Shown: piece by piece, positions 1 to 17,711 of the stretch
How the letters are laid out: the number at the start of each line of letters is the position of its first letter
Numbering within the stretch: the first letter of the stretch is position 1
Origin: Patescibacteria group bacterium
GTDB lineage: Bacteria > Patescibacteriota > Minisyncoccia > Minisyncoccales > 2-12-FULL-40-12
Length of the DNA stretch: 17,711 nt
Reading direction: 5' to 3'
Assembly (NCBI GenBank): GCA_038062035.1
Contig: JBBTXV010000018.1
Span: forward strand, 5,621 to 23,331
Program-made: the position numbers and the translations under genes
Notes under the pieces: generated by a model
The model's database searches: none
Told to the model about the DNA's origin: nothing
The model's input: the letters and a program-made list of their open reading frames with translations, nothing else

Positions 1-2465
1 CGGGAATCCCTAATTTAGCAGAAGCAGAATATAAGAATATCCAAGAGGAAAAACCAGAAAGAAATCTTAGGCAAGAAGTAATCTTAAACGAAGAAAAAGA
101 AAGATTGGAGCCCATAAGAAAAGCTGAGGAGGCCCTAAAAATAATTGATGAAGAAAAAAGATTGGAGGAAATAAAAAGAATTCAAGAGGAAGAAAAAACA
201 AGGTTATTAGAAGAAGGAAAAAGGAAAGAAGAAATGGTCAAAAAAGCCAGGGAAGAGGCTGCTAAAAAGGTAGTGCAAGAAGCAAGGGAAAGATTGGAAA
301 AAATAAGAATGGAAAAAGAAGGAATACTTTTAGCGCAAGAAGAAGGAACAAAGAAAAGCCGAGAGAAAATTGAGCTTAAAACAGAAAAATTTTCCCTAGA
401 AAAAGAACTTCAAGAACTTTCAGAAAAGAAAAAGCCCTTGGAAAGGGAAGCAGAGGAAATATTAAAAGAAGAAGAACAGCTTAAAACTCATTTAGAAAGT
501 ATTTTAGTAAAAGAAAGAGAAGCAGAAAAAGAAGAGAAAAACATTGAAGGCAAAGAAAGGTTAGCGGCAACCCCGCAAGAGAAAAAAGAGCTGGAAACTC
601 AAAGATGGGCAAGTGAAGAAAAAAGGAAAAGAGTAGAAAAAGAAAGATGGGAAAAAGAAGAAAAAATAAATGAATTAAAAAAACACATAGAAAACGCTGG
701 ATTTAACATCCAGGAAGTTGAGGAAAAAGAAAGAGAAATAAAAAGAAAGCAAAAGGAAATCGCCCAAAGAGAAAGAATAATCGGAGCAGAAGAAGAAAAA
801 GAAGTCCTGGAAAGAGAACTTCAGGTTATATCAGAAAAAAAACAGCCCTTGGCATCAGAAAGGTCCCAGATTTTAGAAAAAGAACGTCAGTGTAAAAAAA
901 ACTTAAGGGATGTTTTAGACGAAGAACAAAGTATAGAAAGGGAGGAGGGCATAATTGAAGAAAAAGAAAATACAGCGACTGCCCCCGAAGAAAAAAAGGA
1001 ATTAGAAACTCAAAGATGGGCAATTGAAGAAAAAAGGAGGATGATAGAAAAAGAAAGATGGGAAAAAGAAGAAGAACTAAGCAAGATAAAAAAGGAGGTT
1101 GAAACGTACAATTTAAAGCACCAAAAAATCGTAGAAAGGGAAAGAGAGCTTCAAACAAAAATCGAAGAAATTAATCAGCTAATGGGGTTTGAAAAAAAAG
1201 CAGTGAAAAAAGGGACAGAATTCTCCGCCCACAATAAAAGCTATGAGAAACCAACTCAAACATTAAAAGAAAATGAGGAGCAAAAACAAAGCCAAAAACC
1301 AAATCAACCTTATCTGGAAGATATTAAAAAACAAGAAGAAATGGACGTTTTGAAGTTACAAAGAGAAGAGGAAGCAAGAAGACAAAGAGAGGAACAAAGA
1401 AAAAGGCAAGAACAAAAAGAATTAGAAGAATTCAAAAAATCTGAAATGAGCTTGCCGGGAAAAAAATGGATGGGGGAACCAGAAGAACAAAAAGAGAAAA
1501 ACGAAAGAGAAGAAAATATCAAAAGAAAAATATCTGAACTGCAAAATAAAGAAGAGATAGAAAGAAAAGAATTCTTGAAAAGAATTCGAGAAGAAAAGTC
1601 AAGGCAAGAGATATCTGCAATCTCCCCCCTTTCCCCATCTCAACCAATCGAAATCATTCGACCAATAAGAGAAAAGTCTTCCACCTTCGGAAAATTCTTC
1701 ACAAGACTCTTAGCTTTTATTTTAATAATCTCAATTTTGGCAGGTATTTCTTTTCTAATTTACTGGTTCTTTTTCCTCAGAAAGCCACCCCCGCCCCCAC
1801 CGACTATAATTTTAAAGTATTGTGAATTAGAAAATAAAGACATTTCAGAAAACGAATGGTCAAAAGAAAAGTGCGTACCGCCCCCTGAAATAACTATTCC
1901 CCGACCTAAGGTTGCTTATGATTTTATCAAAGATCTTGAAATCGCTGAGGAACAGGAAATTCCTCTTCGTTTAGCTGATCTTTTAGCCGGAGATTTAGAA
2001 AAAAATAAGACTTACTGGATCATAATAAAAGATACGAAAAAAAGAGAAGTTCCAAGTCTAGAAACTTTTTTGAAAGTTTTTCAAACTAAAACACCGGAAG
2101 GATTTTATGATAAATTAAATCCGGCTTTTACCTTATTCCTTTATTCCCAAGAACAAGGTAAAAGATTAGGCTTTATAGCTGAAATTAAAGAGGAGCATAA
2201 AGAGAGCTTTAGATCAGCTGTAAGGTTCTGGGAAGACACAATGGAAAATGATTTAGGACAATTCTTCGCTCTTCAAGGCAAAGAAGGGCCAGCCTTAAAG
2301 GAAAACTTTGGAAGGATTGCCTTTCGTAGTCTTGATATCAGATGCCAAACCTTCACCGAAAAAGATTTTGGGAGTTGCTACACTATAAGCAACAATTACT
2401 TTATTTTTACGCTCTCTCTTGAAAGCATGCAAAAAGCAATTGAAAATCTTCGTTTTGAACCGTAA
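1..2465 (+). CDS. E/K-rich coiled-coil membrane protein, 5'-partial; the frame is open to the window edge and the TTG at 105 is not the true start. Cytoplasmic charged coiled-coil, one TM helix, a poly-Pro linker, then a ~290-aa extracytoplasmic C-terminal domain of unknown function.
   Basis: The frame is open from nt 3 with no upstream stop. There are ~500 aa of E/K/R-rich heptad-like sequence, then one hydrophobic segment (FFTRLLAFILIISILAGISFLIYWFFFL) followed by PPPPPPP, then a mixed-composition globular C-terminus with 4 Cys. The stop is at 2463-2465. Confidence 0.6.
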   Translation, partial: GIPNLAEAEYKNIQEEKPERNLRQEVILNEEKERLEPIRKAEEALKIIDEEKRLEEIKRIQEEEKTRLLEEGKRKEEMVKKAREEAAKKVVQEARERLEKIRMEKEGILLAQEEGTKKSREKIELKTEKFSLEKELQELSEKKKPLEREAEEILKEEEQLKTHLESILVKEREAEKEEKNIEGKERLAATPQEKKELETQRWASEEKRKRVEKERWEKEEKINELKKHIENAGFNIQEVEEKEREIKRKQKEIAQRERIIGAEEEKEVLERELQVISEKKQPLASERSQILEKERQCKKNLRDVLDEEQSIEREEGIIEEKENTATAPEEKKELETQRWAIEEKRRMIEKERWEKEEELSKIKKEVETYNLKHQKIVERERELQTKIEEINQLMGFEKKAVKKGTEFSAHNKSYEKPTQTLKENEEQKQSQKPNQPYLEDIKKQEEMDVLKLQREEEARRQREEQRKRQEQKELEEFKKSEMSLPGKKWMGEPEEQKEKNEREENIKRKISELQNKEEIERKEFLKRIREEKSRQEISAISPLSPSQPIEIIRPIREKSSTFGKFFTRLLAFILIISILAGISFLIYWFFFLRKPPPPPPTIILKYCELENKDISENEWSKEKCVPPPEITIPRPKVAYDFIKDLEIAEEQEIPLRLADLLAGDLEKNKTYWIIIKDTKKREVPSLETFLKVFQTKTPEGFYDKLNPAFTLFLYSQEQGKRLGFIAEIKEEHKESFRSAVRFWEDTMENDLGQFFALQGKEGPALKENFGRIAFRSLDIRCQTFTEKDFGSCYTISNNYFIFTLSLESMQKAIENLRFEP
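400..1080 (+). repeat. Imperfect in-frame tandem duplication inside the coiled-coil gene: two ~270-bp units (~400-665 and ~808-1080) with a period of ~408 bp
   Basis: The protein segments EKELQELSEKKKPLEREAEEILKEEEQLKTHL...KKELETQRWASEEKRKRVEKERWEKEE and ERELQVISEKKQPLASERSQILEKERQCKKNL...KKELETQRWAIEEKRRMIEKERWEKEE align residue for residue. The DNA 583-662 versus 993-1078 is near-identical. Confidence 0.65.
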
Positions 2466-2468
2466 TTT

Positions 2469-2828
2469 ATGATAAAGAAATTGTTTATTAAAAAATTAAA
2501 AGAGGGATTAGAAAAAGAAAAAGACCGAGTTGAAGCTTCCCTTCAAGGTTTTGCCAAAAAAGATAGAAAACTTAAAGGAGATTGGGACGTTCCCTTTCCA
2601 AAATTAAGTCATAGTAATTTAGAAGATGAAGCTGAAGAAGTTGAAGAATATGAAGCTTTATTGCCGATTGAATATAGCTTAGAAAACCGGCTTAAAGATA
2701 TAAACTCAGCTTTGGAAAAAATAAAAAAGGGGAGATACGGTAAATGCGAAAATTGCCAAAATCCTATTCAAATTGAACGACTTAAAGCTGCTCCTGAAGC
2801 TCGTTTCTGCCTTAAATGTAAACACTAA
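2469..2828 (+). CDS. TraR/DksA-family C4-type zinc-finger protein
   Basis: The C-terminus reads GRYGKCENCQNPIQIERLKAAPEARFCLKCKH, i.e. CxxC-x17-CxxC preceded by a charged helical N-terminus, which is the zf-dksA/traR architecture. The start is 4 nt after the upstream gene's stop. Confidence 0.75.
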   Translation: MIKKLFIKKLKEGLEKEKDRVEASLQGFAKKDRKLKGDWDVPFPKLSHSNLEDEAEEVEEYEALLPIEYSLENRLKDINSALEKIKKGRYGKCENCQNPIQIERLKAAPEARFCLKCKH

Positions 2829-2840
2829 AAATCTTTTATT

Positions 2841-4406
2841 GTGCCTTCTAAAATATACTCAGCAGCCACTATTGGTCTTGACGCCCAAACTGTTGAAGTT
2901 GAAGTAGATTGCAGTTATGGCCTTCGTTCTTTCACTATTGTGGGATTACCAGATAAGGCCGTTGAAGAGTCAAAAGAAAGAGTAGCCAGCGCAATCAAAA
3001 GCATAAAACTTTCTCCGCCTCACCATCAACCTCGCCGCGTTTTAGTCAATTTGGCGCCAGCTGACCTCAAAAAAGAAGGTTCTCTTTACGATTTGCCAAT
3101 TGCTTTGGGCTTTCTTTTATCTTCAAAACAGATAAAATTTGATCCTGAAGGAAAAATCTTCTTGGGAGAATTAGCTTTAGATGGAAGATTAAGGCCAATT
3201 AAAGGGGCTTTATCTATTTCTCTTTTTGCCCAAAAAAAATTTAAGGAGATAATCTTGCCAGAAGAAAATTCAAAAGAGGCTGCCTTGGCTACTTTAAAGA
3301 ATTCTGGGAAAGAACAAATTGACTTTAAGGTAATTGGCATTGCAAATTTAAAAGAAGCGATTGATTATTTAGAAGGGAAAAAACAAATATCGCCTCAAAA
3401 AATAAATTCCGGGGAACTTTTTAAGGAAACCGACTTTTCTTTTGATTTAGGTTTCATCAAAGGCCAAGAATACGCTAAAAGAGCCCTGGAAATTACAGCA
3501 GCTGGCGGCCACAACCTCTTGATGTCAGGACCGCCTGGCGCTGGAAAAACCCTCCTATCTAAAGCCATTCCTTCTCTTTTACCCTCGCTTTCTTTTGAAG
3601 AATCTTTAGAGGTCACCAAAATTTATAGCATCGCTGGTCTTTTAGCCGAAGGGCAATCCTTGATCAATCTCAGGCCTTTTCGTAATCCTCATCATACTAC
3701 TTCAGAAGTAGCTTTAATTGGCGGAGGAAATCCTCCCAGGCCCGGCGAAATAACTCTGGCTCACCGGGGAATTCTTTTTTTGGACGAGTTTCCTGAATTT
3801 CATCGCGACGTCCTGGAAAGCCTGCGCCAACCCATTGAAGAAGGAAAAATCACCATTGCCAGAGCAAGACACTCTTTAACATTGCCAGCCAGGTTTACTT
3901 TAATCGCTGCCACTAATCCTTGCCCTTGCGGCTATCTTCAAGACTCGGAAAAAAATTGCACCTGTACCAGTTCCCAAGTCCAAATGTATAAAAGAAAATT
4001 ATCTGGCCCTTTAATGGACAGAATTGACCTTACCATTGAAGTTCCAAAATTAAAATACGAAAAATTGATAGCTTCAGGCGAAGAAAGTGAAAGCCAAAAA
4101 ATAAGATTAAGAGTAGAAAAATCAAGGGCAATCCAAGGAAAAAGATTTGGGAATGACAATACTGAAAGAAAAGATAAAATATTAGTGAATGCTGAAATGG
4201 GACTGCCCGAAATAAAAAAATACTGCCAAATAGACAGTAATTCTCAAGGCCTTTTAAAAAAGTACGTTGATTCAGGATTTCTTTCGGCTCGCGGCTACCA
4301 TCGAGTTTTAAAAGTAGCCAGAACTATTGCCGATTTGGATAATTCTGAAAACATCGGCTATCGCCATCTCTCAGAAGCATTAATCTATAGGATAAGAGAA
4401 GGATAA
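2841..4406 (+). CDS. comM: YifB/ComM-family Mg-chelatase-like AAA+ ATPase, GTG start
   Basis: There is an N-terminal Lon/ChlI-like domain (TIVGLPDKAVEESKERV). The Walker A motif is LLMSGPPGAGKTLL and the Walker B region is GILFLDEFPEF. The sensor region ATNPCPCGY with Cys pairs is typical of YifB/ComM. Confidence 0.9.
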   Translation: MPSKIYSAATIGLDAQTVEVEVDCSYGLRSFTIVGLPDKAVEESKERVASAIKSIKLSPPHHQPRRVLVNLAPADLKKEGSLYDLPIALGFLLSSKQIKFDPEGKIFLGELALDGRLRPIKGALSISLFAQKKFKEIILPEENSKEAALATLKNSGKEQIDFKVIGIANLKEAIDYLEGKKQISPQKINSGELFKETDFSFDLGFIKGQEYAKRALEITAAGGHNLLMSGPPGAGKTLLSKAIPSLLPSLSFEESLEVTKIYSIAGLLAEGQSLINLRPFRNPHHTTSEVALIGGGNPPRPGEITLAHRGILFLDEFPEFHRDVLESLRQPIEEGKITIARARHSLTLPARFTLIAATNPCPCGYLQDSEKNCTCTSSQVQMYKRKLSGPLMDRIDLTIEVPKLKYEKLIASGEESESQKIRLRVEKSRAIQGKRFGNDNTERKDKILVNAEMGLPEIKKYCQIDSNSQGLLKKYVDSGFLSARGYHRVLKVARTIADLDNSENIGYRHLSEALIYRIREG

Positions 4407-4407
4407 A

Positions 4408-5553
4408 TTATCTATTAAAAGGATTACTAGCTCCCTTGACTTCAAAATGAAGGTGGCAACCAGTCGTTTTTCCGGTATTTCCTATTGTTCCAATTTGCTC
4501 ACCTGCTGAAACTATTTGTCCTGACTGAACCAAAACGGATCCAAGATGATAATAAGCAGTAACCACTTGGTTAGGATGAATAACAGAAATGCTGTTGCCC
4601 GCTCCAGCATTCCAACCGCCAGCCTTAGCCCTTACGATTTCTCCCCCGGCTGCAGCAAAAACAGGCCTGCCGCAACTATTTCCTCCAGGATGAGTCAAAT
4701 CTACGGCATTATACCAATGCAAACCCTGGCTGATTGTATAAGGAGAAGCCAAAGGAAGAATAAAGTAACTGGAGGGAAGAGATATTTGGTTTGGCGAGGA
4801 AGGATTTACGAACTTTTGCTGCTTTTTTGAAGGCGGGGGCATTATGCCATCGGGAATAATTAAAATATCGCCAATATAAATATCGCCCTCGCTTTCCAAT
4901 TCGTTAAAAGCGACGATCTTGCCAATATCGCTTTTATAATTTTTAGCAATCTGGCTTAAAGTTTCTCCTTTTTTAACGTAGTGTAAAATTCCAGAAACCG
5001 GCAAAATAATTAAAGCTTGGCCAGATTTCAGTTTGGATTTTTTGGTCAGGTTATTAGCCCAAATTAAGGTTTCCAAAGAAATACCAAATTTTTCAGCCAC
5101 TGAGACCAAGGTATCGTCCTCTCTGAGGGTATACTCGATAACCTCTTTTCTCAGACTTGATTCAATCCCTTGTCCTGTCAAAACACCAAAGCTATGAGAC
5201 AAAACCATAACTGGGGAAGAAACAGCCATTATGCTGTCTTTTTGAACCAAAACAAGATCTGAAGAATTGTCAAAAGAATTAGGGCCTAAAACAGAAAGAG
5301 ATGAAGTCAAAACAGGCTGATTGATTCCGTCAAAAGAAGAATCTCCTGGCGCATTTGAAATTTGGGCCTGGAGATTTTTGGTTAAAAGAGAAGAATCTAA
5401 GTTTTCTGAAAAAACAATGGGCCTAAAAGCTAAAGCCAATAACGAAATCGCTAAAATTAACCCAAAAAGGAGAAAAGGGTCTTTGAGAGATCCCTTTTTT
5501 TGTTCGTAGATTCGGCGAATTACCTTTTTGAACTTGGCTCCAAAGGAGCTCAA
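4408..5553 (-). CDS. Membrane-anchored peptidoglycan hydrolase with two LysM domains and a C-terminal M23 (LytM-type) metallopeptidase; TTG start
   Basis: There is an N-terminal TM helix (FLLFGLILAISLLALAF). The two LysM-like segments are YTLREDDTLVSVAEKFGISLETLIWAN and HYVKKGETLSQIAKNYKSDIGKIVAFN. The M23 motifs are HWYNAVD...HPGG and GCHLHFEV. The start codon is TTG (plus-strand CAA at 5551-5553) and the first in-frame ATG lies >100 codons downstream. Confidence 0.85.
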   Translation of the reverse strand: MSSFGAKFKKVIRRIYEQKKGSLKDPFLLFGLILAISLLALAFRPIVFSENLDSSLLTKNLQAQISNAPGDSSFDGINQPVLTSSLSVLGPNSFDNSSDLVLVQKDSIMAVSSPVMVLSHSFGVLTGQGIESSLRKEVIEYTLREDDTLVSVAEKFGISLETLIWANNLTKKSKLKSGQALIILPVSGILHYVKKGETLSQIAKNYKSDIGKIVAFNELESEGDIYIGDILIIPDGIMPPPSKKQQKFVNPSSPNQISLPSSYFILPLASPYTISQGLHWYNAVDLTHPGGNSCGRPVFAAAGGEIVRAKAGGWNAGAGNSISVIHPNQVVTAYYHLGSVLVQSGQIVSAGEQIGTIGNTGKTTGCHLHFEVKGASNPFNR

Positions 5554-5791
5554 GGATTTTTTAAGTGGTCTAAGAATAATTTTTGAGTTTTATTTTGCTC
5601 TCGACCTACTTATACGATAAGGATCACCCAAGAGCAATCCACTCTTTTAAGTTTAACAACCACTCAAGGGAAGTCAAGCATGTTATCCACAATTTTAAAA
5701 AGTGCTAAACCCCGCTAAAAGTCACTATTCTACACCTTGTTAAGGGTCCAAACGACTGGTACTAAGATTTCTAACAGGGTAAAATGAAAGA
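5554..5791. other. Unusually long (238 bp) divergent intergenic region between the M23 peptidase and rsmA. It contains a TAAAAT -10-like hexamer ~7 nt upstream of the rsmA ATG. It is a candidate for divergent promoters and/or a small RNA.
   Basis: No ORF longer than 30 codons is present. Every other spacer in the window is 0-25 bp. The TAAAAT is at 5779-5784. I did not find a tRNA cloverleaf. Confidence 0.3.
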
Positions 5792-6628
5792 ATGGAACTT
5801 GCTTCGTTAAGAGAAATAAAAAAGATACTCCAAAAAAACCGAACTTCTCCCTCAAAGGGCTTGGGTCAGAATTTTCTAATCAGTCGAACAGCTCTAAGTC
5901 AGTTAATTGGGGCTGCCGAGCTAAAAAGAGAAGATACCGTCCTGGAAATTGGGCCGGGAATCGGAGTTTTAACCTTAGAATTAGCCAAAAGAGTAAAAAA
6001 ATTAATTGCCGTAGAAAAAGACCGAAAAATGTGCCAAATTCTAAAAGAAACTTTGGAAGCTTATAAAAATTTGGAAATTATCAACGCTGATATTTTAAAA
6101 TTTAACCATAATAACTATAAACTAATAACTAAAAACTATAAACTGGTAGCAAATCTTCCTTATTACATTACATCACCTGTAATAAGAAAGTTCTTGGAAG
6201 TTGAAAAACCGCCTGATTTAATGGTTTTAATCGTGCAAAAAGAAGTCGCTCAAAGAATTTGCGCCAAGCCGCCCAAGCTCAATCTTCTGGCGGTCTCCGT
6301 TCAATTGTATGCCAATCCTAAGATTATCTCTTTTGTTCCGAAAAATTCTTTCTGGCCCAAACCCAAGGTTGATGGAGCAATCATTCAAATTACGCAAATA
6401 AAAAAAGATGGAAAAATAGATAATCAAACATTTTTTAAAATCGTGAAAGCAGGATTTTCCCAGCCAAGAAAACAAATTATTAACAACTTGTCTAAAAGGT
6501 TAAAATTAAATAAGATGCAAGCCGAATCTTGGTTAAAATCTTGTAAAATCGAACCTGAACAAAGGGCTGAAACATTAAGCTTATCTGATTGGATTCTGTT
6601 AACAGAAAAATTTGCTATAATAAAATAA
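5792..6628 (+). CDS. rsmA: 16S rRNA (adenine1518/1519-N6)-dimethyltransferase RsmA/KsgA
   Basis: The N-terminal GQNFL motif is present. The SAM-binding motif is LEIGPGIGVLT, the NLPYYITSPVI motif is present, and the C-terminus is helical. The stop TAA at 6626-6628 overlaps the next ATG. Confidence 0.9.
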   Translation: MELASLREIKKILQKNRTSPSKGLGQNFLISRTALSQLIGAAELKREDTVLEIGPGIGVLTLELAKRVKKLIAVEKDRKMCQILKETLEAYKNLEIINADILKFNHNNYKLITKNYKLVANLPYYITSPVIRKFLEVEKPPDLMVLIVQKEVAQRICAKPPKLNLLAVSVQLYANPKIISFVPKNSFWPKPKVDGAIIQITQIKKDGKIDNQTFFKIVKAGFSQPRKQIINNLSKRLKLNKMQAESWLKSCKIEPEQRAETLSLSDWILLTEKFAIIK

Positions 6629-9123
6629 TGCCAAAGAGAGCAATAGGATTTTTTATAATTTTCTCTACGTTTTTTTTATTATTTTCTCTTTTTTCCTCTT
6701 TTGATTTCGCTTTTGCTCAAGGAAGACAATTGGAAATTGATTATCCAAATGTTCCCGGAGCCCCTACTCCAAAAACAACCGCAACCTTATTACCCGATTA
6801 CGTTAAATACGTCTTTAATTTCGGGATAATAATTTTTGGCTTAATAGTTTTGGGCGTTTTAGTCGCAGGGGGAATTAAATATCTTTTATCCACGGGGAAA
6901 CCGGAAGCATTACAAGAAGCCAAGAATCAAATACTTGCCGCTTTTTTGGGAATAATCGTTTTACTTAGCTCTTATTTAATTCTCACCACTATTAATCCCC
7001 AGTTGGTAATTTTTAACATACCGGGACTAACTCAAATTACGGTCTTTCGCTGCACAACCGATGAAAGTTGTAATGGGCGTTTCGGGTGTGAAACGCCGGG
7101 CACTTGTCGTTGCGACCTTGGAATCTGTAGGGCAAAACTGGAACCAAGGGAAACAACTTTAATAGCTTACGAAATCCCCGTAGGGCAACTGATAGAAAAG
7201 GGTGTTCAGAACGAAAACAATATTAACGAGGTAACCATTTTACTTAACGAATTTGAAAAATTTTTGAAAAAGGAAATTCCCGTTGACCCGCCTTCTTATA
7301 GATTATCTGATTTAAGCAAGCATCTTGTGGGCCTAACCGAAGATTGTAGCTGTGATGCCACGGAGGGTATTTGCGCCACTCCTGAAGCCGGAGCCGGAGG
7401 AGTGGGCTGCTTTGGAAATCCTTGTAAAGATTCCGAGGAAGAAATCCAAAAAGCCGTGGATATTACCTCTCAAAAAATAAGAGAGCTTCAAGATTTTAAA
7501 AATGAAGTAAAAAAACAGTTTCAAATTTTTCTGCAAGAAGGAGAAAAATTTTTAAAAGCTAACGAAGAAATAAATGAGTGTATAGAAAATGGGAAACTTT
7601 TAACCTTGGCTGATTATTTAGCTACATCTCAATTTTTTACTGAGCAAGGATGGAAGACGCAACTCAAATCAAACCCATATTTCCCTAGCTCTGGAGGAGA
7701 CGATCTAACATTTTATTGCATAAAAGGAGGAACAATTTTTGACGCGCCGAGAACCAGCTCATTCAATATACCTGAGATTCCGTTAGAGTTAAACCTTGTA
7801 ATTCCAACCGAACCCTTGTTAAGTCCAGAACCATTATCTTGTCCGGCAATTCTCCCGTTAGGCGAAATGCTAGATAATATAACAATTGAATCATACACAG
7901 CCAACGAAGATCTGGAAAGCCTAATCGTTCTTATTGACTTACTCTCTAAAGAACTCCAAAAATTACTTGATTCTGTTTCAAGCTGCAGCAGGAAAGACGC
8001 ATGCAGCATTACTTGCGCAAAGGGACCAAATCCCTGTTTTCCTGAAAGACCCTGCGCTCAACCATGGGGAGTGGGATATCCATGTTTTCGCTGCAACCCT
8101 CTTTCCCTTCCGCCTTGTTTACTCTGTGGACCAGGCATGGGTCTTTCTCCAAATATTCAAGCCAGAGGGGGCGGATCATCTTGTCAGGGCAATCCTGATG
8201 CGCCATACCACGGCTCCCCTTGCCCTCGTGATGATATAGAAAAAACTTTACAAAAGATTAAACTCCTTGATAATGAAATTATTGAACTAATCCAAGAAAC
8301 AAAAAATGGATTTAATGCGAAGCCGTACATAATAGAGACTCCTAAGGAAAATATAAACTTGCTCCAAGGAATTAGAGGGTCAACGGCATTCTGTACCAGC
8401 GATGATATTAATAACCCGGATATTTTTTTGCTTAATTGCCTAGATGCTATAGGAAATGAAGGGCCGGACGGCAACATAATTGGCGACTGCGATCCTCAAA
8501 GCTTTTTTTGCTGTACCGCTGATAAAACAAAAGCGGGTTCAATAAGGCAATCTTTTCCAAGAGAAACACAAGAATTCAACTATTATACTGGCCCTCGTCT
8601 TGAAAACCCTTTTTCTCCTGCTGAAATTAGAAATAATGTTCCTTATTTTAGCCAAAAGGACCCTCTTTGGGCGGGAAGGTCTTATGGGTGCGGAGGGACA
8701 ACAATAAAATCCTCTGGTTGCGGCCCTACTTCTATGGCTATGGTGTTACGACATTACGGCAAAAATGTCGATCCTGTAATCACTGCTGAATGGTCATTAA
8801 GAAACAACTTTCGAGTTTGTAATGCCGGTACTGCCTGGAGTTTTTTCAACAGTATAGCTAAATCTTACGGTTTAAATGGGTGCAAACCTTTAAGCGTGGC
8901 GAATATTGACAATCTAATAGCTAAACTTTCCGATGGACCGATAATCGTTAGCGGCCGAGGAAATCCTCCGTATTCAAAAGGAGGACATTATATTGTTTTA
9001 ACCGGGGCAGATGAAAATTATGTTTATATAAATGATCCGGCACGACCTAAGTTAAAAAGAAAGCTAATTGACGAATTTAGAATAGCTGGGAGAGCAAGAT
9101 TCGCTTGCCAAGTTAAACAATAG
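6628..9123 (+). CDS. Secreted/membrane chimeric protein: Sec signal peptide, a VirB2/TrbC-type pilin-like TM hairpin, a ~520-aa Cys-rich ectodomain and a C-terminal C39-like (papain-fold) cysteine peptidase domain
   Basis: I prefer the start at ATG 6628 (MPKRAIGFFIIFSTFFLLFSLFSSFDFAFA|QG is a textbook signal peptide) over the tracked 6589 start, which overlaps rsmA. A conserved motif LEIDYPNVPGAPTPKTTATLLPDYVKYVF precedes two TM helices separated by STGKPEALQEAKNQ. Multiple Cys clusters follow. The C-terminus contains YFSQKDPLWAG...GCGPTSMAM...GGHYIVLTG. Confidence 0.75.
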   Translation: MPKRAIGFFIIFSTFFLLFSLFSSFDFAFAQGRQLEIDYPNVPGAPTPKTTATLLPDYVKYVFNFGIIIFGLIVLGVLVAGGIKYLLSTGKPEALQEAKNQILAAFLGIIVLLSSYLILTTINPQLVIFNIPGLTQITVFRCTTDESCNGRFGCETPGTCRCDLGICRAKLEPRETTLIAYEIPVGQLIEKGVQNENNINEVTILLNEFEKFLKKEIPVDPPSYRLSDLSKHLVGLTEDCSCDATEGICATPEAGAGGVGCFGNPCKDSEEEIQKAVDITSQKIRELQDFKNEVKKQFQIFLQEGEKFLKANEEINECIENGKLLTLADYLATSQFFTEQGWKTQLKSNPYFPSSGGDDLTFYCIKGGTIFDAPRTSSFNIPEIPLELNLVIPTEPLLSPEPLSCPAILPLGEMLDNITIESYTANEDLESLIVLIDLLSKELQKLLDSVSSCSRKDACSITCAKGPNPCFPERPCAQPWGVGYPCFRCNPLSLPPCLLCGPGMGLSPNIQARGGGSSCQGNPDAPYHGSPCPRDDIEKTLQKIKLLDNEIIELIQETKNGFNAKPYIIETPKENINLLQGIRGSTAFCTSDDINNPDIFLLNCLDAIGNEGPDGNIIGDCDPQSFFCCTADKTKAGSIRQSFPRETQEFNYYTGPRLENPFSPAEIRNNVPYFSQKDPLWAGRSYGCGGTTIKSSGCGPTSMAMVLRHYGKNVDPVITAEWSLRNNFRVCNAGTAWSFFNSIAKSYGLNGCKPLSVANIDNLIAKLSDGPIIVSGRGNPPYSKGGHYIVLTGADENYVYINDPARPKLKRKLIDEFRIAGRARFACQVKQ
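6731..7013 (+). other. VirB2/TrbC-like pilin hairpin module (conserved pre-helix motif plus two TM helices ending in TINPQL) within the 6628-9123 CDS
   Basis: The topology is signal peptide, short conserved motif, TM1, ~14-aa polar loop, TM2. It is paralogous to 12410-12700. Confidence 0.45.
8630..9075 (+). other. C39-like / papain-fold cysteine peptidase domain (Peptidase_C39_2-like) at the C-terminus of the 6628-9123 CDS
   Basis: The motifs are NVPYFSQKDPLWAGRSYGCGGTTIKSSGCGPTSMAMVLRHYG and later GGHYIVLTGADENYVYINDP. This is a putative Cys nucleophile followed by a His, in the order and spacing expected of YvpB-type C39-like domains. Confidence 0.55.
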
Positions 9124-9144
9124 GAATATTTTTAAAGTCCGGTT

Positions 9145-12100
9145 ATGTTAAGAGATCTAAAAAAAAGTTTAATATTAAAATATCTAAAAAAAATTAAGTT
9201 TCTAAATACTTATTTTTTAGCTTTGGGAATAATAACAACGATTTTCTTAATTTCTGGTTTCGCTGGAATAAGCCCTCTTTCTGACAAAGTTAAAGTGTTG
9301 GGCCAAGGAATACCTTTGTTTTATTTCCCCAATTTTCCAATAAGATTGGCTTTTTTAGCTAATGAGATCACGACAACCAACGAAGAACTGATTATTCGTA
9401 GTGATGAGCTATCAAAATTCGTCAACGCTTTCGACTGCAAATACGCTCAATCGCAATGCGTGCAGACAACAAAGAAATTGCCAGGAGGAGGACAGCAATC
9501 CATTTGCGAGCCAGGACCAATAAAAGTATTTGGAAGGGTTAATCCTATACCACAAGGCACCACCAATGAAAAAGAAGTTCACTCCGAAGAAATACAATCT
9601 GCAATAAATGATTTAAATATTAAACTTGCCTCCTTGCAAACAACTTTAAGAGGGGAAGTCGAAATTGGCATAGAAAAACAGTTGAAAACTTTAAGGCCTG
9701 AAGACGCTCAAATTATCAGAGACAATTTAGAAAAACTTGATCGGTTAATGTCCGAAATGAGAAATCTAACTGAAAGAAACTCTTCACTACCTAATAAATG
9801 TTCAGTTCAAAGATGCACCCCGGAATGCGAATTAGGCCAAACTTTTACTGCTGAAGCCTGTGTTGGAGCTTCCGGCGAACAAAAACCAATAGAGCTTAAA
9901 TTTAAAGTCGGCGTAGGATTAGATAATTTGAATCTCGGCAGGTTGGGCATAGAAAACATCAATCTTGGCTTACCAGACAAGGTTAATATACCAACTCCCC
10001 AACTTCCCTCTCTCAGTTTCCGTATTCCAAATGCCACCTTAAACTGCCCGACCCAAAGACAACAGATCGTTTTTCATCCATCCACTCCTATCCTACCAGA
10101 CTTGCCAACCATAACTCTGAGTTGTCCTCAATATCAAAGCTATTCATCCTATCAATGCTCTTCTCCTCCCTCGCAAGGAGAAGAAGGGTTTATTGAATTT
10201 GAATGGTGGAATAAAACTTTTGAGCATTTGTCAGGAGAATGTCTTAAAGTTGCTAACAGCGACAGTAAAAGATTAAAAAATGAACAAGGGCAAATTGAAT
10301 ATCAAAAAGCAGTAGAGGGCTGCATGAGCCCAGAGAAGGTTGTCCCGACCACTATTAATGAGTGTGAAGCAAAATGGGTAAGAAAATGTTCTTTCCTTGA
10401 CTGTCGCTGGGAACTCTCCAATCCCCGAGAACAAGAAATCTGTGGTCAGATTGGTCGTTCACCAGACAAAACTCAAAAAGCGGTTAAATGGTGCCAGACA
10501 TTATACCAAGATGAAGGACAAACCCCTCCGGCTACCTGCTCTTCTGAAACAATTCTAACAACTCATCAAAAGTGCAACGAGATAAGAAATTCAGGTAGAG
10601 AAAACGTTCCGCTTTCTTGTAAACTTTTACCGTTATTCGCTGGACAATTAGAAGATCTGCCAGAAGGAACAGTTATAGGTCAAGGAGGAAATTGTCCATC
10701 TCAAAATATTGGGGATTTTCCTATACCAATGGCTGGTTGCGCAATAACCGCTCCATCTATCCCTAAAATAACTTTTCCAACAATAATTATCCCTGACATC
10801 CATCTTCCAACTTTCAGCTTACCTCCTCTCTTTCGGGTAAAATTACCAAATCTTATTTTTGAGGACTTAAATATAGGCGAAATCAACCTTTGCAACTTAG
10901 ACGACTGCAGCGCCCAATTTCCTTACTTAACTTTTAAACCTCCTTCTTTAAAAATCCCTCAAGTAAATGTTCCGCCTGTTACCCTGGAGATTCCAGGCGC
11001 CTCTCCAATAGATATCCAAATAGAACCAATTAATTTCCAGACCTTAAATTTTAACATTCCCCAGTTAATTAACTTGGGATCTTTGGTAACGCCCGAATTA
11101 AAGATACCGGAAATTCCCCTGCCCCAGCCAAGAATTCAATTCTCTTTTCTCGGAATTAATATTGATTTGCTAAATCTACTTCTTGGCCTTTTCAAAACGC
11201 CCCTCAATCTTAATCAGTGCGTGGCTTTGGACGCTAAGCTTGGAGTGCTCGATATTGTTTATCCTGACAAATATTTCCCTTGGCCAGCCTATCCCAAACC
11301 AGGAGAACTCAAATTTTGCAAAAAAGCAAGAGAATGGTGTCAAAGACAAAAAGGATCAATCCAGGAAATAACAACAAAAGCCGCTAGAATTCAAGAGCAA
11401 GTTAATAGCGTTTTTCAGAGCGAAATCCAAACAAAGCTTGATAAGACAGCTGATAGATTAAATCAAAAAATAACCAGAGAAGTTGAAAGAGAACTTGAGA
11501 AAGTTAAAAACGAAATAAGCAAGCAATTGCTCCAACATTTAGGGAAATATGCTCCTCAAAATGTTATACCTCCTTCAGCGCCGGTGCCTGGCGTCTGGGA
11601 AGTTAAAGGAGAACTTCCCTGTCAAGGAATACCGCCTTTAACCGTTTATATGCCTCCGGATTTACAAACAATTAGCATTGATCCTCAATCAATAAATGAA
11701 TTCCTTGAAAAAGAATTTGGAGAAACCTGGCCAACAGAAATTACTATCCGCTGGCCAAAAGATCTAAAAAAGTTCAAGCTGTCCTGTAACGAAAGTAATT
11801 GTGAGGCCTGTGAACAAAGAGGAAATGACGCTTGCCGAGGATTGTTAAGATGGGCGGACTGCCCGACCCTTGCCAATTGGGAAGATTACGCAAAATGCAA
11901 GTTGGATTACAGAATAAACAGCTGTAAAAACGAGTGCAAAAACTGCTTAAGCTATGACCTGCCGTCAGTTCCTTTGTGCGGATTAAGTTACAAAAAAGAA
12001 TTTACTAGAAGACTTCCTGGCCATCAACTATCTGTAACGACGCCAAGAGATCTTCTTTCGGGTTTAAGAAATGTTCGCGAGTGTATTAGTGGGCCACCCA

Positions 12101-12219
12101 AAGGAGGAAATCCTTGCCAGACAGAAGCAGGTCAAATCCAGGCTAATCTTAATAAGATTAAAAGATTATCGGAGGAGATGAAAAACGCTTCCCAAGAGAT
12201 AACTAATTTATTATACTAA
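9145..12219 (+). CDS. Large (1024 aa) signal-anchored, cysteine- and proline-rich extracytoplasmic protein with a coiled-coil segment; a putative surface or adhesin-like component
   Basis: There is an N-terminal TM anchor (FLALGIITTIFLISGFAGI) and >40 Cys. A coiled-coil stretch (EIQSAINDLNIKLASLQTTLRGEVEIGIEKQLKTL) is present. A long run of periodic xIPxxxLPxL motifs (IPKITFPTIIIPDIHLPTFSLPPLF...KIPEIPLPQPRIQF) shares the IPEIPL motif with the preceding CDS. Spacing to its neighbours is tight. Confidence 0.75.
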   Translation: MLRDLKKSLILKYLKKIKFLNTYFLALGIITTIFLISGFAGISPLSDKVKVLGQGIPLFYFPNFPIRLAFLANEITTTNEELIIRSDELSKFVNAFDCKYAQSQCVQTTKKLPGGGQQSICEPGPIKVFGRVNPIPQGTTNEKEVHSEEIQSAINDLNIKLASLQTTLRGEVEIGIEKQLKTLRPEDAQIIRDNLEKLDRLMSEMRNLTERNSSLPNKCSVQRCTPECELGQTFTAEACVGASGEQKPIELKFKVGVGLDNLNLGRLGIENINLGLPDKVNIPTPQLPSLSFRIPNATLNCPTQRQQIVFHPSTPILPDLPTITLSCPQYQSYSSYQCSSPPSQGEEGFIEFEWWNKTFEHLSGECLKVANSDSKRLKNEQGQIEYQKAVEGCMSPEKVVPTTINECEAKWVRKCSFLDCRWELSNPREQEICGQIGRSPDKTQKAVKWCQTLYQDEGQTPPATCSSETILTTHQKCNEIRNSGRENVPLSCKLLPLFAGQLEDLPEGTVIGQGGNCPSQNIGDFPIPMAGCAITAPSIPKITFPTIIIPDIHLPTFSLPPLFRVKLPNLIFEDLNIGEINLCNLDDCSAQFPYLTFKPPSLKIPQVNVPPVTLEIPGASPIDIQIEPINFQTLNFNIPQLINLGSLVTPELKIPEIPLPQPRIQFSFLGINIDLLNLLLGLFKTPLNLNQCVALDAKLGVLDIVYPDKYFPWPAYPKPGELKFCKKAREWCQRQKGSIQEITTKAARIQEQVNSVFQSEIQTKLDKTADRLNQKITREVERELEKVKNEISKQLLQHLGKYAPQNVIPPSAPVPGVWEVKGELPCQGIPPLTVYMPPDLQTISIDPQSINEFLEKEFGETWPTEITIRWPKDLKKFKLSCNESNCEACEQRGNDACRGLLRWADCPTLANWEDYAKCKLDYRINSCKNECKNCLSYDLPSVPLCGLSYKKEFTRRLPGHQLSVTTPRDLLSGLRNVRECISGPPKGGNPCQTEAGQIQANLNKIKRLSEEMKNASQEITNLLY

Positions 12220-12226
12220 GGTAATT

Positions 12227-13693
12227 ATGAAAGGTACGAGGTTTTTATTCGTTTTATTAATTATTGCTTTCTTGTTTTTTTTATCGGGTAATTTTGTCTC
12301 AGCTCAACAAGTATGCGATAAAGATCAAGATTGTCCAGGAGGTCAAAGCTGTATATCTGATCCTTGCAATACCGACCCTAACGCCCCAAAAATATGCGGT
12401 AAAGGCAGGGCTTTGGAAATCTGCTATCCTCAAATACCAGGAGTCGCTACACCAAAAACAACCGGTGAGCCCTTACCAGATTACATAAATTATATTTTCC
12501 GCTTCGCAATTGCTGCGATAGGCTTTGTTGTCCTTGGAGCTATGGTTTATGCCGGCGTCAGCTATTTTCTTTCATTCAACAACGCAGCGAAACTTCAAGA
12601 TGCCAAAGAAGGAATTTCTGCCGCTTTTTTGGGTGGCGTTATTTTGTTGGCGGCTTTTCTAATTTTTAATACGATAAATCCGCAATTAACTATTCTTGGA
12701 CCTCCAAAAGCTGATCTTCTGTGGGGGACAACTCAACCCGGAATATATATTTGTACTTATCCCGTAGATACAGGTTATTTAACTCAAATTAACCAAGACC
12801 TCAAAATCCAACCAACCTTCGGAGATCTAGGAGCAATTATTGATGCTTATACCAATGAAACGGATCCAAAAAGACAGGTTGAAGCAACTCAGGCATTACA
12901 AAGAATAATGTACAAGGACTCTTCGAATCTTTGCCAATTGCTCTTGAGCTCCACAAATCTCAGAACCCCGTTGCTGCCAAATTATACAATGTTCTCTATC
13001 CCAAAAGTATTCCCTGACCCGAATGATCCGCAAAAGCGCGTAGCAGAATTTCTTGAAGCGGTAATTTTGCATGAAAAAGATGATTTTAAGGGGGAACAAA
13101 AATTATACCCAATACCAAAAACGGTTGGAAGAAAACTTGTGCTCTTTGATCAAATCGACGGATTTAAAGCGGGCAACGGCTTAAATGACATCGGGGGAAG
13201 GGCTAAATCAATTACTCGTATAAAAAAGGCGGATGTGCCAGAAGCAAGCCCTCCAGGGATAACCTTATTCTCCTGCCCCAACTGGAATCAAAGCAAGGGC
13301 TTATGCCCAAAAGGATTGACTGGAACGCCTATCCCCCTTATTGATGCAAGTTTTGCCACTGACGGCGCTGACATTAAACTCTGGGGGAAAAGCGAACTTA
13401 AATCGGGCCAAGAATCTTTAGCTGAAAATGTCCGCTCTATTAGAATCACGCCATTGGGCAGTTTTCTTGCTATAGTATATGAAAAAGACGATGCAAAAGG
13501 AAATGGGGGAATTTTATATTCTGACGCTGCTGATATTAGGGGAAATAAATTGGGGCTTAAAATGTGTGGAACAAACTGTCCTTCGGGAATACTTCAATCC
13601 ACCCCTTTCTTCTTTATTCTTGACAGGATAAGAGGTATTGATTGTACCCCCTGTATAAATTCAATGACAGTTATTAAGGGAATAAAATTATGA
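12227..13693 (+). CDS. Secreted/membrane protein: signal peptide, a Cys-rich N-terminal knot, a VirB2/TrbC-like pilin hairpin (a paralog of the module in 6628-9123) and a ~330-aa ectodomain
   Basis: The signal peptide is MKGTRFLFVLLIIAFLFFLSGNFVSA|QQ, followed by CDKDQDCPGGQSCISDPC. The segment LEICYPQIPGVATPKTTGEPLPDYINYIF...AAFLGGVILLAAFLIFNTINPQL aligns with the 6731-7013 module. The stop overlaps the next start (ATGA at 13690-13693). Confidence 0.8.
   Translation: MKGTRFLFVLLIIAFLFFLSGNFVSAQQVCDKDQDCPGGQSCISDPCNTDPNAPKICGKGRALEICYPQIPGVATPKTTGEPLPDYINYIFRFAIAAIGFVVLGAMVYAGVSYFLSFNNAAKLQDAKEGISAAFLGGVILLAAFLIFNTINPQLTILGPPKADLLWGTTQPGIYICTYPVDTGYLTQINQDLKIQPTFGDLGAIIDAYTNETDPKRQVEATQALQRIMYKDSSNLCQLLLSSTNLRTPLLPNYTMFSIPKVFPDPNDPQKRVAEFLEAVILHEKDDFKGEQKLYPIPKTVGRKLVLFDQIDGFKAGNGLNDIGGRAKSITRIKKADVPEASPPGITLFSCPNWNQSKGLCPKGLTGTPIPLIDASFATDGADIKLWGKSELKSGQESLAENVRSIRITPLGSFLAIVYEKDDAKGNGGILYSDAADIRGNKLGLKMCGTNCPSGILQSTPFFFILDRIRGIDCTPCINSMTVIKGIKL
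12410..12700 (+). other. Second copy of the pilin-like hairpin module
   Basis: The shared pattern with the first copy is LEIxYPxxPGxxTPKTTxxxLPDYxxYxFxF - TM1 - loop - AAFLGxxxLLxxxLIxxTINPQL. Confidence 0.45.
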
Positions 13694-15144
13694 TTCAATT
13701 CTTGGGAGATGCCATTTTAGGTGCCATCTTTCTTGTGCCGGCGATTTTAACCGCTCTACTTATAAGTCTTAGCCAGGCTGCAGCTTTTTTAATGGGGATT
13801 ATCTTAGATTGGATTATTAGCCCTAACTTTACCTCTTATAGCTACACCAAACCCTGCAATCCCCCTGACAGAATAGTCGGAGATTGTAATCCAGTTGTCG
13901 GAATAGGATTAAATATCACTCAAGGCTTTGTAAACTTACTCTTAGTAGTAGTTCTGGTTTATGTTGCTATTTCCATAGCTTTAAGATTAGGAGGGGAAAC
14001 TAATGCGAAAAAGATATTCGTCAATCTAATCATCGTTGCTTTATTGGTGAATTTTGCTCCGGTTCTCATTGGCTTGATCGTGGATGCTACTAATATTGTG
14101 ATGAACTTTTTCTTTTCTTCTATCCAAGGGGGAGCAGCTGGAATATTAAATCAGGGCGCAACAATTTTTGATACGGTAAAAGGCGCTGTACTAGCCTCGG
14201 GAGCAGGATTCAAAGATAGACTGGGATTATTAGCAGCTGGAGCTTTCACAGTAAGCCTCAACCTCTTTATTGCTTTTATCTTTTTGATTTTTGCCGGGCT
14301 CTTCGTTTTCAGATATATTGCCATCTGGATCTTAGTAATCTTATCCCCAATCGCCCTTGTCCTTTGGGTCTTACCCGGCAAGCCAAGACAGTTCTGGAAT
14401 ATGTGGTGGAATAATCTTATCCAATGGTCAATTATTGGAATCCCAATTTCTTTCTTTCTATATTTAGCGCTTGCAAGTTTCAGCGCCATTAATAGATCTT
14501 TCCTAGGACGAATAGAACAATCTTCGGGTATTTTTCCGGCCGCTGATTTAACCTTCGTTGACCGACTCATTCCCTATGCTGTAGTAAGTGCTTTTCTTGG
14601 TATGGGATTTTTAGTGAGCTTGGCAACCTCAGCCATGGGCGCTAACGCCATTATTGCCGGAGGTATGGCAAGCGGTAAATTTACACGCGATAGAGCTTGG
14701 GGGGGAACAAAAAGGGCTAGTAGGGCCACATGGCGAGGAACTAGAAACGCAGGAAGCCAAGTTATGGGTCGTTATGCGGCGGGAAGACAAGCCGGCCAAG
14801 GAAGAATCGGAGCTTTTGGTCGAGCAGTAGGGGGAGCAACTGGAGCAGGAGTACGCCAAGTAGGAAGCACAGTAGCAGGCTGGGCAAGCGTCAGAAGCCA
14901 ATATAGAACAGCGAGACAAGCTGGCGTTGGAAAAATACGGTCAGTATTTATGACAGCACCAGCCAGATCAGCTGCTGGTGCTGCTAAGGGTGTAACTTCT
15001 TTCCTTGGCGGTATGGCAGGCGCATGGGTACAAGGAGCTACCAAGAAGAAGGGTAAAGCGAAAGGAAAAGCATTCTGTAGTACTTGTGGAGCTACTGCTC
15101 CATCGGGATCGAATTTCTGTCAAAGTTGTGGATCGCCAATTTAA
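13690..15144 (+). CDS. Polytopic VirB6/TrbL-like membrane protein with a Gly/Ala/Arg-rich low-complexity tail and a C-terminal zinc ribbon
   Basis: There are ~8 hydrophobic helices across aa 1-330, including YIAIWILVILSPIALVLWVLPG. One extracytoplasmic loop contains a Cys pair (KPCNPPDRIVGDCNP). The tail (aa ~330-455) is rich in G/A/R/T with repeated RxAG and GAxG. The final 22 aa read CSTCGATAPSGSNFCQSCG (CxxC-x10-CxxC). The GC-rich DNA at 14640-15060 matches the tail. Confidence 0.75.
   Translation: MIQFLGDAILGAIFLVPAILTALLISLSQAAAFLMGIILDWIISPNFTSYSYTKPCNPPDRIVGDCNPVVGIGLNITQGFVNLLLVVVLVYVAISIALRLGGETNAKKIFVNLIIVALLVNFAPVLIGLIVDATNIVMNFFFSSIQGGAAGILNQGATIFDTVKGAVLASGAGFKDRLGLLAAGAFTVSLNLFIAFIFLIFAGLFVFRYIAIWILVILSPIALVLWVLPGKPRQFWNMWWNNLIQWSIIGIPISFFLYLALASFSAINRSFLGRIEQSSGIFPAADLTFVDRLIPYAVVSAFLGMGFLVSLATSAMGANAIIAGGMASGKFTRDRAWGGTKRASRATWRGTRNAGSQVMGRYAAGRQAGQGRIGAFGRAVGGATGAGVRQVGSTVAGWASVRSQYRTARQAGVGKIRSVFMTAPARSAAGAAKGVTSFLGGMAGAWVQGATKKKGKAKGKAFCSTCGATAPSGSNFCQSCGSPI
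15073..15141 (+). other. C-terminal zinc-ribbon (CxxC-x10-CxxC) of the VirB6-like protein
   Basis: FCSTCGATAPSGSNFCQSCGSPI is a canonical short zinc-ribbon spacing. Confidence 0.6.
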
Positions 15145-15170
15145 AAATTTAACGCTTTACAAAAATTAGT

Positions 15171-15605
15171 ATGATGGAAGATTTTAAATCTGAGGTTGAA
15201 AAAATAAAAGAGCAGTACCCGGAATTTTTTGAAAAGGTTGATCCCGAACTCTTGAAGTTTATTACCTCTGAAAAATTTTTATTTGATGTCGCTCAAATCT
15301 GTTTGGATAATGGAATAACAGACGAGGAGCAAACGGAAAAAATTACTTATAGGGTCGCCTTGGCTTTATTCGGAGAGGTGCCCAAAGAAAATTTAGCCCA
15401 GATTCTTGAACTCGGAGCCGGATTGGATCCTCAAACTGCTAAGGCAATGCATCTTGAGTTCAACCGACTTATTTTTTCTCAACTGAAAGAACCGAAAAAA
15501 AGACCGGAGGTTAAAATGGAATTTTCTCCGGGCTTATTAGAAGAGACCGAAATAGAAAGCGAAAAACCTAAAAGAAAAGATATCTATCACGAGCAGATAC
15601 AATAA
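15171..15605 (+). CDS. Small acidic hypothetical protein (144 aa), probably cytoplasmic
   Basis: It is an intact ORF with a clean start and stop, no TM helix and no motif I recognise. A hairpin terminator follows it. Confidence 0.55.
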   Translation: MMEDFKSEVEKIKEQYPEFFEKVDPELLKFITSEKFLFDVAQICLDNGITDEEQTEKITYRVALALFGEVPKENLAQILELGAGLDPQTAKAMHLEFNRLIFSQLKEPKKRPEVKMEFSPGLLEETEIESEKPKRKDIYHEQIQ

Positions 15606-15619
15606 ACAAAAATAAAGAA

Positions 15620-15645
15620 GGAACGGTAAAACCGTTCCTTTTTTC
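15620..15645. terminator. Bidirectional rho-independent terminator between convergent genes
   Basis: The hairpin is GGAACGG-TAAAA-CCGTTCC (7-bp perfect stem) followed by TTTTTT on the plus strand. The minus strand reads the same stem followed by TTCTTTATTTTT. Confidence 0.65.
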
Positions 15646-15672
15646 AATGAATTCAATGAATTCAACGAATCA
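15642..15672. repeat. Short tandem repeat, about 3 copies of TTCAATGAA / TTCAACGAA
   Basis: The sequence ttcaatgaattcaatgaattcaacgaatcaacc was read directly. It overlaps the stop and last codons of the minus-strand SPFH gene. Confidence 0.4.
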
Positions 15673-16954
15673 ACCAGTAAATCATTGAACCAACCATGGA
15701 AAATATCGCCAGAAGACCTAAGGCCTTCTTACCCAAACTAACATCCTCTTCCGGGTTCGGTATTATCGCCGGGTATCTTGACTTTACTTTTCTTACTGGC
15801 GGAACTTGATCTTCAAGATGCTCTTGCGAGCTTGCTCCTCCTCCTGAAGACTCGTCTTTCTTCTCCGCCGCCTCGGATGATTTTTGCTCTGGCGTCACTC
15901 CTTCACCAACCGGTGGCATTCCTTTATAAGCAGCAATGATCTTCAAGATACCAGCGAGGACTCCGCCATCGCCTCCTTCAGCTCCCGGAGTTTCGATCCT
16001 CAGATAGGATTTTGACTCCATCGAAAGCTTACTCATTGTGCTATCTATTATAACTTTATGCCTCCGGTAGAACTCTTCGGGGCTTGCTTGAAGCTCCTTC
16101 TTAACTTGCTCTGGGGATTTACCTGCACTAGCCACAGATGCAATAACTGTCCCCATTATTTCTTCGGCCCTACCAGCCGCTATTAACTCTTGCTTTCTTT
16201 TAGCTGAAGCCGCCCTCTGATAATCTTCGGACAGATCAACCTCTTGAATCTCAATGCCCTTATCTGCTAATTTCATCCCCCACTTTTGTAAGGTTTCTTC
16301 AATCACCTTAGCTCCAGTTAAAAGACCCTCTTGGTTTTCTGCCCAAAGAGATGCGCCTTTAAGCTTAAGAAGCGTATCAAGGTCACGACTAGTGACAATT
16401 GAACGCATCTCTGCCTTTATTTTGGCGAGAACATCTTCAATTGGGGTCGGAGGAGCAATAAATAAAAAAGAATACGGATTGTCGATCCTTAACGTGATTA
16501 AAACCAAAACGTCCACTGGGATTCTTTCTGGCGGTGCGGTTTCAACAGCCGTAAGCTTAATCGCGTAAACCGCTGATTTCAAGAGAACGTGCCTCATCCT
16601 TAGTTCCTCATGAAACTCAGGGTTTGTATCACCGCTTTCTCTTAAACGAATATCGGTCCAGCGGTTCTTGTACTGGTGGATCGCATGAAATGGCCAAATG
16701 CCATACAAATACAATCCTCCAACAATACGCAAGCCCGTCCAAACTTCGTCTCTCTCCCTACGATCGGGGTCTTCTTCGTCAGTTAAAATCTTCCAACTAT
16801 GATCCATCCAGTGCTTTTCCCACGAAAAAAGGATCTTTTTGAACTTTCCGAAAGACACTACTGCCTTTGCGGTTCCTTCGTTAACCGTGGTAAAACATCT
16901 AATAAACCAGAAAAAAAACGCTAACGATATTCCGAGCGTTATCAGCCATTCCAT
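15662..16954 (-). CDS. SPFH / band-7 (stomatin-prohibitin-flotillin-HflK/C) domain membrane protein with both N- and C-terminal TM segments
   Basis: The N-terminal TM is followed by VNEGTAKAVVSFGKF, which is the typical SPFH domain entry. A long helical Ala/Glu/Lys-rich segment follows (YQRAASAKRKQELIAAGRAEE). The C-terminal hydrophobic segment is GLLAIFSMVGSMIYWLI. The RBS is GAGGTG, 7 nt before the ATG. Confidence 0.75.
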   Translation of the reverse strand: MEWLITLGISLAFFFWFIRCFTTVNEGTAKAVVSFGKFKKILFSWEKHWMDHSWKILTDEEDPDRRERDEVWTGLRIVGGLYLYGIWPFHAIHQYKNRWTDIRLRESGDTNPEFHEELRMRHVLLKSAVYAIKLTAVETAPPERIPVDVLVLITLRIDNPYSFLFIAPPTPIEDVLAKIKAEMRSIVTSRDLDTLLKLKGASLWAENQEGLLTGAKVIEETLQKWGMKLADKGIEIQEVDLSEDYQRAASAKRKQELIAAGRAEEIMGTVIASVASAGKSPEQVKKELQASPEEFYRRHKVIIDSTMSKLSMESKSYLRIETPGAEGGDGGVLAGILKIIAAYKGMPPVGEGVTPEQKSSEAAEKKDESSGGGASSQEHLEDQVPPVRKVKSRYPAIIPNPEEDVSLGKKALGLLAIFSMVGSMIYWLIR

Positions 16955-16957
16955 TTC

Positions 16958-17031
16958 TTTTCACCTCTTCTGTAGATTTTCAGTTCTCAAGGAACTATTA
17001 AAAATATATCATCTATTGAAATCTTTGTCAA
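16958..17031 (-). promoter_or_regulatory. Promoter/leader cassette copy 1 for the SPFH gene, read on the minus strand: -35 TTGACA, 17-bp spacer, extended -10 TGaTATATT, a short leader with a 5-bp hairpin, SD GAGGTG
   Basis: The minus-strand sequence is TTGACAaagatttcaatagaTGaTATATTtttaatAGTTCcttgaGAACTgaaaatctacagaaGAGGTGaaaagaaATG. Copy 2 at 17371-17444 is identical. Confidence 0.6.
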
Positions 17032-17107
17032 GCTTAGAAAATAAAGAGCGCGCTCGAAACGAAACGCGCTATTAACTTTCCAATTTGTATCACCTCTTAT
17101 TTTAAAA

Positions 17108-17368
17108 CTAATCTCTCTGGACCACACAAATGTCGTAATCAATTTTTCTCTCCTTACCATCTATCACAGTTTGAATCAATTCGGTCGAAGGATTTGCATC
17201 GCGCAATAAAATCTTCTCCGTTTTGCATCTTAGACAAATAAGGCGAATAAATAGACTGTCTTCAGTGATCTTTATTCTTCCCCCTATGCATTCTCGATGA
17301 AACATCTCTAAATCTTTAAAGCTAAATTCTTCATCTTTACTCTTTTTCCTCACTTCGATCGTGAACAT
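17108..17368 (-). CDS. Small hypothetical protein (~86 aa from the ATG at 17366-17368; the track's 89-aa version starts at a GTG inside the SD) with 5 Cys including a CLRC pair
   Basis: GAGGTG lies 6 nt upstream of the ATG (MFTIEV...), so the GTG at 17375-17377 is more likely part of the RBS. There is no TM helix. It is driven by the duplicated promoter cassette. Confidence 0.5.
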   Translation of the reverse strand: MFTIEVRKKSKDEEFSFKDLEMFHRECIGGRIKITEDSLFIRLICLRCKTEKILLRDANPSTELIQTVIDGKERKIDYDICVVQRD

Positions 17369-17370
17369 CT

Positions 17371-17444
17371 TTTTCACCTCTTCTGTAGATTTTCAGTTCT
17401 CAAGGAACTATTAAAAATATATCATCTATTGAAATCTTTGTCAA
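17371..17444 (-). promoter_or_regulatory. Promoter/leader cassette copy 2, identical to 16958-17031, driving the small Cys-containing protein
   Basis: There is a 74/74 identity with copy 1 at an offset of 413 bp. The -35/-10/hairpin/SD layout is the same. Confidence 0.6.
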
Positions 17445-17469
17445 ATTTCTGTGGATCTTTGAATTTTAT

Positions 17470-17497
17470 TTGTTGCTTCTTCCTGTTATGTTATAAT
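17470..17497 (+). promoter_or_regulatory. Putative plus-strand promoter for the PrgI-like gene: TTGTTG -35, 16-bp spacer, extended -10 TGtTATAAT
   Basis: ttgttgcttcttcctgttaTGtTATAAT lies ~24 nt before the ATG at 17522. Confidence 0.4.
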
Positions 17498-17521
17498 AAG
17501 TGGAAGAAAAATAACTCCGGT

Positions 17522-17711
17522 ATGAATTTTCAGATTCCCCAATTTATTGAACAAGAAGCAAAAATTTTAGGGCCTTTTACTTTCAAACAAACTCTTTGGG
17601 TAGTCGGGGTCGGGATAATTATATTTTTTCTTTATTATTCTTTAGCCAAAACAAACCCTGTTCTTTTTATCATTATAACGGTATTTTTGGCTGGGACTGG
17701 CTCAGCTTTTG
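17522..17711 (+). CDS. PrgI-family (VirB3-like) small membrane protein, 3'-partial; it runs off the window
   Basis: MNFQIPQFIEQEAKILGPFTFKQTLWVVGVGIIIFFLYYSLAKTNPVLFIIITVFLAGTG matches the conserved PrgI N-terminus (a short amphipathic start, GPFTFKQ, then two TM helices). In monoderm conjugation systems PrgI precedes the VirB4-like ATPase. Confidence 0.55.
   Translation, partial: MNFQIPQFIEQEAKILGPFTFKQTLWVVGVGIIIFFLYYSLAKTNPVLFIIITVFLAGTGSAF

Follow-up and report, generated by a model that had tools for sequence, protein, structure and literature searches.

Pilin-like membrane hairpins joined to large cysteine-rich ectodomains in a candidate chromosomal type IV secretion locus of a Patescibacterium

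Results

A T4SS-like gene cluster downstream of ksgA/rsmA

The gene cluster described here is best explained, with a probability of roughly 0.7, as the membrane and surface half of a chromosomal, origin-proximal type IV secretion system (T4SS) that is related to the MPF-FATA systems and in which membrane hairpins would carry ectodomains with wall-cutting and adhesive roles. This T4SS interpretation is supported by the presence of PF18895 pilin modules, a PrgI gene and a syntenic relative encoding VirB4. The cluster lies in a window of 17,711 nucleotides (the whole stretch of DNA analyzed), whose origin from Patescibacteria is borne out by the record names, most probably from the Paceibacteria/Nealsonbacteria neighbourhood. 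The window contains the following genes:

5792–6628, + strand: ksgA/rsmA, 16S rRNA dimethyltransferase (PF00398, E 2.9e-60)
6628–9123, + strand: ORF1, 831 aa, predicted signal peptide, T4SS_pilin module, cysteine-rich region and C39-type head
9145–12219, + strand: ORF2, 1024 aa, one N-terminal membrane segment and a cysteine-rich ectodomain
12227–13693, + strand: ORF3, 488 aa, predicted signal peptide, five-cysteine segment, T4SS_pilin module and C-terminal globular domain
13690–15144, + strand: ORF4, 484 aa, VirB6/TrbL-like polytopic membrane protein
15171–15605, + strand: ORF5, 144 aa, soluble acidic protein, a conserved companion of the locus
15662–16954, − strand: SPFH/Band_7 membrane protein (PF01145, 28.1 bits)
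17522–17711, + strand: PrgI (VirB3-like), first 63 codons, cut by the window end

The four genes following ksgA/rsmA all point in one direction. The stop codon of ksgA/rsmA and the start codon of ORF1 have one base in common (TAATG, 6626–6630), ORF3 and ORF4 overlap by 4 nt (ATGA), and the gaps between ORF1 and ORF2 and between ORF2 and ORF3 are 21 and 7 nt, respectively, so that the tight coupling by 1-nt and 4-nt overlaps noted in a previous sequence-only reading was found in place. On either side of the unit lie the strongest terminator-like hairpins (15618–15640, just past ORF5, and 17047–17070), and four weaker matches are located within ORF1–ORF3; overall, the region contains eight terminator-like matches, fewer than the mean of 12.9 obtained for shuffled sequence. 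Together, the overlaps, the short gaps and the flanking hairpins point to co-expression of the unit. No Rfam family reached its gathering score within the window. A phage origin was rejected, as a PHROG search with six window proteins yielded no hits.

ORF1, ORF2 and ORF3 contain 35, 40 and 14 cysteines, respectively, about half of them kept in at least 80% of the orthologs, which bears out the cysteine richness claimed for these proteins. Based on the signal peptides, the high cysteine content and the conservation of many of these residues, the ectodomains of ORF1–ORF3 are probably extracytoplasmic.

ORF1 and ORF3 have a T4SS pilin module in common

ORF1 is composed of four parts:

aa 1–30, + strand: predicted signal peptide, putative cleavage site between AFA and Q
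6718–7032 (aa 31–135), + strand: pilin module, LEIxYP..PG motif followed by a two-helix hairpin ending in TINPQL
7033–8607 (aa ~136–660), + strand: cysteine-rich middle region, conserved among orthologs
8635–9042 (aa 670–805), + strand: peptidase head, Peptidase_C39_2 (PF13529, PF03412)

In ORF3, a signal peptide (aa 1–26) and a five-cysteine segment (aa 27–58) precede the module (aa 59–160). The motif before the helices reads LEIDYPNVPGAPTPKTTATLLPDYVKYVFNF in ORF1 and LEICYPQIPGVATPKTTGEPLPDYINYIFRF in ORF3, and hydropathy analysis places the hydrophobic helices at aa 57–90 and 100–129 of ORF1 and at aa 86–117 and 127–152 of ORF3; the AlphaFold2 model of ORF3 likewise contains a two-helix hairpin (H85–115 and H120–149). 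The modules, about 105 aa in length, share 48% identity over 120 aa (E 2e-30), far above chance. The sequence-only reading had described two proteins with a signal peptide and a two-helix hairpin preceded by a nearly identical motif, forming the N-terminal part of much larger polypeptides, and both features are present in ORF1 and ORF3. Neither protein is a small single-domain pilin with a precursor of about 100–150 aa, as they comprise 831 and 488 aa and extra folded domains.

The family in question is Pfam T4SS_pilin (PF18895). The window modules score 24.4 and 18.5 bits, under the 26.6-bit cut-off, and the orthologs P0122, P0123 and P0134 (62–67% identity) exceed it with 26.7, 29.1 and 31.1 bits. 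Among the 101 best-scoring relatives, 98 matched PF18895 (E ≤ 1e-3), and the classic TrbC/VirB2 family (PF04956) was matched by 9 of 100 locus-encoded relatives, so that the similarity of the hairpins to T4SS pilins proposed earlier held up in the profile searches. Sequence comparison thus supports assignment of the ORF1 and ORF3 modules to the T4SS pilin family. A comparison of the ORF3 hairpin with PDB structures matched generic helical bundles only; hence similarity to the solved VirB2/TraA pilin structures is not established.

A HMMER search with the ORF1 module against 1.84e9 cluster representatives resulted in 14,148 hits (E ≤ 1e-3). Module-bearing proteins are mostly long, with a median of 418–455 aa and lengths of at most 200 aa in 9 of 109 and 9 of 150 cases, and in the sampled Paceibacteria-type loci the typical bearer has 400–900 aa. 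Such long proteins, some of which NCBI labels 'pilin', are plentiful in the databases; others than ORF1 and ORF3 carry SLT, SLT_3, M23, NlpC/P60, C39_2 or C10 domains, and they coexist with short pilin-only relatives of 133–180 aa. Across 150 relatives, about 16 module positions show conservation of at least 90% (E36, Y39, P40, Y58, Y61, F63, G71, G82, Y85, S88, G90, G108, S115, N123, P124 and L126), more than a passive membrane anchor would need.

Strong conservation within the PF18895/VirB2 family would also suit true polymerising pilins, forming a VirB2-type filament on VirB6 with the ectodomains at its surface or tip, giving a pilus armed with wall-degrading enzymes and adhesins that breaches the host envelope. 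In the F- and T-pilus structures both pilin termini are located on the outer filament face, so that a C-terminal graft is topologically possible, and the short relatives could form the shaft. Pilus building by these T4SSs has already been speculated upon (PMC12857230). However, the window holds only the two long forms and no short pilin, an ectodomain of 330–700 aa per subunit would be sterically hard to pack, and no Patescibacterial T4SS is known to make a pilus. We therefore consider such a filament possible, yet rather unlikely.

The C-terminal head of ORF1 is a swappable peptidase

Up to aa ~640, ORF1 exhibits 37–85% identity with its close orthologs, and of the cysteines in its middle region, 19 are retained by at least 80% of the 11 orthologs compared; Pfam and PDB sequence searches with this region gave no match. 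Past aa ~640 the identity drops to about 10%, and the orthologs carry NlpC/P60 or Peptidase_M74, a murein endopeptidase head, instead of C39_2. Judged from these alignments, the head behaves as a modular peptidase, with close relatives having exchanged one peptidase fold for another, unrelated one.

The C39 peptidase domain, which the sequence-only reading did not mention, is identified by PF13529 (E 3.4e-22, 80 bits, cut-off 24) and PF03412 (E 4e-10, 40 bits, cut-off 22), and NCBI names a protein identical to ORF1 'C39 family peptidase [Patescibacteria group bacterium]'. ORF1 has the predicted catalytic residues Cys698 (GCGPTS) and His787 (GHYIVL), which the C39 subgroup retains and which align with those of the closest solved relative, the PCAT double-glycine protease domain (6mpz_A, E 7e-4); 3k8u_A is matched as well. 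In contrast to the PCAT/ComA peptidases, the head of ORF1 has no ABC transporter attached to it and a predicted extracytoplasmic location, and in the orthologs peptidoglycan peptidases can take its place. As it is closest by sequence to double-glycine leader peptidases, its substrate could nevertheless be a peptide rather than peptidoglycan.

This kinship, together with the end of the module, bears on a further reading, in which the module is a carrier or leader and the ectodomain a cargo cut off after TINPQL and released onto or into the host, possibly by the C39-type peptidase of ORF1 itself. C-terminal processing is known for the T4SS pilins RP4 TrbC and Ti VirB2. At the end of the module N123, P124 and L126 are nearly invariant, and the short relatives stop a few residues past the TINPQL motif. 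A double-glycine site after the module is not evident, however, and the heads of the orthologs are wall hydrolases (NlpC/P60, M74) and not processing enzymes, rendering a released cargo improbable.

VirB1-type wall hydrolases of monoderms are membrane-anchored proteins with an SLT and/or CHAP/NlpC-P60 domain; ORF1 has a C39_2 head in that place, its orthologs have NlpC/P60 or M74, and other pilin-module proteins have SLT or M23. Based on this peptidase-headed ectodomain mounted on a hairpin, we propose that ORF1 supplies the wall-cutting activity (the VirB1 role), which may be directed at the cell's own wall, the host wall or both.

ORF2 and ORF3 as candidate surface components

ORF2 lacks a pilin module. 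Its only membrane segment is N-terminal (aa 17–46) and is followed by a cysteine-rich ectodomain of about 980 aa, for which searches of Pfam, NCBIfam, PHROG and PDB with the protein gave no significant match. In the 11 nearest loci its gene is flanked by the orthologs of ORF1 and ORF3, and 19 of its 40 cysteines are kept in at least 80% of the orthologs. Paralogy of ORF1 and ORF2 was rejected, as the best alignment (E 0.026 over 52 aa of coiled coil) was not significant.

The C-terminal globular domain of ORF3 (aa ~166–488) contains a βγ-crystallin fold with the double Greek-key arrangement. ORF3 yielded no hit to Pfam Crystall, and its family profile reached 3hzb_A with E 0.59 at best. The canonical Ca-binding motif N/D-N/D-x-x-S/T-S appears degenerate in ORF3 by eye (..ENVRSIRI..). 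At the site of contact, ORF3 and the giant ORF2 may provide surface parts that are structural or adhesive.

ORF4 has a VirB6-like fold and PrgI lies downstream

ORF4 is polytopic, with at least six hydrophobic segments, and consists of a core (aa 1–~340) and a C-terminal part comprising a disordered cytoplasmic tail and a zinc ribbon (aa 462–483). Foldseek assigned it a VirB6 helical fold with a probability of 0.94 and a TM score of 0.52, at E-values above 0.05, and the protein superposes on TrwI/VirB6, resembling in this respect the R388 VirB6–VirB5 stalk. ORF4 itself gave no hit to PF04610; 8 of 34 family members did so with E ≤ 0.01, all under the 25.9-bit cut-off, and against PDB sequences the family profile reached TrwI only at E 2.1. 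The suggestion that the last of the four genes is VirB6/TrbL-like is therefore upheld by the fold comparison and by the PF04610 matches of its relatives. A weak match to NF045890 was also obtained, and the homologs carry the precomputed label PF19590. With regard to Pfam, ORF4 and the pilin modules of the window remain under the cut-offs, which counts against the preferred explanation. A VirB5 homolog was not found at the locus, and in a monoderm cell an outer-membrane core complex is absent.

The gene at 17522, proposed earlier to be PrgI/VirB3-like, proved to be so: the 63-aa fragment in the window scores 26.8 bits against PF12666 and the full 138-aa protein 32.8 bits (cut-off 27). The latter is encoded on contig L004, which overlaps the window by 600 identical nt and extends it by 285 nt; the ORF after PrgI begins there with MANLATQQFLEIDQIRE, a TrsD/TraC-like start, and such an ORF precedes virB4 in relatives. 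The source contig, given as CAYIAO010000005.1 of GCA_964361475.1, ends inside PrgI, and VirB4 is not on it, a point against the preferred explanation.

Synteny links the cluster to VirB4 and to the origin region

The syntenic locus L007 has the order ComM, M23/LysM, KsgA, ORF1–4 orthologs, ORF5, Band_7, PrgI, TrsD/TraC-like protein, VirB4 (P-loop_TraG, E 6e-29), p115, Jag, YidC, RnpA and rpmH, and thus places the genes in a chromosomal context near ksgA and origin genes lacking a relaxase. Within 10 kb, VirB4 was present in 27 of 41 informative species-representative loci, a TrsD-like gene in 26 and PrgI in 24. Extending the search downstream, as the sequence-only reading had recommended, hence recovered the VirB4 ATPase in L007 and in these related loci; a T4CP was found in none of the fetched flanks. 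In 39 of the 46 species-representative loci with at least 8 kb of upstream sequence, KsgA precedes the VirB6-like gene. ORF5, for which family searches gave no match, has homologs in 26 of 80 loci, directly upstream of PrgI in several of them (e.g. L065, L070, L077, L081 and L082), and the SPFH/Band_7 gene, which often follows the VirB6-like gene in convergent orientation, occurs in 27 of 80 related loci. As predicted, then, the gene set resembles a monoderm conjugation/T4SS core with PrgI, a VirB6 fold, PF18895 relatives and VirB4 in syntenic loci.

The Nealsonbacteria locus L008/L010 contains the same four genes with PrgI and VirB4 absent within 10 kb, indicating that physical linkage is not obligatory. 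This arrangement would be in line with a T4SS-independent envelope or wall remodelling complex, acting for example in growth or division, with PF18895 as a mere anchor and the adjacency to the T4SS as a by-product of clustering near the origin, a region crowded with housekeeping genes that also contains M23/LysM peptidase and Band_7 genes. Against it, ORF4, translationally coupled to ORF3, has a VirB6 fold, VirB4 is linked in the majority of loci given above, pilin-module genes in other clades (e.g. L065–L077) are located directly 3' of VirB4 and p115, and in S. epibionticum the pilin arrays and the T4SS are essential together (PMC10633639). A role apart from the T4SS thus appears improbable.

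PrgI, VirB6 and VirB4 have relatives in monoderm conjugation systems, and searches at the locus gave weak matches to pLS20_p028 and to NF045849, a pilin-like family of Mycoplasma ICEs, as would be expected if the genes encoded a DNA transfer machine carried by an integrated conjugative element or a plasmid. No relaxase-like family was detected among the window ORFs, however, and both the window and L007 are devoid of relaxase, T4CP, integrase and repeat boundaries. Many species embed these genes among ksgA, comM, yidC, rnpA and rpmH, and among thousands of surveyed genomes only about 100 contain relaxases (PMC12102498). The missing mobility genes and the housekeeping synteny led us to reject this reading as highly improbable.

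Discussion

Our preferred interpretation remains a chromosomal T4SS in which, on the best reading, a VirB6 platform is the site where pilin modules anchor or dock ectodomains with wall-cutting and adhesive roles. ORF4 would constitute this platform in the cytoplasmic membrane, and PrgI (VirB3), the TrsD-like protein and a VirB4 ATPase predicted just downstream would power the system. ORF1 and ORF3 would be exported by Sec, lose their signal peptides and insert via the VirB2-like hairpin with both ends outside the cell. Rather than a generic anchor, the hairpin may be a module that docks or assembles specifically at the VirB6/VirB4 machine, carrying a large, disulfide-stabilised ectodomain, which in ORF1 would be the cysteine-rich region plus a head that evolution swaps among C39-like, NlpC/P60 and M74/LAS folds, and in ORF3 the βγ-crystallin-containing domain. 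Membrane topology, disulfides, docking to VirB6, a peptidoglycan substrate and a role in host contact are accordingly proposed, and the gene order, homologies and folds, head swapping and VirB4 synteny were observed directly.

Chromosomal Patescibacteria T4SSs with VirB2-like pilins and a ksgA/oriC neighbourhood have been published (Wang 2023; Quinonero-Coronel 2025; PMC12102498, PMC10633639), ksgA being a frequent neighbour of virB4 (PMC12102498). Epibiotic growth requires the system in the only species tested so far, and the literature gives its substrate and mode of action as unknown (Wang 2023; PMC12857230). The S. epibionticum genes SEML1_0006-0019 and the survey of Quinonero-Coronel et al. 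2025 comprise the same set of VirB6-like, PrgI/VirB3, TrsD-like, VirB4 and PF18895 pilin genes, likewise chromosomal, lacking a relaxase and beside the ksgA/origin region (Southlakia epibionticum and survey). The published pilins form arrays of small proteins, described as 'small hypothetical proteins' and as six VirB2-like pilins (PMC12857230), whereas in this locus the modules stand at the front of proteins of 831 and 488 aa that carry a peptidase or crystallin domain, and a 1024-aa cysteine-rich protein lies between the two. The published accounts of Patescibacterial T4SSs that we examined make no mention of pilin–ectodomain fusions. The novelty suggested by the sequence-only reading is tempered by the published system, its VirB2-like pilins and the position beside ksgA, as well as by the abundance of long pilin-module proteins in databases.

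With the MPF-FATA systems (pCF10 PrgH/PrgI/PrgJ/PrgK; pLS20) the locus has in common a PrgI family member, a VirB6-type polytopic protein, VirB4 with P-loop_TraG/AAA_10 domains in related loci, and a putative cluster-encoded, membrane-anchored wall hydrolase comparable to the PrgK-type VirB1 analogues (PMC12102498). MPF-FATA conjugation systems differ in that they lack VirB2-like pilins, their hydrolases have a plain transmembrane anchor and SLT/CHAP domains, and they are located on mobile elements with relaxase and T4CP. The classical VirB2/TrbC/TraA pilins resemble ORF1 and ORF3 in their signal peptide and two-helix hairpin, but measure about 70–120 aa when mature and have no extra domains. 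Modular type IV pili pilins such as Streptococcus sanguinis PilB and PilC carry grafted vWA or lectin modules, the same concept of a bulky domain on a pilin C-terminus, realized in an unrelated pilin family (type IVa) with a different assembly system, the T4P machinery.

The less known part is therefore the architecture, a pilin hairpin with a swappable peptidase head or a βγ-crystallin domain, which is common in databases. Published descriptions treat VirB2-like components as small pilins, whereas the sampled Paceibacteria-type forms carry wall-degrading or binding domains; counting PF18895 hits as "pilins" hence merges functionally diverse surface proteins. More tentatively, VirB2-like modules of Patescibacteria might form a general display or delivery scaffold with thousands of different grafted ectodomains, among them enzymes such as peptidoglycan peptidases and lytic transglycosylases, binders of the crystallin and dockerin types, and tandem pilin repeats; VirB6/VirB4 would assemble them into a filament or contact organelle armed with enzymes to cut the host wall, a wider view that we hold to be doubtful; if true, head swapping would track host wall chemistry. 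The locus provides concrete candidates for the opening of the wall at the contact site and for the actual role of the "pilin".

Results

Gene organization of the locus

Five genes, termed ORF1 to ORF5, follow ksgA/rsmA on the same strand. One base is common to the stop codon of ksgA and the start codon of ORF1, gaps of 21 and 7 nt separate ORF1 from ORF2 and ORF2 from ORF3, and the ORF3/ORF4 overlap reads ATGA. The strongest terminator-like hairpin of the region (15618–15640) lies directly 3′ of ORF5, with four weaker terminator-like matches within ORF1–ORF3.

Genes in the window (coordinates, strand, product)
105–2465, +, 786-aa protein
2469–2828, +, DksA/TraR zinc-finger protein, 5′ of ksgA
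2841–4406, +, ComM-like Mg-chelatase-family ATPase, 5′ of ksgA
4408–5553, −, M23/LysM peptidase, 5′ of ksgA
5792–6628, +, ksgA/rsmA
6628–9123, +, ORF1, 831 aa
9145–12219, +, ORF2, 1024 aa
12227–13693, +, ORF3, 488 aa
13690–15144, +, ORF4, 484 aa
15171–15605, +, ORF5, 144 aa
15662–16954, −, Band_7 protein
17108–17377, −, 89-aa ORF
from 17522, +, ORF running off the window end (PrgI)

The 786-aa protein, which combines long Glu/Lys-rich coiled-coil-like repeats, a single membrane segment that leads into a proline run, and a globular C-terminus, yielded no Pfam match. An exact 74-nt direct repeat (16958–17031 and 17371–17444, spacing 413 nt) places one copy directly upstream, on the minus strand, of each minus-strand gene, Band_7 and the 89-aa ORF, and each copy carries a near-consensus extended −10 promoter (TTGACA-17-TATATT, 11/12) and a ribosome-binding site. 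The 89-aa gene has a homolog in the related locus L015 and is missing from the syntenic locus L007; it appears to be a small gene that came in along with a duplicated promoter and leader.

Proteins identical to those of the window occur in GCA_964361475.1 (contig CAYIAO010000005.1, 24.9 kb) and in Hainich groundwater assemblies, labelled “Patescibacteria group bacterium” by NCBI. Contig CAYIAO010000005.1 stops within the ORF begun at 17522. The 3.4-kb contig L004, which shows identity with the last 600 nt of the window and reaches 285 nt further, completes this ORF as a PrgI of 138 aa (PF12666, 32.8 bits; cut-off 27); the ORF after it starts MANLATQQFLEIDQIRE.

Pilin modules of ORF1 and ORF3

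In both ORF1 and ORF3 a signal-like N-terminal segment precedes two long hydrophobic helices, and the motif LEIxYP..PG..TPKTT..LPDY..Y.F.F is common to the two. Over 120 aa, the modules share 48% identity (E 2e-30). This identity, together with conserved cysteines and the 1-nt and ATGA overlaps, bears out the sequence-only reading, which had described a signal, a helix pair with a near-identical motif, cysteine-rich proteins and overlapping genes. The predicted structure of ORF3 (pLDDT 87) contains the expected hairpin, with helices at 85–115 and 120–149.

Scored against the Pfam T4SS_pilin family PF18895, the modules of the window reach 24.4 and 18.5 bits, below the cut-off of 26.6, which orthologs of 62–67% identity exceed. 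They also weakly match NF045849, a pilin-like family of Mycoplasma ICEs. A HMMER search of 1.84 billion cluster representatives with the ORF1 module returned 14,148 proteins at E<=1e-3 (2,092 at E<=1e-10), and 98 of 101 among the best of these match PF18895. Of 100 module proteins from the 80 loci surveyed below, 9 match the classic TrbC/VirB2 family PF04956 as well. About 16 module positions are at least 90% conserved among 150 relatives, which argues for specific contacts made by the module rather than a passive anchor.

Long pilin-module proteins are widespread

The best 150 of the 14,148 relatives have a median length of 455 aa, nine being 200 aa or shorter, and 109 complete module proteins from the 80 species-representative loci have a median of 418 aa (9 of <=200 aa, 16 of >700 aa), both samples being biased towards kin of the window's module or VirB6 family. 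In 105 of the 109 the module begins no later than residue 80. Among the matches listed, two to six tandem modules occur in single polypeptides of 460–890 aa (P0154–P0159, P0167, P0171, P0175), one of which reaches a whole-protein PF18895 E as low as 2.9e-71. These length distributions and tandem forms demonstrate that the fusion architecture is real and widespread, not peculiar to this contig. Some long module proteins already bear the NCBI name “pilin”.

Synteny with type IV secretion loci

The nearest locus with full synteny is L007 (67-kb JGI contig; ORF4 identity 47%). It runs from ComM, an M23/LysM peptidase and KsgA through the ORF1–ORF4 orthologs, ORF5 and Band_7 to PrgI, followed by a 213-aa TraC/TrsD-like protein (start MAHLSTQQFLEIEDVKDG), a 593-aa VirB4 (P-loop_TraG E 6e-29, AAA_10, DUF87), a 115-aa membrane protein and then Jag, YidC, RnpA and rpmH, a gene order that marks the origin region. 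The window's order ComM, M23/LysM, KsgA is kept in L007.

Searching one genome per GTDB species with an ORF4-family profile identified 80 loci, which belong to Nealsonbacteria, Wildermuthbacteria, Staskawiczbacteria, Gribaldobacteria, Minisyncoccales and to unclassified bins. KsgA lies upstream in 39 of the 46 loci with sufficient upstream sequence; within 10 kb, VirB4 is found in 27, a TrsD-like protein in 26 and PrgI in 24 of the 41 with sufficient downstream sequence. Taken together with the homologies, synteny and neighbours favour the T4SS reading on all three points on which it could have failed, namely pilin similarity, VirB6/TrbL similarity of ORF4, and VirB4/VirD4 in the flanks, with VirB4 seen in the relatives' loci, not on the window's contig. 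The earlier interpretation of a T4SS-like apparatus is supported.

In the Nealsonbacteria loci L008/L010 (GCA_026396115.1) the four-gene cluster, ORF5 and Band_7 lie after rpsP and before trmD, with neither PrgI nor VirB4 in the adjacent 10 kb; surface and ATPase modules can therefore occur apart. A Paceibacteria-type bacterial locus (ksgA, VirB6-like, PrgI, VirB4) also stands in records under the titles Woesearchaeota archaeon, Pacearchaeota archaeon or “uncultured Candidatus Saccharibacteria” (L017, L063, L069 and numerous “binchicken” loci), whose record-level taxonomic labels look unreliable.

ORF5, an acidic soluble protein without a family match, accompanies 26 of the 80 loci, and its homolog directly precedes PrgI in several clades (L065, L070, L077, L081, L082); it may represent a so far overlooked part of the T4SS. 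In many loci (L007, 16218–16565; L013, L027, L065, L067, L076), VirB4 is directly followed by a small membrane protein (~115–140 aa) without a Pfam match, another candidate conserved T4SS subunit. Some relatives encode much longer VirB4 ORFs (L068, 14164–17952, 1262 aa; L086, 14671–18028, at least 1119 aa). Variable C-terminal tails, in some members with double zinc ribbons, give the ORF4 family a length range of ~480 to ~1250 aa, and “extended” VirB6 homologs of 1166–1251 aa occur in L072, L075, L082 and L087.

Cysteine-rich ectodomains and exchangeable heads

There are 35, 40 and 14 cysteines in ORF1, ORF2 and ORF3, and about half of them are conserved in at least 80% of other-species orthologs. 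ORF1 terminates in a cysteine peptidase of the C39 type (PF13529, E 3e-22) with intact catalytic Cys698 and His787, whose closest solved relatives are double-glycine peptidase domains. Its orthologs (765–992 aa) keep the module and the cysteine-rich middle region, at 37–85% identity to aa ~640, and part sharply beyond: the C39 head is replaced by NlpC/P60 in P0123, P0124, P0127 and P0134, and by a Peptidase_M74 murein endopeptidase in P0125 (encoded in L007) and P0128. Further pilin-module proteins carry SLT, SLT_3, M23, C10, Mx1, dockerin or crystallin domains. Judged by these domains, the recurrent partners of pilin modules are probably cell-wall hydrolases. In monoderm T4SSs, wall hydrolysis is done by VirB1-type proteins.

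A wall-remodelling complex independent of any T4SS, set beside VirB4 within 10 kb in 27 of the 41 loci, is a less likely reading, and an improbable one. That the ectodomains are cleaved off and released is similarly unlikely. ORF2 has a single N-terminal membrane segment and a ~980-aa ectodomain, and family and profile searches detected no relatives beyond the 11 nearest loci.

Discussion

The system as a whole is of an already published type, which lowers the surprise. A T4SS region of Saccharibacteria was noted in 2020 to contain VirB4, VirB6 and VirB2 along with small Sec-secreted proteins in an array (PMC7427843), and in Southlakia epibionticum the T4SS and predicted pilins are essential (PMC10633639). 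A 2025 survey reported a Patescibacteria VirB4 clade with PrgI, TrsD, VirB6 and pilin arrays, VirB2-like pilins found via PF18895 and PF04956, and KsgA, DnaA and RnpA as neighbours; it includes M23/LysM proteins among its VirB1-like candidates (PMC12102498). The survey also describes a lack of relaxases (PMC12102498), and a conjugative element, towards which the weak ICE pilin match might point, is less likely still and very improbable here. A 2025 review gives the same account and speculates on a pilus (PMC12857230). In line with this, the modules might polymerise into a filament displaying the ectodomains, a reading we regard as possible yet doubtful.

Text searches of PMC7427843, PMC10633639, PMC12102498 with its supplements and PMC12857230 turned up no fusion of a pilin module with a peptidase or another large domain, and the sole remark on PF18895 in a 2026 preprint is that it dominates freshwater-specific structure clusters. 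The multi-domain “pilins”, above all the head-swapping pilin-anchored peptidase, are thus a variant that we did not find described in those publications.

We favour, with a probability of about 0.7, the reading that the locus supplies the membrane-and-surface half of the published Patescibacteria T4SS. ORF4 would form the VirB6 platform, and ORF1 and ORF3 would be exported by Sec and inserted by means of a VirB2-like hairpin that leaves both termini outside; the machine would retain their disulfide-rich ectodomains. ORF1 would contribute an exchangeable wall-cutting head, ORF2 and ORF3 structural or adhesive parts. With the multi-domain pilins, how such epibionts get through a cell wall becomes open to targeted experiments.

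Follow-up and report, generated by a model that had tools for sequence, protein, structure and literature searches.

What task might a gene fulfil that joins a pilin of a T4SS to a papain-like peptidase in one polypeptide? This question arises from a 17,711-nucleotide contig stretch (the window, i.e. the whole stretch of DNA that was analysed); the source of the gene is an ultra-small groundwater bacterium. The earlier note on this DNA had described a single secreted protein of 832 aa that combines a pilin-like hairpin, a Cys-rich stalk and a C39-like domain. The single reading frame and the union of pilin and peptidase stand, while the frame (ATG start) counts 831 codons plus stop and 'secreted' fits less well than an anchorage in the membrane or pilus, with the body of the protein outside the cytoplasm. 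A longer frame could start at an in-frame TTG (6589). We prefer the ATG at 6628, because it shares TAATG (6626-6630) with the stop codon of ksgA and is the start used in the identical database protein P0001 (831 aa), named 'C39 family peptidase [Patescibacteria group bacterium]' by NCBI. A literature search yielded no published description of a pilin-stalk-peptidase fusion. Coordinates are provided in Table 1.

Table 1. Features of the fusion gene and its surroundings (positions in the window).
Feature	Position	Strand	Basis or remark
Fusion gene: pilin, stalk and C39_2 peptidase, 831 aa	6628..9123	+	ORF and translation
Sec-type signal peptide, aa 1-30 (AFA/QG)	6628..6717	+	hydrophobic segment aa 3-29; putative cleavage site
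Complete VirB2-like T4SS-pilin unit, aa 31-135	6718..7032	+	PF18895 in query/orthologues, stand-alone pilins, modelled helices, paralogue
Cys-rich stalk, aa 136-640	7033..8547	+	30 Cys, long helical bundle
Linker, aa ~641-669, variable, disordered	8548..8634	+	low pLDDT
Peptidase_C39_2 papain-like domain, Pfam aa 670-805, folded core to aa 831	8635..9120	+	
Q676 codon, invariant Gln of YFSQ	8653..8655	+	candidate oxyanion-hole/substrate-binding residue
C698 codon, GCGPTS, predicted nucleophile	8719..8721	+	invariant; aligns with CG motif of 6mpz/ComA
H787 codon, GGHYIVL, predicted catalytic His	8986..8988	+	invariant; aligns with His of 6mpz/ComA
D803 codon, INDPA, predicted third catalytic residue	9034..9036	+	aligns with DP motif of 6mpz
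Cassette partner, 1024 aa, one N-terminal TM helix, 40 Cys	9145..12219	+	synteny
Second cargo-bearing pilin, 488 aa	12227..13693	+	BLASTP to fusion, PF18895
Polytopic membrane protein, 484 aa, at least 6 hydrophobic segments	13690..15144	+	hydropathy, synteny
Acidic protein, 144 aa, last of co-directional block	15171..15605	+	position kept in L004, L005, L006
Palindromic terminator-like hairpin, after 144-aa gene	15618..15640		
SPFH/Band_7 membrane protein, convergent neighbour of cassette	15662..16954	-	PF01145, 28.1 bits
prgI (virB3-like) 5' fragment, cut by contig end	17522..17710	+	PF12666

The fusion protein contains three hydrophobic segments (aa 3-29, 57-90 and 100-129), the first of which forms the signal peptide; across orthologues an A/V/S-x-A followed by Q is kept at the putative cleavage site. 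The pilin unit runs from an LEIDYPxxPG motif through a first TM (57-90), a short basic loop and a second TM (100-129) to a terminal TINPQLVIF, with modelled helices at aa 57-87 and 92-122. For T4SS_pilin (PF18895) the query remains just under the Pfam cutoff (aa 67-121, 24.4 bits against 26.6). The VirB2-like assignment made earlier is nonetheless kept, since orthologues of the fusion (29.1-31.1 bits) and stand-alone pilins (27.8-35 bits) exceed it. These stand-alone pilins (133-214 aa) are 51-58% identical to query aa ~3-144 and stop at the point corresponding to the start of the stalk. Solved conjugative pilins were matched neither by the hairpin profile nor by the model.

The stalk is indeed rich in cysteine: all 30 Cys lie within aa 142-629, and at least 15 are invariant in the 15 family members compared. 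Its helices (H270-321, H411-454 and H534-563) are accompanied by beta-rich excursions, and an invariant FFCC motif (aa 626-629) marks its end. The subsequent linker differs in length and sequence from orthologue to orthologue, and pLDDT drops below 50 there in both models (C-terminal model, residues 8-24, equal to aa 647-663; N-terminal model, 654-665).

At the C-terminus, Peptidase_C39_2 (PF13529) is matched far above threshold over positions 2-143 of the 143-position profile (80 bits where the cutoff is 24; E = 3.4e-22), and the three motifs quoted in the earlier note are found (YFSQKD at aa 673, GCGPTS at aa 697, GGHYIV at aa 785). C698, H787 and D803 align with 6mpz and ComA at their CGxxS, H and DP motifs and are predicted to be catalytic. 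None of Q676, C698 and H787 varies among 75 relatives or among the 10 C39_2 tails of the family; D803 is conserved in at least 90% of the relatives, and in the family tails the N-D pair never varies. The closest structural matches are leader-peptide proteases (6mpz, PCAT1 and ComA; sequence similarity to 6mpz is marginal, E about 1e-3), so a wall substrate cannot be read from the fold by itself. In phage-lysin surveys, Peptidase_C39_2 appears among the catalytic domains of lysins (10.1101/2021.02.23.432618, PMC10541714), and the N5 domain of mycobacteriophage LysA matches the C39-like peptidase of B. anthracis (PMC3314691). The closest stand-alone relatives of the query domain (230-310 aa) carry PG_binding_1 and/or PG_binding_3.

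Orthologues share the pilin and stalk module (33-67% identity) and differ in their tails. The 35 stalk-bearing members fall into five unrelated tail classes: C39_2 (10 members), NlpC/P60 (8), MepA-like Peptidase_M74 (2), Peptidase_M15_4 (1) and, as the largest, a class without family assignment (14). Every identifiable tail family is a peptidoglycan peptidase family. At least nine exchanges are counted on an NJ tree of 32 modules, and different enzymes sit on modules that are 64% identical to each other. Assembly artefacts are an unlikely source of the exchange; each tail type is found in several independent samples and contigs. For the 14 unassigned tails, no match was obtained in PDB, Pfam or NCBIfam, hhalign probabilities with the M15_4 and M74 tails stayed under 1%, and their homologues bear no cell-wall or catalytic-domain annotation. 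Other pilin hairpins of Patescibacteria bear cargo as well: of 94 further proteins with a hairpin, 76 are scored as T4SS_pilin, and the recognisable cargo includes M23 (4), C39_2 (4), SLT (3) and SLT_3 (1).

The connection to a T4SS proposed earlier is real. The window closes with a prgI fragment (PF12666, E = 8e-6; 26.8 bits, cutoff 27), and the syntenic contig L004 continues from a full-length PrgI to a TraC-like gene and virB4 (P-loop_TraG/DUF87/AAA_10). The query contig itself lacks virB4, and the link to it is drawn through the synteny of L004, whose fusion orthologue is 51% identical. In L005, the 10 kb around the locus contain no virB4, and small TrbC/T4SS_pilin genes adjoin the fusion orthologue. 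Upstream of prgI lies a conserved cassette in the order fusion, Cys-rich protein of ~1000 aa, second cargo pilin and polytopic membrane protein. The Cys-rich partner (966-1156 aa) is always directly 3' of the fusion in L001, L004, L005, L006 and L020; profile searches gave no family match for the 1024-aa protein, nor for the 144-aa acidic protein. In the second cargo pilin a signal peptide and a small Cys-rich insert precede a hairpin (aa 58-160) and an extension of ~330 aa. The hairpin is 51% identical to the pilin unit of the fusion (BLASTP, 103 aa, E = 2e-32); it scores 18.5 bits for PF18895 (28.1 bits for the L006 orthologue), and the domain is also listed for the L005 orthologue, unmarked as weak or faint. 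The polytopic protein has a tail rich in Gly, Ala and Arg and a zinc ribbon at its C-terminus (Zn_Ribbon_1/DZR matches). It is possibly VirB6-like; its only conjugation-related match is weak (pLS20_p028 conjugation TM family, 15.6 bits). The Band_7 gene has an equivalent position in L004 and L005, with a 389-aa ORF there in L006. Patescibacteria T4SS loci contain arrays of VirB2-like pilins, and a recognisable VirB1 is missing from most genomes with VirB2 (PMC12102498).

Overall, sequence comparison suggests, with a probability of roughly 0.7, that the fusion is a peptidoglycan peptidase (acting on stem peptides or cross-links) that is tethered via its pilin module to the Patescibacteria T4SS. 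We prefer this role over leader-peptide processing because of the tail swaps, the PG-binding partners of the relatives and the cargo of other pilins; the wall-lytic function suggested in the earlier note has thereby become considerably likelier. The protein would be exported by Sec and its signal peptide cleaved, after which the hairpin may insert into the cytoplasmic membrane; the hydrophobic segments predict the N-terminus outside, the loop inside and everything after the second TM outside. With its complete pilin unit the fusion could enter the membrane pilin pool of the locus and thereby sit at or on the T4SS/pilus assembly site. A helical-bundle stalk of ~500 aa, presumably disulfide-rich, and a flexible linker of ~25 aa would keep the enzyme off the membrane. 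The C39_2 domain, using C698, H787 and D803 together with Q676, would then cut the wall peptide bonds that the apparatus must cross, a substrate suggested by domain substitution and domain partners. As to whose wall is cut, we tentatively and narrowly favour the bacterium's own, with the fusion as a VirB1/PrgK-type opener for the pilus or channel that has been fused to a pilin.

A possible reading, and a close second, is that the pilin unit is extracted from the membrane and built into the pilus of the T4SS, most likely as a tip subunit or one of low copy number, and presents the peptidase to the wall of a host bacterium, which would be opened locally for attachment, effector delivery or nutrient uptake. 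The two explanations agree except for the target wall and the incorporation into the pilus. The rapid exchange of tails between close relatives is a typical pattern where proteins meet varying targets outside the cell, and differences in peptidoglycan chemistry among hosts would be mirrored in the cassettes. As peptidases, all identifiable tails attack the stem peptide or cross-bridge, and it is here that peptidoglycan differs most from taxon to taxon. Moreover, the closest C39_2 relatives lie outside Patescibacteria (the named ones in Clostridia and Desulfotomaculum), related domains occur in phage genomes, the strongly conserved stalk with its 30 Cys suggests a robust extracellular structure, and the operon holds another cargo-bearing pilin and a 40-Cys surface protein. 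For epibiotic growth, Saccharibacteria strictly require the T4SS and pilins (S. epibionticum, the T4SS and pilin array), and a host conduit has been postulated (PMC10633639, PMC12857230). However, incorporation into a pilus would need polymerisation despite a C-terminal extension of ~700 aa, pili are not known to have been observed in these systems, insertion by Sec defaults to the cell's own membrane, and the own-wall hydrolases of Gram-positive T4SS are likewise diverse in their domains.

A conserved N-terminal module with exchange of C-terminal cassettes is also the defining architecture of polymorphic toxins (PMC3482391). Nevertheless, it is improbable that the fusion is a classical member of that group, with exchangeable toxins and adjacent cognate immunity proteins. 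The gene downstream stays constant while the tail type changes: the 1024-aa partner and its counterpart beside the M74-tailed orthologue in L004 share 49% identity from end to end (comparable to the 51% for the N-terminal module of the fusion itself), and C39- and M74-tailed fusions have a cassette of five genes in common. A small variable ORF after the tail is absent (the gap to the partner gene, 9123-9145, is only 21 nt), orphan tail cassettes were not seen, and the chromosomal site amid housekeeping genes is fixed and conserved.

It might also be argued that the C39_2 domain processes proteins, maturing the pilins of the locus, their Cys-rich partners or itself, given that Peptidase_C39 (PF03412) matches as well (E = 4e-10) and that several exported proteins of the operon might need maturation. 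We regard this as quite improbable, as orthologues carry NlpC/P60, M74 or M15_4 instead and other pilin fusions M23 or SLT; since SLT cargo is a glycosidase, a shared protein-processing role is implausible. The PG-binding domains fused to the closest relatives argue against it too, and no ABC-transporter domain is present in the fusion or the scanned neighbour genes. The predicted topology places the domain outside the cell, unlike the C39 domains of PCATs, which are cytoplasmic. Furthermore, the pilins of the locus bear Sec-type signal peptides (AFA/Q) without GG leaders, and position -6 from C698 is Thr692, whereas ComA-type C39 domains have Gln there. Finally, inactive hydrolase folds sometimes serve again as binding domains and stalk and hairpin are far better conserved than the tail, but pseudo-enzyme tails that merely grip peptidoglycan to anchor the stalk to the wall are very improbable, with catalytic residues strictly kept in 10/10 C39 and 8/8 NlpC/P60 tails (in the latter the DCSG Cys and a downstream His) and His/Asp metal motifs retained in the M74 and M15_4 tails.

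A peptidoglycan peptidase tethered to a T4SS invites comparison with VirB1-type wall hydrolases, to which CwlT (ICEBs1) and TcpG (pCW3) also belong. Like PrgK of pCF10 and TraG of pIP501, the fusion would be a wall hydrolase encoded in a T4SS locus; such enzymes of monoderm conjugation are membrane-tethered or secreted, let the apparatus cross the thick wall, and are modular with varying catalytic sets (SLT, CHAP/NlpC-P60, M23, glucosaminidase; PMC12102498 and references therein). The likeness extends to these sets, with NlpC/P60 tails in the family and SLT or M23 in other pilin fusions. The fusion differs in its anchor (a complete VirB2-like hairpin instead of a plain TM helix or lipobox), in the 500-aa, 30-Cys stalk between anchor and enzyme, in its single catalytic domain (C39_2, without a glycosidase domain) and in the switching of that domain between close orthologues. 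The T4SS literature searched does not report the C39_2 family in VirB1-type proteins.

Patescibacteria VirB2-like pilins (PF18895) have the same unit as the fusion (signal peptide, LExxYP, two TM, TINPQL), and their arrays resemble the query locus in having several divergent pilin genes near prgI/virB4. The pilins described so far are small, whereas the pilin unit of the fusion carries ~700 further aa ending in an enzyme; pilin-hydrolase fusions are not mentioned in the searched text of Wang et al. 2023 (PMC10633639) or Quinonero-Coronel et al. 2025 (PMC12102498). Known PF13529 members are single-domain secreted proteins or N-terminal endolysin domains (PMC10318531, PMC3314691). Unlike those compared here (the putative C39-like peptidase 3ERV of B. 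anthracis, the phage-lysin domain and mycobacteriophage LysA 'N5'), the C39_2 domain of the fusion sits at the C-terminus, as cargo carried by a T4SS pilin. The C39 domains of PCAT/AMS proteins (PCAT1, ComA, LahT 6MPZ) are cytoplasmic and come with an ABC transporter, whereas that of the fusion is predicted to be extracytoplasmic and lacks the transporter; context and substitution pattern indicate a wall substrate.

Polymorphic toxins (PMC3482391) similarly combine a conserved N-terminal presentation module with unrelated C-terminal enzymes exchanged by recombination. In contrast to these, the fusion has no co-varying immunity gene and sits at a fixed position in a conserved T4SS cassette. Phage tails carry virion-associated lysins too (the phi29 gp13 tail knob, hydrolase motifs in tape-measure proteins). 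Here the resemblance is by analogy only: a wall-cutting enzyme at the tip of a filament- or rod-shaped penetration device, with catalytic domains exchanged among relatives. The carriers are not homologous, and the fusion belongs to a secretion system of cells, not to a virion. Set against these systems, the fusion and its exchanged tails point to a new way to mount a wall-breaching tool on a T4SS.

[quoted passage not shown] The analysis shows how the domains are ordered, their predicted topology and fold, a conserved set of catalytic residues, the exchange of C-terminal domains among relatives and the T4SS context of the locus. The DNA matches contig CAYIAO010000005.1 of GCA_964361475.1, a chromosomal sequence of a Patescibacteria (CPR) MAG from the 0.1-um fraction of Hainich groundwater. 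The open reading frame proposed in an earlier note was confirmed (the product counts 831 aa), and the C39-like motifs quoted there were all found in its translation. A protein identical to this product (P0001) is already public, where its NCBI label reads just 'C39 family peptidase'.

The same note had placed a papain-fold, C39-like peptidase at the C-terminus, and this assignment holds up in profile, fold and residues alike. Pfam detects Peptidase_C39_2 (PF13529) at aa 670-805 (80 bits against a cutoff of 24, E = 3.4e-22), spanning profile positions 2-143 of 143, together with a weaker match to Peptidase_C39 (PF03412). The domain adopts a papain-like (clan CA) alpha+beta fold. Among 75 relatives Q676, C698 and H787 never vary, and at least 90% keep D803; all four are kept in 10 out of 10 C39_2 tails of the family, and the Cys, His and Asp correspond to catalytic motifs in the alignment to 6mpz and ComA. 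On these grounds the domain is a Peptidase_C39_2 member with predicted activity. Taken by itself, the domain has its nearest relatives in small proteins that also bear PG_binding_1 and/or PG_binding_3. In phage-lysin surveys Peptidase_C39_2 counts among the catalytic domains of lysins (10.1101/2021.02.23.432618, PMC10541714, PMC3314691). The phage relatives of our domain (13 records, 30-34% identity, most of them unannotated) lend weak support.

At the other end of the protein, hydropathy analysis yields a signal peptide (aa 3-29, AFA|Q) and two transmembrane helices (aa 57-90 and 100-129) with a short polar loop between them, which is the layout of VirB2-like pilins; the AlphaFold model places the helices of this hairpin at aa 57-87 and 92-122. 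Given the signal peptide and the two membrane helices, everything beyond about aa 130 is predicted to be extracytoplasmic. T4SS_pilin (PF18895) is matched at aa 67-121 with 24.4 bits, just below the cutoff of 26.6, and the whole-protein orthologues P0003, P0012 and P0014 score above it (29.1-31.1 bits). Aa 1-665 were searched exhaustively with HMMER, which gave 11,650 cluster representatives at E <= 1e-3; of the 150 best listed, the majority align with aa ~10-140 only. They include stand-alone proteins (133-214 aa, 51-58% identity to the hairpin region) that pass the PF18895 threshold (27.8-35 bits) and stop just past TINPQLV, the point where the stalk begins in the fusion protein. Judged by sequence, the hairpin is a complete pilin unit. 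Within the related locus L005, a neighbouring gene matches TrbC/VirB2 with 39 bits. Neither structure comparison nor a sequence-profile search linked the hairpin to solved conjugative pilins, the latter returning just HtrII-type transmembrane hairpins (E about 2). Pilus polymerisation is yet to be demonstrated for any Patescibacteria pilin (PMC12857230). Overall, the N-terminal unit can be assigned to the Patescibacteria VirB2-like pilin family on strong family-level evidence, with a marginal PF18895 score of its own.

Between the pilin unit and the peptidase lies a stalk (aa ~136-640) with 30 cysteines, at least 15 of which are invariant, ending in an invariant FFCC. Its AlphaFold model (pLDDT 73 overall, 80-97 over most of the long helices) bundles helices of ~30-50 residues (270-321, 411-454, 534-563), accompanied by beta-rich excursions that contain Cys, and a structure search with this model gave no specific structural relative. 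The stalk is a conserved, probably disulfide-rich fold without a solved relative. No homology was found to the adjoining Cys-rich protein of 1024 aa (best E = 0.018, in a coiled-coil segment). A disordered and variable linker (aa ~641-669) leads to the catalytic domain. In P0014, an orthologue of 992 aa with an NlpC/P60 tail, the stalk contains an insertion of ~240 aa (residues ~325-565) that has no Pfam match.

The most informative pattern is seen past FFCC: homologues that are 33-67% identical share aa 1-~630 and are entirely different thereafter. Clustering of the tails from 35 stalk-bearing members gave five unrelated classes: an unassigned domain with an invariant SxHYGG...SYAVD...HxH (14/35), Peptidase_C39_2 (10/35), NlpC/P60 (8/35), the MepA-like murein endopeptidase Peptidase_M74 (2/35) and Peptidase_M15_4 (1/35). 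On a neighbour-joining tree of the common module the tail type switches at least nine times (an approximate count, as the tree carries no support values), and in one pair with 64%-identical modules one member bears C39_2 and the other NlpC/P60. Catalytic residues are kept in all C39_2 and all NlpC/P60 tails, and every identifiable tail belongs to a peptidoglycan-peptidase family. Since C39_2 is interchangeable with peptidoglycan peptidases at one position of a conserved scaffold, we infer that it has the same substrate class. Among 94 other hairpin-bearing proteins, 76 of which score as T4SS_pilin, the recognisable cargo includes M23 (4), C39_2 (4), SLT (3) and SLT_3 (1), so that the predicted pilin-hydrolase fusion goes beyond the stalk-bearing family.

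The commonest tail measures ~170 aa, has eight invariant cysteines and occurs in P0012, P0013, P0015, P0016 and 10 more members; in the short proteins P0307 and P0308 it and a T4SS_pilin hairpin are joined directly, with no stalk in between. This tail gave no Pfam or NCBIfam match at E up to 1, no match in a PDB profile search and a probability below 1% against the M15_4 and M74 tails in hhalign, and none of the 13 relatives from a homologue search carries a cell-wall or catalytic-domain annotation. A likeness to LAS/M15 enzymes is a motif-level impression only. We regard this tail as a candidate for a new wall-hydrolase family.

The fusion gene opens a cassette of co-directional genes, which is listed with its surroundings in the table below.

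Positions of the cassette genes and surrounding features in the window (nt).
Feature	Position	Strand	Remarks
ORF of 786 aa (853 aa in the ENA gene call)	105-2465	+	no family match
LysM-LysM-Peptidase_M23 wall hydrolase, housekeeping-type	4408-5553	-	upstream of ksgA; divergent to ksgA and cassette
Fusion gene	6628-9123	+	opens co-directional cassette; conserved order
Protein of 1024 aa, one N-terminal TM helix, 40 Cys	9145-12219	+	no family match
Second pilin-like protein, cargo-bearing	12227-13693	+	hairpin 51% identical, E = 2e-32
Polytopic membrane protein of ~500 aa, C-terminal zinc ribbon	13690-15144	+	4-nt overlap with preceding gene
Protein of ~150 aa (144-aa ORF)			last co-directional cassette gene
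Perfect palindromic GC-rich hairpin, T-runs on both sides	15618-15640		between the convergent 144-aa ORF and Band_7 gene
SPFH/Band_7 gene			convergent to cassette; identified in window, L004 and L005
prgI, truncated final ORF	17522-17710		26.8 bits, E = 8e-6

The stop codon of ksgA/rsmA (16S rRNA dimethyltransferase) overlaps the ATG of the fusion gene (TAATG, 6626-6630), an overlap also present in L004, the syntenic locus whose orthologue carries an M74 tail. Because of this overlap the T4SS cassette appears translationally coupled to a housekeeping gene. An own promoter was considered at a promoter-like site (6599-6626) and rejected, its -10 element ending 2 nt short of the ATG; coupling through TAATG is the simpler explanation. 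A Nealsonbacteria genome has the cassette after rpsP instead of ksgA; it is intact there despite different upstream genes, showing that it is the conserved unit.

Directly 3' of the fusion gene, a Cys-rich protein of ~1000 aa is encoded in all five loci (966-1156 aa); that of the window is 49% identical to its L004 counterpart and a possible structural partner for the stalk. The second pilin-like protein has a small Cys-rich insert between signal peptide and hairpin and a C-terminal extension of ~330 aa with an unassigned fold, so that cargo-bearing pilins occur as sets in one operon. In the polytopic protein a long Gly/Ala/Arg-rich, low-complexity cytoplasmic tail precedes the zinc ribbon; the protein is possibly VirB6-like, its sole conjugation-related match being pLS20_p028 (15.6 bits). 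The palindrome behind the 144-aa ORF is probably a bidirectional terminator that ends the cassette operon. In L004 the cassette is directly followed by prgI (virB3-like), a TraC-like gene and virB4; the link of the window to virB4 rests on this synteny, as its own contig holds no virB4. L005 has two small TrbC/T4SS_pilin genes upstream of the fusion gene.

Further observations concern the flanks. The LysM-LysM-Peptidase_M23 gene is kept at its position in L004 and L005, which implies that separate wall-remodelling enzymes exist beside the pilin-tethered one. The product of the ORF at the start of the window starts with ~520 residues of coiled coil extremely rich in Glu and Lys; next come a TM helix (aa 526-559), a stretch of poly-Pro and a C-terminal domain of ~220 aa. 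The coiled coil accounts for the strong purine skew seen over the first 1.5 kb. At the same place L004 has an ORF of 901 aa without a Pfam match, a likeness that is positional. The cassette flanks of L005 are unlike those of the window and contain toxin-antitoxin/abortive-infection-type genes: AbiEii + DUF6922 and a ParE toxin at 2007-3454, NTP_transf_2 + HepT-like/HEPN at 21432-22424.

The context agrees with published Patescibacteria T4SS loci, which are MPF_FATA-like, have arrays of VirB2-like pilins and usually contain no recognisable VirB1; likewise a VirB1 hydrolase cannot be recognised in most of the genomes that have VirB2-like pilins (PMC12102498). Epibiotic growth requires the system, whose function is an acknowledged question of the field; relaxase and coupling protein are absent from most clusters, and it has pilins, which is unusual for monoderms (PMC10633639, PMC11665869, PMC12857230). 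In a T4SS-tethered peptidase, the hairpin would make the protein part of the T4SS pilin pool, a stalk rich in disulfides would distance the enzyme from the membrane and the enzyme would cut stem peptides or cross-links of the wall that the apparatus must cross.

Which wall this is can be argued in two ways. The cell's own wall, with the protein as an analogue of VirB1/PrgK, is a tentative choice to which we give slightly less than even odds: the default location after insertion is the cell's membrane, anchored hydrolases have a precedent in monoderm T4SSs and VirB1 is reported to be scarce in these genomes. The earlier note had also considered an effector on a host envelope. A host wall as target is only a little less likely. 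Speaking for it are that close relatives swap their catalytic cassettes rapidly, that each identifiable tail acts on the peptide moiety of peptidoglycan, which is variable, that the extracellular stalk is robust and that the lifestyle is epibiotic; if so, tails could predict host wall chemistry from metagenomes. A more specific version, which we consider less likely than not, would make the protein a tip pilin or a minor pilin whose stalk shows an exchangeable peptidase, matched to host wall chemistry, to the host wall. If true, the T4SS pilus would be a wall-drilling device that opens the host so that the cell can attach, deliver effectors or extract nutrients; it would then be clear why epibiotic life depends on the T4SS and its pilin array, and the catalytic tail would be a readable host-range marker.

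A T4SS-tethered wall peptidase has to be weighed against a protease that processes leaders or pilins, to which the top fold-level matches point. This is less likely given the pattern of tail substitution (including SLT in sister fusions), the nearest C39_2 relatives with their peptidoglycan-binding partners and the Sec-type AxA signal peptides of the locus pilins, which have no GG leaders. The match to TIGR03796 is limited to the peptidase part (28 bits against a cutoff of 853). In ComA-type C39 domains the oxyanion Gln is located six residues N-terminal of the catalytic Cys, whereas here position -6 is Thr692 and the conserved Gln lies at -22. Moreover, PCAT/AMS-type C39 (PF03412) is the N-terminal domain of an ABC exporter and acts in the cytoplasm on double-glycine leaders, whereas the domain of the fusion protein is predicted outside the cell and no ABC_tran or ABC_membrane match was found in the protein or the neighbouring genes scanned. 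The C-terminal domain is not a PCAT-type C39 leader peptidase.

A classical polymorphic toxin would likewise combine a conserved N-terminal module with exchangeable, unrelated tails, as the five classes and at least nine switches do. We find it less likely, as the downstream gene is orthologous whatever the tail (the 49% identity is observed beside a C39 and an M74 tail) and the same cassette recurs in L001, L004, L005 and L006 with no co-varying immunity gene. A pseudo-enzyme serving as adhesin is disfavoured by the strict retention of the catalytic residues.

To the extent that the literature could be searched, no protein has been described that joins a pilin and a 30-Cys stalk to an exchangeable peptidoglycan peptidase. 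Pilin-hydrolase fusions are absent from the texts of PMC12102498, PMC10633639, PMC11665869 and PMC12857230, and a literature search gave no prior account of them; most subscription journals were outside its scope, so that this absence is not proof. The fusions show that Patescibacteria T4SS pilins can carry large extracellular cargo. For the missing VirB1 they offer a testable answer, namely a wall-cutting activity fused to a pilin paralogue, and the exchange of tails is a natural experiment that can assign a substrate class to both the poorly characterised C39_2 domain and the unassigned tail domain. To the T4SS and CPR fields this matters in that the role of the essential T4SS and its pilins, and the whereabouts of the VirB1 function, become bench-testable.

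The earlier note had likened the protein to VirB1-type hydrolases. Such hydrolases are encoded within the T4SS locus, as is the fusion gene. They carry an SLT/lysozyme-like and/or a CHAP/NlpC-P60 domain (VirB1/TrsG/CD419), whereas the fusion protein carries C39_2 alone. SLT, the catalytic domain of VirB1 itself, is found as cargo on other pilin fusions, and orthologues of the fusion protein carry NlpC/P60. The fusion protein is therefore at most a functional analogue of VirB1, not a homologue.

What the first reader, a model, noticed from the sequence alone, without database searches (positions are those of the whole stretch)
9145..12219. 1024-aa Cys/Pro-rich surface protein with periodic xIPxxxLP repeats shared with the neighbouring gene
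After a signal anchor and a coiled coil, the protein contains a long stretch of short proline-anchored periodic motifs (IPDIHLPTFSLPPLF, KIPQVNVPPVTLEIPGASPIDIQIEPINF, KIPEIPLPQP). These echo FNIPEIPLELNLVIPTEPLLSPEPLSCPAILPL in 6628-9123. More than 40 cysteines are spread through the sequence. The architecture is adhesin-like or fibre-like, and its position between the two pilin-like genes suggests it is part of the same extracellular structure.
Basis: seen in the sequence. Interest (0 to 1): 0.6.

Follow-up and report, generated by a model that had tools for sequence, protein, structure and literature searches.

The report
Stalk-and-head surface protein of Patescibacteria T4SS
This gene encodes a conserved, membrane-anchored, disulfide-rich surface protein of an ultrasmall (Patescibacteria) bacterium that shares a helical stalk with the neighbouring pilin genes of a type IV secretion system. 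It is a plausible but unproven candidate for the part of that machine that touches the host cell.

Summary
The ORF 9145-12219 is real: 1024 aa, exactly 40 Cys, 88 Pro and one N-terminal membrane helix. It has about 90 clear relatives (clusters at 50% identity), and the named genomes are Parcubacteria/Paceibacteria MAGs. In all 12 loci long enough to show all four genes it sits in the order pilin-fusion / this gene / pilin-like / VirB6-like. VirB3-like, TraC-like and VirB4 genes lie downstream in three orthologous loci.

The proline periodicity is real but modest. Short runs of conserved pentad spacing (phi-P-x-phi-x) occur across the family, and four Pro-rich segments resemble each other weakly. 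No beta-solenoid or repeated fold was recognised.

The "echo" in the neighbour lies in a non-conserved linker and is not homologous. The true shared element is elsewhere. Residues 59-229 and 976-1024 form a stalk, modelled as a four-helix bundle, that is homologous to the C-terminal extension of T4SS_pilin proteins, including the upstream neighbour. A ~745-aa head is inserted between the two stalk halves.

Cysteine parity and repeated joint gain and loss give a partial disulfide map, so the protein is extracytoplasmic.

No Pfam, NCBIfam or PDB relative exists. The function (host-contact or tip-like T4SS accessory subunit) is inferred, not shown.

The parts
9145..12219 (+). Whole ORF: 1024-aa T4SS-locus surface protein (stop codon included)
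   Evidence: 100% match to NCBI 'hypothetical protein AAB565_01185 [Patescibacteria group bacterium]'
9208..9270 (+). N-terminal membrane helix (about aa 22-42), signal anchor, after a Lys-rich cytoplasmic N-terminus
   Evidence: hydropathy maximum 2.24 at aa 24-42; AF2 helix 2-39
9319..9831 (+). N-terminal stalk module (aa 59-229): helix 66-94, Cys-bearing beta-hairpin 102-129, helices 147-180 and 185-218
9889..10179 (+). First beta/Pro-rich head segment (aa 249-345), with Cys301, Cys327 and Cys338
   Evidence: AF2 strands 249-310; weak profile similarity to 596-672 and 800-880; covarying Cys pairs 327-532, 338-517, 301-826
10183..10644 (+). Cys-rich mostly helical head domain (aa 347-500) with eight family-invariant or near-invariant Cys (366, 393, 407, 433, 450, 465, 477, 492)
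   Evidence: AF2 pLDDT 80-93; Cys conservation
10657..11160 (+). Pro-rich head region (aa 505-672) with short conserved pentad runs phi-P-x-phi-x (P540/545/550/555/561; 600/605/610; 650/655/660)
   Evidence: lag-5 periodicity; internal similarity 530-600 vs 596-672, P = 2.2e-6; AF2 short irregular strands, pLDDT about 70-88
11134..11196 (+). Conserved hydrophobic segment (aa 664-684, IQFSFLGINIDLLNLLLGL), followed by a low-confidence loop 679-700; role unknown
   Evidence: hydropathy 1.58; consensus GxxIDxxxLLLGL; pLDDT below 50 at 679-700
11317..11550 (+). Cys725/Cys732 followed by a long helix (aa 725-802)
   Evidence: AF2 helices 725-802, pLDDT 83-90
11557..11784 (+). Fourth Pro-rich segment (aa 805-880), with Cys826
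   Evidence: profile similarity to 215-345, P = 8e-6; Cys826 covaries with Cys301
11785..11979 (+). Subclade-specific helical insertion with 10 Cys (aa 881-945)
   Evidence: present in 5 of 33 and 8 of 59 relatives
12070..12216 (+). C-terminal stalk module (aa 976-1024): strand with Cys980, GGNPC(991), terminal helix 992-1023
   Evidence: hhalign to the C-terminus of small T4SS_pilin proteins: Prob 97.4, E 1e-11. To upstream neighbour aa 501-562: Prob 96, E 3e-9. Covarying pairs 121-980 and 219-991.
6628..9123 (+). Upstream gene: signal peptide + T4SS_pilin hairpin + two stalk modules (nt 7285-7512 and 8128-8313) + C39-like peptidase domain
7756..7854 (+). The 'echo' motif FNIPEIPLELNLVIPTEPLLSPEPLSCPAILPL in the upstream gene. 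The linker is not conserved; only the SCPAxIPLGE end is conserved.
   Evidence: alignment of six orthologues
12227..13693 (+). Downstream pilin-like gene (signal peptide, Cys-rich N-terminus, pilin hairpin, ~330-aa C-terminal domain without the stalk module)
   Evidence: an orthologue carries PF18895 (weak)
13690..15144 (+). VirB6-like polytopic membrane protein with a C-terminal zinc ribbon
   Evidence: at least 6 hydrophobic segments; weak pLS20_p028 hit; TrbL_3 (weak) in orthologue L004; Zn_Ribbon_1
17522..17711 (+). First 63 codons of the VirB3/PrgI-like gene, cut by the end of the window and contig
   Evidence: 71% identity to the PrgI-hit gene of L001; contig end

Best explanation
The gene encodes an accessory surface subunit of the chromosomal type IV secretion system of a Parcubacteria/Paceibacteria-type Patescibacterium. 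It is shaped like a lollipop.

Shown by computation:
- A single N-terminal membrane helix anchors the protein with its bulk outside the cell.
- Residues 59-229 and 976-1024 are homologous to the C-terminal extension carried by a class of T4SS_pilin proteins, including the upstream neighbour.
- A ~745-aa head replaces the ~9-residue connection found in the small pilin-stalk proteins. The head consists of Pro-rich beta segments, a Cys-rich helical domain and a long helix.
- Joint gain and loss of cysteines indicates disulfides 121-980 and 219-991, which would clamp the two stalk halves together.
- The same analysis indicates 327-532, 338-517 and 301-826, which would staple the head segments to each other.
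- With 40 Cys, up to 20 disulfides are possible.

Inferred:
- The stalk and head fold oxidatively outside the cell.
- The shared stalk lets the protein dock beside or onto the pilin-stalk fusion proteins at the VirB6 platform.
- The head is then displayed at the distal end, where it contacts the host cell or a ligand. This role is analogous to a VirB5 tip protein or a Gram-positive T4SS adhesin.
- The short phi-P-x-phi-x pentad runs are rigid structural elements of the head, not a fibre-forming repeat.
For: - Family and conservation: 12 close relatives. In the search of cluster representatives, 171 hits at E <= 1e-3 and 88 at E <= 1e-30. There are 23 invariant columns over 33 sequences, mostly Cys and Pro.
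- Synteny: pilin-fusion / target / pilin-like / VirB6-like in all 12 loci long enough, with gaps of -4 to +26 nt in the window.
- PrgI, TraC-like and VirB4 lie downstream in L001 and L003, and PrgI and TraC-like in L004, whose contig ends there. The VirB3-like start is at the window's end.
- Stalk homology: Prob 94.9, E 4.6e-8; Prob 99.8, E 7e-28; Prob 97.4, E 1e-11.
- All 11 small matching proteins tested have PF18895 hits. Eight score above the curated cut-off.
- One of these small proteins lies just downstream of VirB4.
- Extracytoplasmic disulfides: Cys number is even in 49 of 59 relatives (p = 1.4e-7).
- Paired Cys columns were gained or lost jointly in 2-12 independent events on a neighbour-joining tree, with 0-2 discordant sequences. 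Non-partner columns differ in 12-46 sequences.
- Binding role: relatives carry NHL propeller, Ig-like Kre9/KNH or ComEA-type HHH_3 domains.
[quoted passage not shown] No adhesin has been found, and neither paper read reports a VirB5 homologue (PMC12102498, PMC10633639, PMC12857230).
Against: - There is no experimental datum for any family member.
- pTM is only 0.50, so domain packing is uncertain. I could not inspect coordinates, so the disulfide pairs were not checked against the model.
- VirB4 is not on the source contig. The T4SS link rests on orthologous loci.
- The pilin Pfam hits in the window itself are below the curated cut-off.
- Nothing shows that a pilus is made in these organisms, or that the stalk mediates co-assembly.
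- The phi-P-x-phi-x resemblance to AHNAK/periaxin-like and bacterial pentapeptide-repeat proteins is compositional.
Confidence: 0.5

Rival explanations
1. It is an envelope-spanning structural scaffold of the secretion channel. It would be a functional stand-in for the bitopic VirB8 or VirB10 subunits, which are hardly detectable in Patescibacteria, rather than a distal host-contact protein.
For: - Bitopic topology: an N-terminal membrane helix with a large external domain.
- Proline-rich stretches, as in VirB10.
- VirB8 homologues are almost absent from Patescibacteria. The authors suggest a different protein may do the job (PMC12102498).
- Strict one-copy synteny next to the VirB6-like gene.
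Against: - No sequence hit to VirB8, VirB10 or any T4SS family in Pfam or NCBIfam.
- No NTF2-like or beta-barrel match in the PDB.
- The stalk is shared with pilin extensions, which are expected outside the membrane.
- Relatives acquire binding-type domains, which is more typical of exposed proteins.
Confidence: 0.2
2. It is a repeat-built fibre or adhesin. The periodic xIPxxxLP motifs would form a beta-solenoid or polyproline rod shared with the neighbouring gene.
For: - Conserved pentad proline spacing across the family.
- Weak profile similarity among four Pro-rich segments.
- Proteins made purely of (LPx[IL]x)n repeats exist and match this region.
Against: - Only three short runs of 3-5 pentads occur.
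- AF2 gives irregular short strands rather than regular coils.
- No pentapeptide or solenoid family hit.
- Long-range disulfide pairs tie these segments to other parts of the head, which fits a globular fold.
- The neighbour's motif lies in a non-conserved linker.
Confidence: 0.1
3. It is a general cell-surface or envelope protein that is only syntenic with the T4SS genes and works independently of them.
For: - The block lies among housekeeping genes (rsmA, comM, LysM-M23 peptidase) that are also syntenic.
- No direct functional link has been shown.
Against: - The stalk is homologous to extensions found in T4SS_pilin proteins. All 11 small matching proteins tested carry PF18895.
- One of these small proteins lies directly next to VirB4.
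- The gene is packed tightly between two pilin-like genes in every locus.
Confidence: 0.12
4. It is a secreted effector or toxin delivered by the T4SS.
For: - Location in a T4SS locus.
- The upstream neighbour carries exchangeable hydrolase-type domains, reminiscent of polymorphic toxins.
Against: - A Sec-type N-terminal anchor and many disulfides imply folding outside the cytoplasm.
- The C-terminus is conserved rather than polymorphic.
- No enzymatic domain was detected.
Confidence: 0.05

Closest known systems
C-terminal extension ('stalk') of Patescibacteria T4SS_pilin (PF18895) proteins: ~350-aa pilin-stalk proteins and the ~840-aa pilin-stalk-hydrolase fusion upstream. This is an unnamed module.
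   Same: True homology in two collinear pieces. The first is helix, CxC...C...FGxPC, helix, helix. The second is GGNPCP followed by a terminal helix ending in ...ILE/LLY. The topology is also the same: a membrane helix running N-in to C-out, a short linker, then the stalk.
   Different: The target has no pilin hairpin, only one membrane helix and no PF18895 hit. It carries a ~745-aa head where the small proteins have about 9 residues. In this genome's subclade the family's Cys96-Cys133 pair is missing (F96, N133).
VirB5/TraC-type pilus-tip proteins of Gram-negative T4SS
   Same: Possible functional analogy only. Both are non-pilin exported proteins encoded next to virB2/virB6-type genes, and both have a helical-bundle body with an appended domain. 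VirB5 docks on VirB6 and ends up at the pilus tip (PMC12857230).
Enterococcal pCF10 surface factors PrgA, PrgB and PrgC
   Same: Monoderm T4SS-associated surface proteins. From my own knowledge and the title of bioRxiv 10.1101/2020.06.18.156562, PrgA has a long helical stalk with a head domain at its tip, a similar lollipop logic.
   Different: No Pfam hit to any PrgB-type adhesin domain, no LPXTG anchor, and no CAP domain match. The 2025 survey found no PrgB-like adhesins in Patescibacteria.
phi-P-x-phi-x pentapeptide-repeat proteins (eukaryotic AHNAK/periaxin-like; bacterial (LPx[IL]x)n proteins)
   Same: The region 505-672 matches their repeats in a profile search. The pentad proline spacing is the same.
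   Different: Those proteins have tens of perfect tandem units and almost no Cys. The target has three runs of 3-5 units embedded in a disulfide-stapled domain. The similarity is compositional and convergent.

Membership tests
Patescibacteria chromosomal T4SS gene cluster (MPF-FATA-related) | Encoded beside VirB2-like pilins, VirB6-like, VirB3/PrgI-like, TrsD/TraC-like and VirB4 genes, in conserved order | tested here: met
   VirB4 itself is seen only in orthologous loci, because the source contig ends at the VirB3-like gene.
Pilin-extension stalk module (unnamed) | N-module (helix, CxC..C..FGxPC, two helices) plus C-module (GNPCP, terminal helix), in collinear order | tested here: met
   hhalign Prob 99.8 (E 7e-28) and 97.4 (E 1e-11) to small pilin-stalk proteins. 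Prob 97.5 and 96 to the upstream neighbour's two modules.
T4SS_pilin (PF18895) / VirB2-like pilin | Signal peptide plus two-helix hydrophobic hairpin matching the pilin profile | tested here: not met
   No PF18895 hit at E <= 0.1; only one membrane helix.
VirB5/TraC pilus-tip protein | Sequence or fold match to the VirB5 three-helix bundle with globular appendage; cleaved signal peptide; about 220 aa | tested here: not met
PrgB-type adhesin | Polymer-adhesin (GbpC-like) domain, Ig-like C-terminal domains and an LPXTG anchor | tested here: not met
   No Pfam hit; the C-terminus ...SQEITNLLY has no LPXTG.
PrgC-type surface protein | Tandem Pro/acidic repeats and an LPXTG cell-wall anchor; homology to PrgC | tested here: inconclusive
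   No LPXTG. No tandem DNA or peptide repeat of that kind. No PrgC profile was available in the libraries, so homology could not be tested.
Beta-solenoid / pentapeptide-repeat fold | Long uninterrupted run of repeats forming regular coils; match to a repeat family | tested here: not met
   Only three runs of 3-5 pentads. AF2 strands are irregular. No repeat family in Pfam. I could not inspect the 3-D coordinates.
Extracytoplasmic disulfide-bonded protein | Even cysteine number and pairwise co-variation of cysteines; export signal | tested here: met
   Even in 49 of 59 relatives, p = 1.4e-7. Six pairs with joint gain or loss in 2-12 independent events. N-terminal anchor. Actual bonds are not testable here.

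The most novel reading that the evidence does not exclude
The protein is the missing host-contact (tip or base-plate) subunit of the Patescibacteria T4SS appendage, and a new class of T4SS accessory protein. It would be made by inserting a ~745-aa disulfide-stapled head of unknown fold into the same four-helix stalk that decorates the pilins. Pilin-stalk-hydrolase fusions and this stalk-head protein would then co-assemble through their stalks. Together they would form the device that attaches to the host envelope and breaches it.
Probability: 0.25. Interest if true: 0.75.

Novelty: new variant of a known kind. Interest (0 to 1): 0.55.

Why it matters
The Patescibacteria T4SS is essential for epibiotic growth in the one genetically tractable species. 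It is unusual among monoderm systems in encoding VirB2-like pilins (PMC10633639, PMC12857230). Whether it builds a pilus, and what contacts the host, are open questions, and published surveys list no adhesin or tip protein (PMC12102498).

This family is a strictly syntenic, single-copy, large surface protein in Paceibacteria-type genomes. It is linked by homology to the pilins' own extensions. That gives a concrete candidate, with a testable partial disulfide map, for localisation, binding and structural work. It also defines a stalk module that explains the long C-terminal extensions of many T4SS_pilin proteins.

Tried and rejected
- Pfam and NCBIfam scans of the target found nothing meaningful. 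The only hits were weak ones to coiled-coil-like families (VASP_tetra, fvmX5, arcadin-2), well below their cut-offs.
- A second word-indexed homologue search with the alignment returned no new sequences.
- A 63-sequence alignment call failed. I used 33 sequences instead, and 59 with local MAFFT.
- The first AF2 model (11 sequences) had pLDDT 64.9, and Foldseek against the PDB gave no hit.
- The afdb50 library was unavailable.
- Profile searches of PDB sequences with the target family and with the neighbour family gave no significant hit.
- Distant profile hits to giant proteins with many matching stretches looked like a repeated adhesin domain. They turned out to be AHNAK/periaxin-like and (LPx[IL]x)n low-complexity proteins, and I rejected them as homologues.
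- I looked for homology between the target's membrane helix and the pilin's second helix. The significant alignment starts only at residue 59, so this is not shown.
- The downstream pilin-like gene does not share the stalk.
- A literature search for cysteine-rich surface proteins of Parcubacteria T4SS found nothing relevant.
Full report
**What is there**

The window comes from a Patescibacteria (CPR) metagenome-assembled genome. The target translation is identical to NCBI 'MAG: hypothetical protein AAB565_01185 [Patescibacteria group bacterium]'.

ORF 9145-12219 (+) encodes 1024 aa with exactly 40 Cys (3.9%) and 88 Pro (8.6%). It has one strong hydrophobic helix at residues 24-42, after a Lys-rich N-terminus. 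A second, weaker conserved hydrophobic stretch lies at 664-682. Pfam and NCBIfam give no meaningful hit.

**Family and context**

- A word-indexed search found 12 relatives.
- An exhaustive profile search of 1.84 billion cluster representatives found 171 hits at E <= 1e-3 and 88 at E <= 1e-30. Most are 900-1200 aa and match end to end.
- Species-representative genomes with the family are labelled Ca. Nealsonbacteria, Parcubacteria group and Paceibacterota. Some assemblies carry generic 'uncultured Ca. Saccharibacteria' labels.
- Twelve loci are long enough to show all four genes, and all keep the same order. That order is a signal peptide + T4SS_pilin + long extension gene (~840 aa), then the target, then a second pilin-like gene (~430-570 aa), then a VirB6-like polytopic protein.
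- In the window these genes are separated by -4 to +26 nt.
- Downstream in L001 and L003 lie an SPFH gene on the other strand, then PrgI (VirB3-like), TraC-like (TrsD-like) and VirB4. L004 has PrgI and TraC-like before its contig ends.
- The window's last 190 nt encode the first 63 residues of the VirB3-like protein (71% identity). The source contig ends there.

This is the chromosomal Patescibacteria T4SS described by Quinonero-Coronel et al. 2025 (PMC12102498). [quoted passage not shown] The system and its pilin array are essential in Southlakia epibionticum (PMC10633639; review PMC12857230). None of these papers describes the present family.

**The observation**

*Periodicity.* Pro-Pro spacing of 5 is enriched. 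For the whole protein z = 4.2. Within 520-670, p = 0.02 against shuffles of the same segment.

The signal is family-wide. In 59 relatives, lag 5 has mean z 2.39 with 78% above 1.64, and lag 10 has mean z 1.72. Lags 3, 4, 6 and 7 show nothing.

It stems from short runs of nearly invariant prolines at 540/545/550/555/561, 600/605/610 and 650/655/660. The unit is phi-P-x-phi-x.

Sub-profile hhalign comparisons show weak mutual similarity of four Pro-rich segments:
- 215-345 vs 596-672, P = 2.2e-6
- 530-600 vs 596-672, P = 2.2e-6
- 215-345 vs 800-880, P = 8e-6

About a hundred other sub-profile pairs outside these and the stalk-module matches gave P of about 1e-3 or weaker. At single-sequence level, with shuffles, the similarity is marginal (z 0.6-3.5). 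No DNA tandem repeat underlies it.

Distant profile hits with many stretches turned out to be AHNAK/periaxin-like eukaryotic proteins and bacterial (LPx[IL]x)n proteins. That similarity is compositional.

*The 'echo' in the neighbour.* In an alignment of six orthologues of the upstream gene, FNIPEIPLELNLVIPTEPLLSPEP falls in a variable linker. Only the following SCPAxIPLGE is conserved. The motif is therefore not a shared homologous repeat.

**What the two genes really share**

- Profile-profile comparison of the target family (33 sequences) with the neighbour family (6 sequences) gives Prob 94.9, E 4.6e-8. It aligns target 76-169 with neighbour 220-295: helix, CxC..C..FGxPC, helix.
- With sub-profiles, target 60-220 matches neighbour 180-330 (Prob 97.5, E 6.6e-12).
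- Target 930-1024 matches neighbour 410-570 (Prob 96, E 3.3e-9). The two matches are collinear.
- About 13 proteins of 314-419 aa from the exhaustive search match the same parts of the target.
- All 11 of these small proteins that I scanned have T4SS_pilin hits, eight of them above the curated cut-off.
- Their post-pilin residues 149-307 align with target 59-229 (Prob 99.8, E 7e-28). Their last 47 residues align with target 976-1024 (Prob 97.4, E 1e-11). Only about 9 residues lie between the two pieces.
- One such gene lies two genes downstream of VirB4.

The target is therefore a membrane helix plus the pilin-extension stalk, split by a ~745-aa insertion (residues 230-975).

**Structure**

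With 33 sequences, AlphaFold2 gives pLDDT 77.1 and pTM 0.50. The elements are:
- helices 66-94, 147-180, 185-218 and 992-1023
- a beta-hairpin at 102-129
- beta segments at 225-310
- a helical Cys-rich domain at 347-500 (pLDDT up to 93)
- short irregular strands through 509-672
- a long helix at 725-802
- mixed elements at 832-986

No solenoid, Ig-like, lectin or VirB5 match was seen. I could not inspect coordinates.

**Disulfides**

The number of Cys is even in 28 of 33 relatives (p = 3e-5) and in 49 of 59 (p = 1.4e-7). Presence and absence of Cys covaries almost perfectly for six pairs:

| Pair | Both Cys | Neither Cys |
|---|---|---|
| 327-532 | 52 | 7 |
| 338-517 | 38 | 19 |
| 219-991 | 31 | 26 |
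| 121-980 | 52 | 5 |
| 301-826 | 11 | 47 |
| 96-133 | 46 | 12 |

The 96-133 pair is absent in the window protein (F96, N133).

On a neighbour-joining tree the joint changes occurred 6, 12, 9, 5, 2 and 5 times respectively. Only 0-2 sequences are discordant, whereas non-partner columns differ in 12-46 sequences.

The pairs make topological sense. Residues 219 and 991 sit at the junctions of helix 3 and helix 4 with the head. Residues 121 and 980 sit in the hairpin and in the strand before helix 4. The head therefore emerges at one end of the bundle, which I infer to be the membrane-distal end, and the C-terminus returns toward the membrane.

The 40 Cys of the window protein break down as follows:
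- 18 near-invariant Cys
- 5 covarying pairs
- a local 415/420 pair
- a 10-Cys helical insertion (881-945) found in only 8 of 59 relatives

**Mechanism**

*Shown by computation:*
- membership of a conserved family
- an obligate position inside the pilin/VirB6 block
- homology of the stalk to pilin extensions
- a helical-bundle stalk
- cysteine statistics that imply an oxidised, extracytoplasmic protein
- a head without known relatives

*Inferred:*
- Sec-dependent insertion with N-in/C-out topology
- oxidative folding
- association with the pilin-stalk fusions or the VirB6 platform through the common stalk
- display of the head for host or ligand contact

Relatives that add an NHL propeller, Ig-like Kre9/KNH domains or a ComEA-type HHH_3 domain fit a binding platform. 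The pentad runs are best seen as rigid structural elements of the head.

Rivals are listed separately: a channel scaffold standing in for VirB8/VirB10, a repeat fibre, a T4SS-independent envelope protein, and an effector.

**Comparison with known systems**

- By homology, the protein belongs only to the unnamed pilin-extension stalk family.
- It fails the tests for T4SS_pilin, VirB5, PrgB and pentapeptide or solenoid repeats. PrgC could not be tested by homology.
- It may work like a VirB5 tip protein or a PrgA/PrgB-type surface factor. That is analogy only.

**Verdict**

This is a real, conserved and so far undescribed accessory protein of the Paceibacteria-type T4SS. The repeat-fibre reading and the shared-motif claim are not.

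Novelty: a new variant of a known kind (T4SS-associated surface subunit) with a new architecture.

Interest: moderate to good (0.55). The family gives a concrete candidate and testable predictions for an open question, but every functional statement remains inferential.

Noticed in passing
window 6628-9123 (+) and orthologues L001:7368-10004, L003:5780-8317, L004:1007-3514, L005:530-3064, L006:7380-9941, L007:7302-9938: The upstream pilin-stalk fusion ends in an exchangeable hydrolase-type domain. It is Peptidase_C39_2 in the window, L004, L005 and L007. It is Peptidase_M74 murein endopeptidase in L001 (32.3 bits, above the cut-off). It is NlpC/P60, weak, in L003 and L006. None is detected in L002 and L011. 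A pilin carrying swappable hydrolase-type domains, two of them from cell-wall peptidase families (M74, NlpC/P60), could be a VirB1 substitute or a host-wall-breaching device.
   Followed up: partly
window 17522-17711 (+): First 63 codons of the VirB3/PrgI-like gene, 71% identical to the PrgI-hit gene of L001. The source contig ends here, so VirB4 of this genome is not on the contig.
   Followed up: yes
P0078, P0031, P0083 (relatives of the target): Some family members of 1500-2000 aa carry extra domains. One has an NHL-repeat beta-propeller, one has three Kre9/KNH Ig-like domains, and one has a ComEA-type HHH_3 helix-hairpin-helix domain (59 bits). The last hints at DNA binding outside the cell.
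   Followed up: partly
window 11134-11196 (+), aa 664-684 of the target: Conserved hydrophobic stretch IQFSFLGINIDLLNLLLGL (family consensus GxxIDxxxLLLGL) inside the extracellular head, followed by a low-confidence loop at 679-700. It is too short and too weakly hydrophobic for a clear membrane helix. Its role is unexplained.
   Followed up: no
L017:5970-9098 (locus of P0111): In another Patescibacteria T4SS locus, a 665-aa pilin and a 365-aa pilin-stalk protein follow VirB4 directly. The order is SPFH, PrgI, TraC-like, VirB4, a 134-aa gene, pilin, pilin-stalk. The stalk module is therefore a recurrent T4SS pilin accessory.
   Followed up: partly
window 105-2465 (+): A 786-aa protein, extremely Glu/Lys-rich and predicted helical, with a membrane helix near aa 545-570, a PPPPPP run and a C-terminal domain. 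It has no Pfam hit and is syntenic in 6 related loci. Its purine-rich coding strand explains the strong AT and GC skew of the first 1.5 kb.
   Followed up: no
window 13690-15144 (+): The VirB6-like polytopic protein ends in a Gly/Ala/Arg-rich tail and a zinc ribbon (CSTCG...CQSCG). Its start overlaps the preceding pilin-like gene by 4 nt. Orthologues vary from 484 to about 750 aa.
   Followed up: no
window 9430-9432 and 9541-9543 (aa 96 and 133 of the target): The window protein and its closest relatives have lost the otherwise common Cys96-Cys133 pair (F96, N133). They have gained a 10-Cys helical insertion at aa 881-945. This looks like remodelling of the disulfide set within one subclade.
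   Followed up: yes
window 4408-5553 (-) and 2469-4406 (+): A LysM-LysM-Peptidase_M23 gene, a DksA/TraR-type zinc-finger gene and a ComM/Mg-chelatase-like gene are syntenic with the T4SS block in most related loci. The 2025 survey lists LysM/M23 proteins among possible VirB1 substitutes.
   Followed up: no

Follow-up and report, generated by a model that had tools for sequence, protein, structure and literature searches.

A pilin-type hairpin of the Patescibacterial type IV secretion system carries a head of two beta-gamma-crystallin-type domains

Few machines are known to be indispensable to Patescibacteria as epibionts. [quoted passage not shown] A contig from groundwater Patescibacteria, of which we analysed a stretch of 17,711 nucleotides (the window), carries a conserved chromosomal T4SS cluster in which a two-helix hairpin of the pilin type occurs in two genes, each time ahead of a different extracytoplasmic region. 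A first-pass annotation saw in this pair a conserved anchor with a variable head, that is, a family of interchangeable surface heads mounted on one membrane or polymerisation module. What are these proteins, how old is the pair, and what might a secretion system do with a pilin-type hairpin that bears so large a domain? Here we show that the second protein belongs to the Patescibacterial T4SS, is exported by Sec and joins a bitopic hairpin to a 330-aa head of two beta-gamma-crystallin-type domains, and we propose that it most likely serves as a pilin-like subunit, recruited by the T4SS, for the display of an adhesive or structural head.

The gene occupies positions 12227–13693 of the + strand as an intact ATG open reading frame encoding 488 aa, a hairpin module followed by the crystallin-type head. 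Its product is publicly recorded as 'hypothetical protein AAB565_01190' of a Patescibacteria group bacterium, exists in identical copy (P0001) on 3–5 public contigs and has 50 full-length homologues at 26–44% identity. The paralogue (6628–9123, + strand) consists of a pilin module, a long helical middle and, at the C terminus, a papain-like (C39-like) domain, assigned by BLASTP, Pfam and Foldseek. Its start is most likely ATG 6628, giving 831 aa as in public gene calls, rather than TTG 6589, which would give 844 aa. BLASTP of the 488-aa protein against the 844-aa reading returned one significant segment (aa 58–177 against 43–156; 58 of 120 residues identical, 48%; E = 1e-30), and over a 103-aa module core the two genes are 51% identical, in agreement with the earlier claim of a second hairpin copy on a different extracytoplasmic domain. 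Both modules have the pre-helix motif, LEICYPQIPGVATPKTTGEPLPDYINYIF in the 488-aa protein and LEIDYPNVPGAPTPKTTATLLPDYVKYVF as its counterpart in the paralogue, and both end in TINPQL, as had been quoted. The ~330 aa that follow the module have no counterpart in the first gene at the level of sequence, as had been claimed, the remaining BLASTP segments all having E ≥ 0.7.

The N terminus of the 488-aa protein reads as a Sec-type signal peptide (aa 1–26; 12227–12304, + strand) with a hydrophobic core, LFVLLIIAFLFFL, modelled as a helix over aa 4–20 by AF2, and with a predicted cut after VSA26. An A-x-A-like site can be aligned over the 50 orthologues, with A26 conserved in at least 90% of them, and cleavage there is probable. 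In the ortholog alignment there follows an optional Cys-rich mini-domain (aa 27–58; 12305–12400, + strand; C30, C36, C42, C47 and C57), present in about 40–46% of the orthologues; the 831-aa paralogue lacks this extra insert of ~30 aa between signal peptide and module. A further cysteine, C66, lies just past it, inside the pre-helix motif. Pfam matches to 'Nodulin_late' are judged spurious, being weak, below cut-off and reflective only of the signal peptide and the pattern and spacing of the cysteines. The pre-helix motif itself, LE-x-x-YP ... PG ... P-x-Y-x-x-Y-x-F (aa 63–91; 12413–12499, + strand), is modelled at low confidence (pLDDT 56–61); in the alignment of the 50 orthologues L63, E64, Y67, P68 and Y89 are invariant, and P84, Y86 and F91 are conserved in at least 90%. 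PGxxTPKTT, by contrast, had been suggested to be conserved and to mark a point of processing or glycosylation, a proposal that did not survive the alignment: TPKTT varies among the 50 orthologues, the proline recurring and Thr-Val doing so more weakly. Because this motif usually lies 2–5 residues after the predicted signal-peptidase site, ordinary Sec processing explains the mature N terminus; O-glycosylation of a TPKTT threonine is possible.

Two membrane helices (aa 85–115 and 120–149; 12479–12673, + strand) joined by an S-x-G-N-P loop make up the PF18895 T4SS_pilin core, as located by AF2 and Pfam, and are modelled with a pLDDT of ~90. The loop is conserved as S-x-G-N-P-x-K, with K122 in 90% and K/R127 in 88% of the 50 orthologues. 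At the outer end of helix 2 stands TINPQL (aa 149–154; 12671–12688, + strand), of which the ortholog alignment leaves N151 and P152 invariant and T149, I150, Q153 and L154 at 90% or above; a low-confidence linker (aa 155–170, pLDDT 59) leads from there into the head.

This module is already known, PF18895 being the VirB2-like pilin of the Patescibacterial T4SS (PMC12102498, PMC10633639). Against the curated Pfam cut-off of 26.6 bits, the matches in the 488-aa protein (aa 94–150; 18.5 bits, E = 0.0022) and in the 831-aa paralogue (24.3 bits) both fall below the line, whereas P0054, an orthologue of the paralogue, scores 29.1 bits and lies above it; 47 of the 50 full-length orthologues of the 488-aa protein match the family, with a best E of 9e-10. 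By transitive homology, membership of the 488-aa protein in PF18895 appears solid. One orthologue (P0013) is named 'pilin' by NCBI, and there are weak matches to the Mycoplasma ICE pilin-like family NF045849. The canonical VirB2/TrbC family PF04956 gave no match at E ≤ 0.1, and a 23-sequence module profile run against all PDB sequences found no solved T4SS pilin, only chance membrane hairpins at E ≥ 0.12, an outcome that is uninformative given how far pilins diverge. The layout required of T4SS_pilin, a signal peptide and two hydrophobic helices with a short loop, is present; the small size of such pilins (roughly 100–180 aa) is exceeded by a protein of 488 aa whose module spans aa ~58–160.

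Further copies, which the first-pass annotation had proposed to seek with a profile, are abundant. A profile of the two modules searched against 1.84 billion proteins retrieved 20,377 cluster representatives at E ≤ 1e-3, with 3,031 at ≤ 1e-10 and 76 at ≤ 1e-30. Across this wider family the same module bears beta-gamma-crystallin, C39-like, NlpC/P60, M74, SLT, Peptidase_Mx1 and dockerin heads. Some members are tandem polypeptides of 2–6 modules (P0087 has four, followed by an SLT domain), and others are short and head-less (P0102, 133 aa).

Might the pair in this window nevertheless be a recent local duplication, a young tandem whose cassette is diverging and whose module has no wider significance? 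The two copies lie 3 kb apart on the same strand, and this is the one observation that favours such an origin. The modules, however, are 68–84% identical to their orthologues in other genomes and only 51% identical to each other; the order pilin-hydrolase, ~1000-aa protein, pilin-head and VirB6-like gene is fixed in 11 independent loci from different Patescibacteria; and a module spread over 20,377 clusters is hardly of local significance. Exactly two module ORFs are present in 10 of the 11 loci. We therefore give a recent duplication next to no credence. A duplication of this kind, with no further homologues, is what the first-pass annotation had said would overturn its reading, and the data clearly contradict it. 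On these comparisons the two genes are old, separately conserved lineages, each keeping its own head, rather than a locally diversifying pair, and the idea of interchangeable heads applies to the wider family, with its many heads, and not to these two neighbours.

The head comprises two beta-gamma-crystallin-like domains, aa 171–335 (12737–13231, + strand) and aa 343–487 (13253–13687, + strand). The AF2 model of the protein has a pLDDT of 87 overall and ~95 in the head, and all of the top 25 Foldseek matches are beta-gamma-crystallins (probability 0.75–1.00). The best structural matches are the Ca-binding structural domains Flavollin, Clostrillin and Protein S. Each domain has the two Greek-key motifs and the wedge-shaped beta-sandwich of the crystallin architecture. 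The signature (Y/F/W)-x-x-x-x-(Y/F)-x-G, with its Ser, is present as HEKDDFKG (aa 282–289), in which His replaces the first aromatic residue of domain 1, and as YEKDDAKG (aa 418–425); H282, E283 and G289, together with the conserved Ser residues S242, S328 and S404, are invariant or kept in at least 90%. At the sequence level Pfam Crystall (PF00030) matches one of the 50 orthologues (E = 0.005) and not the 488-aa protein, and a profile search of the PDB reached 3hzb at E = 0.59 only. Inspection of the alignment showed that the Ca2+ motif N/D-N/D-x-x-S/T-S of microbial beta-gamma-crystallins is not conserved; the stretches at its positions are A-E-N-V-R-S (aa 399–404), G-R-A-K-S (aa 324–328) and C-I-N-S (aa 476–479), and of these the final Ser alone is conserved.

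Domain 1 contains a helical insertion of 45 residues (aa 182–228) stapled by the invariant pair C176–C236, and domain 2 has the pairs 350–360, 447–476 and 451–473. Across the 50 orthologues such pairs are kept or lost together: 176–236 is present in 50 of 50, 447–476 has both cysteines in 45 and neither in 5, and the corresponding counts, with the remainder last, are 46/3/1 for 451–473 and 41/6/3 for 291–427. Because the cysteines are co-kept and co-lost, the head is taken to be disulfide-bonded and hence extracytoplasmic. Microbial beta-gamma-crystallins such as Flavollin (3hzb), Clostrillin (3snz/3i9h), Protein S (1nps) and Spherulin 3a (1hdf) share with it the (Y/H)-x-x-x-x-F-x-G hairpin signature and the conserved Ser, and Protein S and the lens crystallins also have two tandem domains; the head differs from the microbial proteins in its 45-residue helical insertion, its extra disulfides, its lack of a Ca2+ site and its attachment to a T4SS pilin hairpin. 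It is a conserved family in its own right, detected by a head HMM in 130 of the 209 collected proteins, once per syntenic locus. A head-only search of a 5.8-billion protein index returned the query alone, which reflects the sensitivity limit of a word index and not uniqueness. In the literature searched we found no description of a T4SS pilin hairpin fused to a crystallin head or to a hydrolase.

Among proteins of beta-gamma fold there are toxins and inhibitors, including killer-toxin-like proteins of yeast and Streptomyces and the protease inhibitor SMPI. The fold and the cell-wall hydrolase partner are the two points that could recommend the head as a host-directed toxin or enzyme inhibitor instead of an adhesin or structural cap. 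Its best structural matches, however, are Flavollin, Clostrillin and Protein S and not the toxin members, no immunity-like gene is evident, and the gene is a single-copy, slowly evolving core member of the cluster, unlike typical polymorphic toxins; we regard a toxin or inhibitor role as very improbable.

The paralogue bears a different kind of head. Its module lies at nt 6715–7023 and its C39-like domain at about nt 8635–9042, where Pfam finds Peptidase_C39_2 (E = 3.5e-22) and Foldseek retrieves papain-like proteases; the ~550 aa of the middle, modelled at moderate confidence (pLDDT 71.5), gave no PDB fold match outside the C-terminal protease domain. In orthologues the place of the C39-like domain is taken by NlpC/P60 (E ~1e-7) or by Peptidase_M74 (E = 1e-7), a swap pattern of hydrolases from which we infer that this head acts on peptidoglycan. 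A role of the C39-like domain as a pilin-processing protease is unlikely, since orthologues have the NlpC/P60 or M74 murein peptidases in its stead. Like VirB1 and the PrgK/TcpG/TrsG hydrolases, the paralogue places a membrane-tethered hydrolase domain within a T4SS cluster, and enzymes of its type are interchangeable (NlpC/P60, SLT, M74 or C39-like); in contrast to those proteins, its tether is a VirB2-like hairpin and not a single helix, and a ~550-aa helical Cys-rich spacer precedes the enzyme.

The junction between hairpin and head invites a further reading, in which the protein is a precursor cut at or just after TINPQL, so that a mature pilin of ~90 aa polymerises and the crystallin head (in the paralogue, the hydrolase) is released as a secreted factor. 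The invariant N151 and P152 fall exactly at this junction and the low-confidence linker follows them; genuine short pilins such as P0102 end 8–10 residues past a TINPQL-type motif; tandem-module polypeptides could be polyproteins; and canonical TrbC/VirB2 pilins are C-terminally processed. No protease, however, can be assigned to the cut, the C39-like domain being replaced among orthologues as described and so no dedicated pilin-processing enzyme, and the NP motif can equally be read as a helix cap at the membrane surface. We consider release of the head quite improbable.

The surroundings of the gene tie it to the T4SS. The cluster runs rsmA, 831-aa pilin-hydrolase, 1024-aa protein, 488-aa pilin-head, VirB6-like, 144-aa, SPFH and PrgI/VirB3, with the genes from rsmA to the 144-aa ORF closely spaced on the + strand as a single run; a promoter and terminator scan found nothing specific to the 488-aa gene. 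A KsgA/RsmA, dnaA neighbourhood, as here, has been reported for the Patescibacterial T4SS (PMC12102498). Between the two module genes, in 11 loci, lies a Cys-rich protein of 1024 aa with one N-terminal membrane helix (9145–12219, + strand), which matches no Pfam or NCBIfam family; comparison revealed no kinship with the 831-aa paralogue. On the other side, the ATG of a VirB6/TrbL-like polytopic membrane protein of 484 aa with a C-terminal zinc ribbon (13690–15144, + strand) overlaps the stop codon of the 488-aa gene (ATGA, 13690–13693), and in 12 of 12 loci the VirB6-like gene follows the pilin-head gene by ≤ 21 nt. Its assignment draws on the sequence, which has a weak NCBIfam pLS20_p028 match, and on an orthologue in locus L004, 54% identical, that carries Pfam TrbL_3. 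The run closes with a soluble protein of 144 aa (15171–15605, + strand), syntenic in L009, L012 and L015 and with no family match in Pfam or NCBIfam. Convergent with the operon is an SPFH/Band-7 membrane protein (15662–16954, − strand; Pfam Band_7, E = 2.5e-6), syntenic in L004, L009, L012 and L015, and the contig end cuts the start of a PrgI/VirB3-like gene (17522–17710, + strand; Pfam PrgI, E = 8e-6, 26.8 bits against a cut-off of 27). VirB4 lies off this contig and is linked by synteny, with PrgI, TraC-like and VirB4 genes 2–6 kb downstream in L004, L012 and L013.

The nearest described relatives are the T4SS_pilin proteins of Patescibacteria/CPR (Wang et al. 2023, PMC10633639; Quinonero-Coronel et al. 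2025, PMC12102498), which belong to the same phylum, have the same signal peptide, two hydrophobic helices and short basic loop, and occur in the same setting beside VirB3, VirB4 and VirB6, near rsmA/dnaA. Their arrays comprise 2–11 genes with a mean identity of 25% and a maximum of 54% (PMC10633639, PMC12102498); here, too, one cluster holds divergent paralogues, the two modules being 51% identical. Those pilins have been treated as small, whereas the present module is the N-terminal fifth of 488 aa and, in the paralogue, is prolonged by ~700 aa to a hydrolase; moreover, in this lineage both fusions are the only pilin modules in the cluster. With canonical VirB2/TrbC/TraA (PF04956 and relatives) the protein shares a predicted topology, termini outside and basic loop inside, and the partners VirB6, VirB3 and VirB4, although no sequence similarity is detectable and the host is monoderm here and Gram-negative there. 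The VirB6-based recruitment model of R388 serves as mechanistic template: VirB2 is membrane-embedded, is recruited by VirB6 and VirB3, is extracted with VirB4 and is assembled from a base of VirB6, with VirB5 forming the tip (PMC9259494).

Taken as a whole, the evidence is in our judgement best explained, with somewhat better than even confidence, by a T4SS hairpin that is lifted into a short pilus- or stalk-like assembly with its heads outside or at the tip. Sec would insert the 488-aa protein with both hairpin ends outward, as in VirB2, leaving the conserved Lys/Arg-bearing loop towards the cytoplasm and the head to fold and oxidise outside the cell. The VirB6-like platform and the VirB3/VirB4 ATPase would engage the hairpin as they do VirB2 pilins, and would lift it from the membrane into a short assembly crossing the cell wall. 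The C-terminal heads would then lie on the outside or tip of this structure, the crystallin head as a rigid adhesive or structural cap, of which the adhesin role is purely our conjecture, and the hydrolase head of the paralogue would cleave (host) peptidoglycan where contact is made. VirB5 at the T4SS tip and FimH-type adhesins of chaperone-usher pili offer a functional analogy, each joining a polymerisation or anchor module to a distal binding domain in low copy beside a platform; folds and assembly chemistry are unrelated, and we claim no homology. As no head-less pilin was found in the cluster of this lineage, a short, low-copy, head-decorated structure is favoured over a long homopolymeric pilus. 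Several points count against this explanation: the sub-threshold PF18895 score of the 488-aa protein, the lack of a sequence link to canonical VirB2/TrbC, the placing of VirB4 by synteny in other genomes, the non-conserved Ca2+ motif, and the difficulty of fitting 35 kDa of head per subunit into the tight five-start packing that known conjugative pili show. We know of no canonical conjugative pilin with a 35-kDa C-terminal domain, only of short engineered C-terminal epitope fusions to F-pilin.

Bulky heads on both hairpin proteins of the cluster, with no head-less pilin within ±10 kb in 10 of the 11 loci, would also suit a hairpin that stays in the membrane without polymerising and tethers surface domains beside the VirB6-like channel. 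Polypeptides of 2–6 tandem modules are awkward as pilus subunits and acceptable as multi-hairpin anchors, and pili are generally absent from Gram-positive T4SSs (PMC12102498, PMC12857230). Yet the hairpin is conserved beyond the needs of an anchor, with LE..YP, G and NP invariant and 50–60% identity between lineages that share only ~30% in their heads; the basic loop, itself conserved, matches the loop that binds lipid in the lumen of pilins; short relatives such as the 133-aa P0102 have no head to tether; and in the Saccharibacterium S. epibionticum pilin arrays are essential (PMC10633639). A permanently membrane-bound hairpin is thus a possibility that we entertain with some doubt. Proteins tethered in this way would span the envelope as fixed parts of a monoderm T4SS and would compare with membrane-anchored components of the PrgK/TcpG type.

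A more speculative reading, which we think fairly unlikely, treats the VirB2-like hairpin of this large Patescibacterial lineage as a T4SS-extractable handle and not as a filament block, by which VirB4/VirB6 would draw covalently attached cargo from the membrane and push it through the wall of the symbiont onto the host surface. In the 488-aa protein the cargo would be a binder of crystallin fold, and in the paralogue a peptidoglycan hydrolase of exchangeable type. If true, type IV secretion would have a new mode, in which pilin-fused effectors are displayed on a short pilus, and there would be a concrete, testable answer to the role of the essential, relaxase-less T4SS of CPR bacteria.

The module and the T4SS cluster were already known, and the basic classification is unchanged. 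When 'VirB2 pilins' of CPR genomes are counted by HMM, large multidomain surface proteins such as these are pooled with true small pilins. In this lineage, widespread in groundwater and freshwater, the cluster has no pilin-like genes other than the two fusions, one to a crystallin-fold surface domain and one to swappable cell-wall hydrolases. The pair offers concrete candidates for the part of the T4SS that meets the host, and suggests that the system may serve the presentation of binding and lytic domains rather than DNA transfer.

The open reading frame at 12227–13693 (+ strand) is intact and encodes a 488-aa protein that has an identical counterpart, annotated as "hypothetical protein", in a Patescibacteria (CPR) groundwater MAG from Hainich well H51 (GCA_964361475.1). 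Compared by BLASTP with the product of the reading frame at 6589/6628–9123, for which public gene calls place the start at ATG 6628 and thus give 831 aa, it yields a single significant segment, aa 58–177 against aa 43–156 of the longer 844-aa reading (58/120 identical, 48%; E 1e-30), the remaining segments being noise (E ≥ 0.7). The first-pass annotation had described a common N-terminal module followed by unrelated sequence, and this is borne out by the lone segment and by the strings it quoted, LEICYPQIPGVATPKTTGEPLPDYINYIF occupying aa 63–91 and TINPQL aa 149–154 of the 488-aa protein, which has some 30 additional, Cys-rich residues separating its signal peptide from the module. The two copies share 51% identity over the 103-residue module core, and same-genome pairs on five other contigs share 45–62%. 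As each module is closer to its nearest orthologs (68–78% for the 488-aa protein, 68–84% for the 831-aa protein) than to the other, these identities indicate that the duplication is ancient and that both lineages have been retained together. A recent local duplication without homologs elsewhere is excluded by the same identities and by the existence of the orthologs.

The module belongs to a known family of pilin-like T4SS hairpins of Patescibacteria. Pfam PF18895 (T4SS_pilin) matches across both helices at 18.5 bits in the 488-aa protein and 24.3 bits in the 831-aa protein, neither reaching the curated cut-off (26.6 bits), and an NCBIfam model of pilin-like conjugal transfer proteins from Mycoplasma ICEs matches both weakly. 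PF18895 is matched by 47 of the 50 full-length orthologs of the 488-aa protein (best E 9e-10), one ortholog of the 831-aa paralog exceeds the cut-off (29.1 bits) and one ortholog is named "pilin" by NCBI. The assignment is firm at the family level. The family also includes short true pilins, such as a 133-aa protein (P0102) that ends 8 residues past TINPQL. VirB2-like pilins have been identified through PF18895 or PF04956 in 1,948 Patescibacterial assemblies, often as arrays of 2–11 divergent genes near virB4 (mean identity 25%, maximum 54%) and commonly beside dnaA and ksgA/rsmA (PMC12102498); in Southlakia epibionticum, such an array inside the T4SS cluster is essential for epibiotic growth (PMC10633639). 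We looked for sequence similarity linking the module with canonical VirB2/TrbC or with a solved T4SS pilin and found none; we therefore use "VirB2-like" by architecture, context and Pfam family, not by demonstrated homology to the Gram-negative pilins.

A profile built from the two copies retrieved 20,377 cluster representatives at E ≤ 1e-3, and 3,031 at 1e-10, from 1.84 billion proteins. Among the proteins recovered are single polypeptides with two to six tandem modules (P0085–P0096, P0107 and P0108), including one with six modules within 552 aa (P0107) and one in which four modules precede an SLT lytic transglycosylase (P0087); these could be either polyproteins or multi-hairpin anchors.

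Gene order ties the module proteins to a T4SS. In the window, a K/E-rich coiled-coil protein (105–2465, +), a DksA/TraR zinc finger (2469–2828, +), a ComM/YifB ATPase (2841–4406, +), a LysM-M23 peptidase (4408–5553, −) and RsmA (5792–6628, +) are followed by the 831-aa module protein (6628–9123, +), which ends in a Peptidase_C39_2 domain (E 3.5e-22), a 1,024-aa Cys-rich protein lacking a family match (9145–12219, +), the 488-aa protein, a 484-aa polytopic membrane protein (13690–15144, +), a 144-aa protein (15171–15605, +), an SPFH protein (15662–16954, −) and the first 63 codons of a PrgI/VirB3-like gene (17522–17710, +; Pfam PrgI E 8e-6). Full-length homologs (26–44% identity, 87–99% coverage), together with a search in which each species was represented by one genome, gave 14 further loci, 11 of which (L004, L007 and L009–L016) keep the order and strand of a four-gene core: a module protein of 750–860 aa, a protein of 870–1,130 aa, a module-plus-head protein of 400–570 aa and a VirB6-like protein of 500–760 aa, usually with ComM, LysM-M23 (on the opposite strand) and RsmA upstream. 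The L004 ortholog of the 484-aa protein matches Pfam TrbL_3. The VirB6-like gene begins within 21 nt of the head gene or overlaps it in 12/12 loci, its start in the window overlapping the stop of the 488-aa gene at ATGA (13690–13693). PrgI, a TraC-like protein, a VirB4 ATPase and an approximately 146-aa protein lie 2–6 kb downstream in L004, L012 and L013, and L010 and L011 end in VirB4 fragments; as the window stops inside the PrgI/VirB3-like gene, with TraC-like and VirB4 genes next in the syntenic loci, the contig breaks off partway through the T4SS core. In other lineages (L018–L020), arrays of module proteins with other tails directly follow VirB3, TraC-like, VirB4 and p146 genes. Using a 179-sequence module HMM with filters off, we find exactly two module ORFs in each syntenic locus and no head-less pilin within ±10 kb, apart from one extra 165-aa copy in L014.

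Several neighbours have features of their own. The 1,024-aa protein, invariably located between the two pilin-module genes (11 loci), combines a single N-terminal membrane helix with a coiled-coil segment; a family search returned no known family, and it is probably another surface component of the T4SS. The VirB6/TrbL-like protein, whose orthologs span 497 to 761 aa, ends in a tail rich in Gly, Ala and Arg with a zinc ribbon at the C terminus (Pfam Zn_Ribbon_1 E 1.5e-5), an appendage uncommon among VirB6-type proteins. The LysM-M23 peptidase and the SPFH/Band-7 protein flank the operon, are syntenic in many loci and possibly belong to the system as accessory components; one published count of VirB1-like proteins includes M23/LysM proteins (PMC12102498). 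A perfect 74-nt direct repeat (16958–17031 and 17371–17444) carries in each copy, on the minus strand, a near-consensus promoter (TTGACA, 17 nt, TATATT, upstream TG) and a ribosome-binding site. One copy is immediately upstream of the SPFH gene and the other upstream of an 89-aa ORF (17108–17377, −) whose L010 homolog is 55% identical; the arrangement resembles a duplicated promoter/5′UTR cassette. The Lys/Glu-rich coiled-coil protein (786 aa, membrane helix near aa 545–570) is internally repetitive: ATPQEKKELETQRWASEEKRKRVEKERWEKEEK, for one, recurs as a pair of copies that differ slightly, and its gene has a 42-nt tandem repeat (584–666). Purine skew in the region is extreme (AT skew about 0.6, GC skew about 0.35). 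In some records (L008, CAZRJS010000075.1, and several of "binchicken" MAGs), contigs bearing the gene pair, which is typically Patescibacterial, are assigned to "Candidatus Woesearchaeota archaeon" or "Candidatus Saccharibacteria", probably through binning or labelling artefacts.

The C-terminal 330 residues form a conserved head. An alignment of 50 sequences reveals the blocks PGIYIC, T-x-F-x-IP, HEKDxFxG, RS-x-T, G-x-x-LY-x-C, N-x-RS-x-x-I-x-P-x-G-x-x-FA, CG-x-x-C and C-x-PC-x-x-SM-x-V-x-KG, and an AlphaFold2 model built on it has a mean pLDDT of 87 (about 95 in the head; pTM 0.69). Fold searches are concordant: Nitrollin, Spherulin 3a, Hahellin and Ciona crystallin appear among the matches, alignments to two-domain lens crystallins span 154–159 residues, and, independently, the top 25 Foldseek matches are exclusively βγ-crystallins; a sequence profile matches 3hzb weakly (E 0.59). 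We read the predicted head as two βγ-crystallin-type domains, at aa ~171–335 (with a helical insertion at aa 182–228) and aa ~343–487, that keep the hairpin signature and structural serines of this fold; inspection of the ortholog alignment shows that the canonical Ca2+-binding motif is not kept. Cysteines are retained or lost jointly across orthologs, the pattern expected of disulfides: both are present in all 50 sequences for 176–236, in 45 for 447–476 (neither in 5), in 46 for 451–473 (neither in 3, one in 1), in 40 for 350–360 (neither in 8, one in 2) and in 41 for 291–427 (neither in 6, one in 3), a pair that the window protein lacks. Together with the signal peptide and two-helix hairpin, this pattern points to a head outside the cytoplasmic membrane.

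PGxxTPKTT had been proposed as a conserved processing or glycosylation site. TPKTT is not conserved in the family, whose consensus there is IPG-x-x-x-P-x-T-V-x-x-G-L-P-x-Y-V-x-Y-I-F with the Pro and Thr-Val moderately conserved. The invariant residues are instead L63, E64, Y67 and P68 at one end and N151 and P152 at the opposite end. Because the 831-aa paralog, like most orthologs, has LE..YP starting 2–5 residues past an A-x-A-type signal-peptidase site, ordinary Sec processing explains the mature N terminus; were there a second site, which we regard as a minor alternative, the invariant NP at the hairpin/head junction would be the better candidate.

The suggestion of interchangeable heads does not fit these two genes but holds within the 831-aa lineage and across the wider family. 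Grouped by tail, the 209 proteins gathered fall into the crystallin-head type (130), the 831-aa type (54) and ten small groups. Each syntenic locus has one match to the head HMM, in every case preceded by a module, so for these two genes module and head travel together; in P0086 and P0090, two modules precede the same head. Within the 831-aa lineage, a conserved body of about 650 aa bears different terminal enzymes at the same position: the papain-fold Peptidase_C39_2 in the window (8635–9042), NlpC/P60 in P0054 and P0058, and an M74 murein endopeptidase in P0056. This swap argues for peptidoglycan hydrolysis as their predicted common function. Elsewhere in the family, module proteins terminate in Peptidase_Mx1, in dockerin or, where four modules stand in tandem, in an SLT lytic transglycosylase.

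We show the domain architecture, conservation, predicted fold and operon context of this gene, its tight coupling to a VirB6-like gene and its proximity to VirB3/VirB4. It very probably encodes a PF18895-type T4SS component with an extracytoplasmic βγ-crystallin head. In the R388 model, VirB2 residing in the membrane is recruited by VirB6 α1 and VirB3; VirB4 takes part in its extraction, after which it is stacked onto a base of VirB6, with VirB5 occupying the tip (PMC9259494). The hairpin of the 488-aa protein may be handled like VirB2; with both hairpin termini outward, its C-terminal extension would end on the outside or tip of the assembly. As none of the hairpins in the cluster lacks a bulky head, a stalk or stub that is short and low in copy number would be favoured over a long homopolymer; at the point of host contact it would present a rigid binder of crystallin fold together with an enzyme that cuts the wall. 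The main rival holds that the hairpin is merely a static anchor beside the channel. We place moderate confidence in the display/adhesion mechanism, and the combined proposal, component and mechanism together, is somewhat favoured.

The module, its paralogy and the cluster have been published already, and the system is not new in kind. The literature searched contained no module fused to a conserved two-domain crystallin head, no paired pilin–hydrolase fusion with swappable enzymes and no report of a cluster without head-less pilins in this lineage. For those who study T4SSs or CPR bacteria, the fusion is of use in asking what role the essential CPR T4SS plays.

What the first reader, a model, noticed from the sequence alone, without database searches (positions are those of the whole stretch)
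13690..15144. VirB6-like channel protein carrying a Gly/Ala/Arg low-complexity tail and a terminal zinc ribbon; a local GC spike
The polytopic core resembles TrbL/VirB6. Its ~125-aa tail (RxAG/GAxG repeats, many Arg, almost no acidic residues) is encoded by a GC-rich island at 14640-15060 inside an otherwise AT-rich genome. This island spawns spurious antisense ORFs. The protein ends in CSTCGATAPSGSNFCQSCG. An Arg-rich flexible tail plus a zinc ribbon on the cytoplasmic side of a secretion channel could bind nucleic acid or recruit an ATPase. I do not know of a zinc-ribbon fusion in VirB6 family members.
Basis: partly seen in the sequence, partly recalled or inferred. Interest (0 to 1): 0.68.

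Follow-up and report, generated by a model that had tools for sequence, protein, structure and literature searches.

The report
VirB6 channel protein with swappable zinc-ribbon tail
This gene encodes the central membrane subunit (VirB6) of a type IV secretion machine in an ultra-small groundwater bacterium; its very basic tail ending in a zinc ribbon is real and recurs in relatives, and it is one of two unrelated tail versions that recombination has swapped many times between related genomes.

Summary

The GC spike is real but comes from amino-acid composition. Tail GC3 is 0.31, the genome value; only codon positions 1 and 2 are GC-rich. It is not a foreign island, and the antisense ORFs follow from the lack of stop codons.

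The gene lies in a Patescibacteria type IV secretion cluster: pilin-like genes upstream and the start of a PrgI/VirB3 gene at the contig end. Syntenic relatives carry VirB4 next.

The tail is not a strain-specific accretion. About 25 homologs carry it, with four conserved blocks. It is a minority form, though: most homologs have an unrelated tail of about 350 aa. The two tails reassort on near-identical cores, always breaking right after 'STSA(Y/M)GA'. I infer at least 24 switches. A matching subtype of an acidic 145-aa downstream protein travels with each tail.

Function is inferred only: most likely a cytoplasmic polycationic docking arm. I rate it a new variant of a known kind, of moderate interest.

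The parts
13690..15144 (+). Gene for the VirB6-like T4SS subunit, 484 aa. The start codon overlaps the stop codon of the upstream pilin-like gene.
13690..14640 (+). VirB6 core, aa 1-317: seven long helices, pLDDT mostly above 85. It contains the family's most conserved motif, ALLVNFAPV..GLIVDA.NI. It has no Sec signal peptide, unlike 111 of 147 homologs.
14641..15072 (+). Polycationic Gly/Ala/Arg/Lys tail, aa 318-461 (net +25, pI 12). This is the cause of the local GC rise. Conserved block 1 is a juxtamembrane helix (aa 318-355) continuing from the last core helix. Blocks 2 and 3 are 'Y...R..G..R..A.G' and 'YW.RR'. Block 4 is 'AA.KG..SA..D.A.A' (helix 427-450). A Lys-rich linker (aa 452-460) follows.
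14785..14936 (+). Weak internal duplication inside the tail ('RQAGQGRI' and 'RQAGVGKI', 129 nt apart). It is not a tandem array.
15076..15141 (+). C-terminal Cys4 zinc ribbon, aa 463-484 (CSTC-x10-CQSC).
   Evidence: Pfam Zn_Ribbon_1 E 1.5e-5; the same CxxC...CxxC ending in about 25 homologs; tail-only search hits generic Zn_Ribbon_1/DZR proteins
14629..15044 (-). Two overlapping antisense ORFs (96 and 90 aa). They are by-products of stop-codon depletion in the Gly/Ala/Arg-coding stretch, not genes.
15171..15605 (+). p145: an acidic 144-aa protein (pI 4.76, net -11), 27 nt downstream. It has a helical N-domain, a disordered linker and a conserved C-terminal 'D.Y.E' motif (KKDxYREPIE in most homologs). 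Its subtype co-segregates with the zinc-ribbon tail.
15614..15644 (.). Hairpin followed by a T run, between the convergent p145 and SPFH genes. It is the likely end of the pilin-VirB6-p145 transcription unit.
   Evidence: I3
15662..16954 (-). SPFH/Band 7 membrane protein, a conserved neighbour in this cassette.
17522..17710 (+). First 63 codons of a PrgI/VirB3-like gene, cut by the contig end. In syntenic loci a TraC-like gene and VirB4 follow.
12227..13693 (+). Upstream 488-aa protein with a T4SS-pilin-like N-terminal segment (below the Pfam threshold).
6589..9123 (+). 844-aa protein: T4SS-pilin-like N-terminus plus a C39-like peptidase domain. It is the first gene of the cluster.

Best explanation
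Shown: this is the VirB6 subunit, the central channel and pilus platform, of the chromosomal type IV secretion system of a Patescibacteria (CPR) bacterium.

Shown: its last 167 residues are a conserved module. It consists of a basic helix continuing from the last core helix, about 100 residues of largely disordered Gly/Ala/Arg/Lys sequence with four conserved blocks, a Lys-rich linker, and one Cys4 zinc ribbon.

Shown: the local GC rise is simply what coding for Gly, Ala and Arg produces in an AT-rich genome.

Shown: the module is one of two non-homologous tail cassettes. The zinc-ribbon form is the minority; an unrelated tail of about 350 aa is the majority. Recombination exchanges them at a fixed junction just after the last core helix, and a matching subtype of the acidic downstream protein p145 moves with each tail.

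Inferred mechanism: the tail lies in the cytoplasm. If VirB6 is a pentamer, as in R388, five such polycationic arms hang below the channel, each tipped by a zinc ribbon. They would act as a docking or recruitment device for a polyanionic partner. I favour the co-inherited acidic p145 adaptor and/or the VirB4 ATPase. Swapping the cassette would change what the machine recruits.
For: Identity:
- Homologs hit Pfam TrbL weakly.
- Synteny is pilin-like genes, VirB6, p145, SPFH, PrgI, TraC-like, VirB4.
- The organism is a Patescibacteria MAG from groundwater, and a T4SS of this type has been described for the phylum (PMC12102498).

Composition: tail GC3 is 0.31, equal to the genome; expected GC 0.543 against 0.528 observed.

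Conservation: 23-25 zinc-ribbon forms, with conserved blocks in the tail.

Cassette exchange:
- Cores are 96-100% identical in protein while the tails are unrelated.
- DNA identity stops at the same codon in two independent pairs.
- Core alleles A and B each occur with both tails, a four-gamete pattern.
- 18 of 36 short or zinc-ribbon forms have a long form as their nearest core relative.
- A Fitch count gives at least 24 changes on the core tree.
- There is one copy per genome in all 80 species genomes retrieved.
- The two tails are not homologous: hhalign probability 1.9%.

p145 linkage: it lies immediately downstream (+19 to +52 nt) in every zinc-ribbon locus. p145 subtype scores split by tail type. 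Charges are opposite, +25 against -11.

Cytoplasmic location: the family-averaged loop charges fit an N-out, five-span, C-in model (loop 228-242 +1.4, loop 279-292 -1.45, juxtamembrane stretch +5.5). 111 of 147 homologs have a Sec signal peptide, which puts the N-terminus outside. From my own knowledge (Jakubowski et al. 2004), this is the topology determined experimentally for A. tumefaciens VirB6.
Against: - No direct test of topology, zinc binding or any interaction was possible.
- In the R388 cryo-EM structure only helices alpha1 and alpha2 of VirB6 cross the membrane and the rest sits in the periplasm (PMC9259494). Homology alone therefore does not place the C-terminus in the cytoplasm.
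- If helix 109-144 also spans the membrane, the tail would be outside.
- Co-segregation of p145 with the tail could reflect physical linkage only.
- VirB4 is not on this contig.
- The AF2 model of the tail has low confidence (pLDDT below 50). The alignment used was dominated by long-tail sequences, so 'disordered' is not firmly established.
Confidence: 0.55

Rival explanations
1. The tail is a direct nucleic-acid-binding arm. The polycationic region and zinc ribbon would grip DNA or RNA at the cytoplasmic mouth of the channel, acting as a built-in substrate receptor in a system whose cluster lacks a coupling protein and a relaxase.
For: - Net charge +25 with a single acidic residue.
- Zinc ribbons often contact nucleic acids (general knowledge).
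- In conjugative systems DNA passes through VirB6 (PMC12624023).
- Most Patescibacteria T4SS clusters lack a relaxase, and their coupling-protein genes are rarely near virB4 (PMC12102498).
- About 20 of 152 long-tail homologs end in duplicated PRGRPGVGG motifs, whose RGRP core resembles an AT-hook and which are enriched over shuffled sequences. This suggests the alternative tail may also touch DNA.
Against: - The zinc ribbon is of the generic Zn_Ribbon_1/DZR type, found in many proteins with no known link to DNA.
- No nucleic-acid-binding family matched.
- The phylum's T4SS is thought not to be conjugative (PMC12102498).
- Nothing here tests binding.
Confidence: 0.22
2. The tail is outside the cell. 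As in the R388 structure, most of VirB6 would sit beyond the membrane, and the basic zinc-ribbon tail would project toward the cell wall or the host surface.
For: - R388 VirB6 has only two membrane-inserted helices.
- If all six hydrophobic helices after a cleaved signal peptide span the membrane, the C-terminus is outside.
- Frequent allele swapping resembles the behaviour of surface-exposed, host-interacting molecules.
Against: - That topology violates the positive-inside rule at every informative loop, and it requires export of a +25 tail.
- Cys4 zinc ribbons are typically cytoplasmic (general knowledge).
- The co-inherited partner candidate p145 has no signal peptide or hydrophobic segment.
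Confidence: 0.12
3. The tail has no specific ligand. It would be a topology anchor or spacer, with the zinc ribbon helping oligomer assembly or stability. On this view the two tail forms are nearly neutral alternatives carried along by recombination in a mosaic locus.
For: - All forms, long and short, share a basic juxtamembrane stretch.
- Some short forms lack the zinc ribbon altogether (13 of 36).
- The locus is a mosaic: flanks are 89-94% identical while the M23 peptidase/RsmA/VirB6 segment is 78%.
Against: - Four sequence blocks and all four Cys are conserved across cores that are only 35-50% identical.
- p145 subtypes match the tail type.
- Both forms persist across many lineages.
Confidence: 0.1
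4. The feature is an artefact or a foreign insertion: a frameshifted or misassembled 3' end, or a horizontally acquired GC-rich island.
For: A local GC rise of about 15 percentage points; the window's own genome has only one assembly lineage.
Against: - GC3 and codon choice within Gly, Ala and Arg match the rest of the window.
- The reading frame is intact.
- The same tail architecture occurs in independent samples and studies.
Confidence: 0.01

Closest known systems
VirB6/TrbL family, e.g. TrwI of plasmid R388 (PDB 7O3V) and A. tumefaciens VirB6
   Different: Sequence similarity is too low for the Pfam TrbL threshold. It carries a 167-aa C-terminal module that canonical VirB6 proteins of about 300 aa lack. 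The host is a monoderm-like, ultra-small bacterium, and the system is chromosomal and probably not conjugative.
Patescibacteria T4SS (MPF-FATA-like; Quinonero-Coronel et al. 2025, PMC12102498; Wang et al. 2023 for Southlakia)
   Same: The same gene set: VirB4, a TrsD/TraC-like gene, PrgI/VirB3, VirB6 and VirB2-like pilin arrays. The same phylum.
   Different: That work catalogues VirB6 homologs but does not mention their C-terminal tails, a zinc ribbon (the word 'zinc' occurs 0 times) or the two-cassette pattern.
'Extended VirB6' proteins (Rickettsiales; MPF-FA systems such as Tn916 Orf15 and TcpH)
   Same: A VirB6 core followed by a C-proximal hydrophilic, partly unstructured extension whose function is unknown (PMC12857230).
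   Different: Those extensions are 400-600 aa long and are not reported to end in a zinc ribbon. Here the extension comes in two interchangeable, non-homologous versions; the zinc-ribbon one is short and extremely basic.
Zn_Ribbon_1 / DZR (PF13240, PF12773) modules
   Same: A CxxC-x10-CxxCG knuckle pair. The best non-family matches of the tail are repeats of this module.
   Different: Here it is a single copy at the extreme C-terminus of a secretion-channel subunit. Three homologs have a double ribbon (P0005, P0007, P0080).

Membership tests
VirB6/TrbL | Fold of solved VirB6: seven long helices, five or more of them hydrophobic | tested here: met
VirB6/TrbL | Pfam TrbL (PF04610) at the gathering threshold | tested here: not met
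   The query gives no hit even at E 10. Homologs reach 18.7-23.4 bits against a cut-off of 25.9. Many homologs carry a precomputed PF19590 hit. The local Pfam copy did not return that family, so its name could not be checked; from memory it is TrbL_3.
VirB6/TrbL | Encoded with VirB4 and VirB3 in one cluster | tested here: inconclusive
   The window ends 63 codons into a PrgI/VirB3-like gene, so VirB4 is not seen here. In syntenic loci L005, L006 and L089 the PrgI, TraC-like and VirB4 genes follow.
VirB6/TrbL | Pentameric assembly at the centre of the inner-membrane complex | not testable with these tools
   Only single-chain prediction was available.
Extended VirB6 | Large C-proximal hydrophilic domain after the hydrophobic core | tested here: met
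   A 167-aa hydrophilic tail in the query; tails of about 350 aa in 149 of 185 relatives.
Zn_Ribbon_1 (PF13240) | Profile match at the curated cut-off, with four Cys arranged as two CxxC knuckles | tested here: met
   25.0 bits against a cut-off of 25, E 1.5e-5, aa 462-483. The four Cys are conserved in 23-25 homologs.
Zn_Ribbon_1 (PF13240) | Binds a zinc ion | not testable with these tools
   This needs metal analysis of purified protein.
Patescibacteria T4SS (MPF-FATA-like) | VirB2-like T4SS_pilin genes near the cluster | tested here: inconclusive
   In the window, PF18895 scores 24.3 and 18.5 bits, below the cut-off of 26.6. The syntenic locus L089 has unmarked precomputed PF18895 hits (E 1e-5 or better) on two neighbouring genes.
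AT-hook or other nucleic-acid-binding tail | R-G-R-P core or another recognised DNA/RNA-binding motif in the query tail | tested here: not met
   No zinc-ribbon or short tail contains RGRP or [RK]GRP (0 of 25 and 0 of 18). The motif occurs only in some long-tail homologs.

The most novel reading that the evidence does not exclude
The VirB6 tail and its p145 partner form a two-allele specificity cassette of a host-interaction machine; T4SS genes of this type were shown to be essential for epibiotic growth in one cultured relative (PMC12102498). Two unrelated cytoplasmic tails would be kept side by side across Patescibacteria by selection and moved between lineages by recombination at a fixed junction. 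One is polycationic with a zinc ribbon; the other is about 350 aa long and sometimes ends in an AT-hook-like motif. Each would recruit a different cargo or adaptor, so a tail swap re-programmes what the secretion system handles.
Probability: 0.3. Interest if true: 0.72.

Novelty: new variant of a known kind. Interest (0 to 1): 0.52.

Why it matters
[quoted passage not shown] The role of C-terminal extensions on 'extended' VirB6 proteins is also an open question (PMC12857230).

A tail that exists in two interchangeable, non-homologous versions, each with a matched downstream protein, gives a concrete handle. It points to the cytoplasmic end of VirB6 as a place where partner or cargo choice may be made. 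It also offers natural swap variants on near-identical cores for comparison.

The practical lesson is plainer. A GC spike in an AT-rich genome can be fully explained by Gly/Ala/Arg coding and should not be read as a foreign island.

Tried and rejected
- A profile of the whole family (A2) searched against PDB sequences gave only spurious coiled-coil hits to the long tails, and no VirB6. The fold comparison was needed.
- A single-sequence search with the tail alone against 1.84 billion representatives found essentially only generic zinc-ribbon proteins; the full tail matched only in P0007 and P0132.
- A profile of the basic tails (A4) searched against the 5.8-billion-protein set returned nothing, probably because low-complexity words swamped the 8000-candidate list. 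The spread of the tail outside the listed homologs therefore remains unknown.
- I looked for a silent zinc-ribbon cassette in a long-tail locus (six-frame translation of L006 13300-15200) and found none, so a programmed in-genome switch is not supported.
- I tested whether the two forms are paralogs in one genome. All 80 loci retrieved from species genomes lie in different assemblies, with no second hit per locus. The paralog explanation is rejected, with the caveat that most of these genomes are incomplete MAGs.
- hhalign between zinc-ribbon tails and long tails aligned only the first 17 residues, with probability 1.9%. Common origin of the tails is rejected.
- Tandem-repeat search in the tail DNA found nothing.
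- PF19590, precomputed on many homologs, could not be named or reproduced with the local Pfam copy.
Full report
**What is there**

The ORF at 13690-15144 (+) is intact and encodes 484 aa. Its ATG overlaps the stop codon of the upstream gene, and the next gene starts 27 nt after its own stop.

Residues 318-461 contain 30 Ala, 29 Gly, 16 Arg, 10 Lys, one Asp and no Glu (pI 12, net +25). The protein ends CSTCGATAPSGSNFCQSCGSPI, and four of its six cysteines sit in the last 22 residues. Pfam Zn_Ribbon_1 matches aa 462-483 at E 1.5e-5 with 25.0 bits, exactly the curated cut-off.

The 'repeats' are compositional. Tandem Repeats Finder reports nothing. There is only a weak duplication of a 'Y..ARQAG.G(R/K)I' motif 43 residues apart.

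**The GC spike**

GC reaches 0.53-0.575 across 14600-14999, against about 0.38-0.40 elsewhere. By codon position, the tail has GC1/GC2/GC3 of 0.59/0.69/0.31. The other genes of the window average 0.47/0.37/0.32.

Synonymous codon choice for Gly, Ala and Arg is the same as in the rest of the window. The GC expected from the tail's amino-acid composition with local codon usage is 0.543, against 0.528 observed.

The spike is therefore the direct result of coding for Gly (GGN), Ala (GCN) and Arg. It is not a compositional island of foreign origin. The antisense ORFs (14629-14919 and 14772-15044, minus strand) follow from stop-codon depletion: 1-2 stops per 140 codons in those frames, against 7-26 per 317 in the core.

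**What the protein is**

Sequence profiles do not identify the core. The query has no Pfam TrbL hit. There is only a weak NCBIfam hit to a pLS20 conjugation membrane protein (E 0.005). Homologs score below threshold on TrbL (18.7-23.4 bits against 25.9).

The context agrees:
- Upstream lie two proteins with T4SS-pilin-like N-termini (one fused to a C39-like peptidase) and a 1024-aa Cys-rich protein.
- Downstream lie a 144-aa acidic protein (here called p145), an SPFH protein on the other strand, and, cut by the contig end, the first 63 codons of a PrgI/VirB3-like gene.
- In syntenic loci from relatives, PrgI is followed by a TraC-like gene and VirB4.

The contig is a groundwater Patescibacteria MAG. 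A T4SS with this gene set has been described for the phylum, without any mention of VirB6 tails or zinc (PMC12102498).

**Is the tail conserved?**

Among 115 aligned homologs, 26 have a short basic tail (mean 160 aa, 5% acidic residues, net +18 to +43). Seventeen of those end in CxxC...CxxC; an eighteenth (P0119) has a variant spacing. The other 89 have a tail of about 350 aa with 13% acidic residues and, with two exceptions, no zinc ribbon.

Among 75 complete genes found in GTDB species genomes, only three carry the zinc ribbon (L008, L033, L056).

The short tails align with each other and show four conserved blocks:
1. A juxtamembrane 'A..II.G.K.G.K..GK' stretch with Trp.
2. 'Y...R..G..R..A.G'.
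3. 'YW.RR'.
4. 'AA.KG..SA..D.A.A...AA.K.K.KKKG.K' directly before the ribbon.

So the tail is neither strain-specific nor hypervariable; it is a conserved minority module. The ribbon itself is of the generic Zn_Ribbon_1/DZR kind. A tail-only search of 1.84 billion representatives returned almost only multi-ribbon proteins matching the last 35 residues.

**The unexpected part: two interchangeable tails**

A tree of the core alone interleaves zinc-ribbon and long-tail forms as sister pairs.

P0084 (zinc ribbon) and P0095 (long tail) are 96-100% identical in protein over the core, then become unrelated immediately after 'GFSTSA(Y/M)GA'. P0119 and P0086 behave the same way.

At the DNA level, identity stops at the same codon in both pairs. 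It runs at about 90-93% through the core and drops to about 40% afterwards.

The genes occupy the same locus. L006, L007 and L089 all lie directly downstream of RsmA.

All 80 loci recovered from species genomes are in different assemblies, with no second copy in any locus. The two forms are therefore alternative alleles, not paralogs.

Core allele A occurs with both tails (L088 and L089), and so does core allele B (L007 and L006). A and B cores differ by about 24% at the DNA level. This four-gamete pattern requires recombination between core and tail.

More broadly:
- 18 of 36 short or zinc-ribbon forms have a long form as their closest core relative, in six cases at 88-97% identity.
- P0016's core is 96% identical to a long form, but its tail is 57% identical to the tails of proteins whose cores are only 44-45% identical to it.
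- A Fitch count on the core tree needs at least 24 tail-type changes among 185 sequences. That tree is a simple neighbour-joining tree, so the number is an estimate.
- hhalign finds no homology between the two tail types beyond the first 17 residues (probability 1.9%).

**The cassette includes p145**

In every zinc-ribbon locus, p145 starts 19-52 nt after the VirB6 stop, followed by SPFH on the other strand. In long-tail loci, SPFH usually comes first and p145 sits directly upstream of PrgI.

p145 also has two subtypes that follow the tail type rather than the core. Zinc-ribbon loci score 83-167 bits with the window's p145 and at most 44 bits with the long-locus type. Long-tail loci mostly score 64-108 bits with the long-locus type (a few only 46-47) and at most 64 bits with the window type; one locus, L062, scores equally with both.

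p145 is acidic (pI 4.76, net -11). It has a confident helical N-domain and a disordered linker, and a conserved C-terminal motif, KKDxYREPIE in most homologs. It has no informative structural match.

**Where is the tail?**

No topology predictor was available. I averaged loop charges over the family:
- loop 99-108: +1.75
- loop 228-242: +1.4
- loop 279-292: -1.45
- the 38 juxtamembrane residues: +5.5

In addition, 111 of 147 homologs start with a Sec-type signal peptide with an AxA site. The query and about 20 others start directly at helix 1. The N-terminus is therefore outside.

A five-span model fits the charges and puts the tail in the cytoplasm. In that model helix 109-144 belongs to the external domain. 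From my own knowledge (Jakubowski et al. 2004), this is also the topology determined experimentally for A. tumefaciens VirB6.

A six-span model would put the tail outside but violates the positive-inside rule at every informative loop.

One caveat remains. In the R388 cryo-EM structure only alpha1 and alpha2 of VirB6 are in the membrane (PMC9259494), so homology does not settle where the C-terminus lies. I put the cytoplasmic location at about 80%.

**How it most likely works**

Shown: the VirB6 fold, the T4SS context, a conserved polycationic tail with a Cys4 ribbon, cassette exchange at a fixed junction, and co-inheritance with a p145 subtype.

Inferred: five such tails per VirB6 pentamer would form a positively charged fringe at the cytoplasmic entrance, each tipped by a small zinc-stabilised knob. 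This would dock a polyanionic partner. I favour p145 and/or the VirB4 ATPase, because of the linkage, the matched subtypes and the opposite charges.

Direct nucleic-acid binding is the main rival. It gains some support from AT-hook-like PRGRPGVGG motifs at the ends of about 20 long tails, and from the scarcity of relaxase and nearby coupling-protein genes in these systems. None of this could be tested here.

**Comparison with what is known, and novelty**

VirB6, the Patescibacteria T4SS and 'extended VirB6' proteins with C-proximal hydrophilic domains of unknown function are all known (PMC12857230).

Three full-text searches found no description of a zinc-ribbon-tipped VirB6. The Patescibacteria T4SS paper (PMC12102498) does not mention VirB6 tails or a two-cassette pattern; no search targeted the cassette pattern itself. 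Public annotation calls these proteins 'hypothetical' or 'zinc ribbon domain-containing'.

I class the finding as a new variant of a known kind. The fusion on its own is a modest novelty. The reassorting tail/p145 cassette is the more interesting result and deserves proper phylogenetic and experimental follow-up.

Noticed in passing
Long-tail homologs, e.g. P0010, P0029, P0037, P0086, L010, L069 (C-termini): About 20 of 152 long-tail VirB6 homologs end in a duplicated short motif at about -25 and -9 from the C-terminus. The motif is either P[RK]GRPG[VI]GG, whose RGRP core resembles an AT-hook, or P[RDT]TGx[GE]G. Shuffled tails give 0.1-3 such proteins.
   Followed up: partly
window 15171-15605 (p145) and its homologs P0192-P0210: An acidic 144-aa protein with a helical N-domain, a disordered Pro/Glu-rich linker and a conserved extreme C-terminal motif (KKDxYREPIE in most homologs; D, Y and E invariant). 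The long-locus subtype example examined (L006) has the same motif. It has no Pfam family and no informative fold match.
   Followed up: partly
window 13690-13720 (N-terminus of the VirB6 gene): The query, its nearest relatives (P0002, P0004, P0032) and about 20 others lack the Sec-type signal peptide that 111 of 147 homologs carry. They start directly at helix 1, and no upstream in-frame start is possible.
   Followed up: partly
window 6589-9123: An 844-aa protein that joins a T4SS-pilin-like N-terminal segment, a Cys-rich middle and a C39-like cysteine peptidase domain (Peptidase_C39_2, E 3.5e-22).
   Followed up: no
window 9145-12219: A 1024-aa, very Cys-rich protein with an N-terminal hydrophobic segment and no family match. 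Proteins of similar size (961 and 1058 aa) sit at the same position in the syntenic loci L003 and L005; their homology was not checked.
   Followed up: no
window 105-2465: A 786-aa Glu/Lys-rich coiled-coil protein with an internal duplication (ATPQEKKELETQRWA.EEKR... appears twice) and a hydrophobic segment near aa 545. A gene of similar size (710 aa) sits at the same position, just upstream of the DksA/TraR gene, in the distant relative L089 (L006 has a 745-aa gene there, cut by the locus end); homology was not checked.
   Followed up: no
L089 vs L006 (whole loci): The locus is a mosaic. The ComM and p145-VirB4 flanks are 93-94% identical in DNA, but the M23 peptidase/RsmA/VirB6 segment is only 78% identical. 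This points to import of a divergent segment.
   Followed up: partly
window 15614-15644: A 14-nt perfect-stem hairpin followed by a T run, between the convergent p145 and SPFH genes. It looks like a bidirectional terminator.
   Followed up: no
window 17108-17368 (-): A small ORF (86-89 aa) carrying a CxxC (CLRC) and a nearby His/Cys pair (HREC), between the SPFH and PrgI genes. Its function is unknown.
   Followed up: no
window about 14956-14958 (codon 423 of the VirB6 gene): The window has Ala where the database representative P0001 has Thr (…FMT[A/T]PAR…). This is a single-residue difference between two assemblies of the same sample.
   Followed up: no

Follow-up and report, generated by a model that had tools for sequence, protein, structure and literature searches.

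The 74-nt sequence that occurs twice in the window (the whole 17,711-nt stretch of Patescibacteria DNA analyzed here) is supported as a sigma-70-type promoter with a short leader and a strong Shine-Dalgarno (SD) sequence, predicted to serve two conserved start codons. The copies precede two adjacent minus-strand genes, one for a small protein and one for an SPFH/Band-7 membrane protein. We believe that this is probably a case where a promoter and 5'UTR were duplicated, or homogenized, and re-armed the SPFH gene after its operon had been split.

The two copies lie at 16958-17031 and 17371-17444 as a direct repeat with an offset of 413 nt, and they are identical at 74 of 74 positions. No such repeat arose in 200 dinucleotide-preserving shuffles, even when we allowed up to three mismatches. 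Both edges are abrupt. Upstream of the -35 box the copies differ (...GAAAT in one and ...TAAGC in the other), and after GAGGTGAAAA they differ again (AGATG and GAAATG). The first base of the repeat is the first base of the -35 box and the last base falls 2–3 nt before each conserved ATG: copy 1 leaves a gap of 2 nt to the small-gene ATG, and copy 2 a gap of 3 nt to the SPFH ATG.

Copy 1 (P1, 17371-17444, minus strand) was delimited by the repeat and by a promoter scan. It has a -35 box TTGACA at 17439-17444, the TG of an extended -10 at 17423-17424 and a -10 box TATATT at 17416-17421. If transcription begins some 7 nt past the -10, as is typical, the start would be near 17408-17409, where an inverted repeat lies (AGTTCcttgaGAACT, 17395-17409); the SD sequence GAGGTG follows at 17375-17380. 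Copy 2 (P2, 16958-17031, minus strand) is identical, with the -35 at 17026-17031, the -10 at 17003-17008, the inverted repeat at 16982-16996 and the SD at 16962-16967. From the -10 onward the cassette consists of six bases, AGTTCcttgaGAACT, GAAAATCTACAGAA and GAGGTGAAAA. The leader is approximately 40 nt long and then comes GAGGTGA.

The promoter scan gave TTGACA-N17-TATATT with 11/12 matches in both copies and a TG before the -10 (TGaTATATT). No other site that combines TTGACA with an extended -10 occurs in approximately 25 kb, made up of the window and 7.5 kb more of its contig. With its 17-nt spacer, and with orthologous promoters in relatives (described below), the near-consensus sigma70 promoter proposed in a preliminary description of this DNA holds up. 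So does the proposal that SD sequences are rare here: GAGGTGA is a 7-nt match to the anti-SD at the small gene and the SPFH gene, which makes two genes with a strong SD out of 13 in the window, and among the other 11 genes two have a 4-nt match and nine have no match of at least 4 nt. From consensus and conservation we infer that both copies are active promoters with starts near the predicted positions, and that the terminators are efficient.

The small gene (17108..17368, minus strand) encodes 86 amino acids beginning MFTIEVRKK. We rejected a GTG at 17377 as its start in favor of the ATG at 17368, which begins the conserved MFTIEV. This start is shared by ten small-protein homologues, and relatives of the SPFH protein share the start M(E/G)W. 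The SPFH gene (15662..16954, minus strand, 430 amino acids, start MEW) matches PF01145 with E = 2.5e-6 and 28.1 bits against a cut-off of 23.6, and its 63 homologues carry SPFH/HflC-like annotations in their sources. Between the two units is a putative intrinsic terminator of the small-gene unit (17037..17070, minus strand), with the stem-loop AGCGCGTTTCGTTTCGAGCGCGCT followed by CTTTATTTTC; the stem-loop spans 17070-17047, precedes a T-run and folds at -18.1 kcal/mol (z = -2.2). Because this terminator stands between the small gene and copy 2, each gene would need its own promoter. A terminator-like hairpin and T-run also follow the SPFH gene (15618..15640, minus strand).

On the other side of P1 a divergent PrgI/VirB3-like gene begins at 17522 on the plus strand and is cut by the end of the window (feature 17470..17711). 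It has its own promoter-like sequence, TTGTTG-N16-TATAAT, at 17470-17497. The match to PF12666 (E = 8e-6, 26.8 bits) is just below the cut-off of 27, and an independent assembly (L003) carries a PrgI product of 138 amino acids. This neighbor lies outside of the repeat and is a marker of a type IV secretion system (T4SS)-like context. The sole promoter-like feature of the repeat on the plus strand is a weak 9/12 site. We considered a plus-strand role for the repeat and rejected it, because the site has only 9/12 matches and the PrgI-like gene has a better promoter of its own.

We looked for the repeat in other assemblies. Both copies are present in the Hainich groundwater Patescibacteria MAG GCA_964361475.1 (contig CAYIAO010000005.1). 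Besides the NCBI MAG contig (L001/L006), there is a second, independent assembly from ENA (L003), which has both copies, and a third assembly from another well (L007), in which the first copy is complete and the second runs off the end of the contig. Logan k-mer contigs break off 30 nt into the repeat, which is how a genuine repeat exceeding the k-mer length would behave. With its presence in independent assemblies and these breaks, we concluded that the repeat is not an assembly artefact, and that the identical 74-bp cassette in front of two adjacent minus-strand genes, as first described, is confirmed.

In nearly all of the related loci that have enough sequence, the small gene is followed by the SPFH gene, and the pair sits within Patescibacteria T4SS-like loci with genes for PrgI/VirB3, TraC-like proteins, a VirB4/TraG-type ATPase, TrbL/VirB6 and pilins (VirB2-like). 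One such locus (L015) adjoins dnaA and dnaN. The best matches to the window proteins are 59% identical for SPFH and 50% identical for the small protein. An orthologous promoter, TTGACA-N17-TGnTATAAT, precedes the gene pair in every relative we examined, with the TGn present in most, and in an alignment of 10 relatives the -35 and -10 columns show little or no variation.

The relatives, together with the window, fall into three architectures. In the operon type (L008, L012, L023, L024, L031, L032 and L037) there is one promoter and leader before the small gene, and the SPFH gene follows after a gap of 20–31 nt with its own SD. In the split type (the window, L015, L022, L028, L029 and L034) the small gene has a terminator downstream, beyond which a second promoter and leader stand before the next gene. 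In the third type (L038, L039-41, L045, L046 and L047) there is no small gene and the promoter and leader are directly before the SPFH gene; these loci hold the closest SPFH relatives, with 56–59% identity. The SPFH SD region is GGAGGTGAAAAGAAATG in L012 and L046, as it is at the SPFH ribosome binding site (RBS) of the window.

Within the split type, the similarity of P1 to P2 varies. They are 75% identical over 28 nt in L015, 91% over 57 nt in L022, 77% over 52 nt in L028, 94% over 34 nt in L029 and 91% over 90 nt in L034, where the similarity extends through the first codons. In L022 and L028 the contig ends within the gene that follows P2, which makes its assignment to SPFH tentative. In L029 an IS481-like transposase lies between the two genes.

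We built a covariance model from the promoter-plus-hairpin regions of ten relatives and ran it over 145 kb of loci. The model recovered every P1 and P2, with one element per gene or gene pair. The two copies of the window were among them (26.6 bits, E = 0.02), and no further match in those 145 kb had E < 0.1. Searching the relatives' cassettes against their own loci with blastn-short (6–8 kb neighborhoods) did not yield any extra copies, so within these loci the module belongs with the small gene and the SPFH gene, not with the surrounding T4SS genes.

The clade of L015, L022 and L028 gives some insight into how such copies age. Within this clade the P1 orthologues score 0.86 against each other, and so do the P2 orthologues. 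In L015, P1 against P2 is only 0.72, which indicates that the duplication there is old. The P1 of L022 is different: it scores 0.90–0.91 against the P2 copies of L022 and L028 and 0.78–0.81 against the P1 of L015 and L028. It is P2-like over the promoter and first hairpin, and the downstream leader is still that of P1. This pattern is a gene-conversion signature.

The window itself may hold a trace of the former operon. The stretch AAGAGGTGATACAAATTGGAA (17078..17098, minus strand) shares 17 of 21 positions with the sequence that now forms the RBS and start of SPFH, AAGAGGTGAAAAGAAATGGAA, a level reached by 19 of 2000 shuffles (p ~0.01). It starts 12 nt past the stop codon of the small gene, which is where operon-type relatives have the RBS of SPFH. 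We tentatively regard it as a probable relic of the ancestral operon junction. Apart from the relic RBS, the terminator region shows no significant homology to the 5' end of the SPFH coding sequence (511 of 2000 shuffles scored as high).

In the scenario we favor, both genes would have formed one operon in the ancestor, with a single orthologous promoter and leader as in most relatives. In the lineage of the window the operon would then have been split, and a second copy of the promoter and leader that had served the operon would have come to stand before SPFH. At its right end (GAGGTGAAAA) the copied unit reaches into the RBS, a region in which the two genes of relatives already resemble each other, and this likeness could have guided the rearrangement. 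Agreement of the copies at 74/74 positions would mean that the duplication is recent or that gene conversion has kept them alike. We infer this route from the comparisons above. Today P1 would produce a short small-gene transcript that ends at the intrinsic terminator, and P2, immediately past that terminator, would produce an SPFH transcript that ends at the terminator at 15640-15618. Each gene would form a unit with a terminator of its own, the two units would share one set of transcription and translation signals, and expression of both genes would be high and presumably parallel. The duplication would thereby restore or maintain strong SPFH expression once the terminator had uncoupled SPFH from the small gene, and would keep both genes under whatever acts on the shared promoter. 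Co-regulation of the two genes is presumed from these shared signals.

Internal or duplicated promoters are known to split operons, and paralogous promoters can be kept alike by gene conversion, as with the promoters of rRNA operons. The window resembles these cases in that one promoter sequence heads more than one transcription unit, and a terminator plus a new promoter would decouple the downstream gene, as operon-splitting promoters do. The copies within the L022 genome are more alike than orthologues between genomes, as expected for gene-converted promoters. Unlike promoters of the rRNA type, the window has only two copies, which are 413 bp apart and before non-homologous genes. It also differs from other duplicated promoters in that the copied unit spans the whole 5'UTR and SD, with its right boundary in an RBS that was already similar.

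The leaders of the relatives carry two hairpins. The first (hp1) is TCAAGGAA-loop-TTCCTTGA and starts 6–8 nt past the -10. It was the minimum-energy fold in 16 of 17 relatives' leaders (first 34 nt), with energies from -5.6 to -14.3 kcal/mol and z from -1.6 to -5.4, loops of 3 to about 10 nt, and G.U pairs on the sense strand. In an alignment fitted with the covariance model, and thus leaning towards the structure of the model, 6 of 8 pairs changed on both sides with 90% paired; none of 500 shuffles reached this level and it exceeded all slid controls. A MAFFT alignment of hp1 misaligned the long-loop and short-loop groups, and RNAalifold predicted no structure from it. The second hairpin (hp2, of the type CTGGA-UAAU-UCCAG with a UAAU loop) occurs in many relatives and is absent in some (L024, L029, L031 and L037). 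In a plain MAFFT alignment 5 of its 7 pairs changed on both sides, with 98% pairing. By these comparisons, hp1 and hp2 are covarying leader hairpins that are specific to small-protein/SPFH genes in the T4SS-like loci of Patescibacteria and absent from Rfam.

The window is different. Its inverted repeat AGTTC-cttga-GAACT (16982-16996 and 17395-17409) is at the predicted +1 of both copies, and with 0 mismatches AGTTC-N5-GAACT is found only at these two sites in the window. The hairpin folded from the predicted +1 has 5–6 bp; its energy of -4.2 kcal/mol (z = +0.07) is equalled or bettered by 94 of 200 shuffles, and the leader together with coding sequence folds no better than shuffles (z = +1.4). 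The preliminary description was therefore correct in placing an inverted repeat at the start of transcription as predicted, but as a structure it is no more stable than shuffled sequence. We dropped the reading of a structured leader for the window on the basis of both folds. Neither strand of the window had a match in a scan with Rfam 15 at E <= 1. For hp1, both arms are gaps for the window in the covariance-model alignment, and in the MAFFT alignment only TTCCTTG of the cassette aligns with the 3' arm; together the two methods indicate that the 5' arm and loop of the family hairpin are deleted in the window. The 74-mer does not contain hp2. Since both family hairpins have been lost, the window cassette may work differently from the family norm. 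The palindrome that is left does not, taken alone, argue for an RNA structure. It may act as a minimal stem at the 5' end or as an operator, or may simply have arisen when hp1 was deleted.

There are several other ways to explain the repeat, and three of them concern what the leader does. The promoter and leader could be a family-specific cis-regulatory unit of Patescibacteria T4SS-like loci, with the hairpins read by a trans-acting factor and the unit recopied in lineages that split the operon. The factor that reads hp1 and hp2 would possibly be the co-encoded Zn-ribbon protein itself, repeated copying or gene conversion would keep SPFH under the same control, and the window may be a minimized version in which the TTCCTTG half-site lies within a new short palindrome. 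We consider this unlikely. It is also unlikely, in our judgment, that AGTTC-N5-GAACT is the site of a dimeric repressor at +1 and that the cassette marks a regulon with members elsewhere in the genome. In each copy a perfect 5+5 inverted repeat coincides with the predicted start, the window has no other perfect instance of it, and an operator would be compatible with the promoter explanation. However, there is no further copy of the cassette, exact or diverged, in the 25-kb source contig, and with none in the 6–8 kb neighborhoods of the relatives either, the earlier suggestion of a portable module or regulon marker found no support. We also scanned 185,579 species genomes, a collection that does not include the source MAG, for a -10 followed by N4-8 and the palindrome (TATAWT-N4-8-AGTTCCTTGAGAACT). 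This gave four chance-like matches, all in unrelated phyla (Treponema, Ignavibacterium, Eubacteriales and Nitrospina), and viral contigs had 0 matches. The hairpin of the relatives, with its variable loop, sense-strand G.U pairs and compensatory changes, fits an RNA stem and not an operator with fixed spacing. A 5'-terminal RNA hairpin that stabilizes or regulates the mRNA could be the key functional element of the cassette. Such stem-loops are established mRNA stabilizers in the ompA, papA and aprE leaders, which the review PMC3997798 cites. The relatives are like those leaders in having a stable, covarying hairpin at the predicted +1 followed by a strong SD (hp1 forms in nearly all of their leaders, and hp2 covaries more clearly), and any stabilizing role would be a prediction from these likenesses. 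The window cassette, however, lacks that hairpin, with the 5' arm and loop of hp1 deleted; its marginal stem of 5–6 bp folds no better than shuffles from +1 or with coding sequence, and it has no Rfam match, so we regard this explanation as quite improbable for the window.

The remaining explanations concern the repeat as DNA. The direct repeats could serve as a recombination substrate through which RecA deletes the small gene with its terminator, or a Campbell-type event adds them, leading to heterogeneity in the population. The product of such a loss, with the cassette directly before SPFH, is the arrangement of the loci without a small gene (L038, L039-41, L045, L046 and L047). However, a 74-bp repeat gives only low-frequency recombination, and no contig of the Hainich assemblies has the deleted form. 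In addition, L038 retains a remnant of the SD of the small gene, and in L039 and L046 the fusion lies at the RBS; these features point to other routes of deletion. We think there is very little chance that this accounts for the repeat. We found no copy that would indicate a mobile element, MITE or phage module elsewhere in the 25-kb contig or in viral contigs. Metagenomic data with only 7–11x coverage call for caution about an assembly artefact, or else a neutral, dead remnant of a local duplication in which copy 2 is silent. Against this, the same structure is found in three independent assemblies and the k-mer contigs break as they do for a real repeat. A silent copy 2 behind the terminator would also leave a conserved SPFH gene with a strong SD without a promoter, and the split architecture recurs in other lineages. 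We give this explanation almost no weight. A duplicated or homogenized promoter and 5'UTR that re-arms SPFH is the explanation we retain.

The adjacency of the two genes is conserved, and this suggests a partnership between the small protein and SPFH, although the closest SPFH relatives do without the small protein. Homologues of the small protein were found only in Patescibacteria. In their alignment His24, Cys27, Cys45 and Cys48 are invariant, and an AF2 model (pLDDT 88) is mostly beta-strand with a Zn-ribbon-like element. A small gene conserved immediately upstream of SPFH, and often co-transcribed with it, is reminiscent of the pairs of SPFH (stomatin/HflK/C) with NfeD, and a role analogous to NfeD had been suggested for this protein. 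We did not find evidence for such a role, and the small protein is not NfeD. The protein has no Pfam match at E <= 1, PF01957 (NfeD) included, it is hydrophilic throughout with no hydrophobic segment, and a Foldseek search of its AlphaFold model against the PDB gave nothing better than E = 0.4, aside from local zinc-ribbon similarity. In contrast to NfeD it has an invariant H-C-C-C motif, and unlike SPFH-NfeD pairs the small gene is missing in the closest SPFH relatives.

The surrounding genes (PrgI/VirB3, TraC-like, VirB4, VirB6/TrbL and VirB2-like pilins) are like those of the Patescibacteria T4SS loci of PMC12102498. The text of that paper makes no mention of SPFH, stomatin, band 7, flotillin or promoters, so the small-protein/SPFH pair and its leader appear not to be described there, and our literature search found no paper combining Patescibacteria, SPFH and type IV.

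Our findings do not overturn current ideas; this is an ordinary kind of regulatory duplication, and the result is a useful annotation and a modest lead. The more novel lead is the pair of covarying leader hairpins in the relatives, which no RNA family covers. There is almost no experimental knowledge of promoters, leaders and operon organization in Patescibacteria, and this locus would be a clean natural example, in which a near-consensus extended -10 promoter and strong SD were apparently copied and the downstream gene kept expressed after an operon split. Several lineages seem to have arrived at this solution, and some bear marks of gene conversion. As genetic tools for Patescibacteria emerge, the cassette would be a ready candidate for driving strong expression, and the locus points to a conserved partnership of the small protein and SPFH inside of T4SS-like loci.

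Shortly after the stop codon of the 86-aa small gene, on the minus strand at 17078-17098 of the window, we found an SD-like AAGAGGTGA followed by TTG-GAA. When compared with the present ribosome binding site and start of the SPFH gene, this stretch matches at 17 of 21 positions, and it is probably a relic of an ancestral operon junction. Today it heads merely a 3-codon ORF, ahead of the terminator.

We looked at how the two genes are arranged in Patescibacteria relatives. On one contig (L029), an IS481-like transposase gene with rve, HTH_28 and LZ_Tnp_IS481 domains (930-1850, minus strand) sits inserted between the small gene and the SPFH gene, and the SPFH gene there has its own second copy of the promoter/leader. 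At another locus (L034:2277-2669), the small gene has an apparent frameshift and the -35 and -10 are missing upstream of it. Ahead of the following gene stands a leader with 91% identity over 90 nt, a match that takes in the first codons ATGTTTAC. The arrangement suggests a small gene in decay beside a converted P2, the second promoter/leader copy. The SPFH proteins nearest to that of the window (56-59% identity) are encoded at L038, L039-L041, L045, L046 and L047, where there is no small gene and SPFH lies directly 3' of the promoter/leader. At L038, a trace of the small-gene SD survives.

For translation starts, we searched positions -21 to -4 of all 13 genes in the window for an anti-SD match. 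Nine of the 13 had no match of at least 4 nt, and two had a 4-nt match only. In this organism, translation seems as a rule to start independently of an SD, and the two cassette genes are the exceptions.

Elsewhere in the window, the gene at 105-2465 (plus strand) encodes a protein of 786-853 aa that is very rich in K and E, and for which we found no Pfam match. It contains internal repeats (459-693 and 870-1104, with a 411-nt period and 70% identity), and the gene is called differently in the contig's NCBI version and in its ENA version. A 63-nt stretch is shared at 71% identity between 6719-6781 and 12402-12464 (plus strand), in genes for an 844-aa C39-peptidase/T4SS-pilin protein and a 488-aa T4SS-pilin-like protein, which suggests paralogous pilin-domain modules.

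Among the relatives' contigs, a Shapirobacteria-like one (L010:1-1790, minus strand) has an intein (Intein_splicing and LAGLIDADG_3) in a VirB4/TraG-type ATPase gene; the otherwise identical locus L011 is without it. At about 5100-7300, a 697-aa PNPase is called in the ENA copy of one contig and not in the NCBI copy (L044 compared with L043), possibly due to a frameshift or a difference in gene calling between versions.

The relatives' leaders of small-protein and SPFH genes carry two conserved RNA hairpins, hp1 and hp2 (L008:3925-3975, and the leaders of L012, L015, L020, L022, L028, L034, L039 and L046). The predicted +1 falls at the position of hp1. In hp2, the loop is a conserved UAAU and covariation is clear, as both sides have changed in five of seven pairs and pairing is at 98%. 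An Rfam scan, which covered only the window (itself without hp1 and hp2), gave no match, and we consider the two hairpins a candidate for a new cis-regulatory RNA motif.

Follow-up and report, generated by a model that had tools for sequence, protein, structure and literature searches.

A PrgI-family gene heading a probable prgI–trsD–virB4 operon in an origin-proximal type IV secretion locus of Patescibacteria

Genes of the locus

The window (the whole 17,711-nt stretch of DNA analysed here) opens with a plus-strand gene for a 786-aa protein (105–2465) without a Pfam match. Its very long Glu/Lys-rich, coiled-coil-like N-terminal part, which includes internal repeats (e.g. ...PEEKKELETQRWA.EEKR...EKERWEKEE..., present twice), gives way to a proline run, then to a TM segment and finally to a globular C-terminal part; over window positions 1–1500 the skews of both AT and GC are strongly positive. 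Housekeeping neighbours occupy 2469–5553, comprising a DksA/TraR-type zinc-finger protein, a ComM/YifB-like Mg-chelatase-family ATPase and an M23 peptidase with two LysM domains (minus strand), the last being of the kind counted as VirB1-like in Paceibacteria (PMC12102498). The gene ksgA (5792–6628) then adjoins the first transcription unit of a type IV secretion system (T4SS).

This first unit runs on the plus strand, beginning with a gene at 6628–9123 for an 831-aa fusion protein (taken as 844 aa in the Pfam comparison of its pilin segment), for which Pfam comparison distinguishes a T4SS_pilin-like N-terminus (PF18895, 24.3 bits, below the cut-off of 26.6), a Cys-rich middle and a C39-like peptidase C-terminus (PF13529, 79.9 bits); a pilin–peptidase fusion of this type is unusual. 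Next come a 1024-aa Cys-rich protein with no assigned function (9145–12219), homologues of which are present in the closest syntenic loci (L006, L009 and L081), and a 488-aa secreted Cys-rich protein with an N-terminal VirB2-like T4SS_pilin segment (12227–13693; PF18895, E = 0.0022, 18.5 bits, below the 26.6 cut-off), whose L009 homologue likewise carries a weak PF18895 match. A VirB6/TrbL-like polytopic membrane protein with a C-terminal zinc ribbon (13690–15144) was recognised by sequence comparison and Pfam, with 54% identity over 324 aa to a 603-aa protein of L009 carrying PF19590 (TrbL_3); its gene ends 2.38 kb upstream of prgI, in keeping with the 2.4 kb given in the preliminary description. 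The last gene of the unit encodes a 144-aa acidic conserved protein, p144 (15171–15605, plus strand), which matches no Pfam or NCBIfam model; it lies directly before prgI on the same (plus) strand in 31 of 80 GTDB loci and is likely an unrecognised conserved T4SS component.

The T4SS gene row is then interrupted by a minus-strand gene for a 430-aa SPFH/Band-7 membrane protein (15662–16954; PF01145, 28.1 bits against a cut-off of 23.6). An SPFH gene stands at the same position in L006 and L009, and homologues were found, within the sequence retrieved for each locus, in only eight of the 80 GTDB species loci (L013, L017, L018, L019, L047, L052, L063 and L069), which points to a lineage-specific recruitment of SPFH into the T4SS row; the homologue is sometimes placed on the other side of p144. 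An 86-aa orphan ORF, p86 (17108–17368, minus strand), separates the SPFH gene from prgI; it is equipped with its own terminator (17047–17070) and matched by the same-strain loci L001 and L003 only. The two minus-strand genes had been taken for an SPFH pair in the preliminary description, a reading that does not hold: a BLASTP comparison of p86 with the SPFH protein gave E = 3.1, p86 has no Pfam or NCBIfam family match, and its candidacy as an SPFH paralogue was rejected, so that the locus has one SPFH gene and an unrelated orphan. A perfect 74-nt direct repeat (16958–17031 and 17371–17444, 413 nt apart) provides both SPFH and p86 with the same upstream promoter (TTGACA-17-TATATT with TG) and ribosome-binding region; the repeat and p86 together look like a recent insertion or duplication.

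At the very edge of the window, the 5′ part of a prgI/virB3-like ORF (17522–17711, plus strand) begins at an ATG at 17522 and is cut by the window end after 63 of its 138 codons. The sequence was extended from other assemblies of the same aquifer well (Hainich H51) rather than from the window's own record. The source MAG's NCBI contig, L001 (GCA_964361475.1), stops at window position 17669, and the extension was therefore taken from ENA contigs: L003, from the 0.1-µm fraction of well H51, is 100% identical to the window over a 3154-nt overlap and adds 285 nt, while L091, from a replicate sample of the same well, shares 55 nt with the window and 340 nt with L003, both overlaps being free of mismatches. 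In these extended coordinates prgI ends at 17938, and the 58 nt that L003 holds past its stop start a new ORF, MANLATQQFLEIDQIREG. When the equivalent 214-aa protein from a relative with 78% identity was used as the query, one protein with exactly the MANLATQQFLEIDQIREG N-terminus was retrieved (P0101, on L091), placing a TrsD-like gene of 214 aa at 17944–18588 (plus strand, 5-nt gap after prgI) and a VirB4 ATPase gene of 597 aa at 18585–20378 (plus strand, 4-nt overlap with the TrsD-like gene); on L091 itself, the trsD-like and virB4 pair sits at 288–2722. After virB4, L091 encodes a 125-aa TM membrane protein, followed by jag, yidC and rnpA, all three on the opposite strand, and then dnaA; the distance from the window to dnaA and the probable replication origin is thus about 5 kb.

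The earlier expectation that a T4SS-like system continues downstream of the window was thereby borne out in the identical contigs L003 and L091, with one amendment: the predicted VirB4-like ATPase is present, carrying Walker A (GTSGSGKS) and Walker B (ILVVDEAW) motifs, yet as the second gene after prgI, the TrsD-like gene coming first. The 597-aa protein scores 377.9 bits against NF045971 (CD1110-family, monoderm; cut-off 325), aligning to model positions 178–733 of 752, and also carries PF19044, PF12846 and PF01935. The 214-aa protein aligns to positions 2–119 of the same 752-position VirB4 model, has a precomputed PF26593 (TraC-like) assignment and at least 6808 homologues, and matches the TrsD model NF041427 weakly (20 bits against a cut-off of 200). 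Since positions 2–119 and 178–733 of NF045971 are covered by separate proteins, VirB4 is, as judged from these alignments, encoded in two pieces here, a TrsD-like N-domain and an ATPase (the TrsD/TrsE arrangement).

This arrangement was compared across relatives by scanning a single genome for each GTDB species; at least 578 PrgI relatives were found, and the best 80 loci were analysed. The order PrgI, TrsD-like, VirB4 is present in all 69 of those loci that extend at least 2.8 kb downstream, with median gaps of 3 nt (PrgI–TrsD) and 5 nt (TrsD–VirB4) and median lengths of 213 aa for the TrsD-like protein and 599 aa for VirB4; VirB4 ORFs of about 1117–1266 aa occur in a few loci, and their length suggests C-terminal fusions. 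In 34 of 43 loci, DnaA is encoded no more than 10 kb downstream. The groups represented are Patescibacteria, Parcubacteria/Paceibacterota, Nealsonbacteria and related lineages; the window's own genome is absent from this one-genome-per-species scan, which gave no relative above 53% identity, and the nearer relatives (69–80% identity) derive from Logan, ENA and JGI contigs. The closest of them, L006 (78%) and L009 (69%), share the window's whole gene row: pilin–C39 fusion, Cys-rich protein of ~1000 aa, pilin-like protein, VirB6/TrbL_3, a protein of ~150 aa, SPFH (opposite strand) and PrgI.

Identity of the PrgI-family protein

The translated ORF at 17522–17711 reads MNFQIPQFIEQEAKILGPFTFKQTLWVVGVGIIIFFLYYSLAKTNPVLFIIITVFLAGTGSAF. 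Its N-terminus had been quoted exactly in the preliminary description, where it was said to be followed by two hydrophobic helices as the signature of the PrgI family, and both helices are supported by hydropathy, with peaks at residues 24–42 and 47–65, and by an AlphaFold2 model built from 33 homologues, with helices at residues 21–41 and 46–65 (pLDDT above 90). The mean pLDDT of the model is 72, residues 20–90 being well predicted and the C-terminal tail falling below 50. The part of prgI within the window spans the N-terminal motif, TM helix 1 (about 24–41) and most of TM helix 2 (about 47–65). At 138 aa, the full protein falls inside the family class of about 115–160 aa with two TM helices after a short N-terminal cytoplasmic segment.

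In the suggested Pfam search, the 63-aa fragment matches PF12666 (PrgI) with E = 8e-6 and 26.8 bits at profile positions 2–60 of 91, with no other Pfam family below E = 0.1; this score lies 0.2 bits under the curated gathering threshold of 27 bits because the fragment is truncated, whereas the full 138-aa protein reconstructed from L003 passes it (32.8 bits, E = 1e-7). A PF12666 assignment is likewise precomputed for nearly all of 96 PrgI homologues, several of which bear the NCBI name ‘PrgI family protein’ in Patescibacteria, Paceibacterales or Nealsonbacteria MAGs. No NCBIfam model was matched by the PrgI protein; an hmmsearch of PDB sequences with a profile of 33 PrgI sequences gave chance matches only (E at least 0.5), and a Foldseek comparison of the AlphaFold2 model with the PDB gave nothing below E = 5, a bare TM hairpin being a poor query for fold searches.

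Conservation among the 33 aligned homologues is strongest in the hydrophilic N-terminal motif (M-x-F-x-[VI]-PQFIE-x-EAKI-x-GP-[LF]-TFKQ) and at W92, and less so in the helices, the invariant positions being P6, Q7, F8, E10, Q23 and W92; because these fall outside the helices, the PrgI match is not an artefact of hydrophobicity. The C-terminus consists of a 45-residue charged tail, the last part of which is a conserved LKIAEKSQLKKLSTQIET helix motif. From profile and conservation together, the partial ORF at 17522–17711 can be assigned to the PrgI family (VirB3-like).

Transcription units and candidate promoters

A division of the locus into two transcription units, proposed earlier, agrees with the features found between them: a hairpin, the two minus-strand genes and then the prgI promoter region. 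The hairpin, a bidirectional terminator at 15614–15644 between the convergent p144 and SPFH genes, has 14-nt arms with 93% complementarity and T-runs on both sides, overlaps a terminator-like site on the minus strand (15640–15618), and marks the end of T4SS unit 1. Since the genes immediately upstream are on the minus strand and unit 1 is closed by this hairpin, prgI needs a promoter of its own in the 153-nt intergenic region at 17369–17521.

The best candidate for the prgI–trsD–virB4 unit is a perfect extended −10 element, TGTTATAAT, at 17489–17497 (plus strand), 24 nt before the ATG. The presence of an extended −10 at the window edge had already been pointed out; similar motifs in relatives accord with it, and its use as a promoter is predicted. 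Its position would imply a leader of about 17 nt, in which there is no obvious Shine–Dalgarno sequence. A weak −35-like hexamer, TTGTTG (17470–17475, plus strand; 3 of 6 matches), stands 16 nt upstream of TATAAT and is probably dispensable given the TG extension; a generic sigma-70 consensus scan of the window did not report the TGTTATAAT promoter because its −35 matches at only 3 of 6 positions. The pattern TGNTATAAT occurs four times in the window against 0.51 expected, a count reached in 0 of 200 shuffles, the other copies lying at 6613–6621 (plus), 4708–4716 (minus) and 10500–10508 (minus). The copy at 4708–4716 is inside the M23/LysM peptidase gene and that at 10500–10508 is antisense within the 1024-aa gene. 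The copy at 6613–6621, TGCTATAAT, lies in the terminal part of ksgA and stops 6 nt short of the ATG (6628) of the 831-aa fusion gene, a position that suggests a leaderless or near-leaderless start of T4SS unit 1.

An alternative is that the prgI unit starts elsewhere, for example at a weaker TTCTCA-17-TATCAT (17397–17425, plus strand) or from a promoter served by an alternative sigma factor. The former has 9 of 12 matches in the consensus scan, the TGTTATAAT promoter has a poor −35, and TGNTATAAT is found also at the two apparently non-promoter minus-strand positions. The 17397–17425 match, however, falls inside the 74-nt repeat, the other copy of which matches too (16984–17012, plus strand) with no plus-strand gene downstream; as both repeat copies hold the same plus-strand match, it probably arises incidentally from the minus-strand promoter sequence. 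That promoter, a divergent sigma-70-type element for p86 (TTGACA-17-TATATT with TG; 17416–17444, minus strand; 11 of 12 matches in the consensus scan), lies inside the repeat copy at 17371–17444, in the 153-nt intergenic region that also contains the candidate prgI promoter, and its minus-strand TTGACA is conserved in relatives that have a divergent upstream gene. Comparison with relatives further disfavours a start elsewhere: among those whose prgI-upstream region is non-coding or divergent, TGnTAnAAT is found 17–38 nt before the PrgI ATG in seven (L006, L009, L013, L017, L019, L063 and L034); in L040 the distance is 65 nt, and the motif is absent in relatives where p144 abuts prgI. A start other than TGTTATAAT is accordingly unlikely, if still worth bearing in mind, and TGTTATAAT at 17489–17497 most likely drives the prgI module.

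Relation to known systems and predicted function

The locus resembles the chromosomal T4SS described for Patescibacteria (Quinonero-Coronel et al. 2025, PMC12102498), in which VirB4 forms a distinct clade of MPF-FATA ancestry, TrsD is the most abundant VirB4 partner, PrgI/VirB3 mostly adjoins virB4, and, in Paceibacteria, VirB4, TrsD, PrgI/VirB3, VirB6 and VirB2-like pilins are encoded near dnaA, dnaN, rnpA and ksgA, relaxases being absent in most cases. The two have in common the PF12666 match, the size class, the TrsD/VirB4 linkage and the lack of a nearby relaxase, as well as the neighbouring VirB6-like and VirB2-like pilin-domain proteins, M23/LysM peptidase, ksgA, rnpA and dnaA, and MPF-FATA ancestry of the VirB4 is indicated here by its NF045971 profile score of 377.9 bits. 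Nothing essential differs, except that here an SPFH gene and a strain-specific 86-aa ORF part prgI from virB6 and p144. The ORF is thus very probably the first gene of a prgI(virB3)–trsD–virB4 operon belonging to the chromosomal, origin-proximal, MPF-FATA-derived T4SS typical of Patescibacteria (Paceibacteria/Nealsonbacteria-like, groundwater).

More distant counterparts are found on conjugative plasmids. The Pfam family matched by the window ORF has as its founding member PrgI of Enterococcus faecalis pCF10, the VirB3 equivalent of that plasmid's system, with 117 aa, two TM helices and a prgH–prgI–prgJ gene order (PMC12857230); like the protein described here, it is a small two-TM protein encoded just upstream of a VirB4-type ATPase. 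On pCF10, prgI directly follows prgH (VirB6) and partly overlaps prgJ (full-length VirB4), on a conjugative plasmid with relaxase and T4CP, whereas here a TrsD-like gene intervenes, the locus is chromosomal and close to dnaA, and the PrgI product carries a charged tail of 45 residues that ends in LKIAEKSQLKKLSTQIET. The same three-gene module of small VirB3-like protein, TrsD and VirB4 ATPase is represented by TrsC–TrsD–TrsE of Staphylococcus aureus pGO1/pSK41, which, according to the account in PMC12102498 of Guglielmini et al. 2014 (PMC4027160), belong to an MPF-FATA subclass with a separate TrsD that is a remote homologue of the VirB4 N-terminus. In contrast to pGO1, the small protein here matches the PrgI profile and not TrsC, and the 214-aa protein is only remotely related to TrsD, its NCBIfam TrsD score of 20 bits being far under the cut-off of 200. 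With VirB3/TrwM, seen in the R388 cryo-EM structure (PMC12624023), the predicted common role is that of a two-TM hairpin joining the VirB4 hexamer to the membrane beside VirB6; no sequence or Foldseek similarity to it was detected, and the envelope here is monoderm, without VirB7, VirB9 and VirB10.

VirB3 is a two-TM inner-membrane protein that binds VirB4 and joins the central VirB4 hexamer to the membrane, and in the R388 structure it stands beside VirB6 at the proposed site of pilin recruitment (PMC12624023, PMC12857230). By analogy, the 138-aa PrgI would enter the cytoplasmic membrane as a two-helix hairpin and tether there the hexamer of the VirB4 ATPase, a contact to which homology and gene linkage point, the TrsD-like N-domain (214 aa) and the ATPase (597 aa) together making up VirB4. 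PrgI would thus most likely anchor TrsD and the VirB4 ATPase next to the VirB6-like channel protein (13690–15144), and its hairpin may help to recruit the VirB2-like pilin-domain proteins encoded upstream, on the model of VirB3 in R388. With the SPFH gene and the orphan ORF on the opposite strand separating the prgI module from the pilin and VirB6 genes, such a module would be expressed from a promoter of its own.

A more specific proposal is that the prgI–trsD–virB4 unit, transcribed from its own promoter with a short leader, and the separately regulated pilin/VirB6 unit build a machine for import or contact, with a pilus of unusually large Cys-rich VirB2-domain fusions (one with a C39-type peptidase), PrgI as the entry gate for pilins and the SPFH protein as a scaffold. 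This reading rests on gene content, and T4SS-mediated import has already been published as a hypothesis; we regard the proposal as speculative and improbable in this full form.

It is very improbable that the locus belongs to a conjugative element (ICE or plasmid), with PrgI serving DNA export to recipients as on pCF10. The VirB4 is nearest to a monoderm conjugation family (NF045971, CD1110 family), and PrgI, TrsD and VirB6 are conjugation-derived parts (PMC12102498), yet neither a relaxase nor a VirD4/TcpA-type coupling protein domain was found in the major ORFs of the 17.7-kb window and the 5.7-kb extension (L091), the window has no composition break, and the position between ksgA and jag–yidC–rnpA–dnaA is housekeeping, origin-proximal and kept across dozens of species; across the published genomes, relaxases were found near virB4 in only 15 (PMC12102498). 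With no relaxase or coupling protein nearby and the locus embedded among housekeeping genes beside dnaA, the function of the system is probably not conjugation, a conclusion also reached in PMC12102498.

The weakest reading, in which the ORF encodes a generic small membrane protein that resembles PrgI through hydrophobic composition and has no T4SS role, could draw on the marginal Pfam score of the 63-aa fragment and on fold matches that are all non-significant, the best-superposing being a membrane hairpin, ATP synthase subunit c (E 8.3), but it retains next to no probability against conservation that peaks in the hydrophilic PQFIE..K....TFKQ motif and W92 rather than in the helices, a full-length protein above the curated PF12666 cut-off, and a trsD–virB4 linkage in 69/69 loci with median gaps of 3–5 nt, this synteny effectively refuting it.

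With the prgI–trsD–virB4 module recognised, the identity of the window-edge ORF is fixed, which matters little beyond correct annotation, and of the two halves of this Patescibacteria T4SS locus the window contains one in full, along with the opening gene of the second. The prgI locus is a routine member of an already known, published and near-universal chromosomal T4SS of Patescibacteria, to which it adds one more example, with a lineage-specific insertion of SPFH and orphan genes. The system itself is of biological importance: PrgI, TrsD and VirB6 are essential for the epibiotic growth of Ca. Southlakia epibionticum (Wang et al. 2023, as cited in PMC12102498), and the T4SS has previously been described as essential for such growth in the one Saccharibacterium tested.
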